A DNA stretch of 64,000 bases, from the NCBI GenBank assembly GCA_964615095.1, contig CAZTPX010000008.1, forward strand, positions 57,361 to 121,360. Direction: 5' to 3'. The first letter of the stretch is position 1; each line of letters starts with the position of its first letter. The translations under genes and the position numbers were made by a program. The notes beneath the pieces were generated by a model that worked only from the letters and a program-made list of their open reading frames with translations, was not told the origin of the DNA and ran no database searches. This document shows positions 1 through 64,000 of this stretch, piece after piece. The stretch comes from an uncultured Planctomycetaceae bacterium (GTDB lineage: Bacteria > Planctomycetota > Planctomycetia > Pirellulales > Thermoguttaceae).

Positions 1-760
1 ACTCTGGTTTCTCATCCGTGTTTGTTCCGTGTTTCATCCGTGGCCGAAGTCCCTCTTTCGCCGCCCACCAGGCCCCAATGGTGTTGTGCAACAGGAATTG
101 CACCATGTAGTCTTCAGTGAACAATTGCGTCACTGCGGGCAGGGTTCGGCCGTCGATCTTCTCGCCACTCTTGTTGACCTCATCTTTTCTCTTGGATTGC
201 CAGAACTGGTAGACCCAGCCGAGGCTGTCGTCAGCCAAGAACGTTTCTCTTGGCAGGCTGGCAAGCAACTTTTCCAGGGCCAAACGATGCTCCGGAGCGA
301 ATTCGACCTCCAGCAGCACATCGTCGGTCCGGAAAACCTGCGGTAGCATTTTGCTGGCATACCGAGCCGCCAGTACGAAGCCGTTCGGCGTCCCTTCCGA
401 CTTGGCAAGCTCGTCACATTCCTCCAAACTGACTGCCACTCCGTGTGGATGCATGAGCAGATGATTCTCGGCCAGCAACCGGGCAAAGAGCATCCGATGC
501 CAGTATTCGTAGGCGAGTTCTTGGACCAGTTGCTCAATGCCTTGCGTCTTGTTCGCACGCCGTGAATCGCCTGCCTGACGACCGCGGGCACGCAGCCGGT
601 TTCGCAGTTCCTTTTCGGCCGGAGTAAAATGGGCGTGCGGTTCTGCAGCGTCGACCGCCCGCTTCTGCAATGCCGAACGGGCCGCCTCCTCAGCCTTATC
701 GCGGGCCTTCTGGCACACGTCGTCAAGTTGGGATCGAAGTTTCGATTCGAGTGCGGGCAT
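1..760 (-). CDS. pglX: BREX type 1 DNA methyltransferase PglX, N-terminal 253 codons only (gene continues past the left edge)
   Basis: Own minus-strand translation from ATG 760-758; absent from the ORF track because there is no stop in the window. Sequence: MPALESKLRSQLDDVCQKARDKAEEAARSALQKRAVD...QELAYEYWHRMLFARLLAENHLLMHP...GWVYQFWQSKRKDEVNKSGEKIDGRTLPAVTQLFTEDYMVQFLLHNTIGAWW. These match conserved PglX N-terminal blocks as I recall them. The gene lies directly after brxA-brxB-brxC. Confidence 0.8.
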   Translation of the reverse strand, partial: MPALESKLRSQLDDVCQKARDKAEEAARSALQKRAVDAAEPHAHFTPAEKELRNRLRARGRQAGDSRRANKTQGIEQLVQELAYEYWHRMLFARLLAENHLLMHPHGVAVSLEECDELAKSEGTPNGFVLAARYASKMLPQVFRTDDVLLEVEFAPEHRLALEKLLASLPRETFLADDSLGWVYQFWQSKRKDEVNKSGEKIDGRTLPAVTQLFTEDYMVQFLLHNTIGAWWAAKEGLRPRMKHGTNTDEKPE

Positions 761-766
761 GGGATG

Positions 767-1294
767 TCACTCCTGGCGAAAGCCAATGCGTCGTTTTGGC
801 GGCGCCGCCGGCGGGGCCATGAGTTGCCGAATGGCCTCGAAGACGATCGCGAACTTTTCGTCGTGCTCGCCGAGTTTACGTTCCAGGTCGAACAGCTTGC
901 GAGCCAGGTCTTTGTGCGTCGACATGATTTCACGCAGTCGGACAAAGGCCCGCATGATGGCGATGTTGACTTCGATGGCACGTTCGCTATTGAGGACTGT
1001 AGAGAGCATGGCCACACCCTGCTCGGTGAAAGCGTAGGGAAAATAACGGCGGCCGCCACGACCGCTCTTTGAGATCACAGTTTGTGATCTCAAAGATCCG
1101 GCCTCTTCGGCCGAAAGCAGGAACATGAAATCATCAGGAAATCGCGAAAGATTGCGTTTTGCAGCCTGATTCAAGACCCGGACTTCGACCCCATAGAGCG
1201 ATGCTAAGTCGCTATCCAGCATGACTTTACGGCCACTGATCAAGAGAATGGCATGTTCGATCCTCTCGGCGGGAATCACGGAAACTTCTGCCAT
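767..1294 (-). CDS. ORF6N-domain (KilA-N-like DNA-binding) protein, full length, 175 aa
   Basis: Track ORF 767..1393. The first ATG at 1294 gives MAEVSVIPAERIEHAILLISGRKVMLDSDLASLYGVEVRVLNQAAKRNLSRFPDDFMF...LRSQTVISKSGRGGRRYFPYAFTEQGVAMLSTVLNSERAI, the hallmark ORF6N motifs. The stop lies 6 nt from the pglX ATG. Confidence 0.8.
   Translation of the reverse strand: MAEVSVIPAERIEHAILLISGRKVMLDSDLASLYGVEVRVLNQAAKRNLSRFPDDFMFLLSAEEAGSLRSQTVISKSGRGGRRYFPYAFTEQGVAMLSTVLNSERAIEVNIAIMRAFVRLREIMSTHKDLARKLFDLERKLGEHDEKFAIVFEAIRQLMAPPAAPPKRRIGFRQE
1067..1095. repeat. 29-bp perfect palindrome inside ORF6N-1 (ctttgagatcaca gtt tgtgatctcaaag)
   Basis: 13-bp arms are exact reverse complements around a 3-nt centre. 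It encodes the LRSQTVISK motif of ORF6N-1. Confidence 0.9.
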
Positions 1295-1335
1295 TTTACA
1301 TGCCGCTCCTACAGGTGGGTCTCGTCGGGTGCCAT

Positions 1336-1364
1336 CTTTGAGGTCACAGATTGTGACCTTAAAG
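1336..1364. repeat. 29-bp near-perfect palindrome upstream of ORF6N-1 (ctttgaggtcaca gat tgtgaccttaaag)
   Basis: 12 of 13 arm positions pair. It has the same sequence family as 1067-1095 and lies about 40 nt upstream of the ORF6N-1 ATG in non-coding DNA. Candidate operator. Confidence 0.8.
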
Positions 1365-1506
1365 CGTTCCGCGACATGTCCAGAGTCAATCAAAAAACAC
1401 GCAAATATTCGTGAAAATCCATCGTCCTATCTCTAAGGTCGCAATTTGCGGCCTTGAAGCCATCGCCTTATGCTCGTTATTAGCACAAATTGCCCCGCCA
1501 CGGAAG

Positions 1507-1564
1507 TAGGTCAGGCTCTCCACCCTAACGTGTCTCTTCTGTCAGGCTGGAAAGCCTGACCTAC
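1507..1564. repeat. REP-like palindromic element / possible brxC terminator (gtaggtcaggct ... gtcaggctggaaagcctgacctac)
   Basis: Outer arms gtaggtcaggct/agcctgacctac plus an inner hairpin gtcaggct-ggaa-agcctgac. It abuts the brxC stop codon (1561-1563). Confidence 0.7.
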
Positions 1565-4500
1565 AAGATCACCGGCCCTTCTTTGAGCTTCTCACGGATT
1601 CGCTCTTCCGCCGATGACATCCAGACTCTCAGGTCATCCTCGTTCTTGATCGTGGCGCCGGGCAACGTGACCGGCTGGGCCTTCGGCTCCAGCAACTTCG
1701 CCCCGGCATTCAGGGCCTTGCCGAAACGGGTCGGCAAGGCATCACTGAGGGCCTTGAGTTCGCTGAGTTTCGTCTGTCGCAGCGTAGTAAGAATCTCTTC
1801 CGTCGTGCCCACCGTCACTTTCGGAACCTCGCGGACGCCATTCACCGAAAGAATGTCGTACCTCTGCTCGGGCGTAAGCTTCTGCCATGTAGTTGATTCA
1901 TCAAGGCTGGTCAATCCGTTCTCATGGCTGGTCGTGCAGGCATTATGGGCCTGATTGATAGCTTCCCGGAGGGCGGCAGCCAACTTCTCCACCAGGCCCG
2001 GCACAGGGTCCGGATCGGACAGCAGGGAACGGTTCTCTTCGATGGCTTTCACTTCAGGCTGCACTTCCGCAGCCACCGGCAAGTCGGCCGCATGGTCGAG
2101 CAATGCCGCCAGTTGCTTCCATCGCGGCTGCCGCTGGGCAATCTTCTCGCTTTGTTTCTGCCAGTCGGCAATTTGCTTCTCCAGTTGGGCTTTCTGTTCG
2201 TGGATCGCCTTCAACTGGTCGTTGCCAACGCGATTGGCAAGGTCTGTCAGATGCGACGTGTCGGGCTGCTTGGGCAGCGGGGCATCGCCCCCCGCCTCTT
2301 CGGCAAGCTTCGTCAGCTTGTCGAGGAACTTCGGGGCATCGACCGACTCCATGTTCGGCGACGTATTCAAGCCCACTTTCTTGAACAGACCGCGAAGCTC
2401 GATCAATTGGACCTTGGTAATCTTGATGATTTCAACGCGGAACTCAACGGTCGCGATGTTCTTTTGGTCGAGCTTACCTTTCGCAACCAAATCAGTGCCC
2501 GTGCGGGCCTGTACCTGTCCGCCCGTGTGCAACACGATCAGTGCGGCGTCGATGGCGTCTTGCGGCCAACCGTACGGCGGATTGCCGAAAACCTTGCGGA
2601 TATCGGTTCCCTTCTTCCCGGAGCCGACGTAATCGAGGATCGCCTTGCACACGCCGTGGGCTTCCGGGTCGCCTTTGTGGCCGACCGCGGCCATCGCGTC
2701 GCCGTCGCCCTTTCTCGCCCGTTCGATAACCTTGTGCCACTCCGGCGAATCGGCCAAGTGAAATTGTGGGTAAAGTCGGTCGAGACACGACTTGGCGGCA
2801 TCTTCAACCTTGGACGTAAGCAGCATGCCGTTGACCAGGTCGCCGCCGGCCAAATAGATCGAGGCTTCGTCGAGCAGGTCGAGAATGAGCCCGTCGCGAA
2901 GCTGCTGGGCCTGAGTCAAACGGGTCTCCATCGACTTCTTCGCGTCGAGCCCTTCATCGCTGCTGGGCGTCCCCCGGACCTCCAAGGTTTTTTCGGCCGC
3001 GTAGTAGGTGGCGATTGCCTGCTTGATTTCCTCGGCCTTGTTCCGGGGGATGAATCCATAGACGACCGCCGCGGAATCACCCGCCGTTCGGGCATCATTC
3101 AAGACCGTCTTCTCCTCGACTTCCCAGCCGTCGCGAATCCAGACGGGGATTTCGGCACCGTCCGTTGTCGGTGCATCCGGCCCGAAATGGAGTGCGAACC
3201 GGCGGGATTCCTTGCTGGCTCCATGAGTGAGTTTCGATTTCTTGAGAACCTCGCTGCAATCCGTCTTGAGCAGTTGCGACCGCTCGCTTGCCAGTTTGCC
3301 GGCATCGGCCAGGAGCTTGTTGCGAGCCTCTTGAAACGCCTGATTCCACTCCGCCCCTTCGCGGGTCTGCATCCGGTATTCGTCTTCAACCTGCATAACG
3401 GCCCCGGAGGCAACCAGTTCTCCCAAGAGTTCCGGCACCTGCTTGCGGAGGTTGGCACTGCTTTGGTTGAGGTCAGTCACCAGCAGGTCGGCCAGCGTAT
3501 CGGCGTTCGCCCGAATGCCGGCATCGGCCGGCCCTTGGTGCGGCAGTTGACCGATGAGGAAGATCAAGGCACAAAGCTGGTAGCGGAGTTCGCCGTCGTC
3601 TTCGTGCTTTTGCCGGGCAATGGTTTCCGAGATTTCCTGGAGCAAGACGCCCGACTGAAGCACGCGGGTCTTGATATGCTCGAAAAGAAATGCCCCGCCG
3701 ACGACGTGGCCGAGTTCCATGTCAGCGGTCTTCTGCATGGCGTCGAAGACAATCCAGAGTTGCGTGCGAAGCTGAGCACCCGTGCCGGCCTTATCGACGG
3801 CACGCAGGACCCGTTCCCAAAAACGACGCCGAACCGGCAGAATCGGATAGTCCTGGACAATCAATTGCCGGTCACGAGTGGTGAATGCGATTTTCGTGCT
3901 CGACAATTGCCGCTCAATCTCTCCAGGACGTTCTTCCAGCTTCTCCTTGATCGTCGATTCAGCCGATGGTTTCTTCTTGAGAACCACTTCGCGTGTGACT
4001 TGCTCAACGTCGGTATCCTGCAATTCGACGGTCACTGGGAAGTCGCCCTGGAGCTTCTGAAGGAGCGGCGTGCCACTGAGGGCATTCTGTCCCGTCGCCA
4101 CGACCATGACCGGTGCCCCGAGTTTGGACGTGAATTGTCGCTGGAGAACGTCGATCTCGAATGCCCGCTCGACGCTATCGCCGATATACTGCTGAACTTC
4201 GTCGAGCACAATCAGCGTGCAGGGCATCTTGCCATTGCGGGTGAGGGCCTGCCGAGCCTTAGTGACCATATCCTCAATCGAAACGTCGGTTTTCTCTGGA
4301 AACTGCTTTTCCAGGAGAAGCTTGACTTCGGACGGCTTGCTGGCGAAATCAGGACGAGCCGCCAGAATGGCCTTGGCCATCGCGTCGGAGACGTAGAGGT
4401 TGGCGAGTTCCAGGTCGAAGTCGCGTTTCGCGGCGGCAACATGCTTCCGCACCGCGTCTTCCAATCCCTCATGCCGCAGCCAAATCACGAAACATGCTCC

Positions 4501-5010
4501 GGCGTAGTGCTCCGGCAACCCGACCGACCGGAAGATGATGCTCAATACCTCCAGGCGAACGCTATCGCCGGCCCCCGCACCCAACGTGCCGGCCGCGGCA
4601 TGGAGTCCACCTTGCCGCCGGGCATGGGTGGAGAGTTCCTTGAGCAGGTCGCAGACGTTGGTGGGCAGCTTGGTCAATCCGCGTGCTTTGGCACCATCGG
4701 GAAACGCAAAATCAATCCACAGGTGTTGCAGCATCTTGACGAGGTGGCTCTTGCCGGAGCCAAAGAACCCGCTGACCCAGACCCCCGGCTGTTCGGCCTT
4801 GTCCAAGTGCCCCAGGTAAGTGCTGAGAATGCGGACCATCCCTTCGGCATATTGGCCGTCGCACACGAATTTCGTTAGCTCGAAGCGAAGCGTTTCGAGC
4901 CAACGGGCTTTGCTCTCCGGATCGGCTTCCGGGGAATTGACCTTCGCCACACCCTGGTTCAGCAGCGTGTTTGTGCGAGGGTCTTCATTGTAGACTTCCC
5001 GGTTCTTCAT
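1561..5010 (-). CDS. brxC: BREX ATPase BrxC/PglY (DUF499-type P-loop NTPase), 1149 aa
   Basis: Track ORF 1561..5526. Its first 172 codons overlap brxB in another frame and are Arg-rich. The in-frame ATG at 5010 gives MKNREVYNEDPRTNTLLNQGVAKV.... Walker A is GFFGSGKSH. There is an ATGA stop/start overlap with brxB. Size and position are typical of BrxC. Confidence 0.85.
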   Translation of the reverse strand: MKNREVYNEDPRTNTLLNQGVAKVNSPEADPESKARWLETLRFELTKFVCDGQYAEGMVRILSTYLGHLDKAEQPGVWVSGFFGSGKSHLVKMLQHLWIDFAFPDGAKARGLTKLPTNVCDLLKELSTHARRQGGLHAAAGTLGAGAGDSVRLEVLSIIFRSVGLPEHYAGACFVIWLRHEGLEDAVRKHVAAAKRDFDLELANLYVSDAMAKAILAARPDFASKPSEVKLLLEKQFPEKTDVSIEDMVTKARQALTRNGKMPCTLIVLDEVQQYIGDSVERAFEIDVLQRQFTSKLGAPVMVVATGQNALSGTPLLQKLQGDFPVTVELQDTDVEQVTREVVLKKKPSAESTIKEKLEERPGEIERQLSSTKIAFTTRDRQLIVQDYPILPVRRRFWERVLRAVDKAGTGAQLRTQLWIVFDAMQKTADMELGHVVGGAFLFEHIKTRVLQSGVLLQEISETIARQKHEDDGELRYQLCALIFLIGQLPHQGPADAGIRANADTLADLLVTDLNQSSANLRKQVPELLGELVASGAVMQVEDEYRMQTREGAEWNQAFQEARNKLLADAGKLASERSQLLKTDCSEVLKKSKLTHGASKESRRFALHFGPDAPTTDGAEIPVWIRDGWEVEEKTVLNDARTAGDSAAVVYGFIPRNKAEEIKQAIATYYAAEKTLEVRGTPSSDEGLDAKKSMETRLTQAQQLRDGLILDLLDEASIYLAGGDLVNGMLLTSKVEDAAKSCLDRLYPQFHLADSPEWHKVIERARKGDGDAMAAVGHKGDPEAHGVCKAILDYVGSGKKGTDIRKVFGNPPYGWPQDAIDAALIVLHTGGQVQARTGTDLVAKGKLDQKNIATVEFRVEIIKITKVQLIELRGLFKKVGLNTSPNMESVDAPKFLDKLTKLAEEAGGDAPLPKQPDTSHLTDLANRVGNDQLKAIHEQKAQLEKQIADWQKQSEKIAQRQPRWKQLAALLDHAADLPVAAEVQPEVKAIEENRSLLSDPDPVPGLVEKLAAALREAINQAHNACTTSHENGLTSLDESTTWQKLTPEQRYDILSVNGVREVPKVTVGTTEEILTTLRQTKLSELKALSDALPTRFGKALNAGAKLLEPKAQPVTLPGATIKNEDDLRVWMSSAEERIREKLKEGPVIL

Positions 5011-5579
5011 TTGCGAATCTCCCCTTCGCTGGCAGTGATCGGCACGGCGTGATAATTCCAACCGTCGCGTGCATCGAGCAGACGGTAGTTGTCTTGTTCG
5101 TAAACTCCCGGAAAGAAGACCAGGAGCCTGCCCGGGATGGCGTTCTCGAACATAGGCAGGATTTCGGAAATGCGGAGGAAGCCAAACAGCGATGCCACGC
5201 CATAGACGGCAACCACGGTGTCTTCGGCGGGCTGAACTGCCTGGAGGGTCTGAGTCAGTTGAGCGGCAATCGTCTTTTTGAATGCCGCCATCGGAGCCGT
5301 CCCCAACCGGGTCGGCGACTCGAAATAGCTTTCGGCGTAGTCTGAGTACGGCGGGCTGCACAGCCAGTCGGCAAAGGCGTTCGTGAAATCGACGGCGTGC
5401 CAATGGCGACCGACTTGCTCGGTGGCTTCCTTGAAGAGCCCGAGGCGAAGGCGGAGCTTGCGTTCGTCTTCCTTGTCGTAAACAGCCAGCCAGACCCGCT
5501 GCGGCCCGGCAATGTTTCGGTCCCACGGCAGGCCACAGATTCGTTGGTAGTTCTTGCGGAGCAAGTCAATTCTGCTCAT
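5007..5579 (-). CDS. brxB: BREX protein BrxB (DUF1788), 190 aa
   Basis: Blocks ...PWDRNIAGPQRVWLAVYDKEDERKLRLRL..., VAVYGVASLFGF and IPGRLLVFFPGVYEQDNYRLLDARDGWNYHAVPI match the DUF1788 signature as I recall it. The gene is flanked by brxA and brxC. Confidence 0.85.
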   Translation of the reverse strand: MSRIDLLRKNYQRICGLPWDRNIAGPQRVWLAVYDKEDERKLRLRLGLFKEATEQVGRHWHAVDFTNAFADWLCSPPYSDYAESYFESPTRLGTAPMAAFKKTIAAQLTQTLQAVQPAEDTVVAVYGVASLFGFLRISEILPMFENAIPGRLLVFFPGVYEQDNYRLLDARDGWNYHAVPITASEGEIRK

Positions 5580-5595
5580 ACGCGGCCCTTTCCTC

Positions 5596-6432
5596 TCACT
5601 GTAGGACGGATTGGCAATCCGTCTTACTGACCGTAGGACGGAGTGCCAATCCGTCCCGCAAAGCGGCCCATTCCTCGTGCGGCTTCAGCAGACCCGGAAA
5701 ACCGATTTCCACCACGGCACCAGCACCCTTGTACCGAAGCCACCCCTGTTTTGAAGCCTCTTGAGTCAGGTCGAGAATCTCGGCTGAAGAACGATCCAAG
5801 AGACGAGTCCAGGGAGAATCCAAGAGCATCTTGCCCCGCAAGCCGCAAAGATAGCCAAGCAGGATGGCGTAGCTGGTTACGACCGGGGTGACGGTCGCCT
5901 TGACGCGGCTCTTCTTCACCTTCCCGCGGAGGTAGCCGGCTTGCGTCCAGGAAGAGGCAAGGTTTTGGGCGGTGGAGCGAAGCGTCGTCGGCCGGAACCG
6001 CTTCGGGTACAGGTGGCCCAAATGCTGGCTGACCATCTCCGTCGTGACCGGTTCGTTCACCTTGATGCCCACGACGAACGGCGTCGCATCTCGCAACAGG
6101 GTGTCGCGTGCCGCCGCCAGAAGGAAAGCGAGCATCGGTTGGCTGAACGGATCGGCGGGCCAGAAATGACGCAACAGCCGAAAAAGCGAGCAGTCGGGGG
6201 TGAGAGCGTAGAGTTCCGCCAGCCGTTTGGCAGACCGCTCGCGGGTCGTCCGCGTCGGTTTGCCTAATATGTTGTCTTCGATGATTGCAGACCGGTAGCC
6301 CTCAGCCGAAGCACTCTCCCCAACTCGATTGAGCACAAGTGCCAGTTCGGCCGACATCATCGTGCGGCTGGTGTGGGCACTATTCGCACCCGTGCGGAAG
6401 CCGAGCGATTCAGGAAAAGGCGTCAACATCAT
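5596..6432 (-). CDS. brxA: BREX protein BrxA (DUF1819-like)
   Basis: Track ORF 5596..6462, which starts at a TTG. The first ATG is at 6432 with AGGA 5 nt upstream. First position of the BREX operon. The last ~20 codons are encoded by two REP copies. Family assignment rests on synteny plus general sequence resemblance. Confidence 0.65.
   Translation of the reverse strand: MMLTPFPESLGFRTGANSAHTSRTMMSAELALVLNRVGESASAEGYRSAIIEDNILGKPTRTTRERSAKRLAELYALTPDCSLFRLLRHFWPADPFSQPMLAFLLAAARDTLLRDATPFVVGIKVNEPVTTEMVSQHLGHLYPKRFRPTTLRSTAQNLASSWTQAGYLRGKVKKSRVKATVTPVVTSYAILLGYLCGLRGKMLLDSPWTRLLDRSSAEILDLTQEASKQGWLRYKGAGAVVEIGFPGLLKPHEEWAALRDGLALRPTVSKTDCQSVLQ
5601..5657. repeat. two tandem REP-like palindromes (gtaggacggattggcaatccgtc / gtaggacggagtgccaatccgtcc)
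   Basis: Each unit is self-complementary around gacgga-ttgSca-tccgtc. Both lie in the 3' end of brxA, where they translate as RDGLALRPTVSKTDCQSVLQ. Confidence 0.8.
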
Positions 6433-7507
6433 CCGTATCCTGACCTTCCGACCTTGAAACAACTCCGGAGACCTTTGCTAATCTCTTGGGCTACCCCCCC
6501 GATGCGGATTCCGTTCAGGCACCGAGGCGATGGTAATTGCCGAACCGGTAAGTGTAACCTAAAGGCATTTAGCCTACAATCACCGCCATACAACTAACCT
6601 CTTACCATGCTTGGACATACGAGCAAACGTGATGGTTGCGTAAACCCTGCGGTTCCTGGCGGAGACGAACTAGCCGTGGCAGGCGATCAACTGTGGAAGC
6701 CACGGTTTGGCCTGCTCCCAAGGAAGACCGATAATCTAAGCCAGGCCAGCATCTTGGCAAAGGCATGCTCCAACTGGATCTCGAAATACGTGCCGCGATA
6801 CTGCTGCAAGAGCCGCTCGGCCAGGAACGGGCCCGCCAGTTCGCCCTCGCTGAGCTGGCAACCAGAATCTTCATGCCCAGGATACTACCGCGAACGCGTA
6901 CGTGCGGCCTTGGAACTCATTCTTGCGGAATCCGGTCGGCAGGTCGGAAAGCTGGGGACACGCATGCCGGAACTGCGATGCGATTCACGGTCTACGCCAA
7001 TGGACCACCGAGTACCGCCCGACGATCTGCGGAATTTTTGAACTCGCCCCTTTGGGGCAACAAAACAAGCGCAACACTTTGTTGCAAAAAATGCATACGG
7101 CCTCAGCGCGCCGGAAAGGGGGATCCGCGCCCCGATTCGTAAAAATCTCCGCACTAGAGCACTCAAAAATTCGGGCGTGCGGTGACGGTTGTTGCAAATA
7201 CCGCGTGGGCAAGGCCAGAAGTTCGTCATTCAACGTGATGGAAAGTTCGGCGCGCTATGACGGGCCGCGCCGGCTTTATAGGAAATTTCGCTAGGACCGT
7301 ATTTTTAAATAGGCGAAAGTTGCCATCGGCTCGATCGCGCTCAGGCAACGGTCACGAACGGTCGCACTCGCCGCCCAGAAATTAAGCCTACGATTTCCGC
7401 CAACTCATCCGACTTTCAGACTTTCACGGGCCAGATTGGGCCTTCTTGCTATTGCTGAGATTTTAGTGTAGCATTGATGGTTTGTCACAAAATCGGAGGA
7501 GCTCCCC

Positions 7508-7684
7508 ATGACTCTCAAACAAGACCGCGATAATTTGGCCCGGGTCAAGCTAGCCTTGGCCGATAAATACGAGAACTTGGCCAGCACCATCAACAGCAAG
7601 CCGCGGAAGGTCAGCTACCTCCGCCATGCCGATAGGTTCCGTCGCCAAGCGGCCGATCTGCGGAATCTGAACAACTCGCGATAA
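7508..7684 (+). CDS. small hypothetical protein, 58 aa (below the ORF-track cutoff)
   Basis: ATG preceded by GGAGGA 7 nt upstream. Sequence: MTLKQDRDNLARVKLALADKYENLASTINSKPRKVSYLRHADRFRRQAADLRNLNNSR. Helical, non-junk composition. No family recognised. Confidence 0.35.
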   Translation: MTLKQDRDNLARVKLALADKYENLASTINSKPRKVSYLRHADRFRRQAADLRNLNNSR

Positions 7685-7863
7685 CGGCCCTGGCTTGGCA
7701 TGGGTTGTTGCATAATCGCCTTAGATCCCCATCCTTCCTAATGCCTGTTGTCTTTCCTTGACGACAGTCATAGTAGCGAAGAAGATTGAAGAGGAGAGAT
7801 GGGAAAGCTGGTAGATCCCATCTTTAGTCGAGCTTTGCGAATTCGCGAGCGGATGGGACGATC

Positions 7864-9825
7864 ATGCTGCATGCATCTGAGTACCCCCGTTTAGGGCAGG
7901 GTTTCAAAAAGTCTTTCGCGCGCATTAGGCAAGCCGCCGCGAGGTATGGAAACGGAAGATATCCACTTGTCTGCATTGCTTTAATCACATCGGTCTATAT
8001 CTTCGTAAACGGGTCAGCACCAGCCTATGCTGGCAGCGACGAGGTTGCGGCCGTCCAACAGCGTTTAGCGGCGACCGACCGTTACCTGGCTTCGGACGAG
8101 TGTGAGGGTCGCGGACTGGGGAGTAAGGGCATCGATCTGGCGGCCGACTTTATCGTCGCGCAACTCCACGAACTCAATCGCTATGGCGTGAAGACCGACC
8201 TATGGGACGGCGGCCCATTTCAGAAGTTCAGGGTTGGCGTCGACGCGGAACTTGGCCCCAACAATCACCTGACCCTGGTTGGTCCGCCCCAGGAAAAGAA
8301 CGGCCCGGAGCGGAAGATCAAACTGGTGCTGGGCAAGGACTACACCCCTCTGGCAATCAGCGGCAACGGCAAGTTCGACTTTCCCCTGGTCTTTGCCGGA
8401 TACGGAATTACGGCCCGCAAGGCGAACTACGACGATTTTGCCGAGGTGGACGTCGCCGGTAAGGCCGCCATCATGCTCCGCCACCAGCCTCGCGACGAGT
8501 TGGACGACAAGGAATCGGCCCCTATCAAGGAGACCGCCTACACGGCCTTTCGTCACAAGGCATCCAACGCCTATGAGCATGACGCGGCCGCGGCGATCTT
8601 TTGCAGCGACCAGGCGGAGATGCGCCGGCGTCGGGGCAAAGACGACACGTTGCTTCCGTTTCACGTGGCCGGCACCACCTTCACCCACTCCGATTTGCCA
8701 GTGATCACGTGCCGCCGGGCAGTGATCGACGGCATCCTCCACGATCTGGCCGAGCCGAGCATGGGTGAGGGTGAAGACCAGATCGATCGTACGCTCAAGC
8801 CTGCCAGCCGCGACCTCAAGGGCTGGCGCGTTCAAGGCGAGACCGACGTGCGGCACGTGCAGTGTGAAGTGAAGAACATCGCCGCCATACTGCCCGGCCA
8901 GGGGCCGCTGGCCGACGAGGCTATCGTGCTGGGCGCGCATTACGATCACCTCGGTTTTGGTTCGCAAAGCACGTTGCCTTCCAAGCGCGGTCCGATCTAC
9001 CACGGCGCCGACGACAACGCCTCGGGTGTGGCCGTCGTGCTGGAAGTCGCCCGGACCCTGGCACAACGACCGCAGAAACTCCATCGCACGGTGATATTCA
9101 TCCTTTTTACGGGCGAAGAGTGGGGCTTTTGGGGCAGCAGTTATTATGTAAACGATCCGCTCGTGCCCATGAGCAAGACCGCTGCCATGATCAACCTGGA
9201 CATGGTCGGCCGACTCCGCGAGAACGCGCTGACGGTCAACAGCGTGGGCACCGGCACGGGCTTCAGCGTCCTATTGGACCGGGTCAATCGGTCCTACGGC
9301 TTTCACCTCGCCAAGGTCGCCGGCGCATCGGGCCGCAGCGATCAGGCCTCGTTCTACGCCAAGCGCGTGCCCAACATCCACTTCTTCACGGGCAAGCATC
9401 CCGAATATCACCGCCCCACCGACACTTTCCCCTTGGTCAATGTTGCGGGAATGCAGCGGATTGCCGGCTACGTGCTCGACATGACGGTGGCCCTGGCGAA
9501 CGCCCCACAACGCCCGGCCTTCGTGGCTGTGCCCATGCAGCGGAGGGTGGGCGAGATGCTGCGGCCGTTCCTCGGCTGCGTTCCGGATTTCACCCGCGAG
9601 GAGCCGGGTTACCCGATCAGCGCCGTGATTTCCGGCAGTCCGGCCGAGCGCTGCGGTCTGCGGGGCGGCGACGTGATCGTCAAGTTCGGCAAGCACCACA
9701 TCGGCATCTGCGACGATTTCGACGACGCCTTACAGCAGTATGCCGCCGGCGATCGGGTGAAAGTCAGGGTCCGTCGGATGAACTCGACGATGACGTTCGA
9801 AGCCACGCTGGCCCCGCCGGAGTAG
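7864..9825 (+). CDS. M28-family zinc aminopeptidase with PA-like insert and C-terminal PDZ domain
   Basis: HYDHLGFG, IYHGADDNASGVAVVLEVARTL and FTGEEWGFWGS (M28 metal ligands). C-terminal ISAVISGSPAERCGLRGGDVIVKFG (PDZ). N-terminal hydrophobic signal/anchor. Confidence 0.8.
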   Translation: MLHASEYPRLGQGFKKSFARIRQAAARYGNGRYPLVCIALITSVYIFVNGSAPAYAGSDEVAAVQQRLAATDRYLASDECEGRGLGSKGIDLAADFIVAQLHELNRYGVKTDLWDGGPFQKFRVGVDAELGPNNHLTLVGPPQEKNGPERKIKLVLGKDYTPLAISGNGKFDFPLVFAGYGITARKANYDDFAEVDVAGKAAIMLRHQPRDELDDKESAPIKETAYTAFRHKASNAYEHDAAAAIFCSDQAEMRRRRGKDDTLLPFHVAGTTFTHSDLPVITCRRAVIDGILHDLAEPSMGEGEDQIDRTLKPASRDLKGWRVQGETDVRHVQCEVKNIAAILPGQGPLADEAIVLGAHYDHLGFGSQSTLPSKRGPIYHGADDNASGVAVVLEVARTLAQRPQKLHRTVIFILFTGEEWGFWGSSYYVNDPLVPMSKTAAMINLDMVGRLRENALTVNSVGTGTGFSVLLDRVNRSYGFHLAKVAGASGRSDQASFYAKRVPNIHFFTGKHPEYHRPTDTFPLVNVAGMQRIAGYVLDMTVALANAPQRPAFVAVPMQRRVGEMLRPFLGCVPDFTREEPGYPISAVISGSPAERCGLRGGDVIVKFGKHHIGICDDFDDALQQYAAGDRVKVRVRRMNSTMTFEATLAPPE

Positions 9826-9833
9826 CGGTGAGT

Positions 9834-11057
9834 CTACTTGGCCGGCTCGTTTCCGTGCAGCACGCGGGCAGCCGGAGTGGGAAGCGTGGTCGGGGCGTTG
9901 GCTTGATTGTTGAACGCGGCTGGATCGTAGGGATCGATGGCATCCAGCGCAGGTGCGATCGCTTTCGCAGCCGCATTTCTCAGACTGCCCCGGCCGCTGC
10001 CGGACGGTGATGAGCCTGCCGGTTTGGCCGGCGAATCGCGCTCGGAGTTGTTGCTTTCCGCAGATTCAATAGCCGATTTGCCATTGCCACGTTTGGAGGA
10101 AGGAAGATAGGGTATCCGCGGCGTGCGCGGAATTCCGGCTGAGCCGGCAGTCGGTGATCCGCCAGCCAAGTCGGCGAACGACACATTCTCGATGCTGTTG
10201 GCCGGTTCCTCGATGGGCATGGGCCTTTGCGCCACTTGGTACACCCATTGTGCCAGTTTCTCGTACTGCATCGAATGCCTGACAGGAAAACTGCCCACGG
10301 CTCCCGCCGCCGCCATTCCAACGGAGGCCTTCAACAAGGGGCTTTCGCCAGGATTGTTCCAGTCAATGCACTGGAGTACTGCGTAAAGGTTCCGTTGCGT
10401 GATCCGTCGGCTCGGTTTCTCGCCCAGCGGCGGCCGCATCAGTTGCAGACGCTTCTGGCCGGGAAGCACGTATCCGATAGCTCCCGGACAGTGATTCAGC
10501 AGGATCGGCTCGACAACCTGCACGAACGACTCGACGGTGCCCGCCGGCATGTCGCGGGTCATTTGATCGAGTTGCGGGTCGCTGGGTACCGCAGGAGTAT
10601 TTTGCGGCAGGCGGCGGGGTTCCGTTTTTTGTTGTGTTTCAACTTTCAAACGGCGTCGCAACACGGAGATCATCGGGTGCTGCCGGTCAAGTGCCTCGGC
10701 CGCCGTCAACTCCTCGCCGGCACAATCCAACAGGCCATGCCGCTCGCACCACAGGCAGAGTTGCACGTGTTGTTCGATATCGTTGGCTTGTATGGCCGCT
10801 TTCTTTTGCCGATAACCGTCGCGCAAGTCATGGCAAAGGAATTCAACGCTGGCCACGCGGACTTGTGTCTCTTCACCGGGTGATGTCACGGTGTAATAAT
10901 CACCATTATGCTCGATGTGTCCCTGGAGAATATTTCCGTTGCGCAGCAATAAGACGCCTGACCCGTCGCCTGATGGGTGGGGCGGTAATTCAGCCCCTTT
11001 TGCTACGCAGGCCGCAGCCAAGATAACGCCCAATAATAAAAATATTTTTCCGGACAT
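9834..11057 (-). CDS. hypothetical secreted protein
   Basis: Track ORF 9834..11171. The in-frame ATG at 11057 gives the signal peptide MSGKIFLLLGVILAAACVAKG. No recognisable domain. Ser/Pro/Ala-rich C-terminus. Confidence 0.55.
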   Translation of the reverse strand: MSGKIFLLLGVILAAACVAKGAELPPHPSGDGSGVLLLRNGNILQGHIEHNGDYYTVTSPGEETQVRVASVEFLCHDLRDGYRQKKAAIQANDIEQHVQLCLWCERHGLLDCAGEELTAAEALDRQHPMISVLRRRLKVETQQKTEPRRLPQNTPAVPSDPQLDQMTRDMPAGTVESFVQVVEPILLNHCPGAIGYVLPGQKRLQLMRPPLGEKPSRRITQRNLYAVLQCIDWNNPGESPLLKASVGMAAAGAVGSFPVRHSMQYEKLAQWVYQVAQRPMPIEEPANSIENVSFADLAGGSPTAGSAGIPRTPRIPYLPSSKRGNGKSAIESAESNNSERDSPAKPAGSSPSGSGRGSLRNAAAKAIAPALDAIDPYDPAAFNNQANAPTTLPTPAARVLHGNEPAK

Positions 11058-11248
11058 AGTAGGGCACACAGTACGAAATGGGCTCCCGGGCGTCAAGAGA
11101 GATTTGCCAGCGCAGAGGCTGTCCGAGAGGTCTCCCCTCTCCTTCTGGGAGGGGACGTGTTGCGGAAACATGTGGATAGCCTCCTGTTGTGCCGCCGCTG
11201 GCCGGTTGGGCGGGCAGGCATTATACTAGAGCTTTGGAGAAACCGCAG

Positions 11249-11536
11249 ATGGAACGGCAAGAGGAGGCCCAGCGGCGCGAGGTTTGCTACTCGGGAAGGG
11301 TTCAAGGCGTCGGATTCCGCTATACGGCCCGCTCCATCGCCCGCGGGTTCGCGGTCACCGGATACGTCAAGAATCTCTCCGACGGCCGCGTCCAACTGGT
11401 GGTTGAAGGTCGGCCGGAGGAGATTCGCGGGTTGCTTGGCGAGATCCAAAGCGAGATGGGCCACTACATTCGCGATGTGCAGGAAACTTCGTCGCGGGCA
11501 ACCGGAGGTTTTTCAGGTTTCGATGTGCGGTTTTGA
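11249..11536 (+). CDS. acyP: acylphosphatase
   Basis: The in-frame ATG at 11249 gives MERQEEAQRREVCYSGRVQGVGFRYTARSIARGFAVTGYVKNLSDGRVQLVVEG, the classic acylphosphatase signature (V.G.VQGVGFR ... G.V.N..DG.V). Confidence 0.85.
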   Translation: MERQEEAQRREVCYSGRVQGVGFRYTARSIARGFAVTGYVKNLSDGRVQLVVEGRPEEIRGLLGEIQSEMGHYIRDVQETSSRATGGFSGFDVRF

Positions 11537-11551
11537 TAGGAAGCAATAATC

Positions 11552-12508
11552 ATGTCAGGCATCTCGCTGCCCCTCGCATTTTTCGATTTCGTCAATGCGC
11601 CCGCATGGGTCAAACCGTTTTGGCAAATCGGTTGGGGCGCTATCGCCGCCGCCACGGTTCTCGGCGTGTTGTTTGCCTTGTTGCGGGCCGTATTTCCCAA
11701 GGTTGCCGCCATCGCCTGGACCACAGGTAAAGAGGCCATACTGCAACCGCTTTTCTATATCCTCCTCTTCGGTGGGGTTGCTCTGTTGGTCCTTTCCCTT
11801 TTCCTGCCCTACTTCACGTTTGGCGAGGACACCAAGGTGGTGGAAGAAAACGGCCTGACGCTGGTGATGTTGCTGTCGATCGTTCTGGCTCTCTGGACGG
11901 CAAGCGTTTCCTTGGCCGACGAAATCGAAGGCCGAACGGCACTTACCGTGCTTTGCAAACCGATCAGCCGCCGCGATTTTGTATTGGGAAAATTCCTCGG
12001 CATCCTCGGGCCGGTGGCGATGCTGTTCATCGTCCTAGGGGCCTTCTTCTTGGCCAGCGTATCCTACAAGGTGTCGTACGACGCCCGCGAAACTTCCCAG
12101 CCGGAGCCGAATTCGCAGCAGTGCCTGGATGAGGTCCAGCGGATCGCTCCCGGCCTGCTCCTGGCCTTCCTGGAAACTACCGTGATGGTCTCCATCAGCG
12201 TGGCCATTTCCACGCGTTTGGGAATGTTGCCGAACCTGGTGATCTGCCTTTCGATTTACGTTCTGGGGCATCTTGTGCCCATGCTTGCCAAGTCGGCCAT
12301 GGGGCAGATCGCCATCGTCGCCTTCCTCGCCAATCTCCTGGCAGCCATCTTGCCGGTGTTGGACCACTTCAACATCTATGGACCAATTGCCACGGGAGAG
12401 AGTGTGCCCTTAGTCTATCTCGGTCTGGCTGCCGTTTATTGCCTGGTCTATAGTTCCCTGGCGATGTTGGCTGCCCTGCTGCTGTTCGAAGACCGCGACT
12501 TGGCTTAA
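11552..12508 (+). CDS. polytopic membrane protein, ABC-2/NosY-like permease family
   Basis: Multiple hydrophobic segments. The motif ADEIEGRTALTVLCKPISRRDFVLGKFLG resembles ABC-2 permeases. No adjacent ATPase gene. Confidence 0.45.
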   Translation: MSGISLPLAFFDFVNAPAWVKPFWQIGWGAIAAATVLGVLFALLRAVFPKVAAIAWTTGKEAILQPLFYILLFGGVALLVLSLFLPYFTFGEDTKVVEENGLTLVMLLSIVLALWTASVSLADEIEGRTALTVLCKPISRRDFVLGKFLGILGPVAMLFIVLGAFFLASVSYKVSYDARETSQPEPNSQQCLDEVQRIAPGLLLAFLETTVMVSISVAISTRLGMLPNLVICLSIYVLGHLVPMLAKSAMGQIAIVAFLANLLAAILPVLDHFNIYGPIATGESVPLVYLGLAAVYCLVYSSLAMLAALLLFEDRDLA

Positions 12509-13713
12509 TCCTCGCTTTCCGGTGCCTCGACGCGTTCTTCGCCCACGGCATCGCGGAGCTTCGCCATGGCCCGGGCTTCGAGCTGGCGAATCCGTTCCTT
12601 GGTCACGCCCATCACGCGGCCCACTTCTTTCAAGGTCATGGCGTTTTGCGTGCGGTCCAAGCCGAAACGATGCTGGATGATCTGCCGCTCGCGCTCGTCG
12701 AGATGATCGAGGATTCGCGAAACTTCCATCTTCCGCTCCGACTGGGCCGACTCGCGCCGGGCCGAATCGGGACGGATGTCCTCGATCCCCAACAATCGCT
12801 CGTCGCCGCCGGTACGGAAGCGGGCCTGCTGCCGTAGTTCCGAGGGGATCGTGCGGGCAAAATTCTTGATGATGGCCCAGGTGGCATAAGTGCTGAAGCG
12901 AAAGCCGCGGGCAAAATCGAACTTTTCCGCTGCCCGAATCAACGACATGTTGCCATCGCTGATCAACTCGAAAAGGTGCCCCGGGCCGCTGGCATAGCGC
13001 TTGGCAATGGACACGACCAGTCGCAGGTTGGCCCGTACAATGTCGTTCTTGATCGCGGCCGCGTCTTTTGCGTACCTCTCGATCAATTCCATCATTGTCA
13101 AGCTGGGCCGGCGAAGGTCCACGCGGTTCCGCAACTCGCTCGCCTTGTGCTTCAGGTAATTCATTTTGCGGAACAGGTGCTGTTCCTGCTCTCGCGTCAA
13201 CAAGGGAGTCTCATACATGCTTGCCAGGTACGGAGGCAAGCCGGTTGGCCGCGGAACCCGCTTGACCGGCTGGTGATTCTCGGGCATTGGGCTCAAGATC
13301 AGGCGTTCGTGCGCGGCGGAAGTGCGGCCAAAACGTTCGTTGGGAATGTAGTCCAATTCCAGTTGCTGGACCTGTTTCAGGAGTTGCTGCGCGAAAACGC
13401 GAGATATCCGTCCCCGGTTCGAGTGAAAGCGCTGGGCCAACTGTGCCAATGTCTCGCCGTTGCTGCGCCGCTGGAAGATTTCTTCTCGCACCGCTTCATC
13501 GTGGGTGCGGTCTTCCTCCGTCAAAACGGCATGCGCATGGCGCGAATGATTTCCGCTATCCGACCAACGGTTGCAGGCGCTTCGCCGCGATTCAGAAACG
13601 GAACCTTTTCGCTGGTCGTGGCAGGGATTGGCCGAGGCCTGCCCGCGAGACCGCTCAGTACCAGTGGTTGATGTTTCTCGCCGCGCAAATCTTGCTGTGT
13701 TGGAGTTATTCAT
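12505..13713 (-). CDS. sigma-70 family RNA polymerase sigma factor (RpoD-like regions 2-4 with N-terminal extension)
   Basis: IVRANLRLVVSIAKRYASGPGHLFELISDGNMSLIRAAEKFDFARGFRFSTYATWAIIKNF (region 2). TLKEVGRVMGVTKERIRQLEARAMAKLR (region 4.2). Confidence 0.85.
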   Translation of the reverse strand: MNNSNTARFARRETSTTGTERSRGQASANPCHDQRKGSVSESRRSACNRWSDSGNHSRHAHAVLTEEDRTHDEAVREEIFQRRSNGETLAQLAQRFHSNRGRISRVFAQQLLKQVQQLELDYIPNERFGRTSAAHERLILSPMPENHQPVKRVPRPTGLPPYLASMYETPLLTREQEQHLFRKMNYLKHKASELRNRVDLRRPSLTMMELIERYAKDAAAIKNDIVRANLRLVVSIAKRYASGPGHLFELISDGNMSLIRAAEKFDFARGFRFSTYATWAIIKNFARTIPSELRQQARFRTGGDERLLGIEDIRPDSARRESAQSERKMEVSRILDHLDERERQIIQHRFGLDRTQNAMTLKEVGRVMGVTKERIRQLEARAMAKLRDAVGEERVEAPESED

Positions 13714-14367
13714 TGTTCTTTACCGCCGTTACGTCAAATGCATTCCTGGCATCCCTGATTGGCAAAGACGCTGCATTTCACTCGAATATGTTTCTCTAGG
13801 TTATGGACGAATTCCTTGGTGAAAAAATACGGTCACAAACTACTACGCCACGGCCCCAGTCCGGCCGCGTGCTTCATTCCTGCCAGGCGCCGCACCGCCA
13901 GACTTCTCCATTTTAGACAAAAGCAGCTTTCAAAAATCAAGCCCTGAACTGAATATTTTGTGGCTGTCTGGCGTTTTTTGGGAGTGGTTCGCAAGTTATT
14001 GCAGCGCAATGAGTTGACACAAGACCATTTTTGCCTGTCCGTGCGGGAATGCCGGCCGCGTGGAATTCTCATCAATCGCAGTATGGTGGACACTTAAGTT
14101 CTTGGGACGGTTCGCCGACAATTGTTCGCCGGCCATCAAACCGGTCTTGGCGACGTGGAAATCACCACCTTTCCGTCGCAGGGCCGAGCCAATCGCAGCA
14201 AGTGCTTGTGAGGCAAGCATTATCTGCATCGCTTTTGTGCATCGATCGCGGTAACAAGCGGCAATTCCCGATTTGTCCGGCACATGCTCGCTCGGGTTAC
14301 TTCCTGGTGATCCGCCACTTCTTCTTCCGGCCAGCTACAAATAAAGCCTTGATTTTCCCGAAGAGTG

Positions 14368-14383
14368 TGGCAAAAAATTGGCA
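14368..14383 (+). promoter_or_regulatory. candidate sigma-54 promoter (TGGCAAAAAATTGGCA)
   Basis: GG-N10-GC spacing is correct. One mismatch in the -12 TTGC element and two in the -24 element. Lies 155 nt upstream of the GAF/sigma-54 activator gene, followed by inverted repeat ggcaaac-N6-gtttgcc. Confidence 0.3.
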
Positions 14384-14537
14384 AACCAGGTTGTTTGCCG
14401 GCCTTTTGGCCAGCTCTTCCTGGTCGCCGCTTTGAAAAATAGCCTTCCCGGGCGGCAAAGAGGGCGCAGTTTTTGCTACACAGGAGGCTACGGGATATCC
14501 TCACCAACTGCACTAAGGAAAACGGGCAATCGCTACG

Positions 14538-16103
14538 ATGGCTATAGCCCCAGATCAATTGATAGTAACCCACTCACACGGGGAGGGCCTTCGGGTCCTA
14601 GCCGAGATCGCGCGACTCTTGGCGACGCAACACGGCCAACGGCAGATGCTCACGGAAGTGCTGAAACTGCTGGAAGACCGATTGGCGTTGATCCGCGGAA
14701 CGGTAATGTTGCTTTCACCCGACGGAAGCGAGTTGATCATTGCCGCTGCGCCCGGCATACCGGGGCATACGCAAGGGCAATATCGTTATCGTTTTGGCGA
14801 GGGAATCATCGGCCAAGTTGTCCAGACCGGGCAGCCGGCCATCGTGCCTCAAGTCTTTGACGAGCCGCGGTTTACGAACCGACTCTACCAGCGGCAACCG
14901 GAGACCGATGCCGACATGGCCTTTCTATGCGTTCCCATCGTCTTGGGTAGCGAGGTTGTGGGAACGTTGTCGGCCGACGTGGCCGTGGACGATACGGAGC
15001 AACTCCAGGAGCGCTGCGGGTTTCTGGAAATTGTAGCCAGCATGGTCTCCTATGACGTCAAGTCTCGCCGCGTGGAGGAATTGCAGCGGCAGACGCTGGA
15101 GTCGGAAAATCTGCGGCTCCGCGACGCCCTCAAAGAGCGATTTCGGCCGGAAAACATCATCGGCAATTCGCACCGCATGCGCGAAGTGTATCTGCGGATC
15201 CACCAGGTGGCCTCGACCAGTACGACAGTGCTTATCCGCGGCGAATCGGGAACCGGCAAGGAGTTGGTGGCCTCGGCCGTCCACTACAACAGCCTGCGGG
15301 CGCAGAAGCCCTTTGTGAAAGTCAACTGCGCGGCGCTCAGCGAAGGCCTCTTGGAGAGCGAACTATTCGGGCACGAAAAGGGGGCTTTCACGGGGGCACT
15401 TTTTAGCCGCGTCGGTCGTATCGAGGAGGCTGAAGGCGGGACGCTGTTCCTGGACGAGATTGGCGACTTCTCGCCCGCGATCCAGGTCAAGTTGCTTCGC
15501 GTGCTCCAGGAGCGGGAGTACGAGCGGGTAGGCAGTAACCGCACGAACAAGGCCAACGTTCGCATCGTTGCCGCCACGAATCGAGACCTGGAAAACGCCG
15601 TTGAGGCCGGTTTGTTCCGTCAGGATCTTTATTATCGAGTCAACGTATTTCCCATCATCCTGCCGCCACTGCGAGAGCGGAAAGACGACATCCTTCTTTT
15701 GGCCGATCATTTCGTCGCCAAGTATGCGCAGAGACTGGGGAAAGACGTGCGGCGGATCAGCACGCAAGCCATCAACATGATGGCGGCCTATCACTGGCCA
15801 GGGAACGTCCGCGAGTTGGAGAACTGTATCGAATATGCGGTTTTGCTCAGCCGAGACTCCGTAATTCATGGCCACAATCTGCCGCCAACATTGCAAATGC
15901 CCGACGCTGACGACAGCACCCAAGTCGATTCCTTGCGACACCGCGTAGCCGTTTTGGAAAAGGACATGATTGTGGACGCTCTAAAGTCTTGCCACGGGAG
16001 CATTAACGCTGCCGCTCGACGACTTGGGATTACCCCACGGATGGTCAGATACAAGATCAAGAAATTGCGGATCGACTATCAGCAGTTCATTCGCAAAGAG
16101 TGA
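14538..16103 (+). CDS. sigma-54-dependent transcriptional activator with N-terminal GAF domain (NifA-like architecture)
   Basis: [15 protein letters not shown] (Walker A), [15 protein letters not shown] (GAFTGA loop), C-terminal Fis-type HTH ([22 protein letters not shown]). N-terminal ~170 aa is GAF-like. Confidence 0.85.
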
Positions 16104-16183
16104 TCTCATACTTTGGGGGCAGATTCTCCTTGTGTGCGCAAGTTTGTTGACCTACATTTTCGTAGTATCAACGGATTCGAGCC

Positions 16184-17701
16184 ATGCAATACGAGCCTGC
16201 TCCCCCCGAAAACGATCTGCGCCGCCAGAATCTTCGCGCGCAATTGGCGGCCATCTTGCAGGTCGATGCCGGGGAAGGCGAAGTCCTCAACAATTGGGGA
16301 AGCGATCCGTCGGCCGCATCTTTCCACTCGGCAATTCCCGCCGAAGGCGGGTTGCCAGTGAGCGACGACCTTCCCTTCATCCCGCCTGGCGCGGCGCCGA
16401 ATGACGCCGTCCATGAATCTGCGTCGGACCCGGTTCGCGGCGACAGTGGATTCGTGCCGTTGGCCCCCAGCGAGTTCTCCGCTCTGCGCGTTGCCGAGGC
16501 GGAAGTCGAGTCGCTGGTCCTCAAGCACCTATTGAATCGCCAGGACGCCAGTGGCCGGGAACTTGCGGAAGAGATCGGCATCTCGTTCTGTATCTGCGAG
16601 AAGTTGCTCCACGCCATGAAAACGGACCGCCTGATCGTTTTCAAGGCCGCCGACCATCTGGGAGATTACGTTTACGAATTGACCGAGTCCGGCTCGCAGC
16701 GCGGCCGGAAGTTTGCCCAATCCTCGGGGTACTTCGGTACGGCTCCGGTCTGTCTGGAAGATTACGCCGCCAGTGTTGCGGCACAGTCGTTGCAGAACCG
16801 TCAACCTGGTGTAGACGACCTCCGCCGCGCGTTTGCCGACCTGATACTTAGCGAAGACATCTTTGCCCGCTTGGGACGGGCCATTATTTCCGGCAAGGGA
16901 TTGTTCCTGTACGGTCCGCCCGGCAACGGCAAGACGAGCATCGCCGAGCGTGTCACGCGGGCTTATGGAGAGAGTATCTGGATACCTCGAGCGATCAGCG
17001 CTTGGGGTGAGGTCATGCGCGTCTTCGACCCAAGTTGTCACCAAGAGTTGCCGGTTCCCAAGGGGCAGGGCATCGACGACGAGAAGATCGATCATCGCTG
17101 GGTCCGCATCCGTCGTCCCACGATCGTCGTGGGCGGAGAACTGCTGCTGGAGAACCTGGAGATTACGGCCGATCCGCGGACGGGTGTCGCCGAATCGCCG
17201 TTGCAACTGAAAAGCAACTGCGGCACGCTGGTTATCGACGACTTTGGCCGGCAGCAAGTCGCCCCGGCGGCGTTGCTCAATCGTTGGATCGTGCCGCTGG
17301 AAAAACGCTACGATTTCCTCAATCTCAGCAGTGGTCGGAAGATCCAGGTGCCATTCGACCAGTTCATTGTCTTTTCCACGAATATCGAGCCGCGCGACCT
17401 AGTCGACGAGGCGTTCCTACGGCGCATTCCCTACAAGATCGACGTCAGCGACCCCAGCGAAGAGCAATTCCGCGACCTGTTTCTGAATCTGGCCGCGTCG
17501 ATGGAAATCGAACCTTACCGACAACCGCTGGATTACCTAATCCAAAAGTACTATCGACAAACCGGGCGGCCGATGAGATTCTGCCACCCGCGCGATCTGC
17601 TCCGGCAGGTCAAAGTCTACTACGACTGCCTGGATCAACCGGCCCGACTGACGGTCGAGGCCCTCGATTCAGCCGCAATGGATTACTTCTCGGTCTTATG
17701 A
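16184..17701 (+). CDS. AAA+ ATPase with N-terminal winged-helix-like domain
   Basis: Walker A LFLYGPPGNGKTSIAE, Walker B TLVIDDFGRQ, arginine-finger region FLRRIPYKI. The N-terminal segment ESLVLKHLLNRQDASGRELAEEIGISFCICEKLLHAMKTDRLIVF looks like a MarR-type wHTH. Subfamily not recognised. Confidence 0.6.
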   Translation: MQYEPAPPENDLRRQNLRAQLAAILQVDAGEGEVLNNWGSDPSAASFHSAIPAEGGLPVSDDLPFIPPGAAPNDAVHESASDPVRGDSGFVPLAPSEFSALRVAEAEVESLVLKHLLNRQDASGRELAEEIGISFCICEKLLHAMKTDRLIVFKAADHLGDYVYELTESGSQRGRKFAQSSGYFGTAPVCLEDYAASVAAQSLQNRQPGVDDLRRAFADLILSEDIFARLGRAIISGKGLFLYGPPGNGKTSIAERVTRAYGESIWIPRAISAWGEVMRVFDPSCHQELPVPKGQGIDDEKIDHRWVRIRRPTIVVGGELLLENLEITADPRTGVAESPLQLKSNCGTLVIDDFGRQQVAPAALLNRWIVPLEKRYDFLNLSSGRKIQVPFDQFIVFSTNIEPRDLVDEAFLRRIPYKIDVSDPSEEQFRDLFLNLAASMEIEPYRQPLDYLIQKYYRQTGRPMRFCHPRDLLRQVKVYYDCLDQPARLTVEALDSAAMDYFSVL

Positions 17702-17935
17702 AGACTGCCTAGTCTTCCTCCCTTCTGTAATAAACTCCAAATAATTAGGCGTTTTTCCTAGCAATTCGCCTTGATTGGGGGCGACGGTTTGGGTATTTTT
17801 CGCCGTCCGTATATTTGTCTCATCAAAGAATGTCTGCGCGTCTCTTCTAGCAACCGCTACCACTACCGAATGGGCCACTGCCGTTGTCGTCGGATGTTCG
17901 CAACTGCGGCGTGTGCTCTGCGGGAAAGGGCCTAC

Positions 17936-20900
17936 ATGGCTGAACCGCCAATCAGAGCAGGCAGATGCCGTCGTCTGGCACTATGCGCACTGTTTGTGCT
18001 AATAGGGTCAGCATGGTGGTCTGTCGGTTTCGGGCAGCCCTTGCCGGAAGGTCCCATGCTTGGGCCCGACGTGCGACCGATGTCCCCGGCTGGCCCTAAT
18101 ATTCCTACACCCGGATTGGCGCCCCAGATGTCTCCCTACGGTTCGTCGGTCGCGCCGCAGGCAATGCCCTATGGTCCACCGGTCACGCCGGTACAGTCTT
18201 ACGGTCCGCCGGCCGTGCCATCGACATCGCCTTACGGTCCGCCGGCCGTGCCGTCGACAGGGCCGAATGGTTTGCCGGCCGCGCCGCCGTTTGGCCCCAT
18301 GCCGGCCACCCGGGCGCCTACCCTGCCGCTGGAAGAAATCGTGGTCCAAGTTCGCGTGGAAGGCAATCATACGGTGACCCTGGCGAAGATTTTGACCAAG
18401 ATTCGCACCCGTGCCGGACGGCCCTATCTTGAGGAACAAGTCCAACAGGACGTGCGCGATCTCTACAAGCTGGGCACCTTTGCCGCCGTGCGGACCTTCA
18501 AGCAGCCGGTGCAAGGCGGCGTTATCGTCACGTTCCAGGTGGCGGAGCGGCCACTGCTGCGGGAGGTCATCATTGTCGGCAACGACAAATACCTGACCTC
18601 GGTCCTCAAGAAAGAGGCCGAACTCAAGGTGGGCGATGCCGCCGATCCCTTCGCCGTGGAAAACGGCCGCCGCAAAATCCTGGACTACTACCAGAAGAAA
18701 GGCTACAGTAAGGCCCGCGTCACCATCCTGGAGGGCGACAAGGCGGGCGACCTGAGGGCCATTTTCGTCGTCGACGAAGGTCCGCAACAAAGTGTCTTTT
18801 GGGTAAACTTCGAAGGCAACCACTTCGCTTCGTCAGCTCGCTTGAAAACGCTTATCGATTCCCACCCGCCCTGGTTCTACCTGTTTGCTGGCGAGCTCGA
18901 CCGCAAGCAAATCGACGAGGACGTAGCCAAGCTGACCGCCTATTACCGTAGTTGGGGTTTCTTCCATGCCGTCGTCAGCCGCGAGTTGATACCGAATGAA
19001 AAGCAGGACTGGATTACCATCAACTTCGTCATCAACGAGGGACCGCGCTACTCCGTCCGCAACGTCTCGTTCCTGGGTAACAAGAAGATAAACAATCCGG
19101 TTCTGGCCGAAAAACTGAAACTGCTCAGCGGCCAATTCTTCGACCAGAACCAGCAAAACCTCGATTTGCAGAAGCTCCGCGACGAGTACGGCGGCCACGG
19201 CTACGTGTTTGCCAAGATCGAGGCCGACAACCGCTTCCTCGAAGAACCGGGCAAGCTTGACATCGTGTACAATGTCGAGGAAGGCTCCCGCTATCGGGTC
19301 GGCCGCATCAATATCGAGATCAAGGGCGAGAATCCGCACACGCAGATCACCACGGTGCTCAATCGCCTGTCGTTCAAGCCGGGCGACATCGTCGATACCC
19401 GTGAGTTCCGCAATAGCGAGCGGCGTTTGAAGGCCGCGCAGCTTTACAAGGTCGAACCACAGAAGAACATCGAGCCGAAGATCGTTTACAACCCGCCGGA
19501 GTCGGACGACAAGGACACGGCGACCGCCGGCCAACGGCGAACGACCTACTACCGCGTGCCGGGCGGCGAGGCCCCCCTGCCGCCGGACGAAGGCTATCTG
19601 GACGTCGATCTCAGCGTGGAACCGCAGGCCTCGGAAACGGCTTCGCCCGAGAATACTTATTATCCGCCGGCCGGCTATCGGCCGGCCGCGTACATGCGGC
19701 CCGTGTTCCAAGGTCAGACCTTCAAGTCGTCGGCCTGTGCCACGGAAGTTTTCACGGGACAGGCATATCCCTTGCCGCCGCAAGGTCCGCAGACGTTCGT
19801 TCGCTTTGTTCCGCCGCCGCAAGCCGCAGTCTATGTGAATCAGGCCCAGCAAGCGCCGGCCTATAGCGGCCCGGTCGTGCAACCCGTCTCGCGTCCGGCT
19901 GTGATGCAAGCGTTTTATCCGGGCGACGGCTGGAGCCAACCGTCGCAGGGACAGAGTTGGCCGGCCGCATCCAACAACTACGGTACCGACGCGGGTCATT
20001 GGAGCCAACCACCGCAGGGACAGAGTTGGCCGGCCGCATCCGACAACAACGCTTCTTATGCAGGGCAGTCGCCGCAAAACTACGTCGCGCCACAACCGCA
20101 AGCGGGCGGCGTCACGTATTACAACCCGCCGCCCGCGGCGTCTGCGGCACCTTATGCCGCACCTTATGCCGCACCGGCAGCGCCGCCTTCAGCCGACGCG
20201 CCCAACCCGGCTTATAATGTCGCGCCGAACTACGGTGCCCCCGCCGCCAATCCCGCGAATCCGTACCCATCGTCGCCCCCACCTTCCGCTGCAGGCGTCA
20301 TGGGCGGTTCGGGTTATGACACGCAGGGTGGTTTCACGGCCTCTGGACCAGCCCCCAGCAGGCCCGTGGCCCAGCTTGCCGCCGGCGGTGACATCTTCAA
20401 TAACCCGGAAGCCACGATGGTTCCCACGCCCGATACCGATCCACTGCGCAATCTGACGCTTTTCATCGGCCCGGAAGAAACGCAGACGGGCCGGCTGATG
20501 TTCGGCGTGGGCGTGAACTCCGACGCGGGCTTGGTGGGCAACATCACGTTGGATGAGCAGAACTTCGACTGGACCAAAGTTCCCACAAGTTGGGAAGACA
20601 TCATGGAAGGCAAGGCCTTCCGCGGAGCCGGCGAGCGATTCCGCTTGGAACTGGTGCCCGGCACGCAGGTCCAGCGCTACATGATCAGTTTCGAGAACCC
20701 GTATTTCATGGATCGGCCGGTGAGTTTCGGCACGAGCGGGTTTTTCTACCAGCGGATCTACCCGGAATGGACGGAAAGCCGCGCCGGCGGCAGTGTCAGC
20801 TTCGGATACCAATTCACGCATGACTTGACCGGCAGCATCCGTTTTCAGGGCCAGGACGTGAACATCAAGAATCCGGCTTATCCGGTGCCCGATCTGGAGG

Positions 20901-21523
20901 AATGCGTGGGGCGCAACCAGCTTTACACGACCTCCTTGTCGTTGTCGCACAACACCCGCGACAATCCTTTCATGGCCACGGAAGGACACTTGCTCTCGGC
21001 CACGCTCGAAGAGACCGTGGGCAGCTTCCAATACGCCAGGGCCTCGGTTGAGTTCAGTCAGTTCTTCCGCATCTTCGAGCGTGCCGACCGATCGGGCAAG
21101 CACGTGCTGAGCTTTACGCTCAAGGCCGGTTACTCGGGTGATGACACGCCGATTTTCGAGCGCTACTACGACGGTGGTTTCTCGACGATCCGCGGCTTTG
21201 CTTTCCGCGGCGTGACACCCCGCGACCCCGTTTACAACATGGGTGTGGGCGGCGACTTCCAGATGCTGGCCTCAACGCAGTACTTGTTCCCGATTACGGC
21301 CGACGACATGCTCAAGGGCGTAGTGTTCATGGATGCCGGGACTGTCGAGCCGAGAATCACGGATTGGGTCGACAAGGTCCGCGTGGCCCCCGGTTTCGGC
21401 CTGAGAATCTCGATCCCCATGATGGGACCGGCCCCGATCGCCTTGGACTTTGCCTTCCCCATTGTCCAGCAAAGCGGCGACCAGACGCAAATCTTCAGCT
21501 TCTTTGTGGGCTTCAACCACTAA
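17936..21523 (+). CDS. bamA: BamA/Omp85-family outer membrane assembly protein with large low-complexity insertions
   Basis: Track ORF 17771..21523. The ATG at 17936 gives MAEPPIRAGRCRRLALCALFVLIGSAWW (signal). POTRA-like repeats follow (VRVEGNHTV..., REVIIVGNDKY..., VNFEGNHFAS..., VSFLGNKKIN..., INIEIKGENP...). C-terminal barrel motifs are TGRLMFGVGVNSDAGLVG and YYDGGFSTIRGFAFRG. Confidence 0.8.
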   Translation: MAEPPIRAGRCRRLALCALFVLIGSAWWSVGFGQPLPEGPMLGPDVRPMSPAGPNIPTPGLAPQMSPYGSSVAPQAMPYGPPVTPVQSYGPPAVPSTSPYGPPAVPSTGPNGLPAAPPFGPMPATRAPTLPLEEIVVQVRVEGNHTVTLAKILTKIRTRAGRPYLEEQVQQDVRDLYKLGTFAAVRTFKQPVQGGVIVTFQVAERPLLREVIIVGNDKYLTSVLKKEAELKVGDAADPFAVENGRRKILDYYQKKGYSKARVTILEGDKAGDLRAIFVVDEGPQQSVFWVNFEGNHFASSARLKTLIDSHPPWFYLFAGELDRKQIDEDVAKLTAYYRSWGFFHAVVSRELIPNEKQDWITINFVINEGPRYSVRNVSFLGNKKINNPVLAEKLKLLSGQFFDQNQQNLDLQKLRDEYGGHGYVFAKIEADNRFLEEPGKLDIVYNVEEGSRYRVGRINIEIKGENPHTQITTVLNRLSFKPGDIVDTREFRNSERRLKAAQLYKVEPQKNIEPKIVYNPPESDDKDTATAGQRRTTYYRVPGGEAPLPPDEGYLDVDLSVEPQASETASPENTYYPPAGYRPAAYMRPVFQGQTFKSSACATEVFTGQAYPLPPQGPQTFVRFVPPPQAAVYVNQAQQAPAYSGPVVQPVSRPAVMQAFYPGDGWSQPSQGQSWPAASNNYGTDAGHWSQPPQGQSWPAASDNNASYAGQSPQNYVAPQPQAGGVTYYNPPPAASAAPYAAPYAAPAAPPSADAPNPAYNVAPNYGAPAANPANPYPSSPPPSAAGVMGGSGYDTQGGFTASGPAPSRPVAQLAAGGDIFNNPEATMVPTPDTDPLRNLTLFIGPEETQTGRLMFGVGVNSDAGLVGNITLDEQNFDWTKVPTSWEDIMEGKAFRGAGERFRLELVPGTQVQRYMISFENPYFMDRPVSFGTSGFFYQRIYPEWTESRAGGSVSFGYQFTHDLTGSIRFQGQDVNIKNPAYPVPDLEECVGRNQLYTTSLSLSHNTRDNPFMATEGHLLSATLEETVGSFQYARASVEFSQFFRIFERADRSGKHVLSFTLKAGYSGDDTPIFERYYDGGFSTIRGFAFRGVTPRDPVYNMGVGGDFQMLASTQYLFPITADDMLKGVVFMDAGTVEPRITDWVDKVRVAPGFGLRISIPMMGPAPIALDFAFPIVQQSGDQTQIFSFFVGFNH
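19931..20047 (+). repeat. 48-bp direct repeat, two copies with 69-bp period, inside bamA
   Basis: tggagccaaccgtcgcagggacagagttggccggccgcatccaacaac versus tggagccaaccaccgcagggacagagttggccggccgcatccgacaac (3 mismatches). Encodes WSQP(S/P)QGQSWPAAS twice. Confidence 0.85.
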
Positions 21524-21538
21524 GTCGTATGTCTAAAG

Positions 21539-21612
<74 letters not shown>

Positions 21613-22066
21613 ACATACGTCTTTCTCGGGGAAAACGCATGGTCATTGACTTTAGCCGCGGCTGAATTCTCCGCGGTACCACCATCCTAGTGGGCAATGG
21701 GTTTGTAGGATCGGGCGGGAAACAAAGTACTTCGACCCTTGGAATGATCCTGAAGGGGCCGAAGAGGCTAATCGCGATTACGCTACAAATCAGTGTACCA
21801 AAGCGGCGCGTGGCGGCAAGACGGGGAAGGTCCCCATACAACGAGCCCCTTACGCAACATGGACTGAGCGCTTTCAAAAGGACGGACGGCCAAATGAATA
21901 ACGCGAGTGTATTGGAACGGACACGCAAAGTCAAGCGCTTCGGTCGGCGTTTCGGTCGGAAGACGCCTTTCGGCACTTTTTCCTCCAATCGCCTCTCCCC
22001 TGCAACGCCCTGTCGGGCGCGGATCCCGCGCCGGACAGTACGTTTTGTCTCGCCGTCAGGCAGATC

Positions 22067-23152
22067 TCAGCCGCCGCAACAGCGAGACCGCCGGCAGCAG
22101 GGAGTGCAACAGGGCTGGCAGACGGGCACCTCAATGGTCTTCTCCACCATCCGGCAAACCTGGACCTGCACTTTCTTCTCCACTGTGTGCGGCACCAGCA
22201 CGGTGTAAGGCACCGTCCGCTCCACCTGGTGCGCAACGCACTCGACGACCTGCTGATAGTGGGTCTCGGTCCTGGGCAGGCAAACCACGTACGAGACCTC
22301 GCGGCTCCGCTCCTCCAACTTGCACTCGGTGACCGTGAACGTGCGGGTCCGCATCTCGCAATGGTAGTCGCAGACCTGGTGCGAACAGGTCCGCACCTGG
22401 CTCTCATAGTGACAGACATGGACCGTGTGCGTCTGAGTCTGCGGTTTGCAGACCTGGACCTGATAGGTGCAGGGCACCTGCACCGTCTCCAGCTTGTTGA
22501 CCGTCACTTGCACCGGCTCGTTCACCCAGTTTGGCACCCAGCAGCGCACCGTCTGGCAGGCCTGGCAAGGATTGCAACAACCGCAACTCGAAACGGGCCG
22601 ATCTTCCCAATGTCCCTTGTCGACGCAGCGCGTCTGCGTCTGCGTGACCGGCACGCAGCGCGTTTCGCAGCGCATGCCCTGGCGGGTTTCGCAGGAAGGC
22701 ACCCAAACGGTGCATTGCTGCGTCTGCTCGGTCCAAATGGGAACGCAGACCGTGTAGCTGCTTTGCACCGTCCGGTAGGTCGGCACCTGGACCTGGTAGT
22801 TCTCGCTGACTTGCCTCTGCATGGGCAACGCTACACAGTAGGTCTCCATCCGCTTCCGCACCTCGGGGACCATGACCGTAACCGTGCATGGAACTGTTTT
22901 GGAAACAGGAACCATTTCGCAACAGGTAACCGTGCGCGTGCGGGTCTCCGGAACACACACCGTCTCCGTACATGTCCGCTCCTCCGTACACAGGGTCGGA
23001 ACACAGACTTTTTGCGTCACGAACTGCGGGCCGCAAGGCGCCGCAGCCGCCGCTACGGAGGCGGTACATCCACAATCACCACCCAAGGCAACTCCACCCA
23101 GCGACACGCCGAGGACCATTGCCAGCGCTGACGATAAACCCACAAATCTCAT
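22067..23152 (-). CDS. secreted Cys-rich repeat protein (planctomycete YTV-repeat-like)
   Basis: The in-frame ATG at 23152 gives the signal peptide MRFVGLSSALAMVLGVSLGGVALG. More than 40 Cys occur in reiterated C-x-V-P / T-V-x-C / YTV units (SSYTVCVP, VPYTVLVP). The protein ends CQPCCTPCCRRSRCCGG. Confidence 0.7.
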   Translation of the reverse strand: MRFVGLSSALAMVLGVSLGGVALGGDCGCTASVAAAAAPCGPQFVTQKVCVPTLCTEERTCTETVCVPETRTRTVTCCEMVPVSKTVPCTVTVMVPEVRKRMETYCVALPMQRQVSENYQVQVPTYRTVQSSYTVCVPIWTEQTQQCTVWVPSCETRQGMRCETRCVPVTQTQTRCVDKGHWEDRPVSSCGCCNPCQACQTVRCWVPNWVNEPVQVTVNKLETVQVPCTYQVQVCKPQTQTHTVHVCHYESQVRTCSHQVCDYHCEMRTRTFTVTECKLEERSREVSYVVCLPRTETHYQQVVECVAHQVERTVPYTVLVPHTVEKKVQVQVCRMVEKTIEVPVCQPCCTPCCRRSRCCGG

Positions 23153-23245
23153 CGCGATCTCCTCACTATCAATAGTAGCCGGGGGGTGGACCGGGAAACC
23201 CGATCCGGAAAAACACAACCCAAACGAGAAATATTACGCAATCGC

Positions 23246-23281
23246 TCCATAATATCAATCCCCTCCATAATATCAATCCCC
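23246..23281. repeat. perfect 18-bp tandem duplication (tccataatatcaatcccc x2) in a divergent promoter region
   Basis: Two identical adjacent units between the YTV-like gene (start 23152, minus strand) and the OmpR-type regulator gene (start 23329, plus strand). Candidate direct-repeat regulator binding site. Confidence 0.85.
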
Positions 23282-23328
23282 CCGTTGGGCCAGTTGCGGT
23301 TTTCGAAATAAGTTCTAAACTGTCCTTT

Positions 23329-24093
23329 ATGGCGAACAAAGAGCACATTCTGGTGGTCGAGGACGAAGAACACCTGGCAATGGGGATCAAGTACAACCTC
23401 GTCGAAGAGGGGTACGACGTGACCGTTTGCGGGGACGGCCGGGCGGCGGTCAAGTTGTTGACCGAATCGAGTTCCAACATCGACCTGGTGGTGCTCGATC
23501 TGATGCTGCCCGGCATGAGCGGTTATGCCGTCTGCGAATCGTTGCGGGCGATCGACCGGGAGATGCCGGTGCTCATTCTGAGCGCCCGCACGTTGGCCGA
23601 AGACCGCACGCGGGGATTCGACGTGGGGGCGAACCAGTACATGAGCAAGCCTTTCGAGCTGGACGAGTTCATCAGTCGTGTAAGAAACCTGCTCGCTTTT
23701 TCGCCGCGGCGCGGCAAGGACCGCACGGCCCCGCAGTCCGACCGCGTCGAGCAGTTCGAGTTTGCCGGCGCCAAGATCAACTTCAGGACCTTTGAGGTGC
23801 TGGTCAACGGCGAGTCGATCAGGATGACCCAACTTGAGCTGACTCTGCTGCGCTACTTTATCGAGAACCAAGGCCGTGTGATTCCCCGCCGCGAACTGAT
23901 GGAGAATGTCTGGGGCATGGCCGGGAACATCAACACCCGTGCTCCCGACCAGTTCATCCGCCGGCTGCGGAAGATTTTCGAGCCGGACCCGGCCCAGCCG
24001 CGGCACTTTCTCACGATTCGCGACGCCGGTTACCGCTTCATTCCCGAGGGAATGGACGCGACTGAGCGTGGAGCGGCGGAAGAACAAGAATAG
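23329..24093 (+). CDS. OmpR/PhoB-family response regulator (receiver + winged-helix DNA-binding domain)
   Basis: ILVVEDEEHLAMGI...DLVVLDLMLPGMSGY...ILSARTLAEDRTRGFDVGANQYMSKPF (receiver). LTQLELTLLRYFIENQGRVIPRRELMENVWG...IRRLRKIFE...FLTIRDAGYRF (wHTH). No cognate kinase gene is adjacent. Confidence 0.85.
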   Translation: MANKEHILVVEDEEHLAMGIKYNLVEEGYDVTVCGDGRAAVKLLTESSSNIDLVVLDLMLPGMSGYAVCESLRAIDREMPVLILSARTLAEDRTRGFDVGANQYMSKPFELDEFISRVRNLLAFSPRRGKDRTAPQSDRVEQFEFAGAKINFRTFEVLVNGESIRMTQLELTLLRYFIENQGRVIPRRELMENVWGMAGNINTRAPDQFIRRLRKIFEPDPAQPRHFLTIRDAGYRFIPEGMDATERGAAEEQE

Positions 24094-24376
24094 GTCCGGA
24101 TCGGATCGTTGCTTGGCGGGCGGCAAAGAGGAGTCAGAAAAAAGTGCTTCCAACGGCATTTCTCCCGTCTTGGCTGCCGCGACTGACCCGTCGTTTCGGG
24201 TTAGGCAGTGACCTGGCCACATCGAGAAAAGGGGCCTCGTGGAGTTTTTGCCGCGATTTTTTACGTCCACGAGTGTACTCGGCTTCCGCTAAAGGTATTG
24301 CTCACACGGAGAAAACTGCGGGGAAAAAAACGCTTGACATCCTAACGATAGTTTTGCCACAGCCAAAGGCCGTATT

Positions 24377-24441
24377 CAATTTGTTACCAATTTGTTACCA
24401 ATTTTTTGGCAAACGTTACCAATTTGTTGCCAATTTGTAGG
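24377..24441. repeat. six phased ~11-bp direct repeats (CAATTTGTTAC consensus)
   Basis: caatttgttac caatttgttac caattttttgg caaacgttac caatttgttgc caatttgtagg. One helical turn per unit. Lies in a ~700-bp ORF-free convergent intergenic region. Confidence 0.8.
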
Positions 24442-24542
24442 CATTTTCTGGCACTTGTTCATTTGTATAGTATCTAGGGGTAGGACACATGGCGCTTTCT
24501 TGCGGCTATTTTAGTGCAGAGTCATAAAAATAATTAATTGTT

Positions 24543-24707
24543 GCCACGGCAAGTGTGGCCGTTCGCGACCGTTGCCCGGGCCGTAGGGCGGGTCGAGGCA
24601 CGAGACCCACGCGCCACAGTTTCCGCGCAGCCGCCGGCGCGGACGCCGACTTGGGCAGGTCGGCGCCGCGCGTAATGTATGGCCCCCCGGTTCGCTACGC
24701 CGGGGGC
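24543..24707. repeat. cluster of GC-rich REP-like hairpins
   Basis: Hairpins gccac-ggcaagt-gtggc, gcgcggacgccgac-ttgggcag-gtcggcgccgcgc and ccccccgg-ttcgctac-gccggggg. Segment ggtcgaggcacgagacccacgc recurs inverted at 31718-31739 with 1 mismatch. Confidence 0.7.
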
Positions 24708-24788
24708 TGGTTAAATTGTCAAAGAACAAATTCACGCGCCGAGTATTCAGGCGTAGCCTGAATCTTCTTCAGCGCGCTTTATACCCTA

Positions 24789-25295
24789 CTATACGCAACG
24801 CATCTCGCCACCATTTGCGCGCGGCGTGGAATTTCGCCGCAACCCTTGCCGTTGCGGTGTTTCCGCTACAACCATACGTTTGGAATCCACGGCCTTCGCC
24901 AGTGGGTCCCAGTCGAGTTCGGGCAGGAACTCGCGCATCAGATCATAGAACGAAGAGTAATCATCGAGCAAACTGCCGCCGTAACGGCGATAAATATCCG
25001 CTGCTTGGAGGCGGTACCAGTCTCGCGGCTGGCGGAACCCCAACTCCTTCCCCAGCCAGCGCAAGTAGCGCTGCCGGTTCTCGGCCACCTTCCAGAACCC
25101 GGGCGGCACTTTATCGAACCTCCACTCGCACCAGTTGCGCCCCGGGACCAAGGCCATCACCGCGCGCGGCGGCGAGCCTCCGTAGTAGTGCGTCAAGAGC
25201 GACAACCCCTTGTTCCGCGCGAAGTCGTCGGTGCTGACCTTGTACCAGTCCACGACAACGCTGGTCCGGAGATTGGAAGCTCCCGGGAACGCCAC
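24789..25295 (-). CDS. hypothetical protein with an internal ~60-aa duplication
   Basis: GTG start. DWYKVSTDDFARNKGLSLLTHYYGGSPPRAVMALVPGRNW aligns with DWYRLQAADIYRRYGGSLLDDYSSFYDLMREFLPELDW. Family not confidently recognised. Confidence 0.5.
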   Translation of the reverse strand: MAFPGASNLRTSVVVDWYKVSTDDFARNKGLSLLTHYYGGSPPRAVMALVPGRNWCEWRFDKVPPGFWKVAENRQRYLRWLGKELGFRQPRDWYRLQAADIYRRYGGSLLDDYSSFYDLMREFLPELDWDPLAKAVDSKRMVVAETPQRQGLRRNSTPRANGGEMRCV

Positions 25296-25396
25296 GGAGT
25301 GGGTTCCCTACAGCGAAGCTCGGGTGGTCGCAATTATCGCGCGCGGCCCCCGGGAAAGGCTCTAGGCAATGCCGAGCAATAGCAGCGGGCGGCAGT

Positions 25397-25462
25397 TTTG
25401 GATTTTTCCGCCTTTGGATTTCCGATTTGTTTCGTATTTCGTGCTTCGAATTTCGGATTTCC
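25397..25462. repeat. AT-rich 'ggatttcg / cgaaat' repeat element
   Basis: ttggatttttccgcctttggatttccgatttgtttcgtatttcgtgcttcgaatttcggatttcc. Same family as 40566-40900 and 46686-46722. Confidence 0.7.
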
Positions 25463-25797
25463 GCGCCAGACTGGGTCGTCACATCGCCTCGATCTTGACG
25501 CCATGCCGGGTACCATGCGGGCACCATGTACCCATGATCGTGGTCCTGGCTGGCGGCCGTTGGACTTGGAAATCGCTCTGACGGCTGCTCCTCGCTCCTC
25601 TCGCCCAATTTACTTGTCCACCAGTCCAACCCGAATCCGGCAAGGAAGTATCCCGGCGAAGCTCCGTGGGGTAGTTAGCGGCTAAGGTCAGGTCCCGATG
25701 TCGACGCCGGCTTTGGGATGTCAGCCCGGCCCCGATGGCCGCTGAAACTTAACTCTTAAGGTGTGACCCTGACGCCTGCACCCCCCAGTATAGCTAT

Positions 25798-25812
25798 TGG
25801 CAATTTTTGCCA
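25798..25812. promoter_or_regulatory. candidate parDE operator palindrome (TGGCAA-TTT-TTGCCA)
   Basis: Perfect 6-bp arms, 44 nt upstream of the parD ATG. ParD-type RHH antitoxins usually autoregulate through such palindromes. Confidence 0.3.
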
Positions 25813-25855
25813 GTCAGTGTAAGCTTGGGAGAGAGGCAAAATAAAGGAATTCGCG

Positions 25856-26158
25856 ATGCCCACTCGGAATGTGAACCTGACCGATTATTACGACCAATAC
25901 GTGGACACCCTGGTCACGTCTGGGCGGTTCTCCAACGCCAGCGAGGTCATGCGGGCAGGCCTCCGTTTGCTGGAACAGCAGGCGCGGGAGGACGAGGAGA
26001 AATTGACGGCTCTCCGCGCCCTGGCGTCCGAGGCATTCAACGAACTGGATCGAGGACAAGGGACTCCGATCGATGACCGCCAACAGCTTGCCGAGTTGAT
26101 TGGGCAGATCGGTCGGCGTGCGGCGGATAAGGTTGCGCGTGGCACGATCGGCGCCTGA
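25856..26158 (+). CDS. parD: type II antitoxin ParD (ribbon-helix-helix)
   Basis: MPTRNVNLTDYYDQYVDTLVTSGRFSNASEVMRAGLRLLEQQAREDEEKLTALR is the typical ParD N-terminus. AAGGA RBS. Sits 4 nt upstream of parE. Confidence 0.85.
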   Translation: MPTRNVNLTDYYDQYVDTLVTSGRFSNASEVMRAGLRLLEQQAREDEEKLTALRALASEAFNELDRGQGTPIDDRQQLAELIGQIGRRAADKVARGTIGA

Positions 26159-26162
26159 CACT

Positions 26163-26561
26163 ATGCCTCGCTCACTCATCTCTCCCGTTGCCCAGGACGA
26201 TATCGAGTCGATTCTCGCTTGGACTCACGAGCGGTTCGGCCCGGAAGCGCGGTTGCGCTACGAGGCGCTGCTGGTTCAAGCCATTCTCGATGTAGTCGAT
26301 AATCCCGATCGCGTCGGCAGCCATACCCGCACTGAGATCGCTCCCGCTGCCAGGACCTATCATCTTTGGCACAGCCGAAACCGAGTGGAGCCGGCCAGCG
26401 ATCGAGTCCGTCAACCGCGGCACTTCCTGCTCTATCGAACGTGCGACGATGGACGGGTCGAAATTGGACGCGTGCTGCACGAGCGGATGGATCTTGCGCA
26501 ACATCTGCCCGAAGGCTACGAGCCCAAGACTACCAGTGAACATCCACCGGAATCGCCGTAA
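26163..26561 (+). CDS. parE: type II toxin ParE/RelE family
   Basis: The in-frame ATG at 26163 gives MPRSLISPVAQDDIESILAWTHERFGPEARLRYEALLVQAILDVVDNP...HFLLYRTCDDGRVEIGRVLHERMD (ParE fold signature). Paired with parD. Confidence 0.8.
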   Translation: MPRSLISPVAQDDIESILAWTHERFGPEARLRYEALLVQAILDVVDNPDRVGSHTRTEIAPAARTYHLWHSRNRVEPASDRVRQPRHFLLYRTCDDGRVEIGRVLHERMDLAQHLPEGYEPKTTSEHPPESP

Positions 26562-26568
26562 CGGCTCA

Positions 26569-26659
26569 GGTCGAAACCGAGGTCGAAACTGGGACGCAGC
26601 TAGTATTGACGGCGAAAGTAACTAGCTGCGCCCCAGTTTCGACCCCCCCAGTTTCGACC
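26569..26659. repeat. long imperfect palindrome built from GTCGAAAC/GTTTCGAC units
   Basis: Left arm ggtcgaaaccgaggtcgaaactgggacgcagctagt, 16-nt loop, right arm actagctgcgccccagtttcgacccccccagtttcgacc. A further gtttcgac lies at ~26733. Confidence 0.8.
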
Positions 26660-26829
26660 CCGCTCTTCTTGGCATGACTCGAGTTTACCAAAACGCCGTC
26701 TTCTCTGTCACTACTAGAAACTGCGTGTCCGTTTCGACCCGTGAGGAGATTCCACGTCCGCTTTTGCCGGGCTGTAACCGGTGCAAACAAGCCGCCGGTG
26801 ACTGGGACGAGTTTTATCAACGGCGATTA

Positions 26830-27183
26830 CTAGACTCCCGCAAGTGCCTTAACTCTTGCTAGGCAATATCGGAGCAACGCTGCCACAGGCCCTACTTTCA
26901 CGCTCGAATCCCAACGCTCCGCCTGACTTAGAAGTCGTGCATACCGCAATTCGTTGTCCGAGTCGCCACTTAATCGCCACAAGAACGAGCTGTGCATAAA
27001 TAGCTCGCGCTGAGCATCTCGGTCTCCAATCGCCTCCAGGTAATCCCACATCACTTGGTGACACCAATTGAATATCTTGCCCATTCGTTGGGTGTATGCC
27101 AGGCTGTAACTTCGAGCCAGGTCTTGGCGGTCAAGCTCACTTATGTCGGACAGCCGATCCGATTGCAACAGAGCCTCTTGCAA
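26830..27183 (-). CDS. hypothetical 117-aa helical protein (TTG start in track; start uncertain)
   Basis: Track ORF. No family recognised. Contains QRELFMH (R-x4-H). Its 5' end overlaps the out-of-family tail of the truncated ORF6N gene and a 15-bp tandem duplication (27163-27192). Confidence 0.35.
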   Translation of the reverse strand: MQEALLQSDRLSDISELDRQDLARSYSLAYTQRMGKIFNWCHQVMWDYLEAIGDRDAQRELFMHSSFLWRLSGDSDNELRYARLLSQAERWDSSVKVGPVAALLRYCLARVKALAGV

Positions 27184-27458
27184 CAGAGCCTCAATCCGCC
27201 GGATCGTTGCACGGACAGCCGCGCGAGGTGGTCACAATTTGTGACCACCTCCTGCTTCTCGGCCTCGGTCAAGGGAAATCGGAAGTCGCCGGGGAACCGT
27301 TCCGGATTTCGTTTTACGGCCTGGTTGAGCACCTTCGTGGTCGTCCCGTAAAGGTTGGCCAAATCGGCGTCGAGCATCACGCGTTGTCCGCGGATCAGAA
27401 GGATACACGGCTCGATTTGATCCACCAAGACAACTTCTGTTCCTTCCTGCTTGCTCAT
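27141..27458 (-). pseudogene. truncated ORF6N-domain gene (N-terminal ~80 aa conserved, C-terminal half missing)
   Basis: MSKQEGTEVVLVDQIEPCILLIRGQRVMLDADLANLYGTTTKVLNQAVKRNPERFPGDFRFPLTEAEKQEVVTNCDHLARL is ORF6N-like. The expected ...KFS..LPYAFTEHG... continuation is replaced by SVQRSGGLRLCCKRLCCNRIGCPT. ATGA overlap with the hsdM stop. Confidence 0.65.
27225..27251. repeat. 27-bp perfect palindrome inside ORF6N-2 (gaggtggtcaca att tgtgaccacctc)
   Basis: 12-bp arms are exact reverse complements. Same TCACA-NNT-TGTGA core as 1067-1095 and 1336-1364. Homology to the ORF6N family ends immediately after it. Confidence 0.9.
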
Positions 27459-29155
27459 CTTCCTGCCCCCGCCAGAACCTTCTTGATCTCGCCCATGATT
27501 TCGATGATCCGCTTCTCTTTGGCCAGGATGCTCTCGACCAATTGTTCGGGCGGCAAATGCTCCAGGGCCTCTTCGGCACTGGGGTTCTTGATGTCGAGAT
27601 TTACCGACAACAGGTTCCCGTCAGCGTCCAGCTTGATGACGTCCGACGCCTTGACCTTCCAGGCCCGACCGTTCTCCTTCCGCTTGCCCCACCATTTCAG
27701 GCAGTCGGCAAACTCCTCGTACTGGATGGGCTTGGTCTTCGTGTAATTCTTGCGGTCGGCGGGCAACGGCTGCTCGTAGTACCAGATGGTCTTGGTCGGC
27801 CCGGAGCAATCGAAGAAGAGCAGGTTCGTGGGGATCGACGTGTACGGGGCAAAGACGCCGTTGGGCAGGCGAACGATCGTGTGCAAGTTGAATTCCGTCA
27901 GAAGCTCGTGCTTGATGCGGGCGCAGACGCCGTCGCCGAAGAGCGTGCCGTTGGGAACGACTACCGCGGCGCGGCCGCCAGGAAGAAGGCCCTCACCCCC
28001 GGCCCCTCTCCCAGTGGGAGAGGGGAGAGAGTTGGCGGCCCCTCTCCCGGAAGGCGAAGGGAGCAATGCGCCCTCACCCCCTGCCCCTCTCCCGAGTACG
28101 GGCGAGGGGAGTTGGTCGCCGGGGCGACGCAACTTGCGCATGATGAGTTGCAGGAAGAGCAAGGCCGTTTCCGAAGTCTGCTTGTCGGCCGGGAAATTCG
28201 TGCGGATGCCGGCCTCCTCCTCGCCGCCAAAGGGCGGATTGGTCAAGATCACGTCCACGCGGTCGCGCTTGCCGATCTCCGTCAATTTTCCGGAGAGGCT
28301 GTTGCCGTAGGCAATCTGCGGCGACTTCAGCCCGTGCAGCAACAGATTCATCTGCGCCAGCATGTAGGGCAGCGGCTTGGCCTCGCCGCCGAAGATGCTC
28401 TTCTCCTGCAAGAGCTTCATGTCCTGCACGGTCTTGCATTGCTTTTCCAGGTGGCCGTAGGATTCGGACAAGAACCCGCCCGTGCCGCAGGCAGGGTCTA
28501 ACAATACCTCGCCAAGCCGTGGATCGGTGACCTCGACCATGAAGCGGACGACCGGCCGGGGCGTGTAGAACTCGCCGGAATCGCCGGCCGTGTCGCGCAT
28601 CTCGCGGAGCATCGATTCGTAGAGATGGCCCAGGGTGTGGATCTCTTCGGCCGCGTTGAAGTGGATGCCGTCGATCAGGTTCACCACGTCGCGGAGCAGG
28701 TAGCCGGAGATCATGCGGTTCTGGATGCCGCGGAAGACGTTGGCGATCACGTCACGGCGGCCGTCGCCGTTCTGTCCCAGCAAGGCCCGCAGGTAGGCGA
28801 ACAGCCCGGCGCCCTTGCTGCCGTCCGGTCGCACGGCCTCGTCGTTATTGATGAACTTGATCAGCTCGTCGCCGGTGATGCCGTCCTTTTTGGCGGCCCA
28901 GTCGCGCCAGCGGTAGGGCGGTTCGATAGCCGTACGGTAGCGCTTGCCGCCGATCGCTGCCCGCGTTTCCTCCACCTGCTCCAGGTCGTCGAGGAATTTC
29001 AAGAACATGATCCAGGTCAGCATCGGCAGGCGGTCGAGGTCGCCGTTGAGGCCCTTGTCTTTGCGCATGATGTCGCGGGCCGACTTGATGAGCGAGCCGA
29101 GTTGCTGGGCCGTGGTCTGGGGTTGGTCGGCCTTCTTGGCTTGTTTCTTGGGCAT
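27455..29155 (-). CDS. hsdM: type I restriction-modification system methyltransferase subunit HsdM
   Basis: The in-frame ATG at 29155 gives MPKKQAKKADQPQTTAQQLGSLIKSARDIMRKDKGLNGDLDRLPMLTWIMFLKFLDD (HsdM N-domain). Also LDPACGTGGFL (SAM motif I) and ILTNPPFGG (motif IV). Contains a ~48-aa repeat-derived insert. Confidence 0.9.
   Translation of the reverse strand: MPKKQAKKADQPQTTAQQLGSLIKSARDIMRKDKGLNGDLDRLPMLTWIMFLKFLDDLEQVEETRAAIGGKRYRTAIEPPYRWRDWAAKKDGITGDELIKFINNDEAVRPDGSKGAGLFAYLRALLGQNGDGRRDVIANVFRGIQNRMISGYLLRDVVNLIDGIHFNAAEEIHTLGHLYESMLREMRDTAGDSGEFYTPRPVVRFMVEVTDPRLGEVLLDPACGTGGFLSESYGHLEKQCKTVQDMKLLQEKSIFGGEAKPLPYMLAQMNLLLHGLKSPQIAYGNSLSGKLTEIGKRDRVDVILTNPPFGGEEEAGIRTNFPADKQTSETALLFLQLIMRKLRRPGDQLPSPVLGRGAGGEGALLPSPSGRGAANSLPSPTGRGAGGEGLLPGGRAAVVVPNGTLFGDGVCARIKHELLTEFNLHTIVRLPNGVFAPYTSIPTNLLFFDCSGPTKTIWYYEQPLPADRKNYTKTKPIQYEEFADCLKWWGKRKENGRAWKVKASDVIKLDADGNLLSVNLDIKNPSAEEALEHLPPEQLVESILAKEKRIIEIMGEIKKVLAGAGR
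27983..28128. repeat. three tandem REP-like palindromic units inserted in frame in hsdM
   Basis: Units ccctcacccccggcccctctccc-agtg-ggagagggg, cccctctcccggaaggcgaagggag and ccctcaccccctgcccctctcccgagtacgggcgagggg. Translated as ...PSPVLGRGAGGEGALLPSPSGRGAANSLPSPTGRGAGGEGLLP... between LIMRKLRR and GGRAAVVVPNG. Confidence 0.8.
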
Positions 29156-29302
29156 AGTGTGGTCTAAAGGATTCAGTCTAATCGCAAACTGGAAACGCTC
29201 CACCGACGCGGGGTCGGTGGGGACGGGATGTGGTTGCGCACGCTGGTAGTGGTCAAACATCGTTCCGCCGCCACAGGGGCGGCGGGGGCATTAATAGGTA
29301 AA

Positions 29303-31687
29303 TCACGCCGCAGCATACAACAATGTCTGCAATTCGGCAATCGCCGCGCGCAGCTTATCGACGCCGCCGAACTTGTCCGCGATCTCCAGCACGTTGCCAT
29401 GCTCGGACAACGGAGGGACTTCCAAAATCTCGGGAATCACGAACTGTGCCGTCCCGTGCTGCGTGTACTTCTCCAAAAGCTCTTCCAAGATACTCCTGGC
29501 TTCGGGCGCGTACTTGTCGAAAAAGTCCTTGCGGTCCTTCTTCAAGCGGTCGGCCCGTTCGCGGCGGGTGCGGAGGGGCGCGTTGAAGGCAACATGGCAG
29601 AGCAGATCGAAGGGGTCGGCCTCGGGCTGGTTGGCCGCCTCGGCCAGTTCGTCGAACTCGATACCCCGCTCCGCCAAGGACTCGATGATCTCGTTGCGGC
29701 AAGCCGGATCGGCCCATTGCTTCCGCAACTCGGCTGCATTGGGGAAGAGCGTACGCACCTTCGAGGCGGTGTAATCCGTGTATTTGACCACCTGAAGCTG
29801 CCGGCCGTTGGGGTCCAACTCGTAAACCAGGTGGGCGGCAATCTCCACCTGCCCACCATCGACATAGAATTTTTCTCGCTTCTGGCCGCCTTCATCCTCG
29901 GGCAAAGCCGGATCGCCGAAAATATCCGGATCATCCTCCGCGCCTTCTTCGGGCTCATCCTGCTCAAGTTCGGTTTCGTCGCCCGCGGGGTTGCCGTCGT
30001 CGTCAATGGCCTGTTCGGTGATTTGGGCCGGATCGCCGTCGAAGGCGGGATCAGCAAAGAGGCGCGTGGATTGGGTGAAGTCGAGGATGTTGAAAAAGTA
30101 CTTGCCGTAATCGTCGCGGAGCCGGGTGCCGCGGCCGATGATCTGCTTGAACTCGACCATCGAGTTGACGACGCGGGCCAGGACGATGTTCTTGCAGGTG
30201 GGGGCATCGACGCCCGTGGTCAGCAATTGCGAGGTCGTGAGGATCACCGGCGACTTGGCGTCGGTCTCCACGTCCTGAAACTTGCTCAGGTGCCCCAGGC
30301 CCACGTCGCCCTCGTCGGAAGTGACCCGGCAGACGTAGTTGGGGTTCTGTTGCACCAGGTCAGCGTTGAGGTTGTTCAGTTCCCGCCGCATGGAATCGGC
30401 GTGTTCCTGGTCCACGCAAAAGACGATGGTCTTGTCCAAGCGGTTGGTCTTTTTCAGGAAGTCGGTAATGCTCCGGGCGATGGCCTTGGTGCGGGCCAGC
30501 AGGGCCACGGCCCGCTCGAAATCCTTGGTCTGGTATTCTTCATCCGGGATTTCCTTGCCGTAGCGGTCCAGTTCGCCCTTGGAGGGACGCCAGCCCGAGG
30601 CATCGTAGGTGGTAATGATCCGATGGACGCGATAGGGGGCCAGGAAGCCGTCGTCGATCCCCTGCCGCAGGCTGTAGGTATAGACCGGGTTGCCGAAGTA
30701 GGCGTAGGTATTGGTGTTCGTGTCGCACTTGGGGGTCGCCGTCAAGCCAAGCTGATAGGCGGGCTGGAAGTACTCGAGGATCTCCCGCCAAGTGCTTTCG
30801 TCGCGGGCGCTGCCGCGATGGCACTCGTCGATGATGATCAGGTCGAAGAAGTCGGGCGGGTACTGGCGGTAAAGGCCGGGCCGGTTGTCGTCCTCGGCAA
30901 TCGCCTGATAGATGGCAAAGTAGATTTCCCGGCCCTTGCTGATCTTGCGGCCGGTGATCTTCCAGCGGGCATCGCCAAAGGGGGCGAAGGTCTTGTCCTT
31001 GGGATCGTCGATGAGGATATTGCGGTCGGCCAGGTAAAGAATCTTGGGGCGGCGGTGTTCGCCCGTGCGGTTCCAGAGGGCGTTCCAAAGTTTCCAGCAG
31101 ATCTGAAAGGCGGTCAGCGTCTTGCCGGTGCCGGTGGCCATCGTCAGCAGGATTCGCGGCGTGCCCATGAGAATAGCTTCGATGACGCGATTGACGGCGA
31201 TTTCCTGGTAATAGCGAAGCTGCCGGCCCGGCTGGTGGTGGCAGGGGGTCAGAAGCTGTTGGGCGGCCTTTTCATCGGGCAGCTTTCGCGACTGGCGGAG
31301 TCGTGCCCAGAGTTCGGCCGGAGAGGGGAAGGCGTCGATCTTGCGTTCGATGCCGCTGAGGAAGTCGAACTCGATGATCTCCTTGCCGTTGGTGGCGTAG
31401 GCGAACTTGAGGTCGAGGATTTCAGCGTACTGTTTGGCCTGCTGGAGTCCTTCGCCAGCCGTCCTGTAGCTGGCCTTGGCCTCGACCACGGCGATGGGGA
31501 AATCGCGGGTATAGCGGAGGCGGTAATCCGCCCGTTTTTGTTTTAGCCGCCGGATCCTCTTTGCCGTGGGCACGATCCGGCCGTCAGTGAAGGAATGCTG
31601 CTCTTGGATCTGGTCGTCGCTCCAGCCGGCGCCGTAGAGCTTCGGCAGTACATAGACGCGACAGGTATCGGCTTCGGTCTCGGGCAT
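29303..31687 (-). CDS. hsdR: type I restriction enzyme R subunit HsdR (EcoEI-like with conserved C-terminal domain)
   Basis: N-terminal nuclease region ADYRLRYTRDFPIAVVEAKA. Helicase motifs LLTMATGTGKT, IIIDECHRGS, GLTATPK and QIIGRGTRL. C-terminal EcoEI-R-type tail. Confidence 0.9.
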   Translation of the reverse strand: MPETEADTCRVYVLPKLYGAGWSDDQIQEQHSFTDGRIVPTAKRIRRLKQKRADYRLRYTRDFPIAVVEAKASYRTAGEGLQQAKQYAEILDLKFAYATNGKEIIEFDFLSGIERKIDAFPSPAELWARLRQSRKLPDEKAAQQLLTPCHHQPGRQLRYYQEIAVNRVIEAILMGTPRILLTMATGTGKTLTAFQICWKLWNALWNRTGEHRRPKILYLADRNILIDDPKDKTFAPFGDARWKITGRKISKGREIYFAIYQAIAEDDNRPGLYRQYPPDFFDLIIIDECHRGSARDESTWREILEYFQPAYQLGLTATPKCDTNTNTYAYFGNPVYTYSLRQGIDDGFLAPYRVHRIITTYDASGWRPSKGELDRYGKEIPDEEYQTKDFERAVALLARTKAIARSITDFLKKTNRLDKTIVFCVDQEHADSMRRELNNLNADLVQQNPNYVCRVTSDEGDVGLGHLSKFQDVETDAKSPVILTTSQLLTTGVDAPTCKNIVLARVVNSMVEFKQIIGRGTRLRDDYGKYFFNILDFTQSTRLFADPAFDGDPAQITEQAIDDDGNPAGDETELEQDEPEEGAEDDPDIFGDPALPEDEGGQKREKFYVDGGQVEIAAHLVYELDPNGRQLQVVKYTDYTASKVRTLFPNAAELRKQWADPACRNEIIESLAERGIEFDELAEAANQPEADPFDLLCHVAFNAPLRTRRERADRLKKDRKDFFDKYAPEARSILEELLEKYTQHGTAQFVIPEILEVPPLSEHGNVLEIADKFGGVDKLRAAIAELQTLLYAAA

Positions 31688-31717
31688 GCGTATTCTGGGC
31701 GCGCTGAAAGCTGTGTC

Positions 31718-31739
31718 GCGTGGGTCTCGTACCTCGACC
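31718..31739. repeat. inverted copy of a 22-nt REP segment (gcgtgggtctcgtacctcgacc)
   Basis: Reverse complement differs by 1 nt from 24591-24612. Confidence 0.7.
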
Positions 31740-31918
31740 GACTACAACTTGGCTCCTCAATCGGGAGGCCGCACCAAAACCCCGATTCTACCTCCGCCAG
31801 GGGCTGGTTGCAAGCACACGGACGGCTGGTCCGGGAGTGGATAAGGATCTGGGCTTTGAGCAGCAGGATCTGCGCCCCGCTGGCCTCGTTCTTGGTCGGC
31901 CACTGGGTTTTTCGTTTC

Positions 31919-34894
31919 TTACCTCTCGAAGCCGAACTCCACTTCGTTGGCCCAGTGGGTATACCAGTCGTTGTGGAAGGCCAGGCAGTTGTCTTTCGAC
32001 ACGCTGCGACCGGCGGCCAATTCCAGGGCGCCGGGGCCGTTGTTGACGCGGAATGAGAACTTCACCGTCTGCCCGGCATCGAGCCGCATCTTGACCTCCG
32101 GGATCTCAGTCCAGGGAATCGCGCATTCGACCACGTTGCCGTTGACCGCGAGTTTCGCATCGCCCTTGACTGGGCCGCCGTCGATGGGGGCCTTGGGTTG
32201 CCGCGGATAGAAGTGCTTCCGCGGCGCGCCGGGCCGGAGCAGACAGAATATCTCCGTGCCGCCGCCATAGGCCTCGCCCACCTTGTTCAAGGCAAATTCA
32301 TAGTCGGTGTCCGGATAGGCACAGAACCGCGGCATGGTGCCCGCCGGGAAAGGCAGCATGGCCTTCCTCTCCGGCGGCAACACGTTGAAAGCGATCTGCA
32401 CGTTGTGCTTGCCGTTGCCCGAGGGGATCTCGAAATCCTTGCGGTAGGAATAGCGGCGAACGCCCGCCGGCCAGGTCAATTCCTTTCCCCGGCTCTGGAA
32501 TTTCTCGGGATAGAAGTAGTCATCGTCATGGCGGGTCTCGAACCGCGGCATGTCGTCCAACTTCGGCACCGCAGCGGCGAAATAGAAGTTCTTGGCGTCA
32601 TAGGCCAGGTAGGCGGTCACAACGCCGCTGCCCTGGCGGCCGAAATCCTTGAAGGGCAGGTAGGCCTTCTCGGTCATGCTCGTGGCCACACTCTGGGCAG
32701 CGGTCTGCGGAACGACACCTTTCCAGTCGTCGAGGTTCCCGTCGACCGTGATCGTCCGCCTGGCGATGACGTTGGCATGCACCGGTTCCACGTGTTTCAC
32801 TGCGCCGTCGCTGCCGGCATCGAAGTCGGCCGTGAGCCGGTAATTGTTGTCGGCCGCCGCCTGGCCGCCAATCACCCTGGCGGACAATTCCTTCGTCTGA
32901 GCGGCTGCCAACGTCACCGTCTGCTCGCCCGGATCGAGCGAAAGCCCTTCGATCTTCACTGCGAGCTTGCCTTCGATGGGGCGATTGAGCACGTTGGTCA
33001 GCTTGATGCGGACCGCCGGTCGGGCCGAAATCGGGGCCGTCATGTCGCTGGCCACGATCTCCACGGGGTCGACGCCCGAGATCCGTGCGGCGGCAACCGC
33101 CTTGAGCAGTCCGGCGAAAGACCCCGGGCTGCCATCGCTGCGCAGGAAATAGCCCAGGCTGTTCAGCGGCACGATGATCTTGCCGCCGTGCGAGGGCAAG
33201 GGATTGGCGTAGAAATCATAGAGCACGAACTTTCCGCCGCCGTCGTCCAGTTCCATGCGGGCATCCTTGGCCAAGCCCACGGAGCGAAACAGCACGCGGT
33301 TGCGGTCGTAGCTGGCGCTGAGGTCGCCCAGGACCACAAGCGTGCCGTCGTCGGCATCGATCGGGCCGGTCCGTTGGCCGCCGATTTTCTTTGCCAGGCC
33401 GTCGAAGACAAAGACAAACGGCAGGCCGTTCTTGAAGAGGATCTCTTTGAAGGCCCGCTGGCCGAGGAAGTGCTGCGTGGCGGCGATCGCCGCGCCCGGC
33501 GCCCAGACTTGGGCCACGGCGTATTCCTTGTCGCCCAGGCGGGGTTTTTCGGAAGTGAAGACATTGCCGGCGTAAATGCCCGCCGTGCGGTCCTGGCCCA
33601 TGGCCCGCATGGAGGCAATGACCCCCGCCACGCGTTCGTCGGAATTGGCCACCCAGCTCTCGGTGTCCCAGACTTTCACGCGGCCATACGTGCTCTTGCG
33701 GTTCATCCACTTGGGCTCCAAGGCGGCGTCGTTGGCCAGCGGTTGGTAGTGGATGCTGACGAAATCGAGCCAGGGTAGGAAGGTATCAGAGCCATCGCAG
33801 AAGAGCTTGTCGCGGGTGTTGGTGGTGGAGCAGGCGCCGCCGATGAGCACTTGCACGCCAGCTTCTTTGCGGGCCTCGATAACCGCCTGCGCCATCACCG
33901 TGTAGATCTCGCGGAAACGCGGGATATCGGCGCCCCAGCCCGAAATCGACACGCCCTCCCAGGGCTCGTTCCACAGTTCTACGGCGTTGATCGGCCCTTT
34001 CGGCCAGCCGTATTCGCTGATGACCTTCTTGACGTAGCGTTGGAACTCCTGGTCGAAGGAAGGCAGCCATGCCAAGTCTTCCTTGATGCCTTCGATCATC
34101 GTGCCGTCGGGCCGCAGCCACGGCCGCCCCCGTCCGGCGGGCTGCTGCGCTTGGGGAGTGCCGCCGCAGCCCACGGTGAGCATTAGCGTGAGGTCGTTTT
34201 CCATGGCCCAGTCGACGTGGGCGTCGGCGATCGTGTTGTAGCCGCCTTCCACGCGTGCGCCTTTCACGCCCAGTCGCTTGAAGACATTGAACACTTTGGG
34301 CGACATTTCGAAGGGCCAGCCCAGATCCATGGCGTAGGTGGGCAGTCGCTCGCGGCCCGGTTCGGGCGCGACGGCGCGGACGCAGGTGGCGCCGAAGGCC
34401 CGGCCGCGATCGCCGAGTTCCAACACCAGCGCATATCCGCCGAAAACGTTGCCGATCTTCGGCTCGACTTTGACCATGCCCCCGCCGGCCGGCAGATCGA
34501 CATCCTGGGTCGTGGAACCGAAATCGGAGATCTTGAACACGACGGGTTTCCACCAGTCGCCCGGTTTGCCCTTGGTGCCGTATTGGATCACGTGGGCCGC
34601 GAGTGGGCCGTGATAGGGCCGCCCAGGTTTGATGAAGAAAGTGAAAATGACGTCGTTGCCCGGCCAGAGAACATTGGCCCCCAGGCTGCAATCGACCTGT
34701 TGAACCGACCAACCGCGGGCATTGATGCCGAAGGTCTTGGCAAAATCTTCCATGCCGGCGCTAGTGACCATTTGGGCCTGGCTGGTTCGTGACAGGGACG
34801 CCAATATCACGGCCGCCAGGCAGGCAATTTGCGCCGCATAGAGCAAATGGGGTAGATTTAGGCGAGGCGCAGGCAAAGTTCGTAGACGATTCAT
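31919..34894 (-). CDS. large secreted glycoside hydrolase-like protein (clan GH-A-type TIM barrel, CBM9/DOMON-like C-terminal domain)
   Basis: Signal peptide ...LYAAQIACLAAVILASLSRTSQAQ. VELWNEPWEG (NEP acid/base motif of clan GH-A). TVDGNLDDWKGV...AYLAYDAKNFYFAAAV (CBM9-like). Exact GH family not assignable by eye. Confidence 0.55.
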   Translation of the reverse strand: MNRLRTLPAPRLNLPHLLYAAQIACLAAVILASLSRTSQAQMVTSAGMEDFAKTFGINARGWSVQQVDCSLGANVLWPGNDVIFTFFIKPGRPYHGPLAAHVIQYGTKGKPGDWWKPVVFKISDFGSTTQDVDLPAGGGMVKVEPKIGNVFGGYALVLELGDRGRAFGATCVRAVAPEPGRERLPTYAMDLGWPFEMSPKVFNVFKRLGVKGARVEGGYNTIADAHVDWAMENDLTLMLTVGCGGTPQAQQPAGRGRPWLRPDGTMIEGIKEDLAWLPSFDQEFQRYVKKVISEYGWPKGPINAVELWNEPWEGVSISGWGADIPRFREIYTVMAQAVIEARKEAGVQVLIGGACSTTNTRDKLFCDGSDTFLPWLDFVSIHYQPLANDAALEPKWMNRKSTYGRVKVWDTESWVANSDERVAGVIASMRAMGQDRTAGIYAGNVFTSEKPRLGDKEYAVAQVWAPGAAIAATQHFLGQRAFKEILFKNGLPFVFVFDGLAKKIGGQRTGPIDADDGTLVVLGDLSASYDRNRVLFRSVGLAKDARMELDDGGGKFVLYDFYANPLPSHGGKIIVPLNSLGYFLRSDGSPGSFAGLLKAVAAARISGVDPVEIVASDMTAPISARPAVRIKLTNVLNRPIEGKLAVKIEGLSLDPGEQTVTLAAAQTKELSARVIGGQAAADNNYRLTADFDAGSDGAVKHVEPVHANVIARRTITVDGNLDDWKGVVPQTAAQSVATSMTEKAYLPFKDFGRQGSGVVTAYLAYDAKNFYFAAAVPKLDDMPRFETRHDDDYFYPEKFQSRGKELTWPAGVRRYSYRKDFEIPSGNGKHNVQIAFNVLPPERKAMLPFPAGTMPRFCAYPDTDYEFALNKVGEAYGGGTEIFCLLRPGAPRKHFYPRQPKAPIDGGPVKGDAKLAVNGNVVECAIPWTEIPEVKMRLDAGQTVKFSFRVNNGPGALELAAGRSVSKDNCLAFHNDWYTHWANEVEFGFER

Positions 34895-34983
34895 AATCTA
34901 TCCAAGGTCATGGGGAGGCAAGAAAACGACTTCCTGCGATGATAGACAGTCGCCGCCAGAATCGCAAGTATTTTATGCGGGCC

Positions 34984-35460
34984 TTAGCGCGCAGCGACCA
35001 CACGTTGCAAGGGCGAACCCGGCGGAAAAACAAGATCGATCAAGCGCGACCGCCGCAGAGATCTGACCGCCTGCAGGAACTGGTCCAAACTCACCGGTTT
35101 CGTCATGAAACCATCGATGTGCAGATTCTCGGCCTGCAAGACGACGCGATGGACGGCCGAAGCGGTCAAGACCAGTACGGGAATGGTCTGCAGCCGGTCA
35201 TCGCTGCGAAGCTCGGCCAACACCTGCCGGCCGTCTTTCTTGGGCAGCTCCATGTCCAACAAAATCACGTCCGGTTCCGGTGTGCGGGCGAAAACCCCCT
35301 CCCGGCGCAGAAAGCTGAGGGCCTCCTCGCCGTCGCGGACCAGGCTCACCCGGCAGCGGATGTCGTCGCTTTTCAAGGCCTCGATCGTCACCCGCGCATC
35401 GTCGAGGTTGTCTTCGACCAGCAAGATTTCCGGCGGACGTCCAATCGGTGTGCGACTCAT
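34984..35460 (-). CDS. single-domain response regulator (CheY-like receiver)
   Basis: The in-frame ATG at 35460 gives MSRTPIGRPPEILLVEDNLDDARVT...PDVILLDMELPKKDGRQVLAELR...IPVLVLTAS...GFMTKPV. Confidence 0.8.
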   Translation of the reverse strand: MSRTPIGRPPEILLVEDNLDDARVTIEALKSDDIRCRVSLVRDGEEALSFLRREGVFARTPEPDVILLDMELPKKDGRQVLAELRSDDRLQTIPVLVLTASAVHRVVLQAENLHIDGFMTKPVSLDQFLQAVRSLRRSRLIDLVFPPGSPLQRVVAAR

Positions 35461-35570
35461 GCTAAAGTTCCCGCGGCAAGAGATGCCCAGGCCCCTTTCT
35501 ATTCTCATTGTAGCTTGCGGAACGATAAGGGCAACCGGACCCCGGGCATGGGCAGGGGAACGGCAAAGTC

Positions 35571-35639
35571 CTACGTAGAACGGAATTTATTCCGTTGACT
35601 TGCCTATTTCAGGGAACCGGAATGAATTCCGTTCTACGC
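35571..35639. repeat. pair of REP-like palindromes (gtagaacggaatttattccgtt ... aaccggaatgaattccgttctac)
   Basis: Each unit is self-complementary, and the two units are inverted relative to each other. Confidence 0.8.
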
Positions 35640-35716
35640 AGGCGTGCCATAGACAGACTTTGCAGTTCTCCTGGGATCCGGCGCGGCCAGGCTTCGCCTA
35701 ACTCGTTATTCAAACG

Positions 35717-36865
35717 TTATGGTGCGGTGCAGAGGGGTTGAACAATTTCGGTCCATAGCGGCAGGAATTCCATCGCCGAGAAAACGCAATCTGTCGCCCG
35801 ATCATCTGGGTTTTCCAGGGCAATACGGCGCATTTCCGGCAGGAGTGAAACGAATATGCCGAAAAGGAAGGGGTCGAAGTGTTTGCTCCGCCCGGGTTCC
35901 ATGATTTCGATCGCGGCGTCTTCTCGCACGGCCTCGTGGTAGACGCGGTGGTGCGTCAAGGCGTCATAGACGTCGACGATCGCCAAGATCCGGGCCGACT
36001 CGGGGATCTGCAACCCTGTCAGCCCTAAGGGATAACCGCTCCCATCCCAACGTTCGTGGTGGGCCAGGGCGATTTCGTGGGCCATCTGCAGAATCGTCGA
36101 TCCCGACCCCTCGAGCATCCGCGCGCCGATGAGCGTGTGGGTTTTCATCACCTCGAACTCTTCCGGGGTGAGCTTGCCGGGTTTCTTCAGGATCGCGTCG
36201 GGAATGCCGATCTTGCCCAGGTCGTGCATGGGGGCGGCCAGGCGGATGTTCTGGACCTGCTCGGCCGGCCAGCCCAGCACTTCGGCGAACGCCTCGCAGT
36301 ACAGTCCGGTACGTTTGATGTGGGCGCCGGTCTCTTCGTCGCGGTAGCGCGAGGCACTGAGCAGGCGGAGGATGGTTTCTTCGTGGGCGCGGCGGATGGC
36401 CTGCATCTGTTCGCGGACCTTGGCCTCCAGGGTTGCCGTGTATTGCCGCCGCTCGAGGACCAGACTCCGCCGTTCCAGGGCCTTGCGGGCTTGAAGGAGC
36501 AGTTCGCCGGATTTGACCGGTTTGAGCAGATAGCCGTAGGCCCCCAGCGTCATGGCCTCGACGGCCGCGGCGGTTTCTTCCAGCGCGGTCAGCACGAGGA
36601 CTTCCGTATCGGGCCAGCGCTGCTTGATTTGCGAGAGAACCTCCAAGCCGGAGCGGTCGGGCACGGTAATGTCGAGCGTAAGCAGATGGGCTTCCTGGCT
36701 TTGCAGTCGGGCCATCGCGTCGCTGGCGCTGGCCGCCTCCTCGCACTCGAATCCGGCCCGGGTCAGCCAGCGGCAGACCGTCGTCCGCGCATGCGCTTCG
36801 TTGTCGACCACCAACACGCGCGGCGCGACTTTCTTGCGATTTAGATGGCCTATAACTTCAGCCAT
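35717..36865 (-). CDS. response regulator with HD-GYP phosphodiesterase output domain (RpfG-like)
   Basis: The in-frame ATG at 36865 gives MAEVIGHLNRKKVAPRVLVVDNE.... Receiver motif LLTLDITVPDRSG...LVLTA...YLLKPV. HD-GYP motifs HIKRTGLY, APMHDLGKIGIPD and HHERWDGSGYP. Confidence 0.85.
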   Translation of the reverse strand: MAEVIGHLNRKKVAPRVLVVDNEAHARTTVCRWLTRAGFECEEAASASDAMARLQSQEAHLLTLDITVPDRSGLEVLSQIKQRWPDTEVLVLTALEETAAAVEAMTLGAYGYLLKPVKSGELLLQARKALERRSLVLERRQYTATLEAKVREQMQAIRRAHEETILRLLSASRYRDEETGAHIKRTGLYCEAFAEVLGWPAEQVQNIRLAAPMHDLGKIGIPDAILKKPGKLTPEEFEVMKTHTLIGARMLEGSGSTILQMAHEIALAHHERWDGSGYPLGLTGLQIPESARILAIVDVYDALTHHRVYHEAVREDAAIEIMEPGRSKHFDPFLFGIFVSLLPEMRRIALENPDDRATDCVFSAMEFLPLWTEIVQPLCTAP

Positions 36866-37185
36866 GAAACAATTCCGTAACAATTGCCGTCCCGGAAACC
36901 ATACCCTATAGAAAGTGCGCTGGGCAACCAATTGCGACAGAATTGCCTCGTTCCGGTAGCGGTGGGACCGATTGTAACGAATGCAGGGTAGCGGGAAATC
37001 ATTGTCTCCTCCGATCATCGGCGGAGCTGCGCTGCGCTTGTTCGCGGCCTGCATGTATGGCGGTGCGGCCATGCTTGCGCGGATGTTCTCCGCAGATCGC
37101 CGAACAGATTTCTTGCAAAAACGGAAAAATCTGCTAGTCTGAGGGGTGAACGTGGGGCAAGAAGGTTCTTTTCTGGGGGACGACA

Positions 37186-38289
37186 ATGGCTTTCAAGACA
37201 ATCGTGCGAAGTATGTTGGCGGCGGCCCTGGCGGCTGCGGCCGTAACGGCCCAGGCCGACACGGTCAATATGACCATGGTGACCGTGGGCGATCCGGGCA
37301 ACGTGGCGGATACGAACCAGCACAGTGGCGGCGACAATCCTACCGGCGAGGTCGACTACATCTATCAGATTGGCAAGTACGACGTGACCAACAATCAGTA
37401 TGCGACGTTTCTCAACGCCGTCGCCACCAGCGGCGACCCCTACGGGTTGTGGAACAGCAGCATGCAAAGCGACGCCAATGGCGGCATCGACTGCACAGGC
37501 AGCGGCCCTTACACGTATGCCGTGAAGGTCGGCCAAGGGAATCAGCCGGTGGTGGATGTAAGCTTCTACGATGCCGTGCGTTTTGTGAATTGGCTCAGCA
37601 ACGGCCAGCCGACCGCGCCTGAAGGCAACGGCACGACTGAGACGGGTACCTATCTGATCACGAATGGCGGCAACAACTCGGGGACAGTCGCGATTCCCAG
37701 TGCCGCCCAACGCGCCGTTTGGGCCGCCAGCAACACGGGTGTCCAATGGCTCTTGCCCAGCGAGAACGAATGGTATAAGGCTGCGTACTATGTTGGCGGC
37801 GGCACGAACGCCGGGTACTGGACCTATCCGACCTGCAGCAACACGGCCCCGATTTCCCAGGCGCCTCCGGGCGGGACGAACTCGGCGAACTTCGACGGCG
37901 ACGGTACGGGCTTTGCTTTGACCGGCTCGTCAACCTATTCGGCGACATTCGACTACCTGACGGACGTGGGCGCTTATAGCGATACCGTCAGCCCCTACGG
38001 GGCGTGCGACATGGGCGGCGACGTCTGGCAATGGAACGAGGCCGACATCAATGGCGACGGTTCGACGCGCGGCATCCGCGGCGGGTCCTTCGATAACGAC
38101 GCGGTGCGCCTGGCCTCGACCTACGATACCGACATCGGCTACGCGGCGGACGAGTTCGACGATACCGGTTTCCGCGTGGCAAGTGTGGGCACGGTTCCCG
38201 AGCCTGCCAGCATAGCGCTGTTGCTCGCGGGCGCTGTGGCGTTGGGGGCCTGGCGACTGCGCCGGGCGTCCGCTGCGCTAAAGCAGTAG
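37186..38289 (+). CDS. FGE-sulfatase (SUMF1-like) domain protein with C-terminal PEP-CTERM sorting signal
   Basis: Signal peptide MAFKTIVRSMLAAALAAAAVTAQA. YQIGKYDVTNNQYATFLN, VSFYDAVRFVNWL and IRGGSFDN (FGE-like). VPEPASIALLLAGAVALGAWRLRR (PEP-CTERM). Confidence 0.75.
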   Translation: MAFKTIVRSMLAAALAAAAVTAQADTVNMTMVTVGDPGNVADTNQHSGGDNPTGEVDYIYQIGKYDVTNNQYATFLNAVATSGDPYGLWNSSMQSDANGGIDCTGSGPYTYAVKVGQGNQPVVDVSFYDAVRFVNWLSNGQPTAPEGNGTTETGTYLITNGGNNSGTVAIPSAAQRAVWAASNTGVQWLLPSENEWYKAAYYVGGGTNAGYWTYPTCSNTAPISQAPPGGTNSANFDGDGTGFALTGSSTYSATFDYLTDVGAYSDTVSPYGACDMGGDVWQWNEADINGDGSTRGIRGGSFDNDAVRLASTYDTDIGYAADEFDDTGFRVASVGTVPEPASIALLLAGAVALGAWRLRRASAALKQ

Positions 38290-38417
38290 GCCGCGAACAA
38301 GCGCGCAGTTCCGGCAATCCGTGTTTCCTCAGGAGCTCTTCATCCGCCGCGACGTCGCGCAATTCCTTTGTCGCACTGGCGATCCTTGCCGGAACTGCGT
38401 TGCGCTTGTTCGCGGCC
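38289..38417. repeat. inverted repeat with ~29-32-bp arms (ggccgcgaacaagcgcgcagttccggcaa ... ttgccggaactgcgttgcgcttgttcgcggcc)
   Basis: Arms pair apart from a 3-nt indel. A third half-copy, ctgcgctgcgcttgttcgcggcc, lies at 37027-37052. Confidence 0.75.
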
Positions 38418-38500
38418 TACATCTTGCGAAAGCGGCCCGCTCGTGCGAGAATCGGGGCGTTTCCGTGATTCAACTCGATGTGCTTGATCGGAGAGATCCT

Positions 38501-40564
38501 GTGCGTCATTCTTCCGCCGCTGTGGCCGCCGCGCTGATATGCTGCGCCTTCTTGACATGCCTCCCGCAAACGATCAACGCCGCGGAAAAGGCGGCCCAGG
38601 ACAAAGGCGGCGCGCTCGAGGAGAAAAACGAGCTGCGCAAATGGGTGGGCATGACCCTGCCTGGCGAGGCTGCCGCCGTCTGCCCCTTCAGCTTGACCTA
38701 TGACGGCAATCCTTCCGCGAAACTCCTCAGCCAATGGGAGCGGATCGCGCGCAACCTGTCAGCCGTCAGCGGCAAGGAGCGGCGCGTCACCACCTGGACA
38801 GACAAGCGGACCGGGTTGGAGATCACCTGCGAAATGACGTTGTTCACCGATTTTCCGGCCGTCGAGTGGTTGCTGCGACTAAAGAACACCGGGACCCAGC
38901 CGACGCCGATCCTGGAAAACATCCGGCCGCTTGATATGACCCTGCCCCTGGACGATCGCGGACCGATCGTGTTCCATCACGCCAAGGGCAGCAACTCCGC
39001 GGCGGATGATTACATGACCATCGATACACCGCTGGCAGCCGGCCAAGGCATCGCGATCCCCGCCGCCGGCCAACGCGCGCAGACGTATTTGCCGTATTTC
39101 AATATCGAGACGCAACGCGGCGGACTGGTCGGGGCCATCGGCTGGACGGGCCAGTGGGCACTCAGCGTCCAACGGCAAGGCGAGCGCACGGCCGTCGTCC
39201 AGGCAGGTCAAAAGACGACACATCTGAAACTCCTACCCGGCGAATCGATCCGCACGCCCCGCATCCTGCTGGTGCGCTGGCGAGGATCTGACCGCATGCG
39301 GGGGCATAACCTGCTGCGGCGAGTTCTGCTGGCACACTACGTCCCCCGCGTGGAAGGCCGCGTGGCCACCCCGCTCCTGACACAGAACATGTGGGAGGTG
39401 TTCGACTCGGGCAACGCCACCACCGAGCAGAACCAGCTTGAGGCCATCGCCCGCATGCCGTCCATGAATCTTGAAGGATACTGGTTGGACGCGGGCTGGT
39501 TCGAGGGCGGCTGGCCCAACGGGGTCGGAAGTTGGATGCCGCGGACGGACCACTTTCCCCGCGGGTTGCGGCCCCTGGGCGACGCCGCGCACAAGGCGGG
39601 ACTGAAGTTCGTCCTCTGGTTCGAGCCGGAACGCGTGGCCGACGGCAGCCGCATCGCCCGCGAGCACCCCGGCTGGCTGCTGGCGCGGAAGGACAAGGAA
39701 GAGATTGAGATCCCCGGCCGGCTCTTCAACCTGGGCAACCCGGAGGCCCGCCGCTGGCTCACCGATTTCCTCTCGCAATGCATTACAGACTGGGGCGTGG
39801 ACGTCTACCGCCAGGACCGCAACTTCTATCCCTACCGCTTCTGGCGTGACGCGGATGTAGCCGACCGCCAGGGCATCACGGAGATCCGCCATGTGCAGGG
39901 TCTGTACGAAATGTGGGATGAACTGCTCCGCCGCCACCCGGGCCTGATCATCGACAACGCGAATTGGCGGGGCACGGGTCCCGACCTGGAGATGGTGATG
40001 CGCTCGGCCGGCTCCTGGACCTCCAGCGAGGCCGCCCAGGGCGGCGCAAACCGCGTGTTCAACCAGGTGCAGATGGCCGGCTTGAGCCTCTACGTGCCGA
40101 TCCACGCCTCGCTGCTGTGGGGGACCGATCCTTATTCGGTGCGGAGTGTCGCCCGCTTCGGCACGAGTATCTCCTACGACACCCGCCCGGCAAGCTTCTC
40201 GGTACCCGAGATGAAGCAGGCCGGCGAGGAGATCCGCTCGCTTCGTCCTCTTTACCTGGGCGACTATTATCCGCTGACCGCGGTAGACCTCGACGAGCAG
40301 CACTGGTGCGGCTGGCAATTCGACCGCCCGGACCTGGGCCAGGGCTTTGCCATGTTCTTTCGCCGCCCGGCAAGTCCTGACGCCGCCTATGACGCGCATC
40401 TGAGCGCCCTGGAGCCGGAGGCCCAGTACGACGTGAGTTTTGCCGAGACGTATCAGGTGAAGGAAAAACGCCACATGACGGGGCGGCAGTTGGCTTCTCT
40501 GCACATCGAGATAGATCAAAGGCCTGGCAGCATCCTGATCCGCTATGCGAGGGAAAAAAGATAA
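38501..40564 (+). CDS. GH36-like alpha-galactosidase family protein, secreted
   Basis: Track ORF starts at GTG 38321 but runs through the inverted repeat. The in-frame GTG at 38501 (GGAGAG 5 nt upstream) gives the signal peptide (M)RHSSAAVAAALICCAFLTCLPQTINA. Motifs YWLDAGWFEG and GLKFVLWFEPERV. Start uncertain. Confidence 0.6.
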   Translation: MRHSSAAVAAALICCAFLTCLPQTINAAEKAAQDKGGALEEKNELRKWVGMTLPGEAAAVCPFSLTYDGNPSAKLLSQWERIARNLSAVSGKERRVTTWTDKRTGLEITCEMTLFTDFPAVEWLLRLKNTGTQPTPILENIRPLDMTLPLDDRGPIVFHHAKGSNSAADDYMTIDTPLAAGQGIAIPAAGQRAQTYLPYFNIETQRGGLVGAIGWTGQWALSVQRQGERTAVVQAGQKTTHLKLLPGESIRTPRILLVRWRGSDRMRGHNLLRRVLLAHYVPRVEGRVATPLLTQNMWEVFDSGNATTEQNQLEAIARMPSMNLEGYWLDAGWFEGGWPNGVGSWMPRTDHFPRGLRPLGDAAHKAGLKFVLWFEPERVADGSRIAREHPGWLLARKDKEEIEIPGRLFNLGNPEARRWLTDFLSQCITDWGVDVYRQDRNFYPYRFWRDADVADRQGITEIRHVQGLYEMWDELLRRHPGLIIDNANWRGTGPDLEMVMRSAGSWTSSEAAQGGANRVFNQVQMAGLSLYVPIHASLLWGTDPYSVRSVARFGTSISYDTRPASFSVPEMKQAGEEIRSLRPLYLGDYYPLTAVDLDEQHWCGWQFDRPDLGQGFAMFFRRPASPDAAYDAHLSALEPEAQYDVSFAETYQVKEKRHMTGRQLASLHIEIDQRPGSILIRYAREKR

Positions 40565-40565
40565 T

Positions 40566-40900
40566 AAATCCGAAATCCGAATGTCGAAATCCGCGACCCG
40601 CAAGCGGGTACCCCGATTCAAAATCAGAATTGCAAAGGTTCAAAACATCGAGACCCTGGCGGCAGTACGGGCTTTCTACGCGGTCACGCGGAGACCGGGA
40701 TCACGAAATCTCGAAAGACCGAAGATACGAAAGGGAGATTGGCTGAACGTAGACCTTCGCCAAGGCCCGGCTCCGCTCGTGCTTTCGTATTTTCGGAAGT
40801 TCGTGATTCAGTCTTCGTTTTGAGCCTTTGAGTTTTCTCATTTGAATCGGGGTACCCGCTTGCGGGTCGCGGATTTCGATATTCGTATTTCGTATTTCCT
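40566..40900. repeat. ~330-bp foldback (MITE-like) element with 39-bp perfect terminal inverted repeats
   Basis: 40584-40622 (tcgaaatccgcgacccgcaagcgggtaccccgattcaaa) is the exact reverse complement of 40841-40879. The arms extend imperfectly outward into cgaaat repeats. Internal arms gatcacgaaatctcgaaag.../...ctttcgtattttcggaagttcgtgattc also pair. No ORF. Confidence 0.85.
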
Positions 40901-40912
40901 TCCCGTCGGGAC

Positions 40913-42493
40913 CTAATTGTCCGCAAGCACTGTTCCCGGGTGTTTTGCCGGGTCGATCGAGACGTGCGTGGCAAACCCACGGATGGTGTTCTGTGAAATG
41001 GTGTGCCCGCCGCGGTTCGGCGCTCGCGGCGAGGCCACGAAAATGCCGACCGCCCCGGCCGAGCCAGAGAGCGTGTTACCGCTGATCGTCGAGCCGTCGC
41101 AGAGCGGCGTCACGATCACCATACCATTGCCCGAACCCATCGCCAGCCTATTGTTCCGGATCGTGAGCGATTGGGGGAGTGGGCCTTCGGCGTGAATTCC
41201 CACACCCGAGCCTTTCACCTCGATGGTATTGCCCATGACAACGGTGTCTTGGGCGAACAGGCCCAGGCAGGCGTTGCCATCGGCCTGGCAGGAAACGGTG
41301 TTGTCGACGATCCTGATCTTGCCGACATAGGGCGCATAGTCGTCCGGTGCTGAATAATCGGCGATCAGGCTGCCGAAGCCGCCGCCGCCGGTGAGGTTGC
41401 CGCCCTCGACGCGGTTGTCGCGGAATTCGATGTCCAAGCCGCCAATGAAAAGTCCAGCCGTGGTGTGCTTGTCGGGGTGCAGCGTGAAACGGTTCTTTGT
41501 GAATTTCCAGCGGGCCGCGTATTCGCCCATGCCCGTTTGCCGCACCTGGATCGTGTTGCCTTCGAAGCAGCCATTCTGGCTGTTTCGCTGGGCTAGCTCG
41601 AGGATGGAAAACGACGGACCGACACAGGTAATGAGATTCCCACTGAAGCGGAAACCGTTTAGCGTGTTCAAGTTCAGCCCGGTGACGTTGCCGCCGCCGA
41701 CCGAGCAATCGATGAGGAACTGGTTGTTCTCAGCCGTAAAACCGAAGATCTCCGATACCGCCAGCGGTTCCGTGCCTTGCACGACGAGGTTCTTGATGGC
41801 GACATTAGTCGTCGCCAGAGCGGTCACCTTGGCGAGCAAAGGGGTTGCGAACGAACGTGCCAGGGTGGTTTTCAGAGCCAAGACACCTGTCGCAACATCC
41901 ACGGAAACCACTTGGGATGTTTCCGTAGGGATGACATCGCCGGTCGCCCGGGCGTAGATCGCCACGTAATCACCATGGGCAAAATGCGCGGCATCCTGGA
42001 ACCTGGCGAAGGTCACCGTGGCGGTGTCGGCCTTCGTTGGCCGTAGCGCATAGAAACCGCCGTTGTGGGCCGTGCTCTGGAAACGGACCGTGGCGTAATC
42101 CGGGCCGACGGCGAGCACCGTATTGCGGACCTCGGTCGCTCGTGGCAGGAGCGCGTGCCGGCCCTTGGGGCCTTGCAGAAGCTTAGCGCCCGGTTGGCCA
42201 GAGAGCGTCACATTGGAACCGACGAGGAGATTGTAAAAGAACCAAGGATGGCTGCTGGGATAGTGTGAATTGAGAAGATACGTGCGTGCCGGGAAGTAGA
42301 CAGTGCCGCCAGCGGCGGCCTTCGCCGCGTTGATGGCCTGTTGGATCGCAGGCGTGTCGTCGGCGCTGCCGTCGCCGACGGCCCCGTAGGCGGTGACGTC
42401 GAAGGTATTTTCACGCGCCGCCAAGGCCGGAATCGACGTTTGCATGCAGGGGATCAGAGCGAGCAGGATGGCATAAGACGATAGGCGGAACAT
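40913..42493 (-). CDS. secreted right-handed beta-helix protein (pectate-lyase superfamily)
   Basis: The in-frame ATG at 42493 (GGAGA RBS) gives the signal peptide MFRLSSYAILLALIPCMQTSIPALAA. FDVTAYGAVGDGSADDTPAIQQAINAAKAAAGGTVYFPARTYLL is the typical N-terminal cap. Repeated G-N-x-I beta-helix rungs follow. Confidence 0.7.
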   Translation of the reverse strand: MFRLSSYAILLALIPCMQTSIPALAARENTFDVTAYGAVGDGSADDTPAIQQAINAAKAAAGGTVYFPARTYLLNSHYPSSHPWFFYNLLVGSNVTLSGQPGAKLLQGPKGRHALLPRATEVRNTVLAVGPDYATVRFQSTAHNGGFYALRPTKADTATVTFARFQDAAHFAHGDYVAIYARATGDVIPTETSQVVSVDVATGVLALKTTLARSFATPLLAKVTALATTNVAIKNLVVQGTEPLAVSEIFGFTAENNQFLIDCSVGGGNVTGLNLNTLNGFRFSGNLITCVGPSFSILELAQRNSQNGCFEGNTIQVRQTGMGEYAARWKFTKNRFTLHPDKHTTAGLFIGGLDIEFRDNRVEGGNLTGGGGFGSLIADYSAPDDYAPYVGKIRIVDNTVSCQADGNACLGLFAQDTVVMGNTIEVKGSGVGIHAEGPLPQSLTIRNNRLAMGSGNGMVIVTPLCDGSTISGNTLSGSAGAVGIFVASPRAPNRGGHTISQNTIRGFATHVSIDPAKHPGTVLADN

Positions 42494-42553
42494 CAGTATT
42501 CTCCGGGAAATGGGGATCAATGAAGTTATCTATCGGGAAAGTTGGCAGCCGTA

Positions 42554-42627
42554 GGGTGGGCCGAGTAACACGAGTCCCACCAGATTCCGTATCGAATTTG
42601 GTGGGACTCGTGTTGCTCGGCTCACCC
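42554..42627. repeat. REP-like palindrome with ~28-bp arms (gggtgggccgagtaacacgagtcccacc ... ggtgggactcgtgttgctcggctcaccc)
   Basis: Arms are complementary with 2 mismatches and an 18-nt loop. Confidence 0.8.
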
Positions 42628-42758
42628 TGCAACTCGGCATGCTCTACGACTACCGTCAAGAGTGCCGTCGCAACCCCTTGCCCCGCAAAGGGTTCGATGC
42701 TGACTTCCCGCGCGAGGAACTCGTGCGACTCCCCTAATCTTGCAAGAATCTTTGCCAT
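42628..42758 (-). pseudogene. possible GNAT acetyltransferase remnant (motif A only)
   Basis: Part of track ORF 42411..42758. HEFLAREVSIEPFAGQGVATALLTVVVEHAELQG resembles GNAT motif A. The N-terminal two thirds of a GNAT are missing, and the reading frame runs straight into the REP palindrome. Confidence 0.3.
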
Positions 42759-42852
42759 ATGGCAAGATGATCAAAGTTCACTGCTTATTTGCGTGTGCAT
42801 TACGGGCGGCGTCGATCCTCGCCGATCATCAGAAACCTCTGGGGAGTTTGTC

Positions 42853-43179
42853 ATGCACGATCATCAAGACGCGTTGGAAGTCTATAGCCGCGGGTTGGAG
42901 TATCTCGACTACAACGAACCCGACCAGGCCATTCTCGCCTTCACGGAGGCCTTGCACCTCAACCCCCAGCACGTACACGCTTATTTTGCCCGCGGCTGCG
43001 CCTGGGCCGAGCGCGGCAACCTGGAAAAGGCGATCGCCGATTACAACGAGGCCCTGCGGCTGGACCCCAACTATGCCGCGGCCTACAGCAACCGCGCCGC
43101 GGCCTTGACGCGATTGGGCAACGCCAAGGCCGCTGCCGCCGACCTGGAACGCTGCCGCACGTTGAAGAACGTAGTCTAA
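42853..43179 (+). CDS. small TPR-repeat protein, 108 aa
   Basis: In-frame ATG at 42853 with GGGGAG upstream. AILAFTEALHLNPQHVHAYFARGCAWAERGNLEKAIADYNEALRLDPNYAAAYSNRAAALTRLGN gives two to three canonical TPRs. Confidence 0.7.
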   Translation: MHDHQDALEVYSRGLEYLDYNEPDQAILAFTEALHLNPQHVHAYFARGCAWAERGNLEKAIADYNEALRLDPNYAAAYSNRAAALTRLGNAKAAAADLERCRTLKNVV

Positions 43180-43383
43180 AAAGCCGTTCCAGGGTCGATT
43201 TCAGAACGATCGACCCGCTACCTGCCCCAGGAATTGTTTCCCCTGGCTACCAAACCGGCTAGTGGCTGACCTAGTGGAGATTGGAATTTCTTAGAGGACC
43301 GGTTGGCAGCCAAGTGCGTAGAATGAATTAGGCCCTGCGATGTTTTCCCAGCAGGGGCAAAGCACTTTAGAAAGGTTACAGCC

Positions 43384-44523
43384 ATGTCAAAACTAATGAT
43401 ATTCGGTAGGGCGTCGTTTATCGCCCTGGTGATTGTCGCGATGTGCGCGGGTGTGTCGTTTGCCCGCGGGGGCGGAGGAGGTCATGGAGGTGGTGGCGGA
43501 GGCCACGGAGGTGGTTGGGGCGGAGGTGGCGGTAGAGGATGGGGTGGAGGCGGTGGCGGGCGTTCATTCAGCTACGGATCCGCATACCGTGGCGGTGGAT
43601 TCGCACATGCCGGGACGGCGGCCTTTGCGGCCAATCGCGGCGTCAATTCGTTCGCCGCACGGAATGTTTACGGCAACTACTTCGGCCACGGCTATTATGG
43701 TCACGGCTATGGCGGCTGGGGTTGGGGTGGTTGGGGATGGGGCGCCCTGGCTTGGGGATTGCCTTGGTACGGCGGCTGGGGTTGGGGCGGCGGGTATTAT
43801 CCGTACGCCTACGATTACGACTACGCGTATCCGGACTTAGGCGGTTATTACTATACCTACGCGCCCGCCACCTATGACGACACGGGCGCTGTCGTGGGTT
43901 CCGGCATGACGCCTCCCCAGCAGATCCCGGAGGCAATGGCGATGACCCCTACGAGCACGGGCCAAGACGACGTGGCCAATGAAGCCATGCAGTTCTATTC
44001 GGAAGCGCGAACGGCCTTCCAGCAGGGCGATTACCAGAAGGCCCTGCGACTGGCCAGCCACTCCGCCGTGGATGCGCAAGGCAACGCCAAGGTCCACGAG
44101 TTGATCTCCCTATGCCTGTTTGCCTTGAAGAACTATCCGGCCGCGGCCAGCGAAGCGCATGCCGCCATGGCCTTGGGACCGATCGCCGAGTGGAAGGACC
44201 TCTTCGCTTTTTACAGTGACCCGGCCAACAGCACGCCGGAGATGACCAGCCTGGAAGCTGCGAAGTACACCAACCAGTTGCGTGCCCTGGAGAAGGCAAC
44301 GACCGACGATCCCAAGTCCGCCGCGGACCATTTCCTGCTGGGCTATCACTACTTGATGACCGGCGCACGCGACAATGCGAAGCTGCAGTTCGTGGACGCG
44401 GCAAAGCTGACGCCGAAAGACAAGCTTGCCGCCTACTACCTCAAGGCACTGGAGTCCAACGGGCCGATCACGCCGCCCAAGATCGCCACCAAACCCCAGG
44501 GTGGTGAATCGATGGAACGGTAG
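43384..44523 (+). CDS. secreted Gly/His/Trp/Tyr-rich protein with conserved TPR-like C-terminal domain (paralog 1)
   Basis: Signal/anchor MSKLMIFGRASFIALVIVAMCAGVSFARG. Then GGGGHGGGGGGHGGGWGGGGGRGWGGGGGG...GYGGWGWGGWGWG...YYPYAYDYDYAYPD. C-terminal ~200 aa is collinear with 52040..53098 and 53187..54515. Confidence 0.75.
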   Translation: MSKLMIFGRASFIALVIVAMCAGVSFARGGGGGHGGGGGGHGGGWGGGGGRGWGGGGGGRSFSYGSAYRGGGFAHAGTAAFAANRGVNSFAARNVYGNYFGHGYYGHGYGGWGWGGWGWGALAWGLPWYGGWGWGGGYYPYAYDYDYAYPDLGGYYYTYAPATYDDTGAVVGSGMTPPQQIPEAMAMTPTSTGQDDVANEAMQFYSEARTAFQQGDYQKALRLASHSAVDAQGNAKVHELISLCLFALKNYPAAASEAHAAMALGPIAEWKDLFAFYSDPANSTPEMTSLEAAKYTNQLRALEKATTDDPKSAADHFLLGYHYLMTGARDNAKLQFVDAAKLTPKDKLAAYYLKALESNGPITPPKIATKPQGGESMER

Positions 44524-44587
44524 CTCGATTTGCGTGAACCCGTCTTTCGTTGCAGCGTGGCGTGCAGCGGCAGGAGCGGTGTACTTG

Positions 44588-45421
44588 ATGTCGCCGTTGG
44601 AGTTTGTCCTCTCGCTGTTCGCCATCTGCCTGGGGGCCGGGTTTATCGGCTCCCTGGTGGGACTGGGCGGCGGAATCATCGTCGTGCCGGCCCTGACGTT
44701 GATCTACGGCGTCGACATCCGCTATGCGATCGGCGCGTCGATCGTCTCCGTGATTGCCACTTCCAGCGGGGCGGCGGCAGCCTACGTGCGCGAAGGAATG
44801 ACAAACCTCCGCACGGCGATGCTGCTGGAAATCGGTACAACCGCCGGCGCAATCAGCGGCGCCTTCCTGGCCGGCGTCGTGCAAGGCCGGTGGTTGTACC
44901 TCATTTTTGGAGTCGCCCTGGCAGGCTCGGGCCTGGCCATGCTGCGGCAAGCCGGGGGCAGGGCGCGGCCCGTGCCGCCCGATGCCTGGGCCGACTGGTT
45001 CCAACTTCACGGGACGTACTTCGACGAATCGCGGCAGGGCGAGGTCCCGTATCGAGTTGCCCATACCCGCCTGGGCCTTTTCTTGATGTACGTCGCCGGC
45101 GTCAGTAGCGGCCTGCTGGGGATCGGCTCCGGAATGTTGAAAGTCCCGGCCATGGATCTCGCCATGCGGATCCCCCTCAAGGTCTCGACCGCGACCAGCA
45201 ATTTCATGATCGGCGTAACGGCGGCAGCTAGCGCGGGCGTTTATTTCAGCCGGGGCGACATCGACCCGTTCATCGCCGCGCCCGTGGCCCTGGGCGTCGT
45301 ACTGGGGGCGATGGCCGGTTCCCGCGCGTTGAAGAGCATCGATAACCGCTTGCTGCGGATGGTCTTCGTAGCCATTTTGCTCGTCGTCTCGGCACAGATG
45401 GTTTGGAAAGGGGTCCACTAA
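44588..45421 (+). CDS. TauE/SafE (DUF81) family anion exporter
   Basis: The in-frame ATG at 44588 gives MSPLEFVLSLFAICLGAGFIGSLVGLGGGIIVVPALTLIYGVDIRYAIGASIVSVIATS. Two-fold repeat of 4-TM units, typical of DUF81. Confidence 0.8.
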   Translation: MSPLEFVLSLFAICLGAGFIGSLVGLGGGIIVVPALTLIYGVDIRYAIGASIVSVIATSSGAAAAYVREGMTNLRTAMLLEIGTTAGAISGAFLAGVVQGRWLYLIFGVALAGSGLAMLRQAGGRARPVPPDAWADWFQLHGTYFDESRQGEVPYRVAHTRLGLFLMYVAGVSSGLLGIGSGMLKVPAMDLAMRIPLKVSTATSNFMIGVTAAASAGVYFSRGDIDPFIAAPVALGVVLGAMAGSRALKSIDNRLLRMVFVAILLVVSAQMVWKGVH

Positions 45422-45843
45422 TGCCGGAAAGGGAAGAACGATCCACAGTGCCGCGTGACGTCGCTATGAAGCGGATGGAAGCGCTCATCAGCCGTCTCTT
45501 GCAGGGAGGCGTCGTCCTGAGCATGGCCACAGTGACCTTGGGCGTGGTGCTGATGTTCGTTCACCATCCGGGCTATCTCCAATCGGCCGCCGATCTCCAG
45601 CGGCTTACCGCGCCGGGGGCCGCGATCCCGCACACGCCGGCCGACGTTGCCCGCGGGGTTCTTGCCGGGCAGGGGCGGGCCGTGGTGGCCTTGGGGCTTA
45701 TTCTGCTTATCGCCACGCCGATCCTGCGGGTAGCCGTTTCCCTGGTCGGTTTCGGCCTGCAACGCGACCGCGCGTACACGGTCATCTGCAGCCTGGTATT
45801 GATCGTGCTGCTGGTCTCGTTCGTCTTGGGGAAAGCGGAATAA
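45421..45843 (+). CDS. DUF1634-like small membrane protein
   Basis: The in-frame ATG at 45421 overlaps the TauE stop (TAATG). MPEREERSTVPRDVAMKRMEALISRLLQGGVVLSMATVTLGVVLMFV.... Three TM segments. DUF81-DUF1634 pairing is a known gene pair. Confidence 0.65.
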   Translation: MPEREERSTVPRDVAMKRMEALISRLLQGGVVLSMATVTLGVVLMFVHHPGYLQSAADLQRLTAPGAAIPHTPADVARGVLAGQGRAVVALGLILLIATPILRVAVSLVGFGLQRDRAYTVICSLVLIVLLVSFVLGKAE

Positions 45844-45851
45844 TCAGGCCC

Positions 45852-46188
45852 CTTGTGGTGCAGGCGTCCTGCTTGGCTTGGTTTTGTTCCGTAGGCAGAA
45901 GCTGTCACTCGTCGCGTAGCGACGCCATGATGGAAGCCGTGGGTTTCAACCCACGGTTTACGGTGCGCGCATATTTCTCCGTCGCGTAGCGACGGCCGAT
46001 TCTCAGTCGTCGCTACGCGACGAACGGAAGGATTATTCCGGACCGTCGTCCGTGGGTTGATACCCACGGCTACCATCGGCGGTCGCTACGCGACCAAGTC
46101 TGCCCGACAGAGAATGGAACAAAAACGGGGATAAGCCTCCCAGAGCCGCCAAAGGTCACTTACGCAGGCGGGACGCCTGCACCACAAG
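45852..46188. repeat. ~340-bp composite foldback element
   Basis: Outer arms cttgtggtgcaggcgtcc / ggacgcctgcaccacaag. Internal modules gtcgcgtagcgac (x4, self-complementary) and ccgtgggtttcaacccacgg / ccgtgggttgatacccacgg are placed mirror-symmetrically. No ORF. Confidence 0.8.
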
Positions 46189-46449
46189 CCGCTATCGATG
46201 GGAGTCGCTACGAAGCACTTCGGAGAGAATAACTGTTTAGCGGAATGGAGGAACAGCCCCCAGCCCGCTTGCCGGGCTGGTGAAGAAGTCTTTTTAGCGA
46301 TGTCTGCGGCCTCAATCGCTCGCAAGGCTCATTCACCTGCCAGACAAGCGGACAGGGACCTACGAAGTATTTTGGCCATCGCGTCTTCGCTCACAAGACT
46401 CTCGACAATTATTGTTATTCCTATCTGCCAGCCGATTCCGGCGGCCTCT

Positions 46450-46611
46450 ATGATGATCGGCTCCGTCGAGATTGCCAAGAAGCAGCTTGCCGAGGCCGTG
46501 AGACTAGCGCCCAGCGACAAGCTTGCCACCCACTACGTGCAACAACTCGAAGCCCACAAGCCGCTGACGCCCCCGGAAATGGCCTCCAAGCCTGGGGGCA
46601 CCGCGTTCTGA
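46450..46611 (+). pseudogene. C-terminal fragment (~53 aa) of the Gly/His/Trp/Tyr-rich TPR-like paralog family
   Basis: MMIGSVEIAKKQLAEAVRLAPSDKLATHYVQQLEAHKPLTPPEMASKPGGTAF aligns with ...LMIGARDNAKTELAEAAKLTPKDKLAGHYLQQLQSNSPLTPPQMAARPQGKAL. No upstream homology in any frame. Confidence 0.7.
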
Positions 46612-46685
46612 GGGCGGCTTGTGGCATGCCTTCACGCGCCAACGACCGTTTCCCGATTCTGAATTTTCTGCTTTGAACTTGTTTG

Positions 46686-46722
46686 GGATTTCGGATTTCG
46701 AATTTCGAATTTTGGATTTTTC
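46686..46722. repeat. AT-rich 'ggatttcg / cgaaat' repeat element
   Basis: ggatttcggatttcgaatttcgaattttggattttt. Same family as 25397 and the arms of 40566-40900. Confidence 0.7.
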
Positions 46723-46725
46723 TTT

Positions 46726-48378
46726 TTACGGGCAGGGACGGGAAAGCAGGTGCGGGCAGTCGGGGGCCATGCCGGGCGGCCGCGAGGTATCGACCGGACC
46801 CGGTTGGCCGACAGGACGGTCGCACACGAGGATGCGGGCCGGATAGCCCAAGGCCCGATAGAGTTGGAATTGGGCGCGATTGTAATTGTTGATGGCGGTG
46901 AAGTAGAGATCGTAAGACCGTTTCATTTCCTGCAGCGCGGCGACCGCTTCCTGAGGGCGGTTGATCAGTTCCAGCAGTCCGCCGGCAGCGCGGGTCTGGC
47001 CAATCCCGATAAGCGTGCCATTGTAGGTAATGACCGACTCCCGCACCGTGGTCTTGGCGGATTCGACCTGCAAGTCGGCCGCCTCCAGGTTGGCGCGGGC
47101 CTCGACGACTTCCTGCGCCACGCGGTCTTGCGTATCGGCCAGGTCGATACAGGCCCTTTGTTCCTGGGCCACGCGCTCGTGTACGCGGGCCCTGTTTCCC
47201 AGGCCAAGATTGTCGAGCGTCCAGACGGCGCCCACTTCCATGTCGAACCGCCCGCCGTAGAGATGCGTGCCGTCGTCGGGACCGCCGCCGAAGACGCCGC
47301 CGTTGAAATAGCCGCCCGGTCCGGTGCCTTGCATCACCACCGTGGGCAGCAGCGGCCGGACCCGCTCCTGCCGCACACGTTGCTCGCTGGCTTGCACCAA
47401 GGCCCTTTGCGACGACAATTCCGGCCGGTTGGCCAGACCCACCGGAATCAGGTCGGCAACCGCCAAGCGCGGCGAGATCATGGCGATCTGAAGATGTGGC
47501 GGTTCCAGGGGAACGACCACGGCGCCGGGGTTCAATCGCAGCACGCGGGCGAGTCGCGAACTGGCAATCCGCCAGTTGGCCCGCGCGGCGATGGCCTGCT
47601 GCTGCAAATCGAATTCCAGGGCCCGCACCCGATCGATCTCATTCCGCGACACCAACCCCCCGGCAAGGCCCGTCACTTTGCGGGCCAGGACCTCGGACTT
47701 CTCTACCGCATCCAGGGCGCCGGCCAACGTGCCGCGGGCCTGCTGCACGTCGAAGTATGCCACGGCCACCGTGAACAGGGCGTCGTTGCGCGCAGCCTGA
47801 AGATCGGCCTCGCGGGCCGCCAAATTCTGCCGGGCGACCAATGGGACGAAGATGGCGTCGGTGATACCGAAGTCCAGAGTCGCCCCGCCACCCGTAGCAA
47901 AGGCGCTCTTGTTGTCGCGAATGATCGTGCCATCCGTCGATTGGTCAAGCCCGGTGTGCCGGTAGAAGTCGGTACCGAAATTGAGGTTCGGCAACCCGAG
48001 TACCCTGGCACTTTGCAGCAAGGCAGCCGCCTCTTCCACGCTGCTGCGGGCCGCGGCGATGACCAGCGGGCGGGCGTTGGACAGGTACAGGGCCGTGGGC
48101 AGGTTGATCGGCAAGGGCTGGTCCGTTGCCGCGGGTTGGGCCGGTTGCATCTGGGGCGGTTGTGTGTTCTCGCTGAGGACGGGGCACCCGAGGACTTGGC
48201 CGGGCCCGGTATAGACCGGGACCAATCCTTGCGGCATGCCGACCTGCGGGGGCGGAGGGGCAACCTCCTCGGGACGACCGGGGTCGTAAGGTGGGGCCGC
48301 CAGGGCGATGGTTCCGCCGACCAACAATATGCACACACCGATTAGATATCGTGACATCATTGTCTTTCGAGGCAGCAT
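46726..48378 (-). CDS. TolC-like outer membrane efflux protein (OMF family)
   Basis: Track ORF 46726..48453. Its first 25 codons are a REP palindrome. The in-frame ATG at 48378 (or 48360) gives the signal peptide ...MMSRYLIGVCILLVGGTIALAAPP. Two internal OEP repeats (LPTALYLSNARPLVIAAARSSVEEAAALL..., SSQRALVQASEQRVRQERVRPLLP...). Confidence 0.75.
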   Translation of the reverse strand: MLPRKTMMSRYLIGVCILLVGGTIALAAPPYDPGRPEEVAPPPPQVGMPQGLVPVYTGPGQVLGCPVLSENTQPPQMQPAQPAATDQPLPINLPTALYLSNARPLVIAAARSSVEEAAALLQSARVLGLPNLNFGTDFYRHTGLDQSTDGTIIRDNKSAFATGGGATLDFGITDAIFVPLVARQNLAAREADLQAARNDALFTVAVAYFDVQQARGTLAGALDAVEKSEVLARKVTGLAGGLVSRNEIDRVRALEFDLQQQAIAARANWRIASSRLARVLRLNPGAVVVPLEPPHLQIAMISPRLAVADLIPVGLANRPELSSQRALVQASEQRVRQERVRPLLPTVVMQGTGPGGYFNGGVFGGGPDDGTHLYGGRFDMEVGAVWTLDNLGLGNRARVHERVAQEQRACIDLADTQDRVAQEVVEARANLEAADLQVESAKTTVRESVITYNGTLIGIGQTRAAGGLLELINRPQEAVAALQEMKRSYDLYFTAINNYNRAQFQLYRALGYPARILVCDRPVGQPGPVDTSRPPGMAPDCPHLLSRPCP

Positions 48379-48405
48379 CGCCCCGGCACGAAAGACTCTC
48401 ACTCT

Positions 48406-48448
48406 AACCCGAAGCGTAAGCGAAAGCCCCTCGCTTGCGCTTCGGGTT
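48406..48448. repeat. REP-like palindrome (aacccgaagcgtaagcga ... tcgcttgcgcttcgggtt)
   Basis: 18-bp arms with 1 mismatch. Same family at 50647-50700, 57613-57637 (half copy) and 57697-57762. Confidence 0.8.
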
Positions 48449-48589
48449 GGCATTGATCAACTTGGTTGCCGGGGTAATATCGCCCCCCTTTTTCGGGAAC
48501 CGAAGATTACGACTTTATCCATCTTTCGGATTGTATCGGAAAAGGCGGGGCCGCTAGCGGTGAAATAACGGTGCTTCCGATGCAGGTTG

Positions 48590-48806
48590 CGCATAGTGCC
48601 CAGTTTTTGGCGAGACTGCTTCAATTGCAGCGAACGACTCTTCGGCCCGAATCGGTTCGGCGAGAAATCCATGCCGGCATCCAGGCATCGCTTGCGGTCG
48701 CTTTCGAAGGCACTGGCCGTCAGGGCGACGATCGGGAGGTGCTCGTCGGTGTGCCGTTCTCCGGCGCGAATCCTCTCCGTCGAAACAGGACCGATCGCCG
48801 ACCGCC
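48590..48806 (-). pseudogene. response-regulator receiver domain remnant (C-terminal half, frameshifted)
   Basis: Own translation: ...STERIRAGERHTDEHLPIVALTASAFESDRKRCLDAGMD in one frame continues as GFLAEPIRAEESFAAIEAV in the frame of track ORF 48554..48814. The N-terminal half of the receiver is absent. Confidence 0.45.
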
Positions 48807-48810
48807 ACCG

Positions 48811-49347
48811 TCACGGCTGTACTCCACGGAGCTTGGCCAAATCGTGCGCGTGGCCGTTGGATCGCCAGTATACTTGCGCAACATCAATTTTGTACTCCAC
48901 GGAGCCTAGTGCGAGAGGGTCGCAGACATTGAGAACTTCGTTCACTGCGGCCTGCGCCAATTGGCGGACATAGTAGGACCGCGCGGAACCCCGGATCACG
49001 ATCCGGCCGTCGCGTCTTTCGACCGATAATTCGTTGATCCGACCAGCGGTGCGATTGGTGATCCACTGCGCCAGGCATTCGTCGAAATCGGCAAGCGAGG
49101 GGGAGGGAACCGGCGAGTTCTGCGGTTCATCCGCCGCAAGGCGATCTGGCGGAACATCGCTGCTTGCCGGCGGGCAATTGCCGCTGCCTTGGACCCGATC
49201 CCGCACCTCACGGCGATGGACGGGAATATCGGCGGGGGCAGAAATCCCCAGGCGCACGCGTGTCTTGCCCACGTCCACGACGTCGATGGTAATGCCCCGC
49301 TCGGGAAAAACAACTTGTTCGCCGATCTTACGCGTAAATACCAGCAT
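48811..49347 (-). CDS. csrA: CsrA/RsmA RNA-binding domain fused to a ~125-aa C-terminal extension (BON-like end)
   Basis: The in-frame ATG at 49347 gives MLVFTRKIGEQVVFPERGITIDVVDVGKTRVRLGISAPADIPVHRREV, a canonical CsrA fold sequence. It is followed by a Pro/Ser linker and ...INELSVERRDGRIVIRGSARSYYVRQLAQAAVNEVLNV.... Confidence 0.75.
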   Translation of the reverse strand: MLVFTRKIGEQVVFPERGITIDVVDVGKTRVRLGISAPADIPVHRREVRDRVQGSGNCPPASSDVPPDRLAADEPQNSPVPSPSLADFDECLAQWITNRTAGRINELSVERRDGRIVIRGSARSYYVRQLAQAAVNEVLNVCDPLALGSVEYKIDVAQVYWRSNGHAHDLAKLRGVQP

Positions 49348-49456
49348 CTGGAAGTCCTTTCTGACGTGGGTTTGCACTACGACGGAATTTGCTCCGGCAG
49401 CGTTTGAGGCACAGGTGATTCATGGCAGGGAGTCCCTCCTGGCGATGCGCTGACAA

Positions 49457-49882
49457 TCAGGCACGCTCCATTCTGGCGGGAAAAGGCGGCAGGCCCATGC
49501 GCAGCGACTCGCTGCATTCGGCAACCCGCCGTCCAAGGGTGCGATCGACAATCTGTCTCAACTCGGCCAGGTCATCGGCTTTCGCGACACATGCCGTGGC
49601 CAACAGCGCGCGGTCGTCGCGCAGGCAATCCTCGTCATGCGCGGTGAAAAGGATCACCGGCGTCCGGGGGGAAAGACTCTTGATTTGCGCAAGCGTATCC
49701 AGCCCGCTGCAGCGAGGCATGGAAATGTCGAGGATCGCCAGGTCCGGCGTTTCCGCGATGAACATTTCCAGGGCCTCGACCCCGTCGCGTGCGAGGACTA
49801 CGCGATATCCTTCGTCTGTAAACGCCGCGCGGCAGTACTCGCGGATGTTCTTGTGGTCGTCGGCAAAGAGAATGGTTTTCAT
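49457..49882 (-). CDS. single-domain response regulator (CheY-like receiver)
   Basis: MKTILFADDHKNIREYCRAAFTDEGYRVVLARDGVEALEMFIAETPDLAILDISMPRCSGLDTLAQIKSLSPRTPVILFTAH. Confidence 0.8.
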   Translation of the reverse strand: MKTILFADDHKNIREYCRAAFTDEGYRVVLARDGVEALEMFIAETPDLAILDISMPRCSGLDTLAQIKSLSPRTPVILFTAHDEDCLRDDRALLATACVAKADDLAELRQIVDRTLGRRVAECSESLRMGLPPFPARMERA

Positions 49883-49939
49883 TCGGAAGAATACTCACGT
49901 TGTCTTGTAGTTCTCGTAAGAATCGTCAGGAAACCGGCT

Positions 49940-50392
49940 TTATTTTGAAAATGTATCCGCGGCGAACATGTCAGTGACTTTTCGCTCCTCATGTTCGATC
50001 TTGAGCCAGTCCAGCCAGCCGTGGGCCTTTGCCGCCTCGGTCGCGTGATGCTCAGCCCGGGCCGCACAGCGACGCACTTGCTCATCGCTGGTTCCCTCTC
50101 CAAACAGCACTTTGACCCGAATCGTGTCCGGTTTAGACGCGTCGTACAAATAATGCACGGCAACTCCGCCCGTCACGCGCTGGCTGTTGGCCAACGCCTG
50201 GCGGGAATTGAGCAGCAGACACAACCACTCGCCTTTCGTCGGAGTGTAAGGTGATGCGCCTCTTCGATCCTTGTCGGATCCAGTTTGAGAGGCAGCTAGC
50301 AACGTCGCCACAAACAGCGATGCCGCGCCACAAGACACAATCCAAACAACGGTCCGCCAAGCGAACCGCGACCGATTTGCCGATGCGTTCAT
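49940..50392 (-). CDS. hypothetical membrane-anchored protein, 150 aa
   Basis: In-frame ATG at 50392 with GGAGG RBS. MNASANRSRFAWRTVVWIVSCGAASLFVATLLAAS (signal/anchor). No family recognised. Preceded by a sigma-54 promoter. Confidence 0.6.
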   Translation of the reverse strand: MNASANRSRFAWRTVVWIVSCGAASLFVATLLAASQTGSDKDRRGASPYTPTKGEWLCLLLNSRQALANSQRVTGGVAVHYLYDASKPDTIRVKVLFGEGTSDEQVRRCAARAEHHATEAAKAHGWLDWLKIEHEERKVTDMFAADTFSK

Positions 50393-50438
50393 GGGGCTAC
50401 CTCCGGTAAAGCAGGAATTGTTGTATGGTCCCCGGGTA

Positions 50439-50454
50439 AGCATTCCCCGTGCCA
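50439..50454 (-). promoter_or_regulatory. sigma-54 promoter (minus-strand TGGCACGGGGAATGCT)
   Basis: Matches TGGCACG-N4-TTGCW at all core positions except one T. Correct GG-N10-GC spacing. The -12 end lies 46 nt upstream of the ATG at 50392. Identical 16-mer at 51390-51405. Confidence 0.75.
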
Positions 50455-50550
50455 GATTGCCGTATGTTTCCGATAAGGAGCGTAAGTTTCAATGCTCTCG
50501 CAGTTTAGGAAAAGAATAATCCTGGCTGCGGACGTCCAGGTTCGCTCTTG

Positions 50551-50568
50551 CCGTCCAGGTTTGGACGG
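50551..50568 (-). promoter_or_regulatory. candidate enhancer (UAS) palindrome CCGTCCA-AACC-TGGACGG
   Basis: Perfect 7-4-7 palindrome starting 114 nt upstream of the TGGCAC of the 50454 promoter. Half-site repeat acctggacg lies 10 nt downstream. Homologous sites with the same spacing occur at 51503-51520 and 57844-57861. Confidence 0.6.
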
Positions 50569-50621
50569 CGGTTCCGGGAAATCGTCCGAAAACCGACGCT
50601 GGCCCTGGAGGGAGCCGTTAC

Positions 50622-50745
50622 ACTGTTCGCGGGCGAAAATGATCGAAACCCGACGCGTAAGCGAGGAATCTAATCCGTTACCTCGCTTACGCATCGGGTT
50701 ACGACCGCCACCTAGAAGAACGTATCATTTTCGCCCGCGAACAGT
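50622..50745. repeat. nested palindromic element (22-bp perfect outer arms)
   Basis: actgttcgcgggcgaaaatgat (50622-50643) is the exact reverse complement of 50724-50745. The inner hairpin aacccgacgcgtaagcgagg ... cctcgcttacgcatcgggtt belongs to the 48406 family. Confidence 0.85.
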
Positions 50746-50888
50746 ATAAGAAAGCAGCCGGTACAAGGCATGTGGCGGCTGCTTTTCTCGCGACACCTGT
50801 TGCTTCGTGGGTCCCAATCGCGATCGTTCCGTCGTCAACACCGAATCTTGGTCCCCTGGGACCCGCAAGTCCTCCGAGGCCCGTCCCG

Positions 50889-51332
50889 TCACTCATTGTA
50901 GAAATCTTCCAGGTCCTGCGACCATCCAGAGTTCGCGGAGTTCACGCACGGCGGCGGGGCCACGTACGTCGGCGGCGGAGCCGCCACGGCAGTTGGTGGG
51001 AGCGACGGCGCCGGCATGCTCGGGTTGTCAATCGGACGCGCCGCGGTGTACGTCGTTGGGTGACCCGAGCCGGCGGCTACCGCGTCGAGAACGACAAAAG
51101 TAATCTGACCGGTCTTCGCGTCGAGCAATACGTCTTTGATCCGGCCGATTTTTTGGCCCTGCGAATCAAGCACCGTCGTGCCCGTCAGCGCAGAGACCCG
51201 AATGGTCCCTGCCGAGCCTTGCATCGGCGACCGGTCTTGGCCGATGTTTGGCGCCGCCGCGCTTGCCAGCGATGCTCCCAAAAGAAGCACTGCGGCAAAG
51301 GCAGCCAGTGAAAAAGTCCAACGCGCGATCAT
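50889..51332 (-). CDS. secreted PRC-barrel domain protein
   Basis: Signal peptide MIARWTFSLAAFAAVLLLGASLASAAA. VSALTGTTVLDSQGQKIGRIKDVLLDAKTGQITFVVLD is the PRC-barrel signature. Pro-rich C-terminus. Preceded by a sigma-54 promoter. Confidence 0.7.
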   Translation of the reverse strand: MIARWTFSLAAFAAVLLLGASLASAAAPNIGQDRSPMQGSAGTIRVSALTGTTVLDSQGQKIGRIKDVLLDAKTGQITFVVLDAVAAGSGHPTTYTAARPIDNPSMPAPSLPPTAVAAPPPTYVAPPPCVNSANSGWSQDLEDFYNE

Positions 51333-51389
51333 GTTCTACCCCTTTCAAAAAGTGTTAGATAACCGTTGTCAACGCGTTAGCTGTTCGTT

Positions 51390-51405
51390 AGCATTCCCCG
51401 TGCCA
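51390..51405 (-). promoter_or_regulatory. sigma-54 promoter (minus-strand TGGCACGGGGAATGCT)
   Basis: 16-mer identical to 50439-50454. The -12 end lies 57 nt upstream of the ATG at 51332. Confidence 0.75.
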
Positions 51406-51502
51406 ATTCGAAGCATGCTTCCGCCATGGAACCACAAGTGCTGACGCTGCCGCAAGTTAGGACCGCGGCAATCCTGACGAAAGACTCTGATGCGCCTCTC
51501 TG

Positions 51503-51520
51503 CCGTCCAGATTTGAACGG
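51503..51520 (-). promoter_or_regulatory. candidate enhancer (UAS) palindrome CCGTTCA-AATC-TGGACGG
   Basis: Starts 115 nt upstream of the TGGCAC at 51405. One mismatch to a perfect palindrome. Conserved caggatt block 44 nt downstream, as in the other two modules. Confidence 0.6.
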
Positions 51521-51712
51521 AGGCAACAAAAAAAGTGTCGGAATATGGACGGAAGCCTGGGAGAGAGCGCGTTGCGGTTTCGGTCGCTTCACGTTGATCA
51601 GCAACGACTTACAAGATTTCCGTCGAACACAATGCACACGCCCGACCGAGAGGCATGGTATTTGCGTCAAGTCCTTGTAAGTGTCCGCAGGGGCTCCGCC
51701 CCTTCAGCCGGA

Positions 51713-52006
51713 ATGGCTATCGATTTGCGGGATGAGGCCATCCGCCATTTGGAAGTGACGGTCGTGTTAGCGCCGAGGACTGGTGAATACCTGTGCGCGT
51801 GGGCCGAGGCCTACGAATTGGCTGCGAGGAATGAAGAGAGCCTCGCCGTAATCCAGTGGGCCATTACTCTGAACCCTGCCGTAGACAAGTATTACCGAGT
51901 GCTAGCCAGTGTTGCCTCGAAAACAGGGGCCTACCGCCTGTATAACCAGGGCCTACTGGGAATGGTCGGGAGCAGCGGATGTTGCAGTCATGTCCACAAA
52001 TCATAA
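51713..52006 (+). CDS. possible small helical (TPR-like) protein; weak call
   Basis: Track ORF 51545..52006, whose 5' part overlaps the promoter module of the neighbouring gene. The internal ATG at 51713 gives MAIDLRDEAIRHLEVTVVLAPRTGEYLCAWAEAYELAARNEESLAVIQWAITLNPAVDKYY.... Poor RBS. Confidence 0.25.
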   Translation: MAIDLRDEAIRHLEVTVVLAPRTGEYLCAWAEAYELAARNEESLAVIQWAITLNPAVDKYYRVLASVASKTGAYRLYNQGLLGMVGSSGCCSHVHKS

Positions 52007-52039
52007 AGAGAGAAATCCTTCCTACGAAAGGGGAAAACC

Positions 52040-53098
52040 ATGTCCAGGAAACTACTTTTCGGAAGAGCGTCGTTGATCGCGATCTTGCTTGTCGCGCTCT
52101 CAACCGGTGTGTCGTTTGCGCGCGGAGGTGGAGGCGGAGGTCATGGAGGAGGCGGAGGCTTTGGCGGAGGTGGATTTCGTGGGGGTGGTTGGGGTGGAGG
52201 TTATAGAGGCGGGATGCGGGCCGGCTCGTTCGGTTCCATCGCCCCGTCCCACGCCTTCAGCGGTGGTGAATTTGGCCGCGCCGGAACAGGTATGGGCTAT
52301 GGCGGCCACTTTGGCAACGGTTACGGCGGATACGGCAACCGATACGGCAGCTACTTTGGCCGCGGCGGTTACGGCGGCTATGGTGGTTGGGGGTGGGGCG
52401 GTTACGGGTTGGGCTGGGGTTTGGATTGGGGGTATCCGTATGATTATGATTACGGCTACTACTACCCAGACACGGGTGACTATTACTATTCCTACGCGCC
52501 GACTAGTTCTGTCGACAGCAGCGTGACGGCTCCTCAACAGTTTGCGGACTCAGCAGAAATTGCACCGACGATCACGTCGGACCCGCAGCAAGGGGCCAAC
52601 GAAGCCCTTCAGTTCTACTCCGAGGCGCGAGCGGCCTTCCTGCAGGGTGATTACAAAGACGCCCTGCGTCTGGGAGGCCATGCCGCCGTGGATGCGCCAC
52701 AGAATCCTAAAGCTCACGAACTGATTTCGTTGGCCTTGTTCGCCTCGGGCAAATATGCCCCCGCGGCCAGCGAGGCGCATGCGGCGATGGCCTTGGGAAC
52801 GATTGCCGGCTGGAACGACCTGTACGCCTACTACAACAACGCCGACAAATACACGACTCAGTTGCGCGCTTTGGAAAAGGCGGTAGCTGCCAATCCCAAG
52901 GATGCAGCGGAGCGTTTCCTGCTGGGGTATCACTACTTGATGATCGGTGCCCGCGACAACGCGAAAACCGAGCTTGCCGAGGCCGCCAAGTTGACGCCAA
53001 AGGACAAGCTTGCCGGCCACTACCTCCAGCAACTCCAGTCGAACTCGCCGCTCACGCCTCCGCAGATGGCGGCACGACCACAAGGCAAGGCGCTTTGA
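52040..53098 (+). CDS. secreted Gly/His/Trp/Tyr-rich protein with conserved TPR-like C-terminal domain (paralog 2)
   Basis: MSRKLLFGRASLIAILLVALSTGVSFARGGGGGGHGGGGGFGGGGFRGGGWGGGY...GGYGGYGGWGWGGYGLGWGLDWGYPYDYDYGYYYPD.... C-terminal blocks NEALQFYSEARAAFLQGDY, SEAHAAMALGT and FLLGYHYLMIGARDNAKT. Confidence 0.75.
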   Translation: MSRKLLFGRASLIAILLVALSTGVSFARGGGGGGHGGGGGFGGGGFRGGGWGGGYRGGMRAGSFGSIAPSHAFSGGEFGRAGTGMGYGGHFGNGYGGYGNRYGSYFGRGGYGGYGGWGWGGYGLGWGLDWGYPYDYDYGYYYPDTGDYYYSYAPTSSVDSSVTAPQQFADSAEIAPTITSDPQQGANEALQFYSEARAAFLQGDYKDALRLGGHAAVDAPQNPKAHELISLALFASGKYAPAASEAHAAMALGTIAGWNDLYAYYNNADKYTTQLRALEKAVAANPKDAAERFLLGYHYLMIGARDNAKTELAEAAKLTPKDKLAGHYLQQLQSNSPLTPPQMAARPQGKAL

Positions 53099-53111
53099 CG
53101 GCGCTGTACAT

Positions 53112-53168
53112 GCCACGGATCAAACACAGGATGAAACACGGAAAGAAAATCCGTGTTTCATCTGTGGC
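53112..53168. repeat. REP-like hairpin (gatgaaacacgga-aagaaaa-tccgtgtttcatc) between paralogs 2 and 3
   Basis: 13-bp perfect stem flanked by gccac.../...gtggc. Same family as the tandem catccgtgttt units at 10-45 inside pglX. Confidence 0.8.
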
Positions 53169-53186
53169 AAGACAAAGGAGAAAGCC

Positions 53187-54515
53187 ATGTCGAGAGAACT
53201 ATTCTTTGGAAGAGCGTCGTTTATTGCGGTCGCAATCGTTGCGCTGTGTGCGAGTTTGTCGCTTGCGCGTGGTGGCGGAGGGCACGGAGGTGGCGGAGGG
53301 CATGGAGGAGGAGGAGGCCATGGAGGAGGTTTTCACGGCGGCGGAGGGCATGCAGGCGGTGGTTTTCGTGGCGGTAGTTCGCACGCCGGGGGCAGCGCGA
53401 TGCATGCCGGCTCGTTTGGGTCGATCTCCCCTTCACACGCAGGGAGCCGCGGTCAGTTCGCCCACGGTGGCAACTTCGGCGGTCGCCCTGGAAGTACCTT
53501 CGCCGGCCGCGCCGGCAGTGGCTTCGCCGGTCGTGCCGGCAGCGCCTTTGCCGGCCGCTATGGGAACAACTTTGCCGGCCGCTCCGGCAATTGGGCCGGC
53601 AACCATGCGTGGGACAACTACTTCCGCCGCGGCGGCTACGGTGGCTATGGTGCCTACGGTGGTTACGCCGGCTGGGGAGGTTACGGCGGCTATGGTGGTT
53701 GGGGGTGGGGCGGTTACGGGCTGGGATGGGGCGGTTATTGGCCCTGGTATGGCGGCTGGGGTTTGGCTTTGGGGTCATGGGGATACCCCAATAACTACGG
53801 CTACTATTATCCCGATGCCAGTTACTATTCCTACACGCCGAACGATTATTCTACCTACGTTCCATCGGACTATTATTCCTCCTCTGCGCCATCTGTTTAT
53901 GTTGACGGCAGCGCAGTCGCGAATCAGCAGTTTGCGGACTCATCGGCAATAGCGCCGACGATCGCCGAGGAAGGCAGCCCGGCAGGCGGTCCTGCCCAGG
54001 ACCAGTCAGGAACCAGCGAAGCGATGAAGTTCTACTCCGAATCGCGCACGGCCTTCCTGCATGGCGATTATCAAAACGCCCTGCGGTTGGCAACCCATGC
54101 CGCCGTGGATGCGCCGCAGAATGCCAAAGTCCACGAATTGATTTCATTGGCCTTGTTCGCCTTGGGAAACTACGGCCCGGCGGCCGGCGAGGCGCATGCG
54201 GCGATGGCCTTGGGAACGCTTGCCGACTGGAGTGACTTGTACGCCTATTACAACAACGCCGAGAAGTACACCACCCAGTTGCGCGCTTTGGAAACGGCGG
54301 CGGCCGCCAATCCGAAGGACGCAGCGGACCATTTCCTGTTGGGGTATCACTACTTGATGATCGGCGCCCGCGACAACGCGAAGACGCAGTTCGCCGGGGC
54401 GGTGAAACTGGCGCCAAATGACAAGCTTGCCGGCCACTACCTCCAGGAACTCCAGTCCAACGCGCCGCTCACGCCTCCGCAGATGGCGTCAAAGCCACAA
54501 GGCAGGGAGTTGTAA
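53187..54515 (+). CDS. secreted Gly/His/Trp/Tyr-rich protein with conserved TPR-like C-terminal domain (paralog 3)
   Basis: In-frame ATG at 53187 with AAGGAG RBS. MSRELFFGRASFIAVAIVALCASLSLARGGGGHGGGGGHGGGGGHGGGFHGGGGHAGGGF...FAGRAGSGFAGRAGSAFAGRYGNNFAGRSG...GGYGGYGGWGWGGYGLGWGGYWPWYGGWG.... C-terminal domain nearly identical to paralog 2. Confidence 0.75.
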   Translation: MSRELFFGRASFIAVAIVALCASLSLARGGGGHGGGGGHGGGGGHGGGFHGGGGHAGGGFRGGSSHAGGSAMHAGSFGSISPSHAGSRGQFAHGGNFGGRPGSTFAGRAGSGFAGRAGSAFAGRYGNNFAGRSGNWAGNHAWDNYFRRGGYGGYGAYGGYAGWGGYGGYGGWGWGGYGLGWGGYWPWYGGWGLALGSWGYPNNYGYYYPDASYYSYTPNDYSTYVPSDYYSSSAPSVYVDGSAVANQQFADSSAIAPTIAEEGSPAGGPAQDQSGTSEAMKFYSESRTAFLHGDYQNALRLATHAAVDAPQNAKVHELISLALFALGNYGPAAGEAHAAMALGTLADWSDLYAYYNNAEKYTTQLRALETAAAANPKDAADHFLLGYHYLMIGARDNAKTQFAGAVKLAPNDKLAGHYLQELQSNAPLTPPQMASKPQGREL

Positions 54516-54566
54516 GGATCCCACCCTACACTCCTTCCCGATTTGGGGACCGAAATGCCTAACGCC

Positions 54567-54584
54567 CACCACGCAAGCGTGGTG
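54567..54584. terminator. short GC hairpin between convergent genes (caccacgc-aa-gcgtggtg)
   Basis: 8-bp inverted repeat between the stop of paralog 3 (54515) and the stop of the NtrC-type regulator (54618). No clear U-tract. Confidence 0.25.
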
Positions 54585-54617
54585 CCCGGCCGCGTTTAAG
54601 CATGCCACCCGTCGCCA

Positions 54618-56051
54618 TTAGGGTTCCGGCAAGTCTTCGCGCGCGTGCATCCCAAATTTCTGCATCCTGGCGTGCAGCGTCGGTCGCGGCATTCCCAACA
54701 GCCGCGCAGCATGCGTCTGATTGCCCTGCGATCGCCGCAATGCCTCCACGATCAAAAGCCTCTCCACCATCCCCAGCAAATCCTCGCTGGCATGCACGCC
54801 ACCGTACGAGGTCAAATACGTTTGGACCAGGTTCAACCACTGCTCTTGGCGGGAAGGATTGGCTTCGCCGGCCGCCGCCTGGGAGTCCGTTCTCACGGTC
54901 CAGGGCAGGTCCTGGGCCTGGATCGTATAGCCTCCGGCAAAGATCATCAGCCGCTGAATCAGGTGTTCCAGTTCCCGCACGTTGCCCGGCCAGGCGTAAT
55001 TCACCAGGGCATCGAGCGCATTTTGGGCCAACGGCGGACGTTCGATACCGGCCGCGCGGGCAAAGCGGCTCAAGAAATAGTCGACCAGAAGGGGAATGTC
55101 GTCGCGCCTTTCCCGCAATGGCGCAAGCTGCAAGGTGACCACGTTGAGGCGGTGGTAAAGGTCATCGCGAAAGCCGCCCGCGGCAATCGCCCGTTCCAAA
55201 TCGCGGTTGGTGGCGCAGAGCACGCGCACGTCGGACTGGATCGTTTCATTGCCGCCCAGCCGCTGGAAGGTCCCGTCTTGCAAGACCCGCAGGATCTTGG
55301 CCTGGACCATAAGGGGAATGTCGCCGATTTCATCCAGGAGGATCGTCCCGCCGTGGGCTTGTTCGAACTTTCCGATCCGCCGCGTCATGGCGCCGGTGAA
55401 TGCGCCGGGCTCATAACCGAACAACTCGCTTTCCAGGAGCGTTTCGGGGATGGCCGCACAGTTCACCACAACCAGCGGCATCTTACTCCTGTGGCTATGC
55501 TGATAGATGGCCCGGGCCACCAGTTCCTTTCCTGTGCCCGATTCGCCGCGAATGAGAACGGTCGCATCGGTTGGGGCCACCCGCCCGATGGCCTTGTAGA
55601 GCTGCTGCATCGGCGGACTGCGGCCCACGATGGCGTCGGCCGGCGGCACGACCGTCTCGGGATCCAGGGCGAGGCGGCCCTTCATTAGCCGGGCCGCTTC
55701 TAGCGCCTTGGCGATGGTACGGAGCATTTCCGCCGGCTCAAAGGGCTTCAACAGGTAATCGTAGGCCCCGCGCTTCGTGGCCTCGATGGCCGTATCGGTC
55801 GTGCCCTGGCCGGTCATGACGATCACGGGCAGCGTCGGCCGTAGCTTCCTGATCCGGGCCAGGGCATCTAGGCCGCTCATGCCCGGCAGGCGGATGTCGA
55901 GGATCACCAGTTCCACGCCAGCGTCCTGCAGGCGCCGCATGGCCTCTTCCGCGCCGTGCACGCCGATGACTTCGTGCCCGCGCGTCGCGAGAATCTCTTC
56001 AAACGCCCGCACGACGTTGCGTTCATCGTCAACGACGAGAATCTTGGCCAT
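54618..56051 (-). CDS. NtrC-family sigma-54-dependent response regulator (receiver + AAA+ + Fis HTH)
   Basis: In-frame ATG at 56051 with GGAGGA 6 nt upstream. MAKILVVDDERNVVRAFEEIL...[64 protein letters not shown]. Overlaps the kinase gene by 23 nt. Confidence 0.9.
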   Translation of the reverse strand: MAKILVVDDERNVVRAFEEILATRGHEVIGVHGAEEAMRRLQDAGVELVILDIRLPGMSGLDALARIRKLRPTLPVIVMTGQGTTDTAIEATKRGAYDYLLKPFEPAEMLRTIAKALEAARLMKGRLALDPETVVPPADAIVGRSPPMQQLYKAIGRVAPTDATVLIRGESGTGKELVARAIYQHSHRSKMPLVVVNCAAIPETLLESELFGYEPGAFTGAMTRRIGKFEQAHGGTILLDEIGDIPLMVQAKILRVLQDGTFQRLGGNETIQSDVRVLCATNRDLERAIAAGGFRDDLYHRLNVVTLQLAPLRERRDDIPLLVDYFLSRFARAAGIERPPLAQNALDALVNYAWPGNVRELEHLIQRLMIFAGGYTIQAQDLPWTVRTDSQAAAGEANPSRQEQWLNLVQTYLTSYGGVHASEDLLGMVERLLIVEALRRSQGNQTHAARLLGMPRPTLHARMQKFGMHAREDLPEP

Positions 56052-57543
56052 GGCCATCCTCCGAAGCAATGGGCAACCAAATGGCGAAGGTCGTGCCTTT
56101 TTCTGTCGAAGATTCCAACACGAGTCCGCCGCCGTGCGCGGCCATGATCTGGGCGGCAATGCACAGGCCCAGGCCCGTGCCTTGTTCCTTCGTGGTGAAA
56201 AAGGGTTCGAAGATGCGGCACTGGACGTCGGGAGGCATGCCGGGGCCCGAGTCGCGGACCCGCAGGACGACCATGGGCCGGCCGTCAGCATCCTTCTCGG
56301 CATTCGAAGTGATACGGATTTCACCTCCACCGGCCATGGCGTCCGCGGCGTTGCCCAACAGATTCAGCAAGACCTGTTTGAGCTGCGCCGCGTCGGCCAT
56401 GACGGGCGGCAACGGGGAGCGGGGTGTGCAGGTTATCCTGATTTTCTCGCCTTGGAAACGCGGCCCAAGAAGCTCCTGCGTCTGATCGAGCACCGCGCCG
56501 ACGTCATGTGGCTGACAATCAAGCGTCCGCGGACGGGAAAACTCAAGGAAATCCCTGACAATGCTCTCCAACCGCGAAATCTCTTCCGAGATAATACCCA
56601 GTTTTCGCGCCAAGTCGGCGTTTCCCTGGACGGCCTCTCGGACCGAGAAGAGCCACATCTTCATGGCCGTGAGCGGATTGCGGATTTCGTGGGCCACGCT
56701 GGCCGCGAGCTTGCCCACGGAGGCAAGCTTCTCGGCGACCAGGAGCTGGTTGCGGCTCCTTTCCAATCGAGAGCGCGTATCGCTCACATCCGACATCAAG
56801 TTGCGAAGGTGATTTCCCATAATACGCAATTCGTCTTCCTCGGATCCTTTGTCGTGCGCATGGCGATCGCCACGGTAGGATTGAGCATCTGCGACCATGC
56901 CGCGCAGTGGAAAAAGCACTCGATAGAAAAACAGCCAAAGCAGAAGGCCGCCCAAGAGGAGCGTCAACGTGCTGGATACGCCGACCACCCAGGTGCTCTG
57001 ACGCATCCGGCGGCCGGCCCGCTCGATGCTCTTGCCGCCGGCCTGGGCGTGGATGGCAGCCAACTGGCCGCAGAGACGGCGGGCTTCCGGGGAAAGGCGG
57101 CCCTCGACCTCCGTGAACAGGATTTTCTTGGCCCGTTGCGTTTCGCCTCGCTTGTCAAGTGCCAGCACTTCTTCCCATCGGGCCTGGAGGTCGGCCAAGG
57201 TCGTCTTGAATTGGGAAATGGCGTCCGTTTCTTCGTTTGAAACGGGAATCGTATCGTCGATTGCCGCCGTCCAGTCTCGAAAACGAGGTTCCAAGTCGCG
57301 GAATCTGTTCTCCCAAGCCGGGTTGCCCTTGTCCAGAAGACATGAGGCAATCAGGTTGTTACCCTCCAGGATCGCTGTTTCCACCTCTTCGGCGCGGAGG
57401 CTGGGAAGATTCTGCTGGATGGCCTCTTGCAGGCGAAAGTGGACGCGCAAGGCGGCGTATAAGGTTACGAGGCTGCTCAGGATTGCGAGCGCGACGACCC
57501 CCAGGATCGTCATGGAGAACTTCGTTGCTAGACTCCAACGCAT
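56029..57543 (-). CDS. sensor histidine kinase (two TM segments, periplasmic helical sensor, HisKA + HATPase_c)
   Basis: MRWSLATKFSMTILGVVALAILSSLVTLYAAL (TM1). WVVGVSSTLTLLLGGLLLWLFFY (TM2). H-box KLAASVAHEIRNPL. N and G boxes LLNLLGNAADA, RDSGPGMP and GTGLGL. Confidence 0.9.
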   Translation of the reverse strand: MRWSLATKFSMTILGVVALAILSSLVTLYAALRVHFRLQEAIQQNLPSLRAEEVETAILEGNNLIASCLLDKGNPAWENRFRDLEPRFRDWTAAIDDTIPVSNEETDAISQFKTTLADLQARWEEVLALDKRGETQRAKKILFTEVEGRLSPEARRLCGQLAAIHAQAGGKSIERAGRRMRQSTWVVGVSSTLTLLLGGLLLWLFFYRVLFPLRGMVADAQSYRGDRHAHDKGSEEDELRIMGNHLRNLMSDVSDTRSRLERSRNQLLVAEKLASVGKLAASVAHEIRNPLTAMKMWLFSVREAVQGNADLARKLGIISEEISRLESIVRDFLEFSRPRTLDCQPHDVGAVLDQTQELLGPRFQGEKIRITCTPRSPLPPVMADAAQLKQVLLNLLGNAADAMAGGGEIRITSNAEKDADGRPMVVLRVRDSGPGMPPDVQCRIFEPFFTTKEQGTGLGLCIAAQIMAAHGGGLVLESSTEKGTTFAIWLPIASEDGHGQDSRR

Positions 57544-57696
57544 TTGCCGTCCTTACAGCGATAGTACCCGGGCAACAAAGTAGATAAATACCAATCCGAT
57601 GCGCGGAGCGATGGCCCCTCGCTTGCGCTTCGGCTTGGTGTGAGGGGATCTTCCATGCCCGGGTCGTACCGCACGCGGTTGAAATTGGCCCAATCC

Positions 57697-57762
57697 ATAC
57701 TAAGCGCGAAGCCTAAGCGAGGCAACGACTTCCGATCCTCGCGTATGCTTCGCGCTTAGTAT
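57697..57762. repeat. REP-like palindrome (atactaagcgcgaagcctaagcgagg ... cctcgcgtatgcttcgcgcttagtat)
   Basis: ~26-bp arms with 2-3 mismatches. Half copy gcccctcgcttgcgcttcgg at 57613-57637. Same family as 48406. Confidence 0.75.
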
Positions 57763-57843
57763 TGCCTACCTGTCCTGCCAGGGCAATACCTTCCGCCACA
57801 AAGACTCCTTACGTGTCCATTTTCTGACAATTGTGTGCCGTCA

Positions 57844-57861
57844 CCGTCGAAATCCGGACAC
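57844..57861 (+). promoter_or_regulatory. candidate enhancer (UAS) CCGTCGA-AATC-CGGACAC
   Basis: Starts exactly 114 nt upstream of the TGGCAC at 57958. Similar to the UAS at 50551-50568 and 51503-51520. tgggatt lies 44 nt downstream, at the same offset as caggatt in the other two modules. Sits in the divergent region shared with the kinase-regulator operon. Confidence 0.5.
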
Positions 57862-57957
57862 CGAGGCACGAACCTGAGAAGGTTTCCTGGGATTAGCGAT
57901 GTCATATTCTCTGACAGCATCGTGACTTCCACCAAATATTAGAAAAATACTGCAAGC

Positions 57958-57973
57958 TGGCACGCGAAATGCA
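57958..57973 (+). promoter_or_regulatory. sigma-54 promoter (TGGCACGCGAAATGCA)
   Basis: Matches TGGCACG-N4-TTGCW with one mismatch in the -12 box. Correct GG-N10-GC spacing. Lies 212 nt upstream of the RND transporter ATG. Confidence 0.7.
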
Positions 57974-58184
57974 ATTGGCCAACGCAACGATTCCCGGGAA
58001 GGACCGGTAAATCCATGTTTATATCAGTGTACTGCCAAGTGTGCGGATCGTTGTGTCGGTCAGCGGCCTATAATTTAATGGTTTGGGTTAGTCATTTCAG
58101 TTCTCGACGTGATTTCGTCCGGATTAAACACACACCGATTCAAGCTGAGTAGTCCCGTCCCCCCCGTTTTGCGCCCATAGCCTC

Positions 58185-61100
58185 ATGAATTTAACAGAAT
58201 TCGCAATGCGGCGGCCGATTACGCTGGCCATGTTCGTCGTGGCCGTGATTGGCGGGGGCGTGCTGGCGCTGCTCGGAATGCGGGTCGACATCTTCCCGTC
58301 GATCAACGCCCCGCAAATCTACGTGGTAAACAACTATGCCGGCATGTCGCCCGACCAGATCGAGGGCATCGTCACCAACGTCTACGAGCAGAATTTCCAG
58401 TATGTCGACGGCATCAAGGCCATCGAATCCAAGAACATTCAGAACTTCGTCCAGCTCAAGCTCACCTTCTATCCCGGCACCGACATGGCGGCGGCGATGT
58501 CGCAGGTCGTCAGCCTCACGAACCGGGCCAGGGGGCAGATGCCGCCCAGCGTGCTGCCGCCCTTCGTGATCCGTTTCGACGCGGCCAGCGTGCCCATCGG
58601 CTACCTGGTGCTGGAGAGCAAGAGCGATCCGCCCCGGCCGCTGGGCGAACTGGCCGACTTAGGGCTGTTCCGCATCCGCCCCACGCTGATCGCGGAAGTG
58701 CCGGGCACGGTGGCCTTCTCGCCCTACGGCAGCAACACGCGGGCCATCGTCGTCACGGTTGACCCCGATCGCCTCCGCGCCCACAATCTCTCGCCTGAAG
58801 ACCTGGTTTCGGCCCTGGAGACCGGGAACGTCGTCGTGCCGTCGGGCAACGTGTACACGCCGACGCAGACGCCGCTGGTGCCCACCAACGCCATGGTGGC
58901 CGATCCGCAAGAGATGGGTAAGATCCCCATCCAGCTCGGCAAGAATGTCTATCTTCGCGACGTGGCCACCATCGAGGACACGACCGATATCAACTATGGT
59001 TGCGCGCTGGTCAATGGCCGCAAGTCGATCTTCATCCCCGTGGTGAAGAAGGATACGGCCTCGACGCTCACGGTGGTCCGCCAGATCCACGACACCATGC
59101 CCAAGTTCAAGTTGCTCGTGCCCGCGGACGTGGACGTCCGCTACGCGTTCGACGAATCGCCGACGGTGCGGGCGGCCATCCAGAGCGTGCTCACCGAAGG
59201 GGTCATCGGCGCGGGGTTGACGGGACTCATGATCCTCTTGTTTCTGCACGACCTCCGCAGCGTGCTGGTGGTCCTGATCAGCATCCCCTTGTCCTTGACC
59301 AGTTCGCTGGTCGGCCTGTGGCTGACGGGCAACACGATCAACATCATGTCGCTGGGCGGCCTGGCCCTGGCCATCGGCATCCTCGTCGACGAGGCGACGG
59401 TCACTATCGAAAACACCCATGCCCAGATGCGGCACACGCATTCCATCGCCCGGGCCGCGCGCCGAGCGAACGCCGCCACCAACACGGCGCGGCTCTTGGC
59501 CATGCTCTGCATCCTCTCGGTGTTCATTCCCACGCTCATCCTCAACGAGCCGGTCCGCTCGCTGTTCATGCCCTTGACGCTGGCCGTGGGCTTCGCCATG
59601 GTCGCCTCCTACCTCTTGTCCAGCACGCTCGTACCCGTGCTCACCGTGTGGCTTGTGAAGCACGTGGGCGGGCACGGCGGGCAGGCCGGAAAGTCGCTCT
59701 TCGATCGCTTCCTGGATGTCTTTGTAAGAATCGTGTCGGCCGCGGTGCGCTGGCGGTGGATTGTGGTGGGGACCTATCTGGCCGCCTGCGCCGCGCTCTT
59801 CTGGCCGCTTTATGGCCAAGTGGGAAAGGAGTTGTTTCCCGAGGTCGATTCGGGCCAGTTCGTGCTGCGTTTCCGCGCCCCACCGGGGTCCGAATACGAA
59901 CTAACGCGGCGCTGCGCCGTGAAGATCCTCGAGATCATCGACGAGGAGAGCCACGGCAACCTGGAAATGTCCATCGGCTACACGGGCCTGGGGTCCACCA
60001 ACACGGCCACGAACAACATCCTGCTGTTCATGCGGGCCAGTGACGACGGCGTGCTCCGCGTGCGCCTGAAAGAGAATAGCGGCGTGGCGGTGGCCGACCT
60101 CCAAGAGCGTTTGCGCACGGTCCTGCCCGATAAGGTCGGCCCCTGGCTGCAAGCGTACCTGGAAAAGCACGGCTGCTCGCCCACGGAAGCACAGGCCCGC
60201 GTGCGGCAGATCTCCTTCGGGTTCGAGCCGGGCGACATCGTCAGCACCGTGATGAGCTTCGGTTCTCCCAATCCGGTCGAACTGCTGGTCATTGGACCGG
60301 ATCGGAACGCGGTCCGAGCGCATGCCCAGCGGCTCCTGGCGGAAATGAAGAAGATCCCCGAACTGCGCGACGTGCAACTATACCAGCAGCTAGATTATCC
60401 CACGGTGCGCGTCAACATCGACCGGGAGAAGGCCGGGCTGAGTGGCGTGGCCGTCAAGGACGTGACCGACGCCCTCCTGGTGGGCACGTCCTCCAGCCGC
60501 TACGTGGTCAGAAACTACTGGCGCGATCCCCACTCGGGGGTCGATTACCAGGTGCAGATCCAGGTTCCCACGCAACGCATGGACCGGCCGCAACAGGTGG
60601 AGAACCTGCCCATCCGCAAGGTGGACGCCGACAGCAATCTGCTCGTTCGCGACGTGGCCAGCGTCGAGCCCGGCCAGACGCCGGGCGAGATCGACCGCAG
60701 CGCTATGCAGCGTTACCTGAGCATCACCGCCAACGTTCAAGGCGGCGACCTGGACCGCGCCGCAAGCGGCATCGACCAGGCCATCGCCGATGCCGGCGAC
60801 CCTCCCCGCGGCGTGCATGTGAGCGTCCGCGGGCAGGTGGCGCCGATGACCGAGATGTTCCGCTCCCTGAGCATTGGCCTGGGGCTTTCCGTGGTAGTGA
60901 TCCTGGTGTTGTTGACCGGGTTCTTCCAGTCGTTCCGCATCGCGCTCGTATCCCTCGGCGGCGTGCCGGGAGTGGTCCTGGGCGTGCTCGCGATGCTGCT
61001 CTGCACGCGGACCACGTTGAACATCGAGTCGTTCATGGGCTCGATCATGTGTATCGGCGTCTCGGTGTCGAACTCGGTGCTGTTGTCGACCTTCATGGAC

Positions 61101-61475
61101 GACCATTGGGGCGGCGGCGCATCGGCGCATCAAGCCGCCATCGAGGGGGCCCGCGACCGCCTGCGTCCGATCCTCATGACCGCCAGCGCCATGGTCTTGG
61201 GCACGGTGCCCATGGCCTTGGCCCTGGAGGAAGGCAGCGGCATGACCGCGCCCCTGGGACGGGCCGTGATCGGCGGCCTGTTGGTTTCCACCTTCGCCAC
61301 GCTGTTGATCGTGCCCGCCATGTTCGCGATCGTCATGGGCAACTCAAAGAAAGTATCGCCTTCGGTCGATCCCGACGACACCTCCAGCCGGCACTTCGAA
61401 CCGCACGGTTTCAAGACTGCGGCCGTCCACGGCGGTCCTCCGCCGGACGAAACTCCACCCCCTTCCGGGAGTTGA
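58185..61475 (+). CDS. RND-family efflux transporter permease (AcrB/CzcA superfamily), 1096 aa
   Basis: MNLTEFAMRRPITLAMFVVAVIGGGVLALLGMRVDIFPSINAPQIYVV.... 12-TM architecture with two large periplasmic loops. Substrate class not assignable by eye. Confidence 0.9.
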   Translation: MNLTEFAMRRPITLAMFVVAVIGGGVLALLGMRVDIFPSINAPQIYVVNNYAGMSPDQIEGIVTNVYEQNFQYVDGIKAIESKNIQNFVQLKLTFYPGTDMAAAMSQVVSLTNRARGQMPPSVLPPFVIRFDAASVPIGYLVLESKSDPPRPLGELADLGLFRIRPTLIAEVPGTVAFSPYGSNTRAIVVTVDPDRLRAHNLSPEDLVSALETGNVVVPSGNVYTPTQTPLVPTNAMVADPQEMGKIPIQLGKNVYLRDVATIEDTTDINYGCALVNGRKSIFIPVVKKDTASTLTVVRQIHDTMPKFKLLVPADVDVRYAFDESPTVRAAIQSVLTEGVIGAGLTGLMILLFLHDLRSVLVVLISIPLSLTSSLVGLWLTGNTINIMSLGGLALAIGILVDEATVTIENTHAQMRHTHSIARAARRANAATNTARLLAMLCILSVFIPTLILNEPVRSLFMPLTLAVGFAMVASYLLSSTLVPVLTVWLVKHVGGHGGQAGKSLFDRFLDVFVRIVSAAVRWRWIVVGTYLAACAALFWPLYGQVGKELFPEVDSGQFVLRFRAPPGSEYELTRRCAVKILEIIDEESHGNLEMSIGYTGLGSTNTATNNILLFMRASDDGVLRVRLKENSGVAVADLQERLRTVLPDKVGPWLQAYLEKHGCSPTEAQARVRQISFGFEPGDIVSTVMSFGSPNPVELLVIGPDRNAVRAHAQRLLAEMKKIPELRDVQLYQQLDYPTVRVNIDREKAGLSGVAVKDVTDALLVGTSSSRYVVRNYWRDPHSGVDYQVQIQVPTQRMDRPQQVENLPIRKVDADSNLLVRDVASVEPGQTPGEIDRSAMQRYLSITANVQGGDLDRAASGIDQAIADAGDPPRGVHVSVRGQVAPMTEMFRSLSIGLGLSVVVILVLLTGFFQSFRIALVSLGGVPGVVLGVLAMLLCTRTTLNIESFMGSIMCIGVSVSNSVLLSTFMDDHWGGGASAHQAAIEGARDRLRPILMTASAMVLGTVPMALALEEGSGMTAPLGRAVIGGLLVSTFATLLIVPAMFAIVMGNSKKVSPSVDPDDTSSRHFEPHGFKTAAVHGGPPPDETPPPSGS

Positions 61476-61478
61476 TGA

Positions 61479-62990
61479 ATGAATCGTTTTTCCCTTTGGA
61501 GTGCGGCGAGGGCACCATGTACTCATGGTCTCCGCCGCTTTCGTTCTCGGTTTTGGAGTGCGGCCAAGCGTCGACCTTCTTCCTGTGATCAAAGAAGCGT
61601 ACCCGTTCGCCCAGAATCAAACCGCAGAGAAACGCTAGGCGTTAGGAAAAGCGGTGGCAAGCCGCCGCACTCCAAAGAAGCCCTCCTCCTCATCGTGGTA
61701 CTACTGACCGGCTGCCAACATGAAAGCAAGCAAGTGAGACCCGAGGGCGGCCCTCCCGCGGTGCAAGTCGTGTACCCCGAACTGCGGACCATCGACTGCA
61801 GGGTCCAACAGCCCGGTTTCGTCAATGCCTTCGAACGGACGGCGATTTACTCCAAGGTCTCCGGGTTCATCAAGGCGTTCTACGTCGACATCGGCAGCGA
61901 GATCCACAAAGGCCAGGTGTTGGCCGACATCTTTGTGCCCGAACTTGACGAAGAGCATCAACAAATGGTTGAGCAGGTCAAGCTCGACGAGCAACTGGTC
62001 GCCCAGGCCCGGCAACTCGTGGCCGTGGCCGAGAGCAGCGTTCAAAGCGCCGCGGCGCAAGTGGCCGAGAGCGAGGCCAACGTGGGAAAGTACGAAGCGG
62101 ATATCGTCCGCTGGCAGTCCGAGGTGCAGCGTCTTACCCGCATGGTGCAACAAAATGTGGTCGACAAGGACATCCTTACCGAGACCCAGCGGCAGCTCGA
62201 ATCGAGCAACGCGGCAAAGTCCGCCGCCCAGGCCACGGTCCGGGCGCGGCAAGCGGATCTGCTGATGAGCCAGGCCAACCTGGGAAAGACGAAGATCGAC
62301 GTGGAAACGGCCAAGGCCAAGGTCCGAGTGACGCAGGCGGGGGAACGCAAGGCGGCGGCCCTGCTGGCCTATACCCAGGTGACGGCGCCCTACGATGGTG
62401 TCGTCACCGTGCGAAACGCAAATACGGGCGACTACGTGCAGGCGGTCACCGGCGACAAATCGACGGTGACCCCCTCCGCCATCTTCGTGGTGGAGAACGC
62501 CGACATTCTGCGGATCTTCGTCGACATCCCCGAGCGCTATGCCGCCTACGTACAGAAGGGCACCAAGGCCGCCGTGCGGGCCGACGCCCTAAGCGGATTG
62601 GAAATCCCCGCTACGGTTACCCGCACCTCCTGGTCCATCCGCGAAAAGACCCGCACCTTGTGGACGGAAATTGACCTCTCCAAGCGCGAATACAACGGCT
62701 TGCGGCCGGGGACGTACGTCTACGTCAACGTGTTCGTCCATCGGCCCGATGTCTACACGCTGCCGCAGCAGGCGCTGATGGTGTCGGGAAACCAGACATA
62801 CTGTTATCTCGTAAAAGACGGCAAAGCCGTCAAAACCCCCGTCGATAGGGCCATCAGCGATGGCTCGTGGGTCGAAGTCGATAAAATGAAGACCGGCGAT
62901 CCTTGGGTCAAGGTCAGCGGCAAGGAACAGGTCATCGTGGGCAATCTTAGCGACTTGACCGATGGCGAAGCGGTGACGGTCAATAAATAG
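61479..62990 (+). CDS. RND efflux periplasmic adaptor (MFP/HlyD family) lipoprotein; start uncertain
   Basis: Lipobox LLLIVVLLTGC at residue ~78 of the track ORF. Coiled-coil hairpin region (EEHQQMVEQVKLDEQLVAQARQLV...). VTAPYDGVVTVRNANTGDYV (beta-barrel motif). The first ~70 codons of the ORF are REP-derived. Confidence 0.8.
   Translation: MNRFSLWSAARAPCTHGLRRFRSRFWSAAKRRPSSCDQRSVPVRPESNRRETLGVRKSGGKPPHSKEALLLIVVLLTGCQHESKQVRPEGGPPAVQVVYPELRTIDCRVQQPGFVNAFERTAIYSKVSGFIKAFYVDIGSEIHKGQVLADIFVPELDEEHQQMVEQVKLDEQLVAQARQLVAVAESSVQSAAAQVAESEANVGKYEADIVRWQSEVQRLTRMVQQNVVDKDILTETQRQLESSNAAKSAAQATVRARQADLLMSQANLGKTKIDVETAKAKVRVTQAGERKAAALLAYTQVTAPYDGVVTVRNANTGDYVQAVTGDKSTVTPSAIFVVENADILRIFVDIPERYAAYVQKGTKAAVRADALSGLEIPATVTRTSWSIREKTRTLWTEIDLSKREYNGLRPGTYVYVNVFVHRPDVYTLPQQALMVSGNQTYCYLVKDGKAVKTPVDRAISDGSWVEVDKMKTGDPWVKVSGKEQVIVGNLSDLTDGEAVTVNK
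61495..61677. repeat. REP cluster 'ttggagtgcggc' (two direct copies, one inverted)
   Basis: tttggagtgcggcgag (61495), ttttggagtgcggccaagc (61551) and inverted ggcaagccgccgcactccaaag (61656). Lies in the 5' part of the MFP ORF. Confidence 0.75.
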
Positions 62991-63504
62991 AACAGCGCCC
63001 GGAACCCGCCGTAACCAACTTCATCGCAGCGATGAGGGATGAAGGGTGGAGGATTGCACCGAGGGTCAAGCGTAGCCGGTTCCACGCACGCCAACCCTGT
63101 CTTGACGGGTACATGCCCGCAGGAACTAGTTGTAATTTTCAATTTTGGCTGCAGGACTCCCAAACTAGGCAAGCTGGGTTTTCTTTCCGGGCGGTTAGCG
63201 CATTCGCGCAACTAAAGCTTGCGGATTACTTTAATCCGTCCCTGCTGGTTTTGGCGATTTTGCGGCTTTTGCCAAGGTAGCCGATCTTGCCGGCACGACT
63301 TTGCCGGTTATGACGCTTTTGCCGCCCATGCATTGATCAAGGGCCACAATTTCGGACATTATTGTGCCGTCCTAACATTCGAGCACTCAGAAAGACTCGA
63401 TAAAAAGACTAGTTTCCGCGCGAAAGGATTCTGCGGTCTCGATCGGTATTTTGGGATCGAGAAGCATCGGATGCGGAGTTTCACTACTTCAGGAGGGTAC
63501 GTTC

Positions 63505-64000
63505 ATGAAACGGATTTCTACCGCGAGCCTGGTCATGGTCCTGGGCTGCGCATGGGTGGCAAGCCAAGCCATGGCCCAGCAAGGGGGGGCGACACAGCCT
63601 CAGTCGCTTGAAGACGTCTCTGCACGCCTGCAACAGCAGGACCAGCAGATCCAGCAGCTTCAGGCCCAATTGTCGAGCATGCAGCAGCAGGGAGCCACTA
63701 CGACTCCCGCCGCCTATGCGCCCGGGACTGTTGCCCCGGCAACCCCTGCCGCACCGGCTGCGCCGCAATGCGCCGAGGTCGGCAGCGACATGAGCATCAA
63801 GGCCCGGTTTTACAACGGTGCGGGCGTCATGTTCGAGACGCCCAACAAGGACTTCACCATGCACCTGGGTGGGTGGGCGCAGTGGGACAATGTGTGGTGG
63901 AACCAGAATCACAACCAGATTGCCAACGTTGGCTCGCTGAACGACGGCGACTATTGGCGCCGGCTACGCATCGTCATGGAAGGCACTTTCTGGGGAAACT
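63505..64000 (+). CDS. outer-membrane porin, phosphate-selective porin O/P-like, N-terminal 165 codons (runs off the right edge)
   Basis: Own translation; not in the ORF track because there is no stop. AGGAGGG RBS. MKRISTASLVMVLGCAWVASQAMAQQ (signal). Gln-rich coiled segment LQQQDQQIQQLQAQLSSMQQQ, then IKARFYNGAGVMFETPNKDFTMHLGGWAQWDNVWW.... Confidence 0.55.
   Translation, partial: MKRISTASLVMVLGCAWVASQAMAQQGGATQPQSLEDVSARLQQQDQQIQQLQAQLSSMQQQGATTTPAAYAPGTVAPATPAAPAAPQCAEVGSDMSIKARFYNGAGVMFETPNKDFTMHLGGWAQWDNVWWNQNHNQIANVGSLNDGDYWRRLRIVMEGTFWGN

Follow-up and report, generated by a model that had tools for sequence, protein, structure and literature searches.

We identified three genes, confirmed by sequence comparison as real paralogs, that belong to a large unnamed family of predicted exported proteins. 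They lie in the window, the whole 64,000-nucleotide stretch of DNA that was analyzed. Our preferred reading, to which we give a probability of roughly 35%, is that these may be signal-induced envelope proteins that self-associate through a low-complexity region and dock to a conserved partner through a TPR domain. This reading is favored because of the conserved architecture, an AXA-like site, predicted disorder, the composition, the conservation of the TPR domain and a sigma-54-type box.

Three paralogs and a fourth-copy remnant

Open reading frames were present at all three positions reported in the first-pass annotation, each on the forward strand. Copy 1 (43384..44523, 379 aa), which was supported by its ORF, alignment, an identical protein in independent assemblies and a GAAAGG ribosome-binding site, consists of a signal peptide (43384-43464), a disordered Gly/aromatic region (43465-43983) and a TPR domain plus tail (43984-44520). 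The corresponding segments of copy 2 (52040..53098, 352 aa; ORF, alignment, composition and AF2) are 52040-52120, 52121-52603 and 52604-53095, and those of copy 3 (53187..54515, 442 aa; ORF, alignment and composition) are 53187-53267, 53268-54020 and 54021-54512. The proposed paralogy was upheld by tblastn, in which the C-terminal ~200 aa matched with 59-71% identity (E 1e-60 to 1e-80) and the N-terminal signal peptides also matched one another; all the conserved blocks quoted earlier were found in the paralog alignment. The architecture claimed for the copies, a signal peptide, then a low-complexity region of Gly/His/Trp/Tyr and then a TPR-like domain at the C-terminus, was borne out in all three, while the length given for the low-complexity region (120-220 aa) was slightly short for copy 3, the actual lengths being 173, 161 and 251 aa.

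A C-terminal fragment had also been noted, and tblastn and alignment supported a forward-strand remnant of a fourth copy (46450..46611, ~52 aa). Positions 46450-46605 matched the last 50-52 aa of each copy with 46-62% identity (E 6e-11 to 2e-15), and the retained piece runs from within TPR4 through the capping helix to the PLTPP tail; no further similarity to the family copies was detected by tblastn upstream of 46450. Because the last ~52 aa alone survive, the remnant is probably a pseudogene fragment.

The idea that these are non-functional or mis-called ORFs from GGN-rich DNA is effectively refuted. All three frames are open through the Gly-coding stretch, gene callers differ on the starts, and some metagenome-assembled genomes contain frame-shifted calls. 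However, the three paralogs and >95 full-length homologs all maintain the frame from the signal peptide through to the TPR domain, an architecture that spans orders and two phyla. The Gly codons are mixed (GGC, GGT, GGA and GGG), so the low-complexity region is not a simple DNA repeat, and a ribosome-binding site precedes the ATG of each copy. The suspicion of an assembly artifact was likewise dispelled, as the identical 379-aa copy 1 protein occurred on five contigs, the three displayed coming from JGI, ENA and Logan assemblies. The copy 3 ORF is open as far upstream as a TTG at 53010; its start was placed at the ATG at 53187, which aligns with the paralogs and has an AAAGGAG ribosome-binding site in front. 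The public gene calls for copies 2 and 3 (P0001 and P0043) begin at internal Met59 and Met72 and thus miss the signal peptide and Gly/His block.

The family comprised 1,717 clusters at 50% identity (E<=1e-10) and was confined to Planctomycetota and some Verrucomicrobiota, with genes that are often multi-copy or tandem. Its members are named only "TPR repeat protein" or "hypothetical" in the sources.

Signal peptide and low-complexity region

Residues 1-27 of the three copies showed Sec-type features, namely a hydrophobic core of 15 residues behind a basic n-region and then an AXA-like site (SFA or SLA), followed by RGGGG. Cleavage was judged by rule; if it occurs at SFA/SLA, the mature N-terminus would be a poly-Gly tract punctuated by His or Arg, and the AXA-like site ahead of this tract argues for the predicted cleavage. 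The residue before the first GGG run was His in 31/84 members and Arg in another 31/84. In the 30 residues that begin with the first poly-Gly run, His occurred at least once in 90% of members and two or more times in 68% (n=84), while seven of the 84 tracts lacked His. As judged from sequence, the free interchange of His and Arg would be easier to reconcile with a cation-pi or charge role than with an obligate metal ligand.

The low-complexity regions of the three copies contained 32-35% Gly, about 18-20% Tyr, Trp and Phe together, and neither Lys nor Cys; the family-wide values were G 26%, Y+W+F 19%, H 4.8%, R 3.5%, K 0.3%, C 0.2% and Met ~0.7%. Aromatic and Arg/His residues were separated by Gly, Ser and Asn, and the region of copy 3 carried GGGGGH three times as well as FAGRxGSx repeats. 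A conserved GWGYPYxYGYYYP...YAP motif closes the segment, with G118, Y132, P133, Y140, Y148, Y152 and P154 conserved in at least 90%. Length ranged from 71 to 278 aa across the family, reaching several hundred residues in distant members, and the regions were unalignable. The full-length AF2 model of copy 2 predicted disorder for residues 26-178 (pLDDT <50; TPR domain >94) and showed the low-complexity region making no contact with the TPR domain, which weakens the preferred reading.

Composition of this kind is the make-up of sticker-spacer, prion-like domains, although it does not by itself establish self-association. We compared the region with FUS/hnRNPA1-type domains, FG-nucleoporins, squid-beak His-rich proteins, Nereis jaw proteins and plant glycine-rich proteins; the likeness lies in Gly/Ser/Asn spacers that carry Tyr, Phe, Trp, Arg and His stickers, in the near absence of Lys and aliphatic residues, and in FG-, YG- and WG-type dipeptide repeats. 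In FG-nucleoporins a disordered domain is attached to an anchor of the alpha-solenoid type, and the family likewise joins its disordered region to a TPR domain. The analogy is one of composition only and not of homology, and the family differs in being bacterial, predicted to be Sec-exported and TPR-anchored. On the preferred reading, a two-component system would sense a signal and the proteins would be made only then. They would be exported to the periplasm or envelope, and their disordered regions may self-associate into a gel- or condensate-like layer, with the aromatic and Arg/His residues as putative stickers and Gly/Ser/Asn as spacers. His could render this self-association responsive to pH or divalent metals, and the TPR groove would dock the assembly onto a conserved envelope partner.

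The main rival, possible but rather unlikely in our estimate, is a periplasmic metal sponge or chaperone like ZraP or SilE/PcoE. The His-punctuated poly-Gly would chelate Cu(II), Ni(II) or Zn(II) via imidazole and backbone amides and buffer metal stress, with a ZraSR-like sigma-54 two-component system driving expression. The frequency of His near the poly-Gly run and its 4.8% share of the low-complexity region are consistent with this, as are GGHMGG-type His/Met repeats in Schlesneria-branch members (9-11% His). SilE and PcoE are periplasmic metal-binding disordered proteins with His/Met motifs and without a folded domain. The family resembles them in being predicted to be exported, intrinsically disordered and His-containing, and by analogy might buffer metal, but it shares no sequence similarity with them and aromatic-Gly content dominates. 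The interchange of His and Arg and the His-free tracts argue against a metal sponge, as do the scarcity of Cys (0-0.2%) and Met, the occurrence of the exact prion octarepeat copper site, HGGGW, in only 3/95 members, and a Pfam search of the proteins in which LTXXQ, Metal_resist and SilE domains were not found.

That the proteins are secreted to form an extracellular matrix, an adhesive or a scaffold for minerals appears improbable. The models for this reading are plant glycine-rich wall proteins, squid-beak or Nereis-jaw His/Gly proteins and magnetosome LG-repeat proteins, and the Gly/Tyr/Trp/His composition, GLGLGLG stretches in relatives and an acidic Tyr/Asp patch are in keeping with it. 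The best NCBIfam and Foldseek matches to MamA are weak and reflect generic TPR resemblance only, since 25-28 bits against a cut-off of 200 rules out MamA membership. Furthermore, no outer-membrane secretion system or sorting signal was linked to the family genes among related loci, and sigma-54 control would suggest conditional rather than structural expression.

The TPR domain

The C-terminal domain (164-179 aa) consists of four TPR repeats plus a capping helix and is 45-82% identical within the family; AF2 modeled that of copy 2 with nine helices (pLDDT 93.7). The first-pass annotation could not assign the family, and searches of Pfam, NCBIfam, PDB sequences and folds indeed yielded generic TPRs only. 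The profile matched a designed TPR (E 1.8e-6), and the top Foldseek matches were all TPRs at probability 1.0, with TM-scores of 0.35-0.44 and rmsd of 10-13 A. The generic TPR matches in Pfam and NCBIfam were below threshold, every Pfam TPR model falling under its gathering score. We found no curated family, solved structure or publication describing the domain. It shares with generic TPRs (designed CTPR, MamA, RPAP3/Hop-type TPR and APC/C subunits) the four ~34-residue helix-turn-helix repeats plus capping helix, and canonical positions 4, 7/8, 11, 20, 24, 27 and P32 could be mapped onto it; it differs in its irregular third repeat and in the low scores given above. To our knowledge, no characterized TPR family has a similar N-terminal architecture. 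In our own mapping of the sequence to canonical TPR numbering, conserved residues fell on the groove-lining helix A (TPR1 Y5/R9/F12, TPR2 E5/L9/F12 and TPR4 F5/Y9/L12). The conservation of the TPR domain while the low-complexity region varies implies a putative conserved binding partner.

The same contrast suits an adaptor whose TPR domain is held on a passive, flexible tether. The low-complexity region would then be an entropic spacer only and the N-terminus possibly an uncleaved anchor, and the TPR domain would thereby reach its partner across the periplasm or peptidoglycan. CpoB (YbgF), LpoA and LpoB are exported adaptors of the envelope in which a TPR domain, or an adaptor domain of another kind, is coupled to a long segment that is flexible or oligomerizes. 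The family is similar in its predicted export, TPR domain and long flexible segment, but no sequence relationship was detected in Pfam or NCBIfam, the linker composition is different, and no Tol-Pal or PBP gene context was found among related loci. The variable length and predicted disorder of the linker are compatible with a tether like LpoB or CpoB. However, a passive spacer needs neither the conserved aromatic motif, nor a conserved poly-Gly start, nor strict avoidance of Lys and Cys, and the AXA-like site speaks for cleavage; we therefore regard the tether as unlikely.

Sigma-54-type box, candidate regulators and gene neighborhood

A conserved sigma-54-type box and a syntenic kinase/activator pair beside the tandem copies are new, being absent from the earlier annotation. 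The -24/-12 box, AGGCATGGTATTTGC, is located at 51651..51665 on the forward strand and was supported by alignment with four other genomes. Its GGCA...TTTGC columns were invariant across the five genomes in otherwise diverged upstream DNA, and the motif was present upstream of 7/55 family genes against 0.61 expected, an approximately 11-fold enrichment. The box precedes the ATG by 64-79 nt in the other four genomes and that of copy 2 by 375 nt in the window, where a possible small ORF intervenes; this distance and ORF weaken the preferred reading. It is also weakened because copies 1 and 3 have no box of their own, only 7-10/55 family genes carry the motif, and the frequency of NtrC-type neighbors beyond the syntenic clade does not exceed a rough background estimate. 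Inside the window, four correctly oriented sigma-54-type boxes were found within 8 kb, which favors the preferred reading. A box of this type also precedes the RND-MFP operon, as a metal sponge might lead one to expect.

Two reverse-strand genes, identified by their Pfam matches (Sigma54_activat E 5e-71, Response_reg, HTH_8, HisKA and HATPase_c), are convergent with the tandem pair and syntenic with it in four relatives, L003, L005, L006 and L007. One encodes a histidine kinase (57543-56029), the other an NtrC-type sigma-54 activator with a probable start at 56057 and its stop at 54618. The two are a candidate regulator of the tandem copies. ZraP, which has Gly/His-rich termini and is sigma-54-dependent, forms with ZraSR an envelope and zinc stress system of E. 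coli. The family recalls this system in its small predicted exported proteins with Gly/His-rich segments and in a sigma-54-type promoter on a gene adjoining a kinase and NtrC-type activator. In NCBIfam, ZraS was the second-best match of the kinase and ZraR was also matched by the activator, in line with a metal sponge, but both scores were far below cut-off and AtoS, NtrC and AtoC scored higher. Moreover, the family lacks an LTXXQ, CpxP or Spy fold, its folded part being the TPR domain, and the tandem pair is convergent with the regulator pair here, not divergent.

The OMF, RND and MFP neighbors were confirmed. The suggested metal-homeostasis context found no support, as the best-scoring subfamily for the RND permease was of multidrug type and its score against the CusA/CzcA model was also below cut-off, leaving the pump without a clear heavy-metal assignment. 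We found no metal-specific gene near the copies, and copper, zinc or nickel genes did not recur among 78 related loci; these results, too, argue against a metal sponge. Downstream of copy 1, the reported TauE (44588-45421; PF01925, E 3e-51) and DUF1634 (45421-45843; PF07843, E 1e-26) genes were verified on the forward strand by Pfam matches and gene calls, and the TAATG in which the stop of one overlaps the start of the other was confirmed (CACTAATGCCG at 45416-45426). An association with the family did not hold, since TauE was near a family gene in 1/78 related loci, ~7 kb away, and DUF1634 in 0/78. Copy 1 is 64 bp from TauE on the same strand, and its co-transcription with TauE-DUF1634 in this genome is possible. 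A hairpin with a perfect 13-bp stem (53130..53162, no strand assigned) lies in the 88 bp that separate copies 2 and 3 and could serve in RNA processing, RNA stability or attenuation.

Gene models of the paralogues and the remnant

An ORF scan confirmed three plus-strand open reading frames where the first-pass annotation had placed them, namely copy 1 (43384-44523, 379 aa), copy 2 (52040-53098, 352 aa), and copy 3 (53187-54515, 442 aa). The ORF of copy 3 reaches back to a TTG at 53010, and the start that aligns with its paralogues is the ATG at 53187. The ribosome-binding sites GAAAGG, AAAGGGG, and AAAGGAG precede the ATGs of the three copies. On comparison by tblastn, the C-terminal ~200 aa showed 59-71% identity between copies (E 1e-60 to 1e-80), and separate matches covered the first 22-27 residues. 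The same search recovered the C-terminal fragment proposed earlier: 46450-46605 (+) matched the last 50-52 residues of the copies with 46-62% identity (E 6e-11 to 2e-15). Because tblastn revealed no similarity to the copies upstream of this segment, we regard it as the remnant of a fourth copy.

A palindromic MITE-like element of ~337 bp (45852-46188) was observed between the stop codon of the DUF1634 gene and the remnant. It carries a 24-nt terminal inverted repeat (45852-45875 / 46165-46188) with nested inverted arms inside, and all four occurrences of the 13-mer GTCGCTACGCGAC in the window fall within it. Two sub-threshold Rfam matches to Acido-Lenti-1 RNA also lie in the element, at 45910-45956 (-; 32.9 bits against a gathering score of 37) and 46050-46095 (+; 24.1 bits). 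Truncation of the fourth copy may be connected with this element.

Copy 1 recurs with all 379 aa identical on 5 contigs, three of which come from JGI, ENA, and Logan assemblies. The low-complexity region is therefore not an assembly artefact, in agreement with the first-pass judgement, and an artefactual origin of the family is barely credible. Public calls of copies 2 and 3 start at the internal Met59 and Met72, so that both the signal peptide and the Gly/His tract are missing from them (52040-52214 and 53187-53400). In several long-read metagenome-assembled genomes the GGN tract was frame-shifted or read in the wrong frame, giving products that start, for example, MEVEAEA... or MEVAATAAAA.... 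Besides the window, the loci with miscalled starts or frames are L003, L005, L006, L007, and L013. Owing to these gene-caller starts and frame errors, the architecture of the family is often hidden in public annotation.

Export signal, low-complexity region, and C-terminal domain

Signal peptides were judged by rule, from a basic n-region, a 10-15-residue hydrophobic core, and small residues at -3 and -1. Each copy begins with a signal peptide of 27 residues, in which a basic n-region and a 15-residue hydrophobic core are followed by SFA or SLA and then RGGGG. By this rule, the N-terminus MSRKLLFGR / ASLIAILLVALSTGV / SFA, then RGGG, is a Sec-type cleavable signal. The pattern recurs in 84 homologues, and neither a lipobox nor a twin-arginine motif is present.

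The low-complexity regions of copies 1, 2, and 3 are 173, 161, and 251 aa long and have a sticker-spacer composition, with 32-35% Gly, ~18-20% Tyr, Trp, and Phe together, 2-4% His, ~4% Arg, and neither Lys nor Cys. Gly codons are mixed, and DNA repeats are short (18- and 24-nt only), encoding GGGGGH, FAGRxGSx, and GGYGGY. The region closes with GWGYPYxYGYYYP...DYYYxYAP, seven positions of which are at least 90% conserved in 68 homologues. Among 95 full-length members the median length of the region was 185 aa (range 71-278), and its composition was G 26%, Y 9.8%, S 9%, A 8.9%, P 6.6%, H 4.8%, W 4.6%, N 4.6%, F 4.4%, R 3.5%, K 0.3%, and C 0.2%. In distant members, repeats rich in His/Met or Pro/Thr lengthen it to several hundred residues. 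A passive tether, as in LpoB or CpoB, agrees with this variable length; however, the conserved motifs and composition do not fit such a role, which we consider quite unlikely.

Of 84 full-length members, 31 have His and another 31 have Arg immediately ahead of the first poly-Gly run. The following 30 residues contained a mean of 19.6 Gly and at least one His in 90% of members, with none in 7/84. His and Arg interchange freely, Lys, Cys, and Met are nearly absent, and exact HGGGW is rare, all of which argues for a charge or cation-pi role over obligate metal ligation. A Cu(II) site like that of the prion octarepeat was rejected as a family feature, exact HGGGW being present in just 3 of the 95 full-length members; the looser HG(2-4)[WFY] was present in 32. 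HGGGW occurs once in copy 1 and HGGGF once in copy 3. The Rfam scan of the window returned sub-threshold matches only, including a prion mRNA pseudoknot within the Gly/His-coding tract of copy 1 (43482-43518, +; 29.4 bits, E 0.068), which most likely reflects mere GGN-repeat coding resembling the PrP octarepeat.

The AlphaFold2 (AF2) model of the C-terminal 173 aa, built with a 103-sequence alignment, had a pLDDT of 93.7 and nine helices, in agreement with the right-handed superhelix of antiparallel helix pairs that characterises the TPR superfamily. Both the TPR domain and the signal helix were retained in the full-length model. Residues 26-178 had pLDDT <50, as expected of a disordered segment, and did not touch the domain; no ordered contact of the aromatic motif or the C-tail with the TPR groove was present in it. 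Mapping of the sequence onto canonical TPR numbering suggests four TPR repeats and a capping helix, in which case the conserved residues would occupy groove-lining helix-A positions.

Database searches gave generic TPR matches. Pfam TPR_16, TPR_2, ANAPC3, and TPR_19 matched at E 1e-5 to 1e-2, all under their gathering scores, and a 103-homologue profile matched a designed TPR (E 1.8e-6) and CDC27 (3e-4) among PDB sequences. The top 50 Foldseek matches in the PDB were all TPR proteins (probability 1.0, TM only 0.35-0.44), including MamA, consensus TPRs, RPAP3, and APC/C subunits. No specific family was found in Pfam, NCBIfam, the PDB profile search, or Foldseek. Since all these matches stay generic, the domain, on sequence and the predicted fold, appears to be a divergent TPR with no specific characterised relative. 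The first-pass annotation had left it unassigned; this holds at the level of any specific family, whereas a well-characterised match does exist at the level of the TPR superfamily.

Several named candidates were rejected. MamA (NF040959) scored 24.7-27.9 bits against an equivalog cut-off of 200, and the TPR lipoproteins PilW, TadD, BatC, and PrsT scored 13-21 bits against cut-offs of 154-312. No pilus, Bat, or PEP-CTERM neighbours were seen in the 78 loci compared for gene neighbourhood. For ZraP, CpxP, and Spy, no LTXXQ or Metal_resist match was obtained in Pfam or NCBIfam at E up to 1. In the distant members at three loci (L038, L043, and L051), an extra beta-rich domain of ~100 aa follows the TPR domain, with a weak 16.6-22.9 bits (cut-off 93) against TIGR03066, a paralogous family of Gemmata obscuriglobus.

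Distribution and gene neighbourhood

A word-indexed search collected >508 family proteins, and an exhaustive search with the domain returned 3,429 50%-identity clusters at E<=1e-3, 1,717 at E<=1e-10, and 165 at E<=1e-30, the TPR domain being almost always C-terminal. Among species-representative genomes, the family was present in Pirellulales and Thermoguttaceae, in Planctomycetaceae, Schlesneria, and Planctomyces, in Isosphaeraceae and Paludisphaera, and in Verrucomicrobiota, including the isolate Haloferula sp. BvORR071. Several copies, often in tandem, are present in many genomes, and the protein architecture is kept across the family. Database entries name these proteins only "TPR repeat protein", "hypothetical protein", or "TadD", and literature searches yielded no description of the family. 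The TPR fold and exported disordered proteins are already known. We found no description of proteins that combine a poly-Gly N-terminus punctuated by His/Arg, exposed at the presumed cleavage site, with a disordered region of aromatic and Gly residues, the conserved YP-rich motif, and a C-terminal TPR domain, and that are restricted to Planctomycetota/Verrucomicrobiota and, in one clade, under putative sigma-54 control.

The first-pass annotation had linked the family to TauE and DUF1634 and hinted at metal homeostasis; neither idea was borne out by the neighbourhoods. TauE was found in 1 of the 78 loci, a close relative, where it lies ~7 kb off and is not adjacent, and DUF1634 in none. Copy 1 lies 64 bp upstream of TauE, and no terminator was predicted in the gap; the two could thus be co-transcribed in the window, and here only. 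The RND permease at 58185-61475 scored best with multidrug RND subfamily models, all under cut-off; the CusA/CzcA model of heavy-metal (HME) pumps, TIGR00914, gave 353 bits against a cut-off of 701, lower than the multidrug RND scores. Because the multidrug and CusA/CzcA models all remained under cut-off, the gene context provides no specific support for metal homeostasis. A metal sponge or chaperone resembling ZraP or SilE would fit the enrichment in His, the Schlesneria branch rich in His/Met, and a regulatory layout similar to that of Zra, but a metal-specific gene context is absent; we consider this role unlikely.

Unbiased clustering detected two kinds of recurrent neighbours, family paralogues and a DUF4440/SnoaL-like protein of ~260-520 aa, the sole recurrent non-paralogue partner. 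In 14 distant loci (L027, L028, L029, L030, L032, L034, L035, L046, L050, L055, L059, L060, L061, and L068), spanning both phyla in Planctomycetaceae, Schlesneria, and Verrucomicrobiota, it is encoded on the same strand, with its end 0.03-1.4 kb ahead of the called family ORF. Its position is ~5.2-7.3 kb in most of these loci, 0.9-2.0 kb in L029, and 3.9-4.8 kb in L068; a search of the window for a homologue found none. The His/Met-rich members of Schlesneria and some Planctomycetaceae have a fused Dpp/Opp/Nik-type ABC ATPase (~680 aa) encoded within a few kb. It is full-length in L027 (8979-11000, -), L067 (3961-6006), L071 (10382-12427), and L078 (7052-9097), and shorter ORFs of 239-280 aa occur in L040, L066, and L075. 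As the Schlesneria loci are mutually syntenic, these represent few independent events.

Candidate sigma-54 control and proposed role

The tandem pair, copies 2 and 3, lies in a syntenic block shared with four related loci (L003, L005, L006, and L007). The block carries on the minus strand a CsrA-like gene, a single-domain response regulator, a 167-aa membrane protein, and a PRC-barrel protein, then the tandem pair (+), and then an NtrC-type activator (54618-56057, -) beside the pair and a histidine kinase (-). The CsrA-domain ORF (48811-49377, -; 188 aa) has CsrA in residues 11-63 and a C-terminal extension of ~120 aa; its synteny with the pair extends to L005, L006, and L007, while L002 has a shorter CsrA match in the vicinity of the pair. 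Family-wide association with an NtrC/kinase neighbourhood was rejected: synteny was seen in four close relatives, and the few distant loci with such neighbours are near a rough background estimate.

Sigma-54-type boxes were sought as GG and GC doublets 10 nt apart (TGGCAC-N5-TTGC), upstream of a gene and conserved. Such a box lies upstream of the tandem pair at 51651-51665 (+), and AGGCAY-N5-TTTGC is found 64-79 nt ahead of the first tandem gene in L002, L005, L006, and L007. The GGCA and TTTGC columns are invariant in the five genomes, with the DNA around them otherwise diverged. The strict motif GGCAY-N5-WTGC occurred <=300 nt upstream of 7 of the 55 family genes with assignable starts (0.61 expected), and a relaxed motif upstream of 10 (1.1 expected); the motif-bearing genes include paralogues in unrelated contexts. 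Conservation and enrichment together mark the box as a candidate sigma-54-dependent promoter.

Five of the seven strict matches in the window lie between 50.4 and 58.0 kb, and four of these are intergenic and correctly oriented. Besides the box at the tandem pair, they are TGGCACGGGGAATGC at 50440-50454 (-), ahead of the 167-aa membrane protein (probable start 50392), the identical 15-mer at 51391-51405 (-), ahead of the PRC-barrel protein (start 51332), and TGGCACGCGAAATGC at 57958-57972 (+), 213 nt ahead of the RND-MFP operon. Neither copy 1 nor copy 3 has its own box. Together with that at 51651, the three further boxes point to a possible sigma-54 regulon around the NtrC-type activator, and the kinase/activator pair may drive a small envelope regulon that includes the tandem pair.

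As the likeliest reading, we propose, with a probability of about 35%, that these are envelope proteins made conditionally, whose disordered regions would self-associate via aromatic and Arg/His contacts and whose TPR groove would dock them onto a conserved partner. It is unlikely that they go further and build a periplasmic layer, phase-separated or hydrogel-like, anchored by the TPR domain and switched on by the sigma-54 two-component system, which would alter envelope permeability or mechanics under stress; in that case bacteria would have, in this family, a counterpart to the sticker-spacer proteins of the FG-nucleoporin or squid-beak type. Placement of the same proteins outside the cell, as extracellular matrix or a mineral scaffold, we consider very unlikely. 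The envelope biology of Planctomycetota/Verrucomicrobiota is poorly understood, and the family comprises at least 1,700 50%-identity clusters, often with multiple copies per genome. If the disordered region self-associates or buffers periplasmic metals, this would be a rare regulated, exported bacterial low-complexity protein with a defined anchoring domain. The sigma-54 box and the adjoining kinase/activator pair offer a concrete handle on the inducing signal.

Sigma-70 and terminator scans revealed nothing over shuffled background except a perfect 13-bp-stem hairpin (53130-53162, GATGAAACACGGA...TCCGTGTTTCATC) in the 88-bp spacer of copies 2 and 3, where the plus strand has no T-run. Between the box and copy 2 (51632-52006), the window has ~320 extra bases that are missing in relatives. 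This segment holds a possible small TPR ORF, of 97 aa from 51713 or 124 aa in the public call, which has one homologue only among 5.8 billion proteins (71% identity, TPR_16).

Follow-up and report, generated by a model that had tools for sequence, protein, structure and literature searches.

Candidate sigma-54 promoter modules with tandem upstream dyads around an NtrC-family two-component system in an uncultured planctomycete

The window analysed here, a stretch of 64,000 nucleotides, contains genes for an NtrC-family response regulator and a sensor histidine kinase, surrounded by envelope, efflux and regulatory genes (Table 1). Several of the encoded proteins lack a known function. The 150-aa protein gave no match in Pfam or NCBIfam, and its 48 homologues are all hypothetical; its AF2 model is moderately confident (mean pLDDT 77.7), and a PDB fold search returned TM-scores of 0.25-0.4, none at E<=1e-3. 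The neighbouring gene had been assigned to the PRC-barrel proteins in an earlier note on this DNA, which the Pfam match bears out, and the coding regions of these two small genes are indeed unrelated (BLASTP E 0.069). The first TPR protein has a signal peptide and GGGGHGGGG repeats in its translation. The RND permease scored below every NCBIfam subfamily cut-off. An identity as a heavy-metal pump (CzcA/CusA) was rejected, being below the cut-off and outscored by generic RND models.

Table 1. Mapped features of the modules and of the genes around them. Distances are counted along the strand of the promoter concerned.
Feature	Position	Strand	Remarks
Outer-membrane efflux protein	46726..48453	-	Pfam OEP 2.3e-20; downstream of 150-aa/receiver/CsrA genes
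CsrA-domain protein with C-terminal extension	48811..49377	-	Pfam CsrA 6.1e-16; next gene, same direction
Single-domain receiver (CheY-like) gene	49457..49882	-	Pfam Response_reg 2.6e-23
150-aa gene	49940..50392	-	N-terminal membrane helix and small alpha/beta domain; lineage-specific
Candidate sigma-54-type -24/-12 promoter, 150-aa operon, TGGCACGGGGAATGCT	50439..50454	-	
Third conserved element AACTTAC, 150-aa module	50482..50488	-	34 nt upstream of TGGCAC
Proximal dyad S2, 150-aa module, CCGTCCAAACCTGGACGG	50551..50568	-	Perfect palindrome, core GTCC-N6-GGAC
Distal dyad S1, 150-aa module, GTCGGTTTTCGGAC	50584..50597	-	143 nt upstream of T of TGGCAC
Terminator-like hairpin, then ~125-nt near-perfect hairpin	50625..50790	-	Between PRC gene and 150-aa module
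PRC-barrel protein gene with signal peptide	50889..51332	-	Pfam PRC 8.5e-9
Candidate sigma-54-type promoter, PRC-barrel gene, TGGCACGGGGAATGCT	51390..51405	-	Orthologous promoters before PRC genes in L021, L009
Third conserved element CACTTGT, PRC module	51434..51440	-	35 nt upstream of TGGCAC
Dyad S2, PRC module, CCGTTCAAATCTGGACGG	51503..51520	both	Distal site for divergent promoter
Dyad S1, PRC module, GTCCATATTCCGAC (minus strand)	51537..51550	both	Proximal site for divergent plus-strand promoter
Candidate divergent sigma-54 promoter, AGGCATGGTATTTGCG	51651..51666	+	Would share PRC dyad pair; GG/GC spacing correct
97-aa ORF, uncertain gene	51713..52006	+	Between divergent promoter and TPR genes
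Exported Gly/His-rich protein with C-terminal TPR repeats	52040..53098	+	Weak TPR matches
Second Gly/His-rich TPR protein (paralogue)	53187..54515	+	
NtrC-family response regulator, candidate activator	54618..56051	-	Pfam Sigma54_activat 3.6e-71, Response_reg, HTH_8
Sensor histidine kinase	56029..57543	-	HisKA, HATPase_c, weak 4HB_MCP_1; overlaps regulator gene
Distal dyad S1, RND module, GTCCATTTTCTGAC	57815..57828	+	143 nt upstream of TGGCAC
Proximal dyad S2, RND module, CCGTCGAAATCCGGACAC	57844..57861	+	114 nt upstream of TGGCAC
Third conserved element GACTTCC, RND module	57924..57930	+	34 nt upstream of TGGCAC
Candidate sigma-54-type promoter, RND efflux operon, TGGCACGCGAAATGCA	57958..57973	+	
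RND efflux permease	58185..61475	+	Pfam ACR_tran 1.9e-180
RND periplasmic adaptor (membrane-fusion protein)	61479..62990	+	TIGR01730 1.2e-42

Both small genes are preceded on the minus strand by the same 16-mer and, further upstream, by an 18-nt dyad, which is perfect on the 150-aa side and has one arm mismatch on the PRC side. The 16-mers and the palindromes, whose starts lie 114 nt (150-aa side) and 115 nt (PRC side) from TGGCAC, have exactly the positions and sequences first described for them. The blocks reported between them, caggatt (50524-50518), cctaaactgcg (50509-50499) and cggaaacatac (50472-50462), form a gap-free alignment with their PRC-side counterparts. The module had been put at ~135 bp, but the conserved unit reaches ~30 bp further upstream, up to a second dyad, and measures ~165 bp. 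Each module contains two GTC-N8-GAC dyads 31 bp apart (31-32 bp start to start within the window) where a single palindrome had been seen as the enhancer site. Half-site centres are ~10 bp apart, and the dyad cores start at -112 to -113 (proximal) and -143 to -145 (distal). In the 150-aa module, S1 fits the GTCCATTTTCYGAC consensus seen across genomes, and 31 bp separate its start from that of the S2 core at -112. Both modules originally described are real, but they are not the only ones: a third full copy was mapped to 57815-57973 on the plus strand, upstream of the RND efflux operon, and the three ~165-nt modules are colinear and aligned without gaps.

An identical pair of 16-mers alone is not rare in 64 kb, and the significance lies in the colinear ~165-nt match. 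Single-sequence nhmmer searches of the whole window gave E values of 5e-11 for PRC against 150-aa, 9e-10 for 150-aa against RND and 2e-6 for PRC against RND, with nothing below E 0.6 beyond the three full copies when one module was searched against the whole window. TGGCACG-N4-WTGCW is matched perfectly at three places in the 64 kb, and each of these has both dyads, at -143 to -145 and -112 to -113 (core starts). At one mismatch or fewer, TGGCACGNNNNWTGCW matches the window four times against 1.3 expected, and three of the four matches lie within modules. The palindrome pattern also gives four matches, which are two sites read on both strands, against 0.2 expected.

The 16-mers have the form of sigma-54 promoters (YTGGCACG-N4-TTGCW), with GG and GC exactly ten bases apart. 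The two copies of TGGCACGGGGAATGCT and the single TGGCACGCGAAATGCA each depart from this consensus at one base, the first T of TTGC, which is A and leaves ATGC in the -12 region of the three main promoters. Each promoter lies upstream of a gene and faces it across a plausible leader, the distance from TGGCAC to the ATG being 62 nt (150-aa), 73 nt (PRC) or 227 nt (RND), and the same leader and orientation pattern is found in related loci. Transcription of the 150-aa operon would start near 50428. Upstream of the 150-aa and PRC genes, promoter prediction gave no sigma-70-like element on the coding strand, and an Rfam search found nothing in the module region and only a tRNA elsewhere. Because the hairpins at 50625-50790 lie between them (the fold of 50800-50610 has -110 kcal/mol, z -10.5), the PRC and 150-aa genes would form two separate transcription units. 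The receiver gene is probably co-transcribed with the 150-aa gene; in relatives it lies directly behind a module, and most of the related loci that were fetched have the receiver-CsrA pair beside the regulator. The transcription units of the window would be 150-aa/receiver/CsrA, PRC-barrel, RND pump with adaptor and, probably, the Gly/His-rich TPR genes.

The last of these depends on a fourth, divergent promoter, which is probably also served by the PRC dyad pair. Its spacing to the dyads mirrors that of the PRC promoter: from S1 it is 145 nt to TGGCAC on the minus strand and 114 nt to AGGCAT on the plus strand, and the S2 18-mer is 115 nt (core 113 nt) from the minus-strand promoter, with its core 146 nt from the plus-strand one. 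The divergent element is a weaker match to the consensus than the other three promoters and lies ~390 nt from the first TPR gene in the window genome. Equivalent promoters, AGGCACAGCACTTGCA in L021 and AGGCATGCATTTTGCA in L009, are found ~65 nt before a Gly-rich TPR gene and before the equivalent divergent 486-aa gene without Pfam match, respectively. Divergent promoters arranged symmetrically about a common dyad pair are present in the window, L021 and L009, and the module scan also shows divergent pairs in L022 and L023. TPR proteins without other domain match are encoded behind modules in L012, L021, L022 and L023; the one from L021, the sole N-terminus read among the four, resembles the window protein in that region. 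The 97-aa ORF gave no Pfam match and has no counterpart in L021, where the promoter directly precedes the TPR gene; it was called as a gene on contig L003.

The regulator has its activator motifs intact, with the receiver aspartate, Walker A, GAFTGA and a Fis-type HTH all present, and the kinase has an N-terminal four-helix-bundle sensor region. The regulator missed the NCBIfam equivalog cut-offs for NtrC (497.8 vs 558.6 bits), ZraR (392.4 vs 760), AtoC (448.7 vs 714) and GlrR (329 vs 763), and is a member of the family but none of these named orthologues. Its gene lies 3-7 kb from the window modules. The arrangement is the one known for NtrC-family activators: dyad sites ~80-150 bp upstream of the -24 element, at least two of them in helical phase for dimer assembly, and an activator with GAFTGA, Walker and DNA-binding motifs, typically encoded nearby. 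The 64-kb window does not encode rpoN.

The same grammar was found near orthologues of the kinase and regulator (54618-57543; 65-85% identity) in eight related planctomycete genomes, where dyads and promoter stand at equal distances before orthologous and other genes. This recurrence supports the earlier note in reading the elements as putative sigma-54 -24/-12 promoters with sites for an enhancer-binding protein. An HMM built from four modules found an untrained copy before the 150-aa orthologue in L009 (E 2.5e-16), and further modules were identified in L010, L012, L021, L022, L023, L024, L025, L018 and L020. Position, orientation and spacing are conserved across these genomes: every copy found is intergenic and faces a gene, and the proximal dyad lies 111-118 nt before TGGCAC (111-115 nt in all modules but three, which have 117-118 nt). 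The distal dyad is further upstream by 31 bp (class A) or 20 bp (class B), about three or two helical turns, so that the classes differ by 11 bp, or about one turn. Across the 26 aligned modules nothing varies less than the -24/-12 motif; among the 150-aa orthologues, L023 has the identical 16-mer and L009 has TGGCACAGGGAATGCT. Usual targets are the receiver-CsrA operon, the 150-aa gene, PRC-barrel genes, Gly-rich TPR genes and RND pumps, and in L012 a module precedes the TPR-HK-regulator operon.

The pairing of kinase and regulator is kept in all related loci, and so is the linkage to the modules, always within ~10 kb. Since these loci were fetched for carrying the regulator, this proximity is partly built in; the unbiased sample is the window, in which three or four modules lie within 8 kb of the regulator and none in the other ~50 kb. 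The regulator HTH is nearly invariant among orthologues that are 69-85% identical, in keeping with the constant dyad consensus, and a 62%-identical regulator from outside the phylum (L026) has an altered HTH and different upstream motifs at sigma-54 promoters. A slightly relaxed version of the pattern given in the earlier note returned only two unrelated matches from 185,579 species genomes, because its proximal dyad is too strict and the source species is absent from that collection. A metagenome scan with a distal-dyad pattern gave 8 loci, with only L018 and L020 as clear relatives.

Between dyads and promoter a possible architectural site had been suggested at caggatt or cctaa. A positioned element does exist there, but the best-conserved candidate is instead ACTTRC at about -34: A[CG]TT[GCA]C occurs at -35 to -31 in 13 of the 26 modules, with 0.18 expected from shuffles. 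ACTTRC does not match the E. coli IHF consensus, and the IHF site WATCARNNNNTTR had no match at one mismatch or fewer in the four spacers of the window; two-mismatch matches lie at one shared offset in two modules.

We consider it probable (about 78%) that the modules are enhancer-dependent sigma-54 promoters, and as such predicted to depend on rpoN, of one local regulon under the NtrC-type two-component system. The membrane histidine kinase would phosphorylate the regulator, whose dimers would bind the two 14-bp dyads (GTC-N8-GAC, consensus GTCCAWWWYCYGGAC-like) on the same helix face, the distal one 31 bp upstream of the proximal one, which starts ~112 nt ahead of the T of TGGCAC. Bound dimers would form an ATPase ring. 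The ~95 bp between dyads and promoter would loop, possibly aided by a factor at ACTTRC, and the ring would remodel the closed complex of sigma-54 RNA polymerase at TGGCAC-N5-WTGC. The signal is likely an extracytoplasmic or envelope cue, judging by the topology of the sensor and by targets that are exported or serve efflux.

The step most open to a different answer is the identity of the binding protein, which could, though we think it unlikely, be the GAF-type activator encoded at about 14.5-16.1 kb or an unlinked activator acting on the same dyads and promoters. Binding of the adjacent regulator is itself predicted from sequence, the GAF-type protein is a second GAFTGA activator of the window, and L023 has another Sigma54_activat gene nearby. 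Synteny nevertheless favours the NtrC-type regulator as the probable binder: no dyad or module lies near the GAF-type gene in the 64-kb window, modules accompany kinase and regulator orthologues with a nearly invariant HTH in nine genomes, and in L012 a module stands before the operon of the kinase and regulator themselves.

The earlier note had called the modules duplicated, and their similarity could in principle be that of a recently copied promoter cassette or of a dispersed or mobile repeat, with the spacer blocks as leftover ancestry. The gap-free colinearity of the three modules would agree with this, as would the 16-mer shared by two of them, which differs at 2-3 positions in PRC orthologues elsewhere, and the RND module resembles the 150-aa module more than the PRC module, which copying at an operon split would lead one to expect. 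Spacer identity between paralogues (40-53%), however, is not above that between orthologues (42-58%, with regulators 74-85% identical), modules do not cluster by genome, and conservation is concentrated in positioned blocks, so that shared constraint fits better than recent copying. The identity matrix gives no support to recent duplication or gene conversion as the source. Nor did we find, in the DNA at hand, the many gene-independent copies or terminal inverted repeats of a dispersed repeat or MITE: the window has exactly three full copies, all in promoter position like those of relatives, and their flanks are devoid of terminal repeats and transposase. We regard such an origin as quite improbable. 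That the dyads bind a conventional non-AAA+ repressor or activator, with the true enhancer elsewhere or the TGGCAC elements unused, is hardly credible: dyad symmetry alone does not identify a binder and the -12 element departs from TTGC, but a repressor site should rather overlap the promoter, no other part of the modules is as invariant as the -24/-12 motif, and the fixed ~112 nt, the helical phasing of the dyads and their bidirectional use are an enhancer-dependent signature.

The module set, read as a regulon of the adjacent two-component system, is probably of an ordinary bacterial kind, unusually clear and located beside its probable regulator. In enteric bacteria, NtrC acts at glnAp2 from two strong dyads about three turns apart, ~110-140 bp upstream of a sigma-54 promoter. 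The modules resemble this system in the receiver-AAA+-Fis-HTH activator with its histidine kinase, the -24/-12 promoter, a pair of dyads at about -110 and -140 that share a helical face, and weaker conserved elements in the DNA between dyads and promoter. They differ in their sites (GTC-N8-GAC, against TGCACC-N5-GGTGCA for NtrC), in a regulator under the NtrC equivalog cut-off, in a 20-bp spacing class beside the 31-bp one, and in targets that are envelope, efflux and regulatory genes instead of nitrogen assimilation. For GlrR (QseF), the paralogous regions of glmY and glmZ each have a sigma-54 promoter, three TGTCN10GACA sites and two IHF sites (PMC3045617). As with GlrR, one promoter grammar is used at several loci and conserved across a clade, with a GTC...GAC-like dyad, conserved elements between activator sites and promoter, and an envelope-related physiology. 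Unlike the GlrR regions, however, the modules have arms 8 nt apart instead of 10, two sites instead of three, no match to the IHF consensus, and downstream genes that are mutually unrelated, whereas glmY and glmZ are homologous.

The sigma-54 two-component system ZraSR (HydHG) has its activator sites in a divergent intergenic region and a small periplasmic protein, ZraP, as target. Here too, the kinase/activator pair adjoins its putative targets, divergent sigma-54 promoters have common upstream sites and small exported proteins are among the targets. In contrast to ZraSR, the regulator is far under the ZraR cut-off, the kinase has a four-helix-bundle sensor region and a metal signal is without support, and no promoter facing the kinase gene was found in the window. 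ZraR is discussed for Planctomycetota in PMC12316311, which also describes in-silico surveys in which sigma-54 promoters are enriched upstream of csrA and CheY-like genes in Planctomycetia; for Pirellula sp. strain 1 it refers to Studholme and Dixon 2004. Phylum and target classes (CsrA, single-domain receivers) are the same as ours. As described in that text, the surveys scored promoters only; what the present analysis adds to them is the tandem arrangement of the dyads, their two spacing classes, the bidirectional use and the proposed assignment to one kinase/regulator pair.

Gene regulation in Planctomycetota is almost unstudied experimentally, and for an uncultured Pirellulales-like lineage the predicted wiring diagram is complete and testable, from kinase, activator, site and spacing to promoters and targets. 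It would tie proteins lacking a known function (the 150-aa family, PRC-barrel and Gly/His-rich TPR proteins) to one signal, and the RND pump and the receiver/CsrA pair to the same one. With tandem GTC-N8-GAC ~112 nt before TGGCAC as site model, the regulon can be annotated in related genomes, and the two spacing classes, together with the enhancer that works in both directions, provide a natural experiment in helical phasing. The working principle of sigma-54 promoters is unchanged by the finding. More tentatively, the rigid grammar may mark a planctomycete-specific design of enhancer-dependent promoters, a possibility to which we give limited weight. Its elements would be the near-fixed proximal dyad, a distal dyad exactly two or three turns away, bidirectional use in mirror symmetry, ACTTRC at -34 or one turn further at -44 with an architectural factor replacing IHF, whose site is absent, and an invariant output of CheY-like receiver and CsrA-domain protein. 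If so, the kinase/activator pair would head a cascade in which an extracytoplasmic signal is coupled to control after transcription, to efflux and to Gly/His-rich proteins that are secreted.

Two minor observations concern the window and its source. A 45-aa ORF at 58015-58152, whose ATG aligns with the start codons behind the other two modules, was unsupported and is treated as chance. The source organism is known only from metagenome contigs, and an identical PRC-barrel protein is encoded on 19 metagenome contigs.

Each module is a unit of about 165 bp made of a distal dyad (S1), a proximal dyad (S2) and a sigma-54-type -24/-12 promoter, and is named here after its downstream gene. For the 150-aa and PRC genes, a duplicated palindrome and promoter had been described in an earlier note, and we found its elements exactly as claimed: the identical 16-mer and both palindromes are in place, TGGCAC follows 114 and 115 nt after the start of the palindromes, and a gap-free alignment puts the blocks caggatt, cctaa(a)c.tgcg and cggaaRcatRc at corresponding offsets. 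Both genes are also real, the PRC-barrel gene by its Pfam match (8.5e-9) and the 150-aa gene as a member of a family with 48 homologues, and their products are indeed unrelated to each other.

Modules of the window and associated promoter strings
Feature	Sequence	Position	Strand	In earlier note
150-aa module, S1	GTCGGTTTTCGGAC	50597-50584	-	no
150-aa module, S2	CCGTCCAAACCTGGACGG	50568-50551	-	yes
150-aa module, promoter	TGGCACGGGGAATGCT	50454-50439	-	yes
PRC module, S1	GTCCATATTCCGAC	51550-51537	-	no
PRC module, S2	CCGTTCAAATCTGGACGG	51520-51503	-	yes
PRC module, promoter	TGGCACGGGGAATGCT	51405-51390	-	yes
RND module, S1	GTCCATTTTCTGAC	57815-57828	+	no
RND module, S2	CCGTCGAAATCCGGAC	57844	+	no
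RND module, promoter (114 nt from S2)	TGGCACGCGAAATGCA	57958	+	no
Candidate divergent sigma-54 promoter	AGGCATGGTATTTGCG	51651-51666	+	no
Second sigma-54-like string	TGGCTATCGATTTGC	51714-51728	+	

The match between the 150-aa and PRC modules exceeds chance. With one as a single-sequence nhmmer query, the other was recovered at E about 5e-11 over ~170 nt; in the window, the palindrome pattern has 4 matches against 0.2 expected (two sites, each counted on both strands) and the degenerate promoter pattern 4 against 1.3. A third full module precedes the gene of an RND permease (58185-61475), which is followed by that of its adaptor (61479-62990), and besides this copy nhmmer gave no further match in the window with E below 0.6. 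All three modules reach ~30 bp further upstream than previously noted, ending at a second dyad; S1 and S2 are both GTC-N8-GAC, 31-32 bp apart start to start. Over 49901-52100, the metagenome contigs L003, L005, L007 and L008 are 100% identical to the window, and L004 and L006 99.2-99.4%. The latter two, 99%-identical, lack one base at 51413, just upstream of the PRC promoter, so that dyad and promoter are 114 nt apart, as in the other two modules, instead of 115; the missing base may be genuine variation or an artefact of assembly.

The two PRC dyads lie 114 and 146 nt from the candidate divergent promoter, which mirrors their distances of 113 and 145 nt from the PRC promoter. The candidate faces a 97-aa ORF and two exported Gly/His-rich TPR protein genes (52040-53098 and 53187-54515), is a poorer match than the other three promoters, and stands ~390 nt from the first TPR gene in this genome. 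The same divergent layout was found in the related planctomycete loci L021 and L009, where AGGCAC/AGGCAT promoters stand ~65 nt ahead of the divergent gene. That gene encodes a TPR protein in L021 and a 486-aa protein without Pfam match in L009; divergent promoter pairs are also present in L022 and L023. The PRC dyad pair probably serves both directions, and such use resembles that of ZraR at zraP-zraSR, where shared sites are used divergently. The second sigma-54-like string, 63 nt downstream of the candidate promoter, overlaps the start codon of the 97-aa ORF and has no counterpart in the orthologues examined. The two TPR proteins are paralogues: their TPR repeats are C-terminal, and the long N-terminal region is Gly-rich, with recurring GGGGHGGGG motifs as well as Tyr/Trp-Gly repeats.

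Next to the modules are the genes of a histidine kinase (56029-57543) and of a response regulator of the NtrC family (54618-56051). In the regulator, a receiver domain and a Fis-type HTH accompany a sigma-54 AAA+ domain with GAFTGA; among proteins of solved structure, Aquifex NtrC1 and NtrC4 are nearest to it, and it scores below every named equivalog cut-off. Many orthologues (60-85% identity) occur in Pirellulales and Thermoguttaceae MAGs, and the HTH is nearly invariant across the planctomycete ones compared. A second GAFTGA-containing sigma-54 activator is encoded at ~14538-16103 (+), with neither dyads nor a module nearby.

We examined ±10 kb around eight planctomycete orthologues of the regulator and one outside the phylum (L026, a Handelsmanbacteria relative). 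An HMM built from four modules detected a copy outside its training set, ahead of the L009 orthologue of the 150-aa gene (E 2.5e-16), and weaker copies in L010 and L012. In a rule-based scan, each planctomycete locus yielded a sigma-54-type promoter preceded by tandem dyads; this linkage to the regulator is partly circular, since the loci were picked for carrying it. The proximal dyad starts 111-118 nt upstream of the T of TGGCAC (111-115 nt in all but three modules), and the distal dyad lies another 31 bp upstream in class A or 20 bp in class B, a difference of 11 bp or about one helical turn. With half-site centres ~10 bp apart, the geometry fits dimers bound to the same face of the helix. 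All copies found lie between genes and are directed at a gene. The targets include the receiver-CsrA pair (L012, L022, L025, probably L024), a receiver gene alone, what follows being unread or different (L018, L020, L021, L023), the 150-aa gene, PRC-barrel genes (L009, L021), Gly-rich TPR genes with TPR as sole domain match (L012, L021, L022, L023), RND pumps, the TPR-kinase-regulator operon itself (L012) and, in single genomes each, BON, VWA, DUF1598 and cytidylate-kinase-like genes. Upstream of the cytidylate-kinase-like gene of L010, two overlapping sigma-54-like strings (TTGGCCCACATGGCATTGTATGTGCT, 17697-17740, minus strand) follow a class-A dyad pair. The L026 regulator (62% identical) has a changed HTH, and its locus carries sigma-54 promoters with different upstream motifs; regulator protein and site may co-vary there. 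Both of these promoters (7190-7375 and 11410-11595) are preceded by the repeated motif GTGTCAG...CTG.C.

The shared blocks of the ~95-nt spacer could come from recent copying, which we reject: identity is 40-53% between the paralogous modules of the window and 42-58% between orthologous modules across genomes (~25-27% when shuffled), with no clustering of modules by genome, so the blocks reflect a common constraint. The best-positioned block, A[CG]TT[GCA]C, occurs at -35..-31 from TGGCAC in 13/26 modules, not all mutually independent, against 0.18 expected (2000 shuffles, maximum 3), and one helical turn further upstream in three more. It is a plausible factor-binding or bend element; the E. 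coli IHF consensus was absent from the window spacers.

The reading best supported by these sequences is that the modules form a local regulon of the NtrC-type two-component system. The phosphorylated regulator would bind both dyads and oligomerise, a DNA loop would then form, and the regulator would open the sigma-54 closed complex at four promoters. The four-helix-bundle sensor region at the N-terminus of the kinase, together with the exported or efflux targets, suggests an extracytoplasmic cue; as the RND pump has no assignable substrate class, we make no metal or drug claim. The architecture would work like NtrC at glnAp2 and GlrR at glmY/glmZ; in the latter case, each of the paralogous promoter regions combines a sigma-54 promoter with IHF sites and several dyads of GTC...GAC type (PMC3045617). 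In Planctomycetia, according to a 2025 survey that refers to a 2004 in-silico study of Pirellula sp. strain 1, enrichment of sigma-54 promoters is seen upstream of csrA and of CheY-like genes (PMC12316311). What seems to be new is the site model together with the spacing classes, the bidirectional enhancer and the assignment of the promoters to a single kinase/regulator pair. The proposed regulon is of use for annotation and as a test system, and should not surprise a specialist.

The 150-aa gene is followed by genes for a single-domain receiver, a CsrA-domain protein and an outer-membrane efflux protein. The CsrA domain (48811-49377) is fused to a ~120-aa C-terminal extension with a weak BON-like match; in relatives this position is taken by CsrA proteins of 76-188 aa, and their gene always has that of a single-domain receiver before it. 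The 45-aa Cys-containing ORF at 58015-58152 (+), for which we found no evidence of its being a gene, starts 58 nt after the RND promoter, the offset of the start codons in the other two modules; without this ORF the RND leader would measure ~200 nt.

That the PRC and 150-aa genes form separate transcription units is supported by a stable hairpin region (-110 kcal/mol, z -10.5) between the PRC gene and the module of the 150-aa gene, and no sigma-70-like promoter was predicted on the coding strand upstream of either gene; both are consistent with the proposed sigma-54 regulon. Long near-perfect hairpins at 50625-50760, the one that folds at -110 kcal/mol, and at 57700-57760, just upstream of two modules, have a common core, TAAGCGAGGYAACG (5 matches at <=2 mismatches against 1.4 expected); they could represent a palindromic element of REP type or a terminator/insulator. 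Finally, the PRC leader is kept in three genomes (window 51333-51389, minus strand; L021 13130-13187; L009 14872-14927); ahead of the ribosome-binding region it has two CTAAC motifs separated by ~20-25 nt, and it may be a post-transcriptional control site, the same regulon including a CsrA-type protein.
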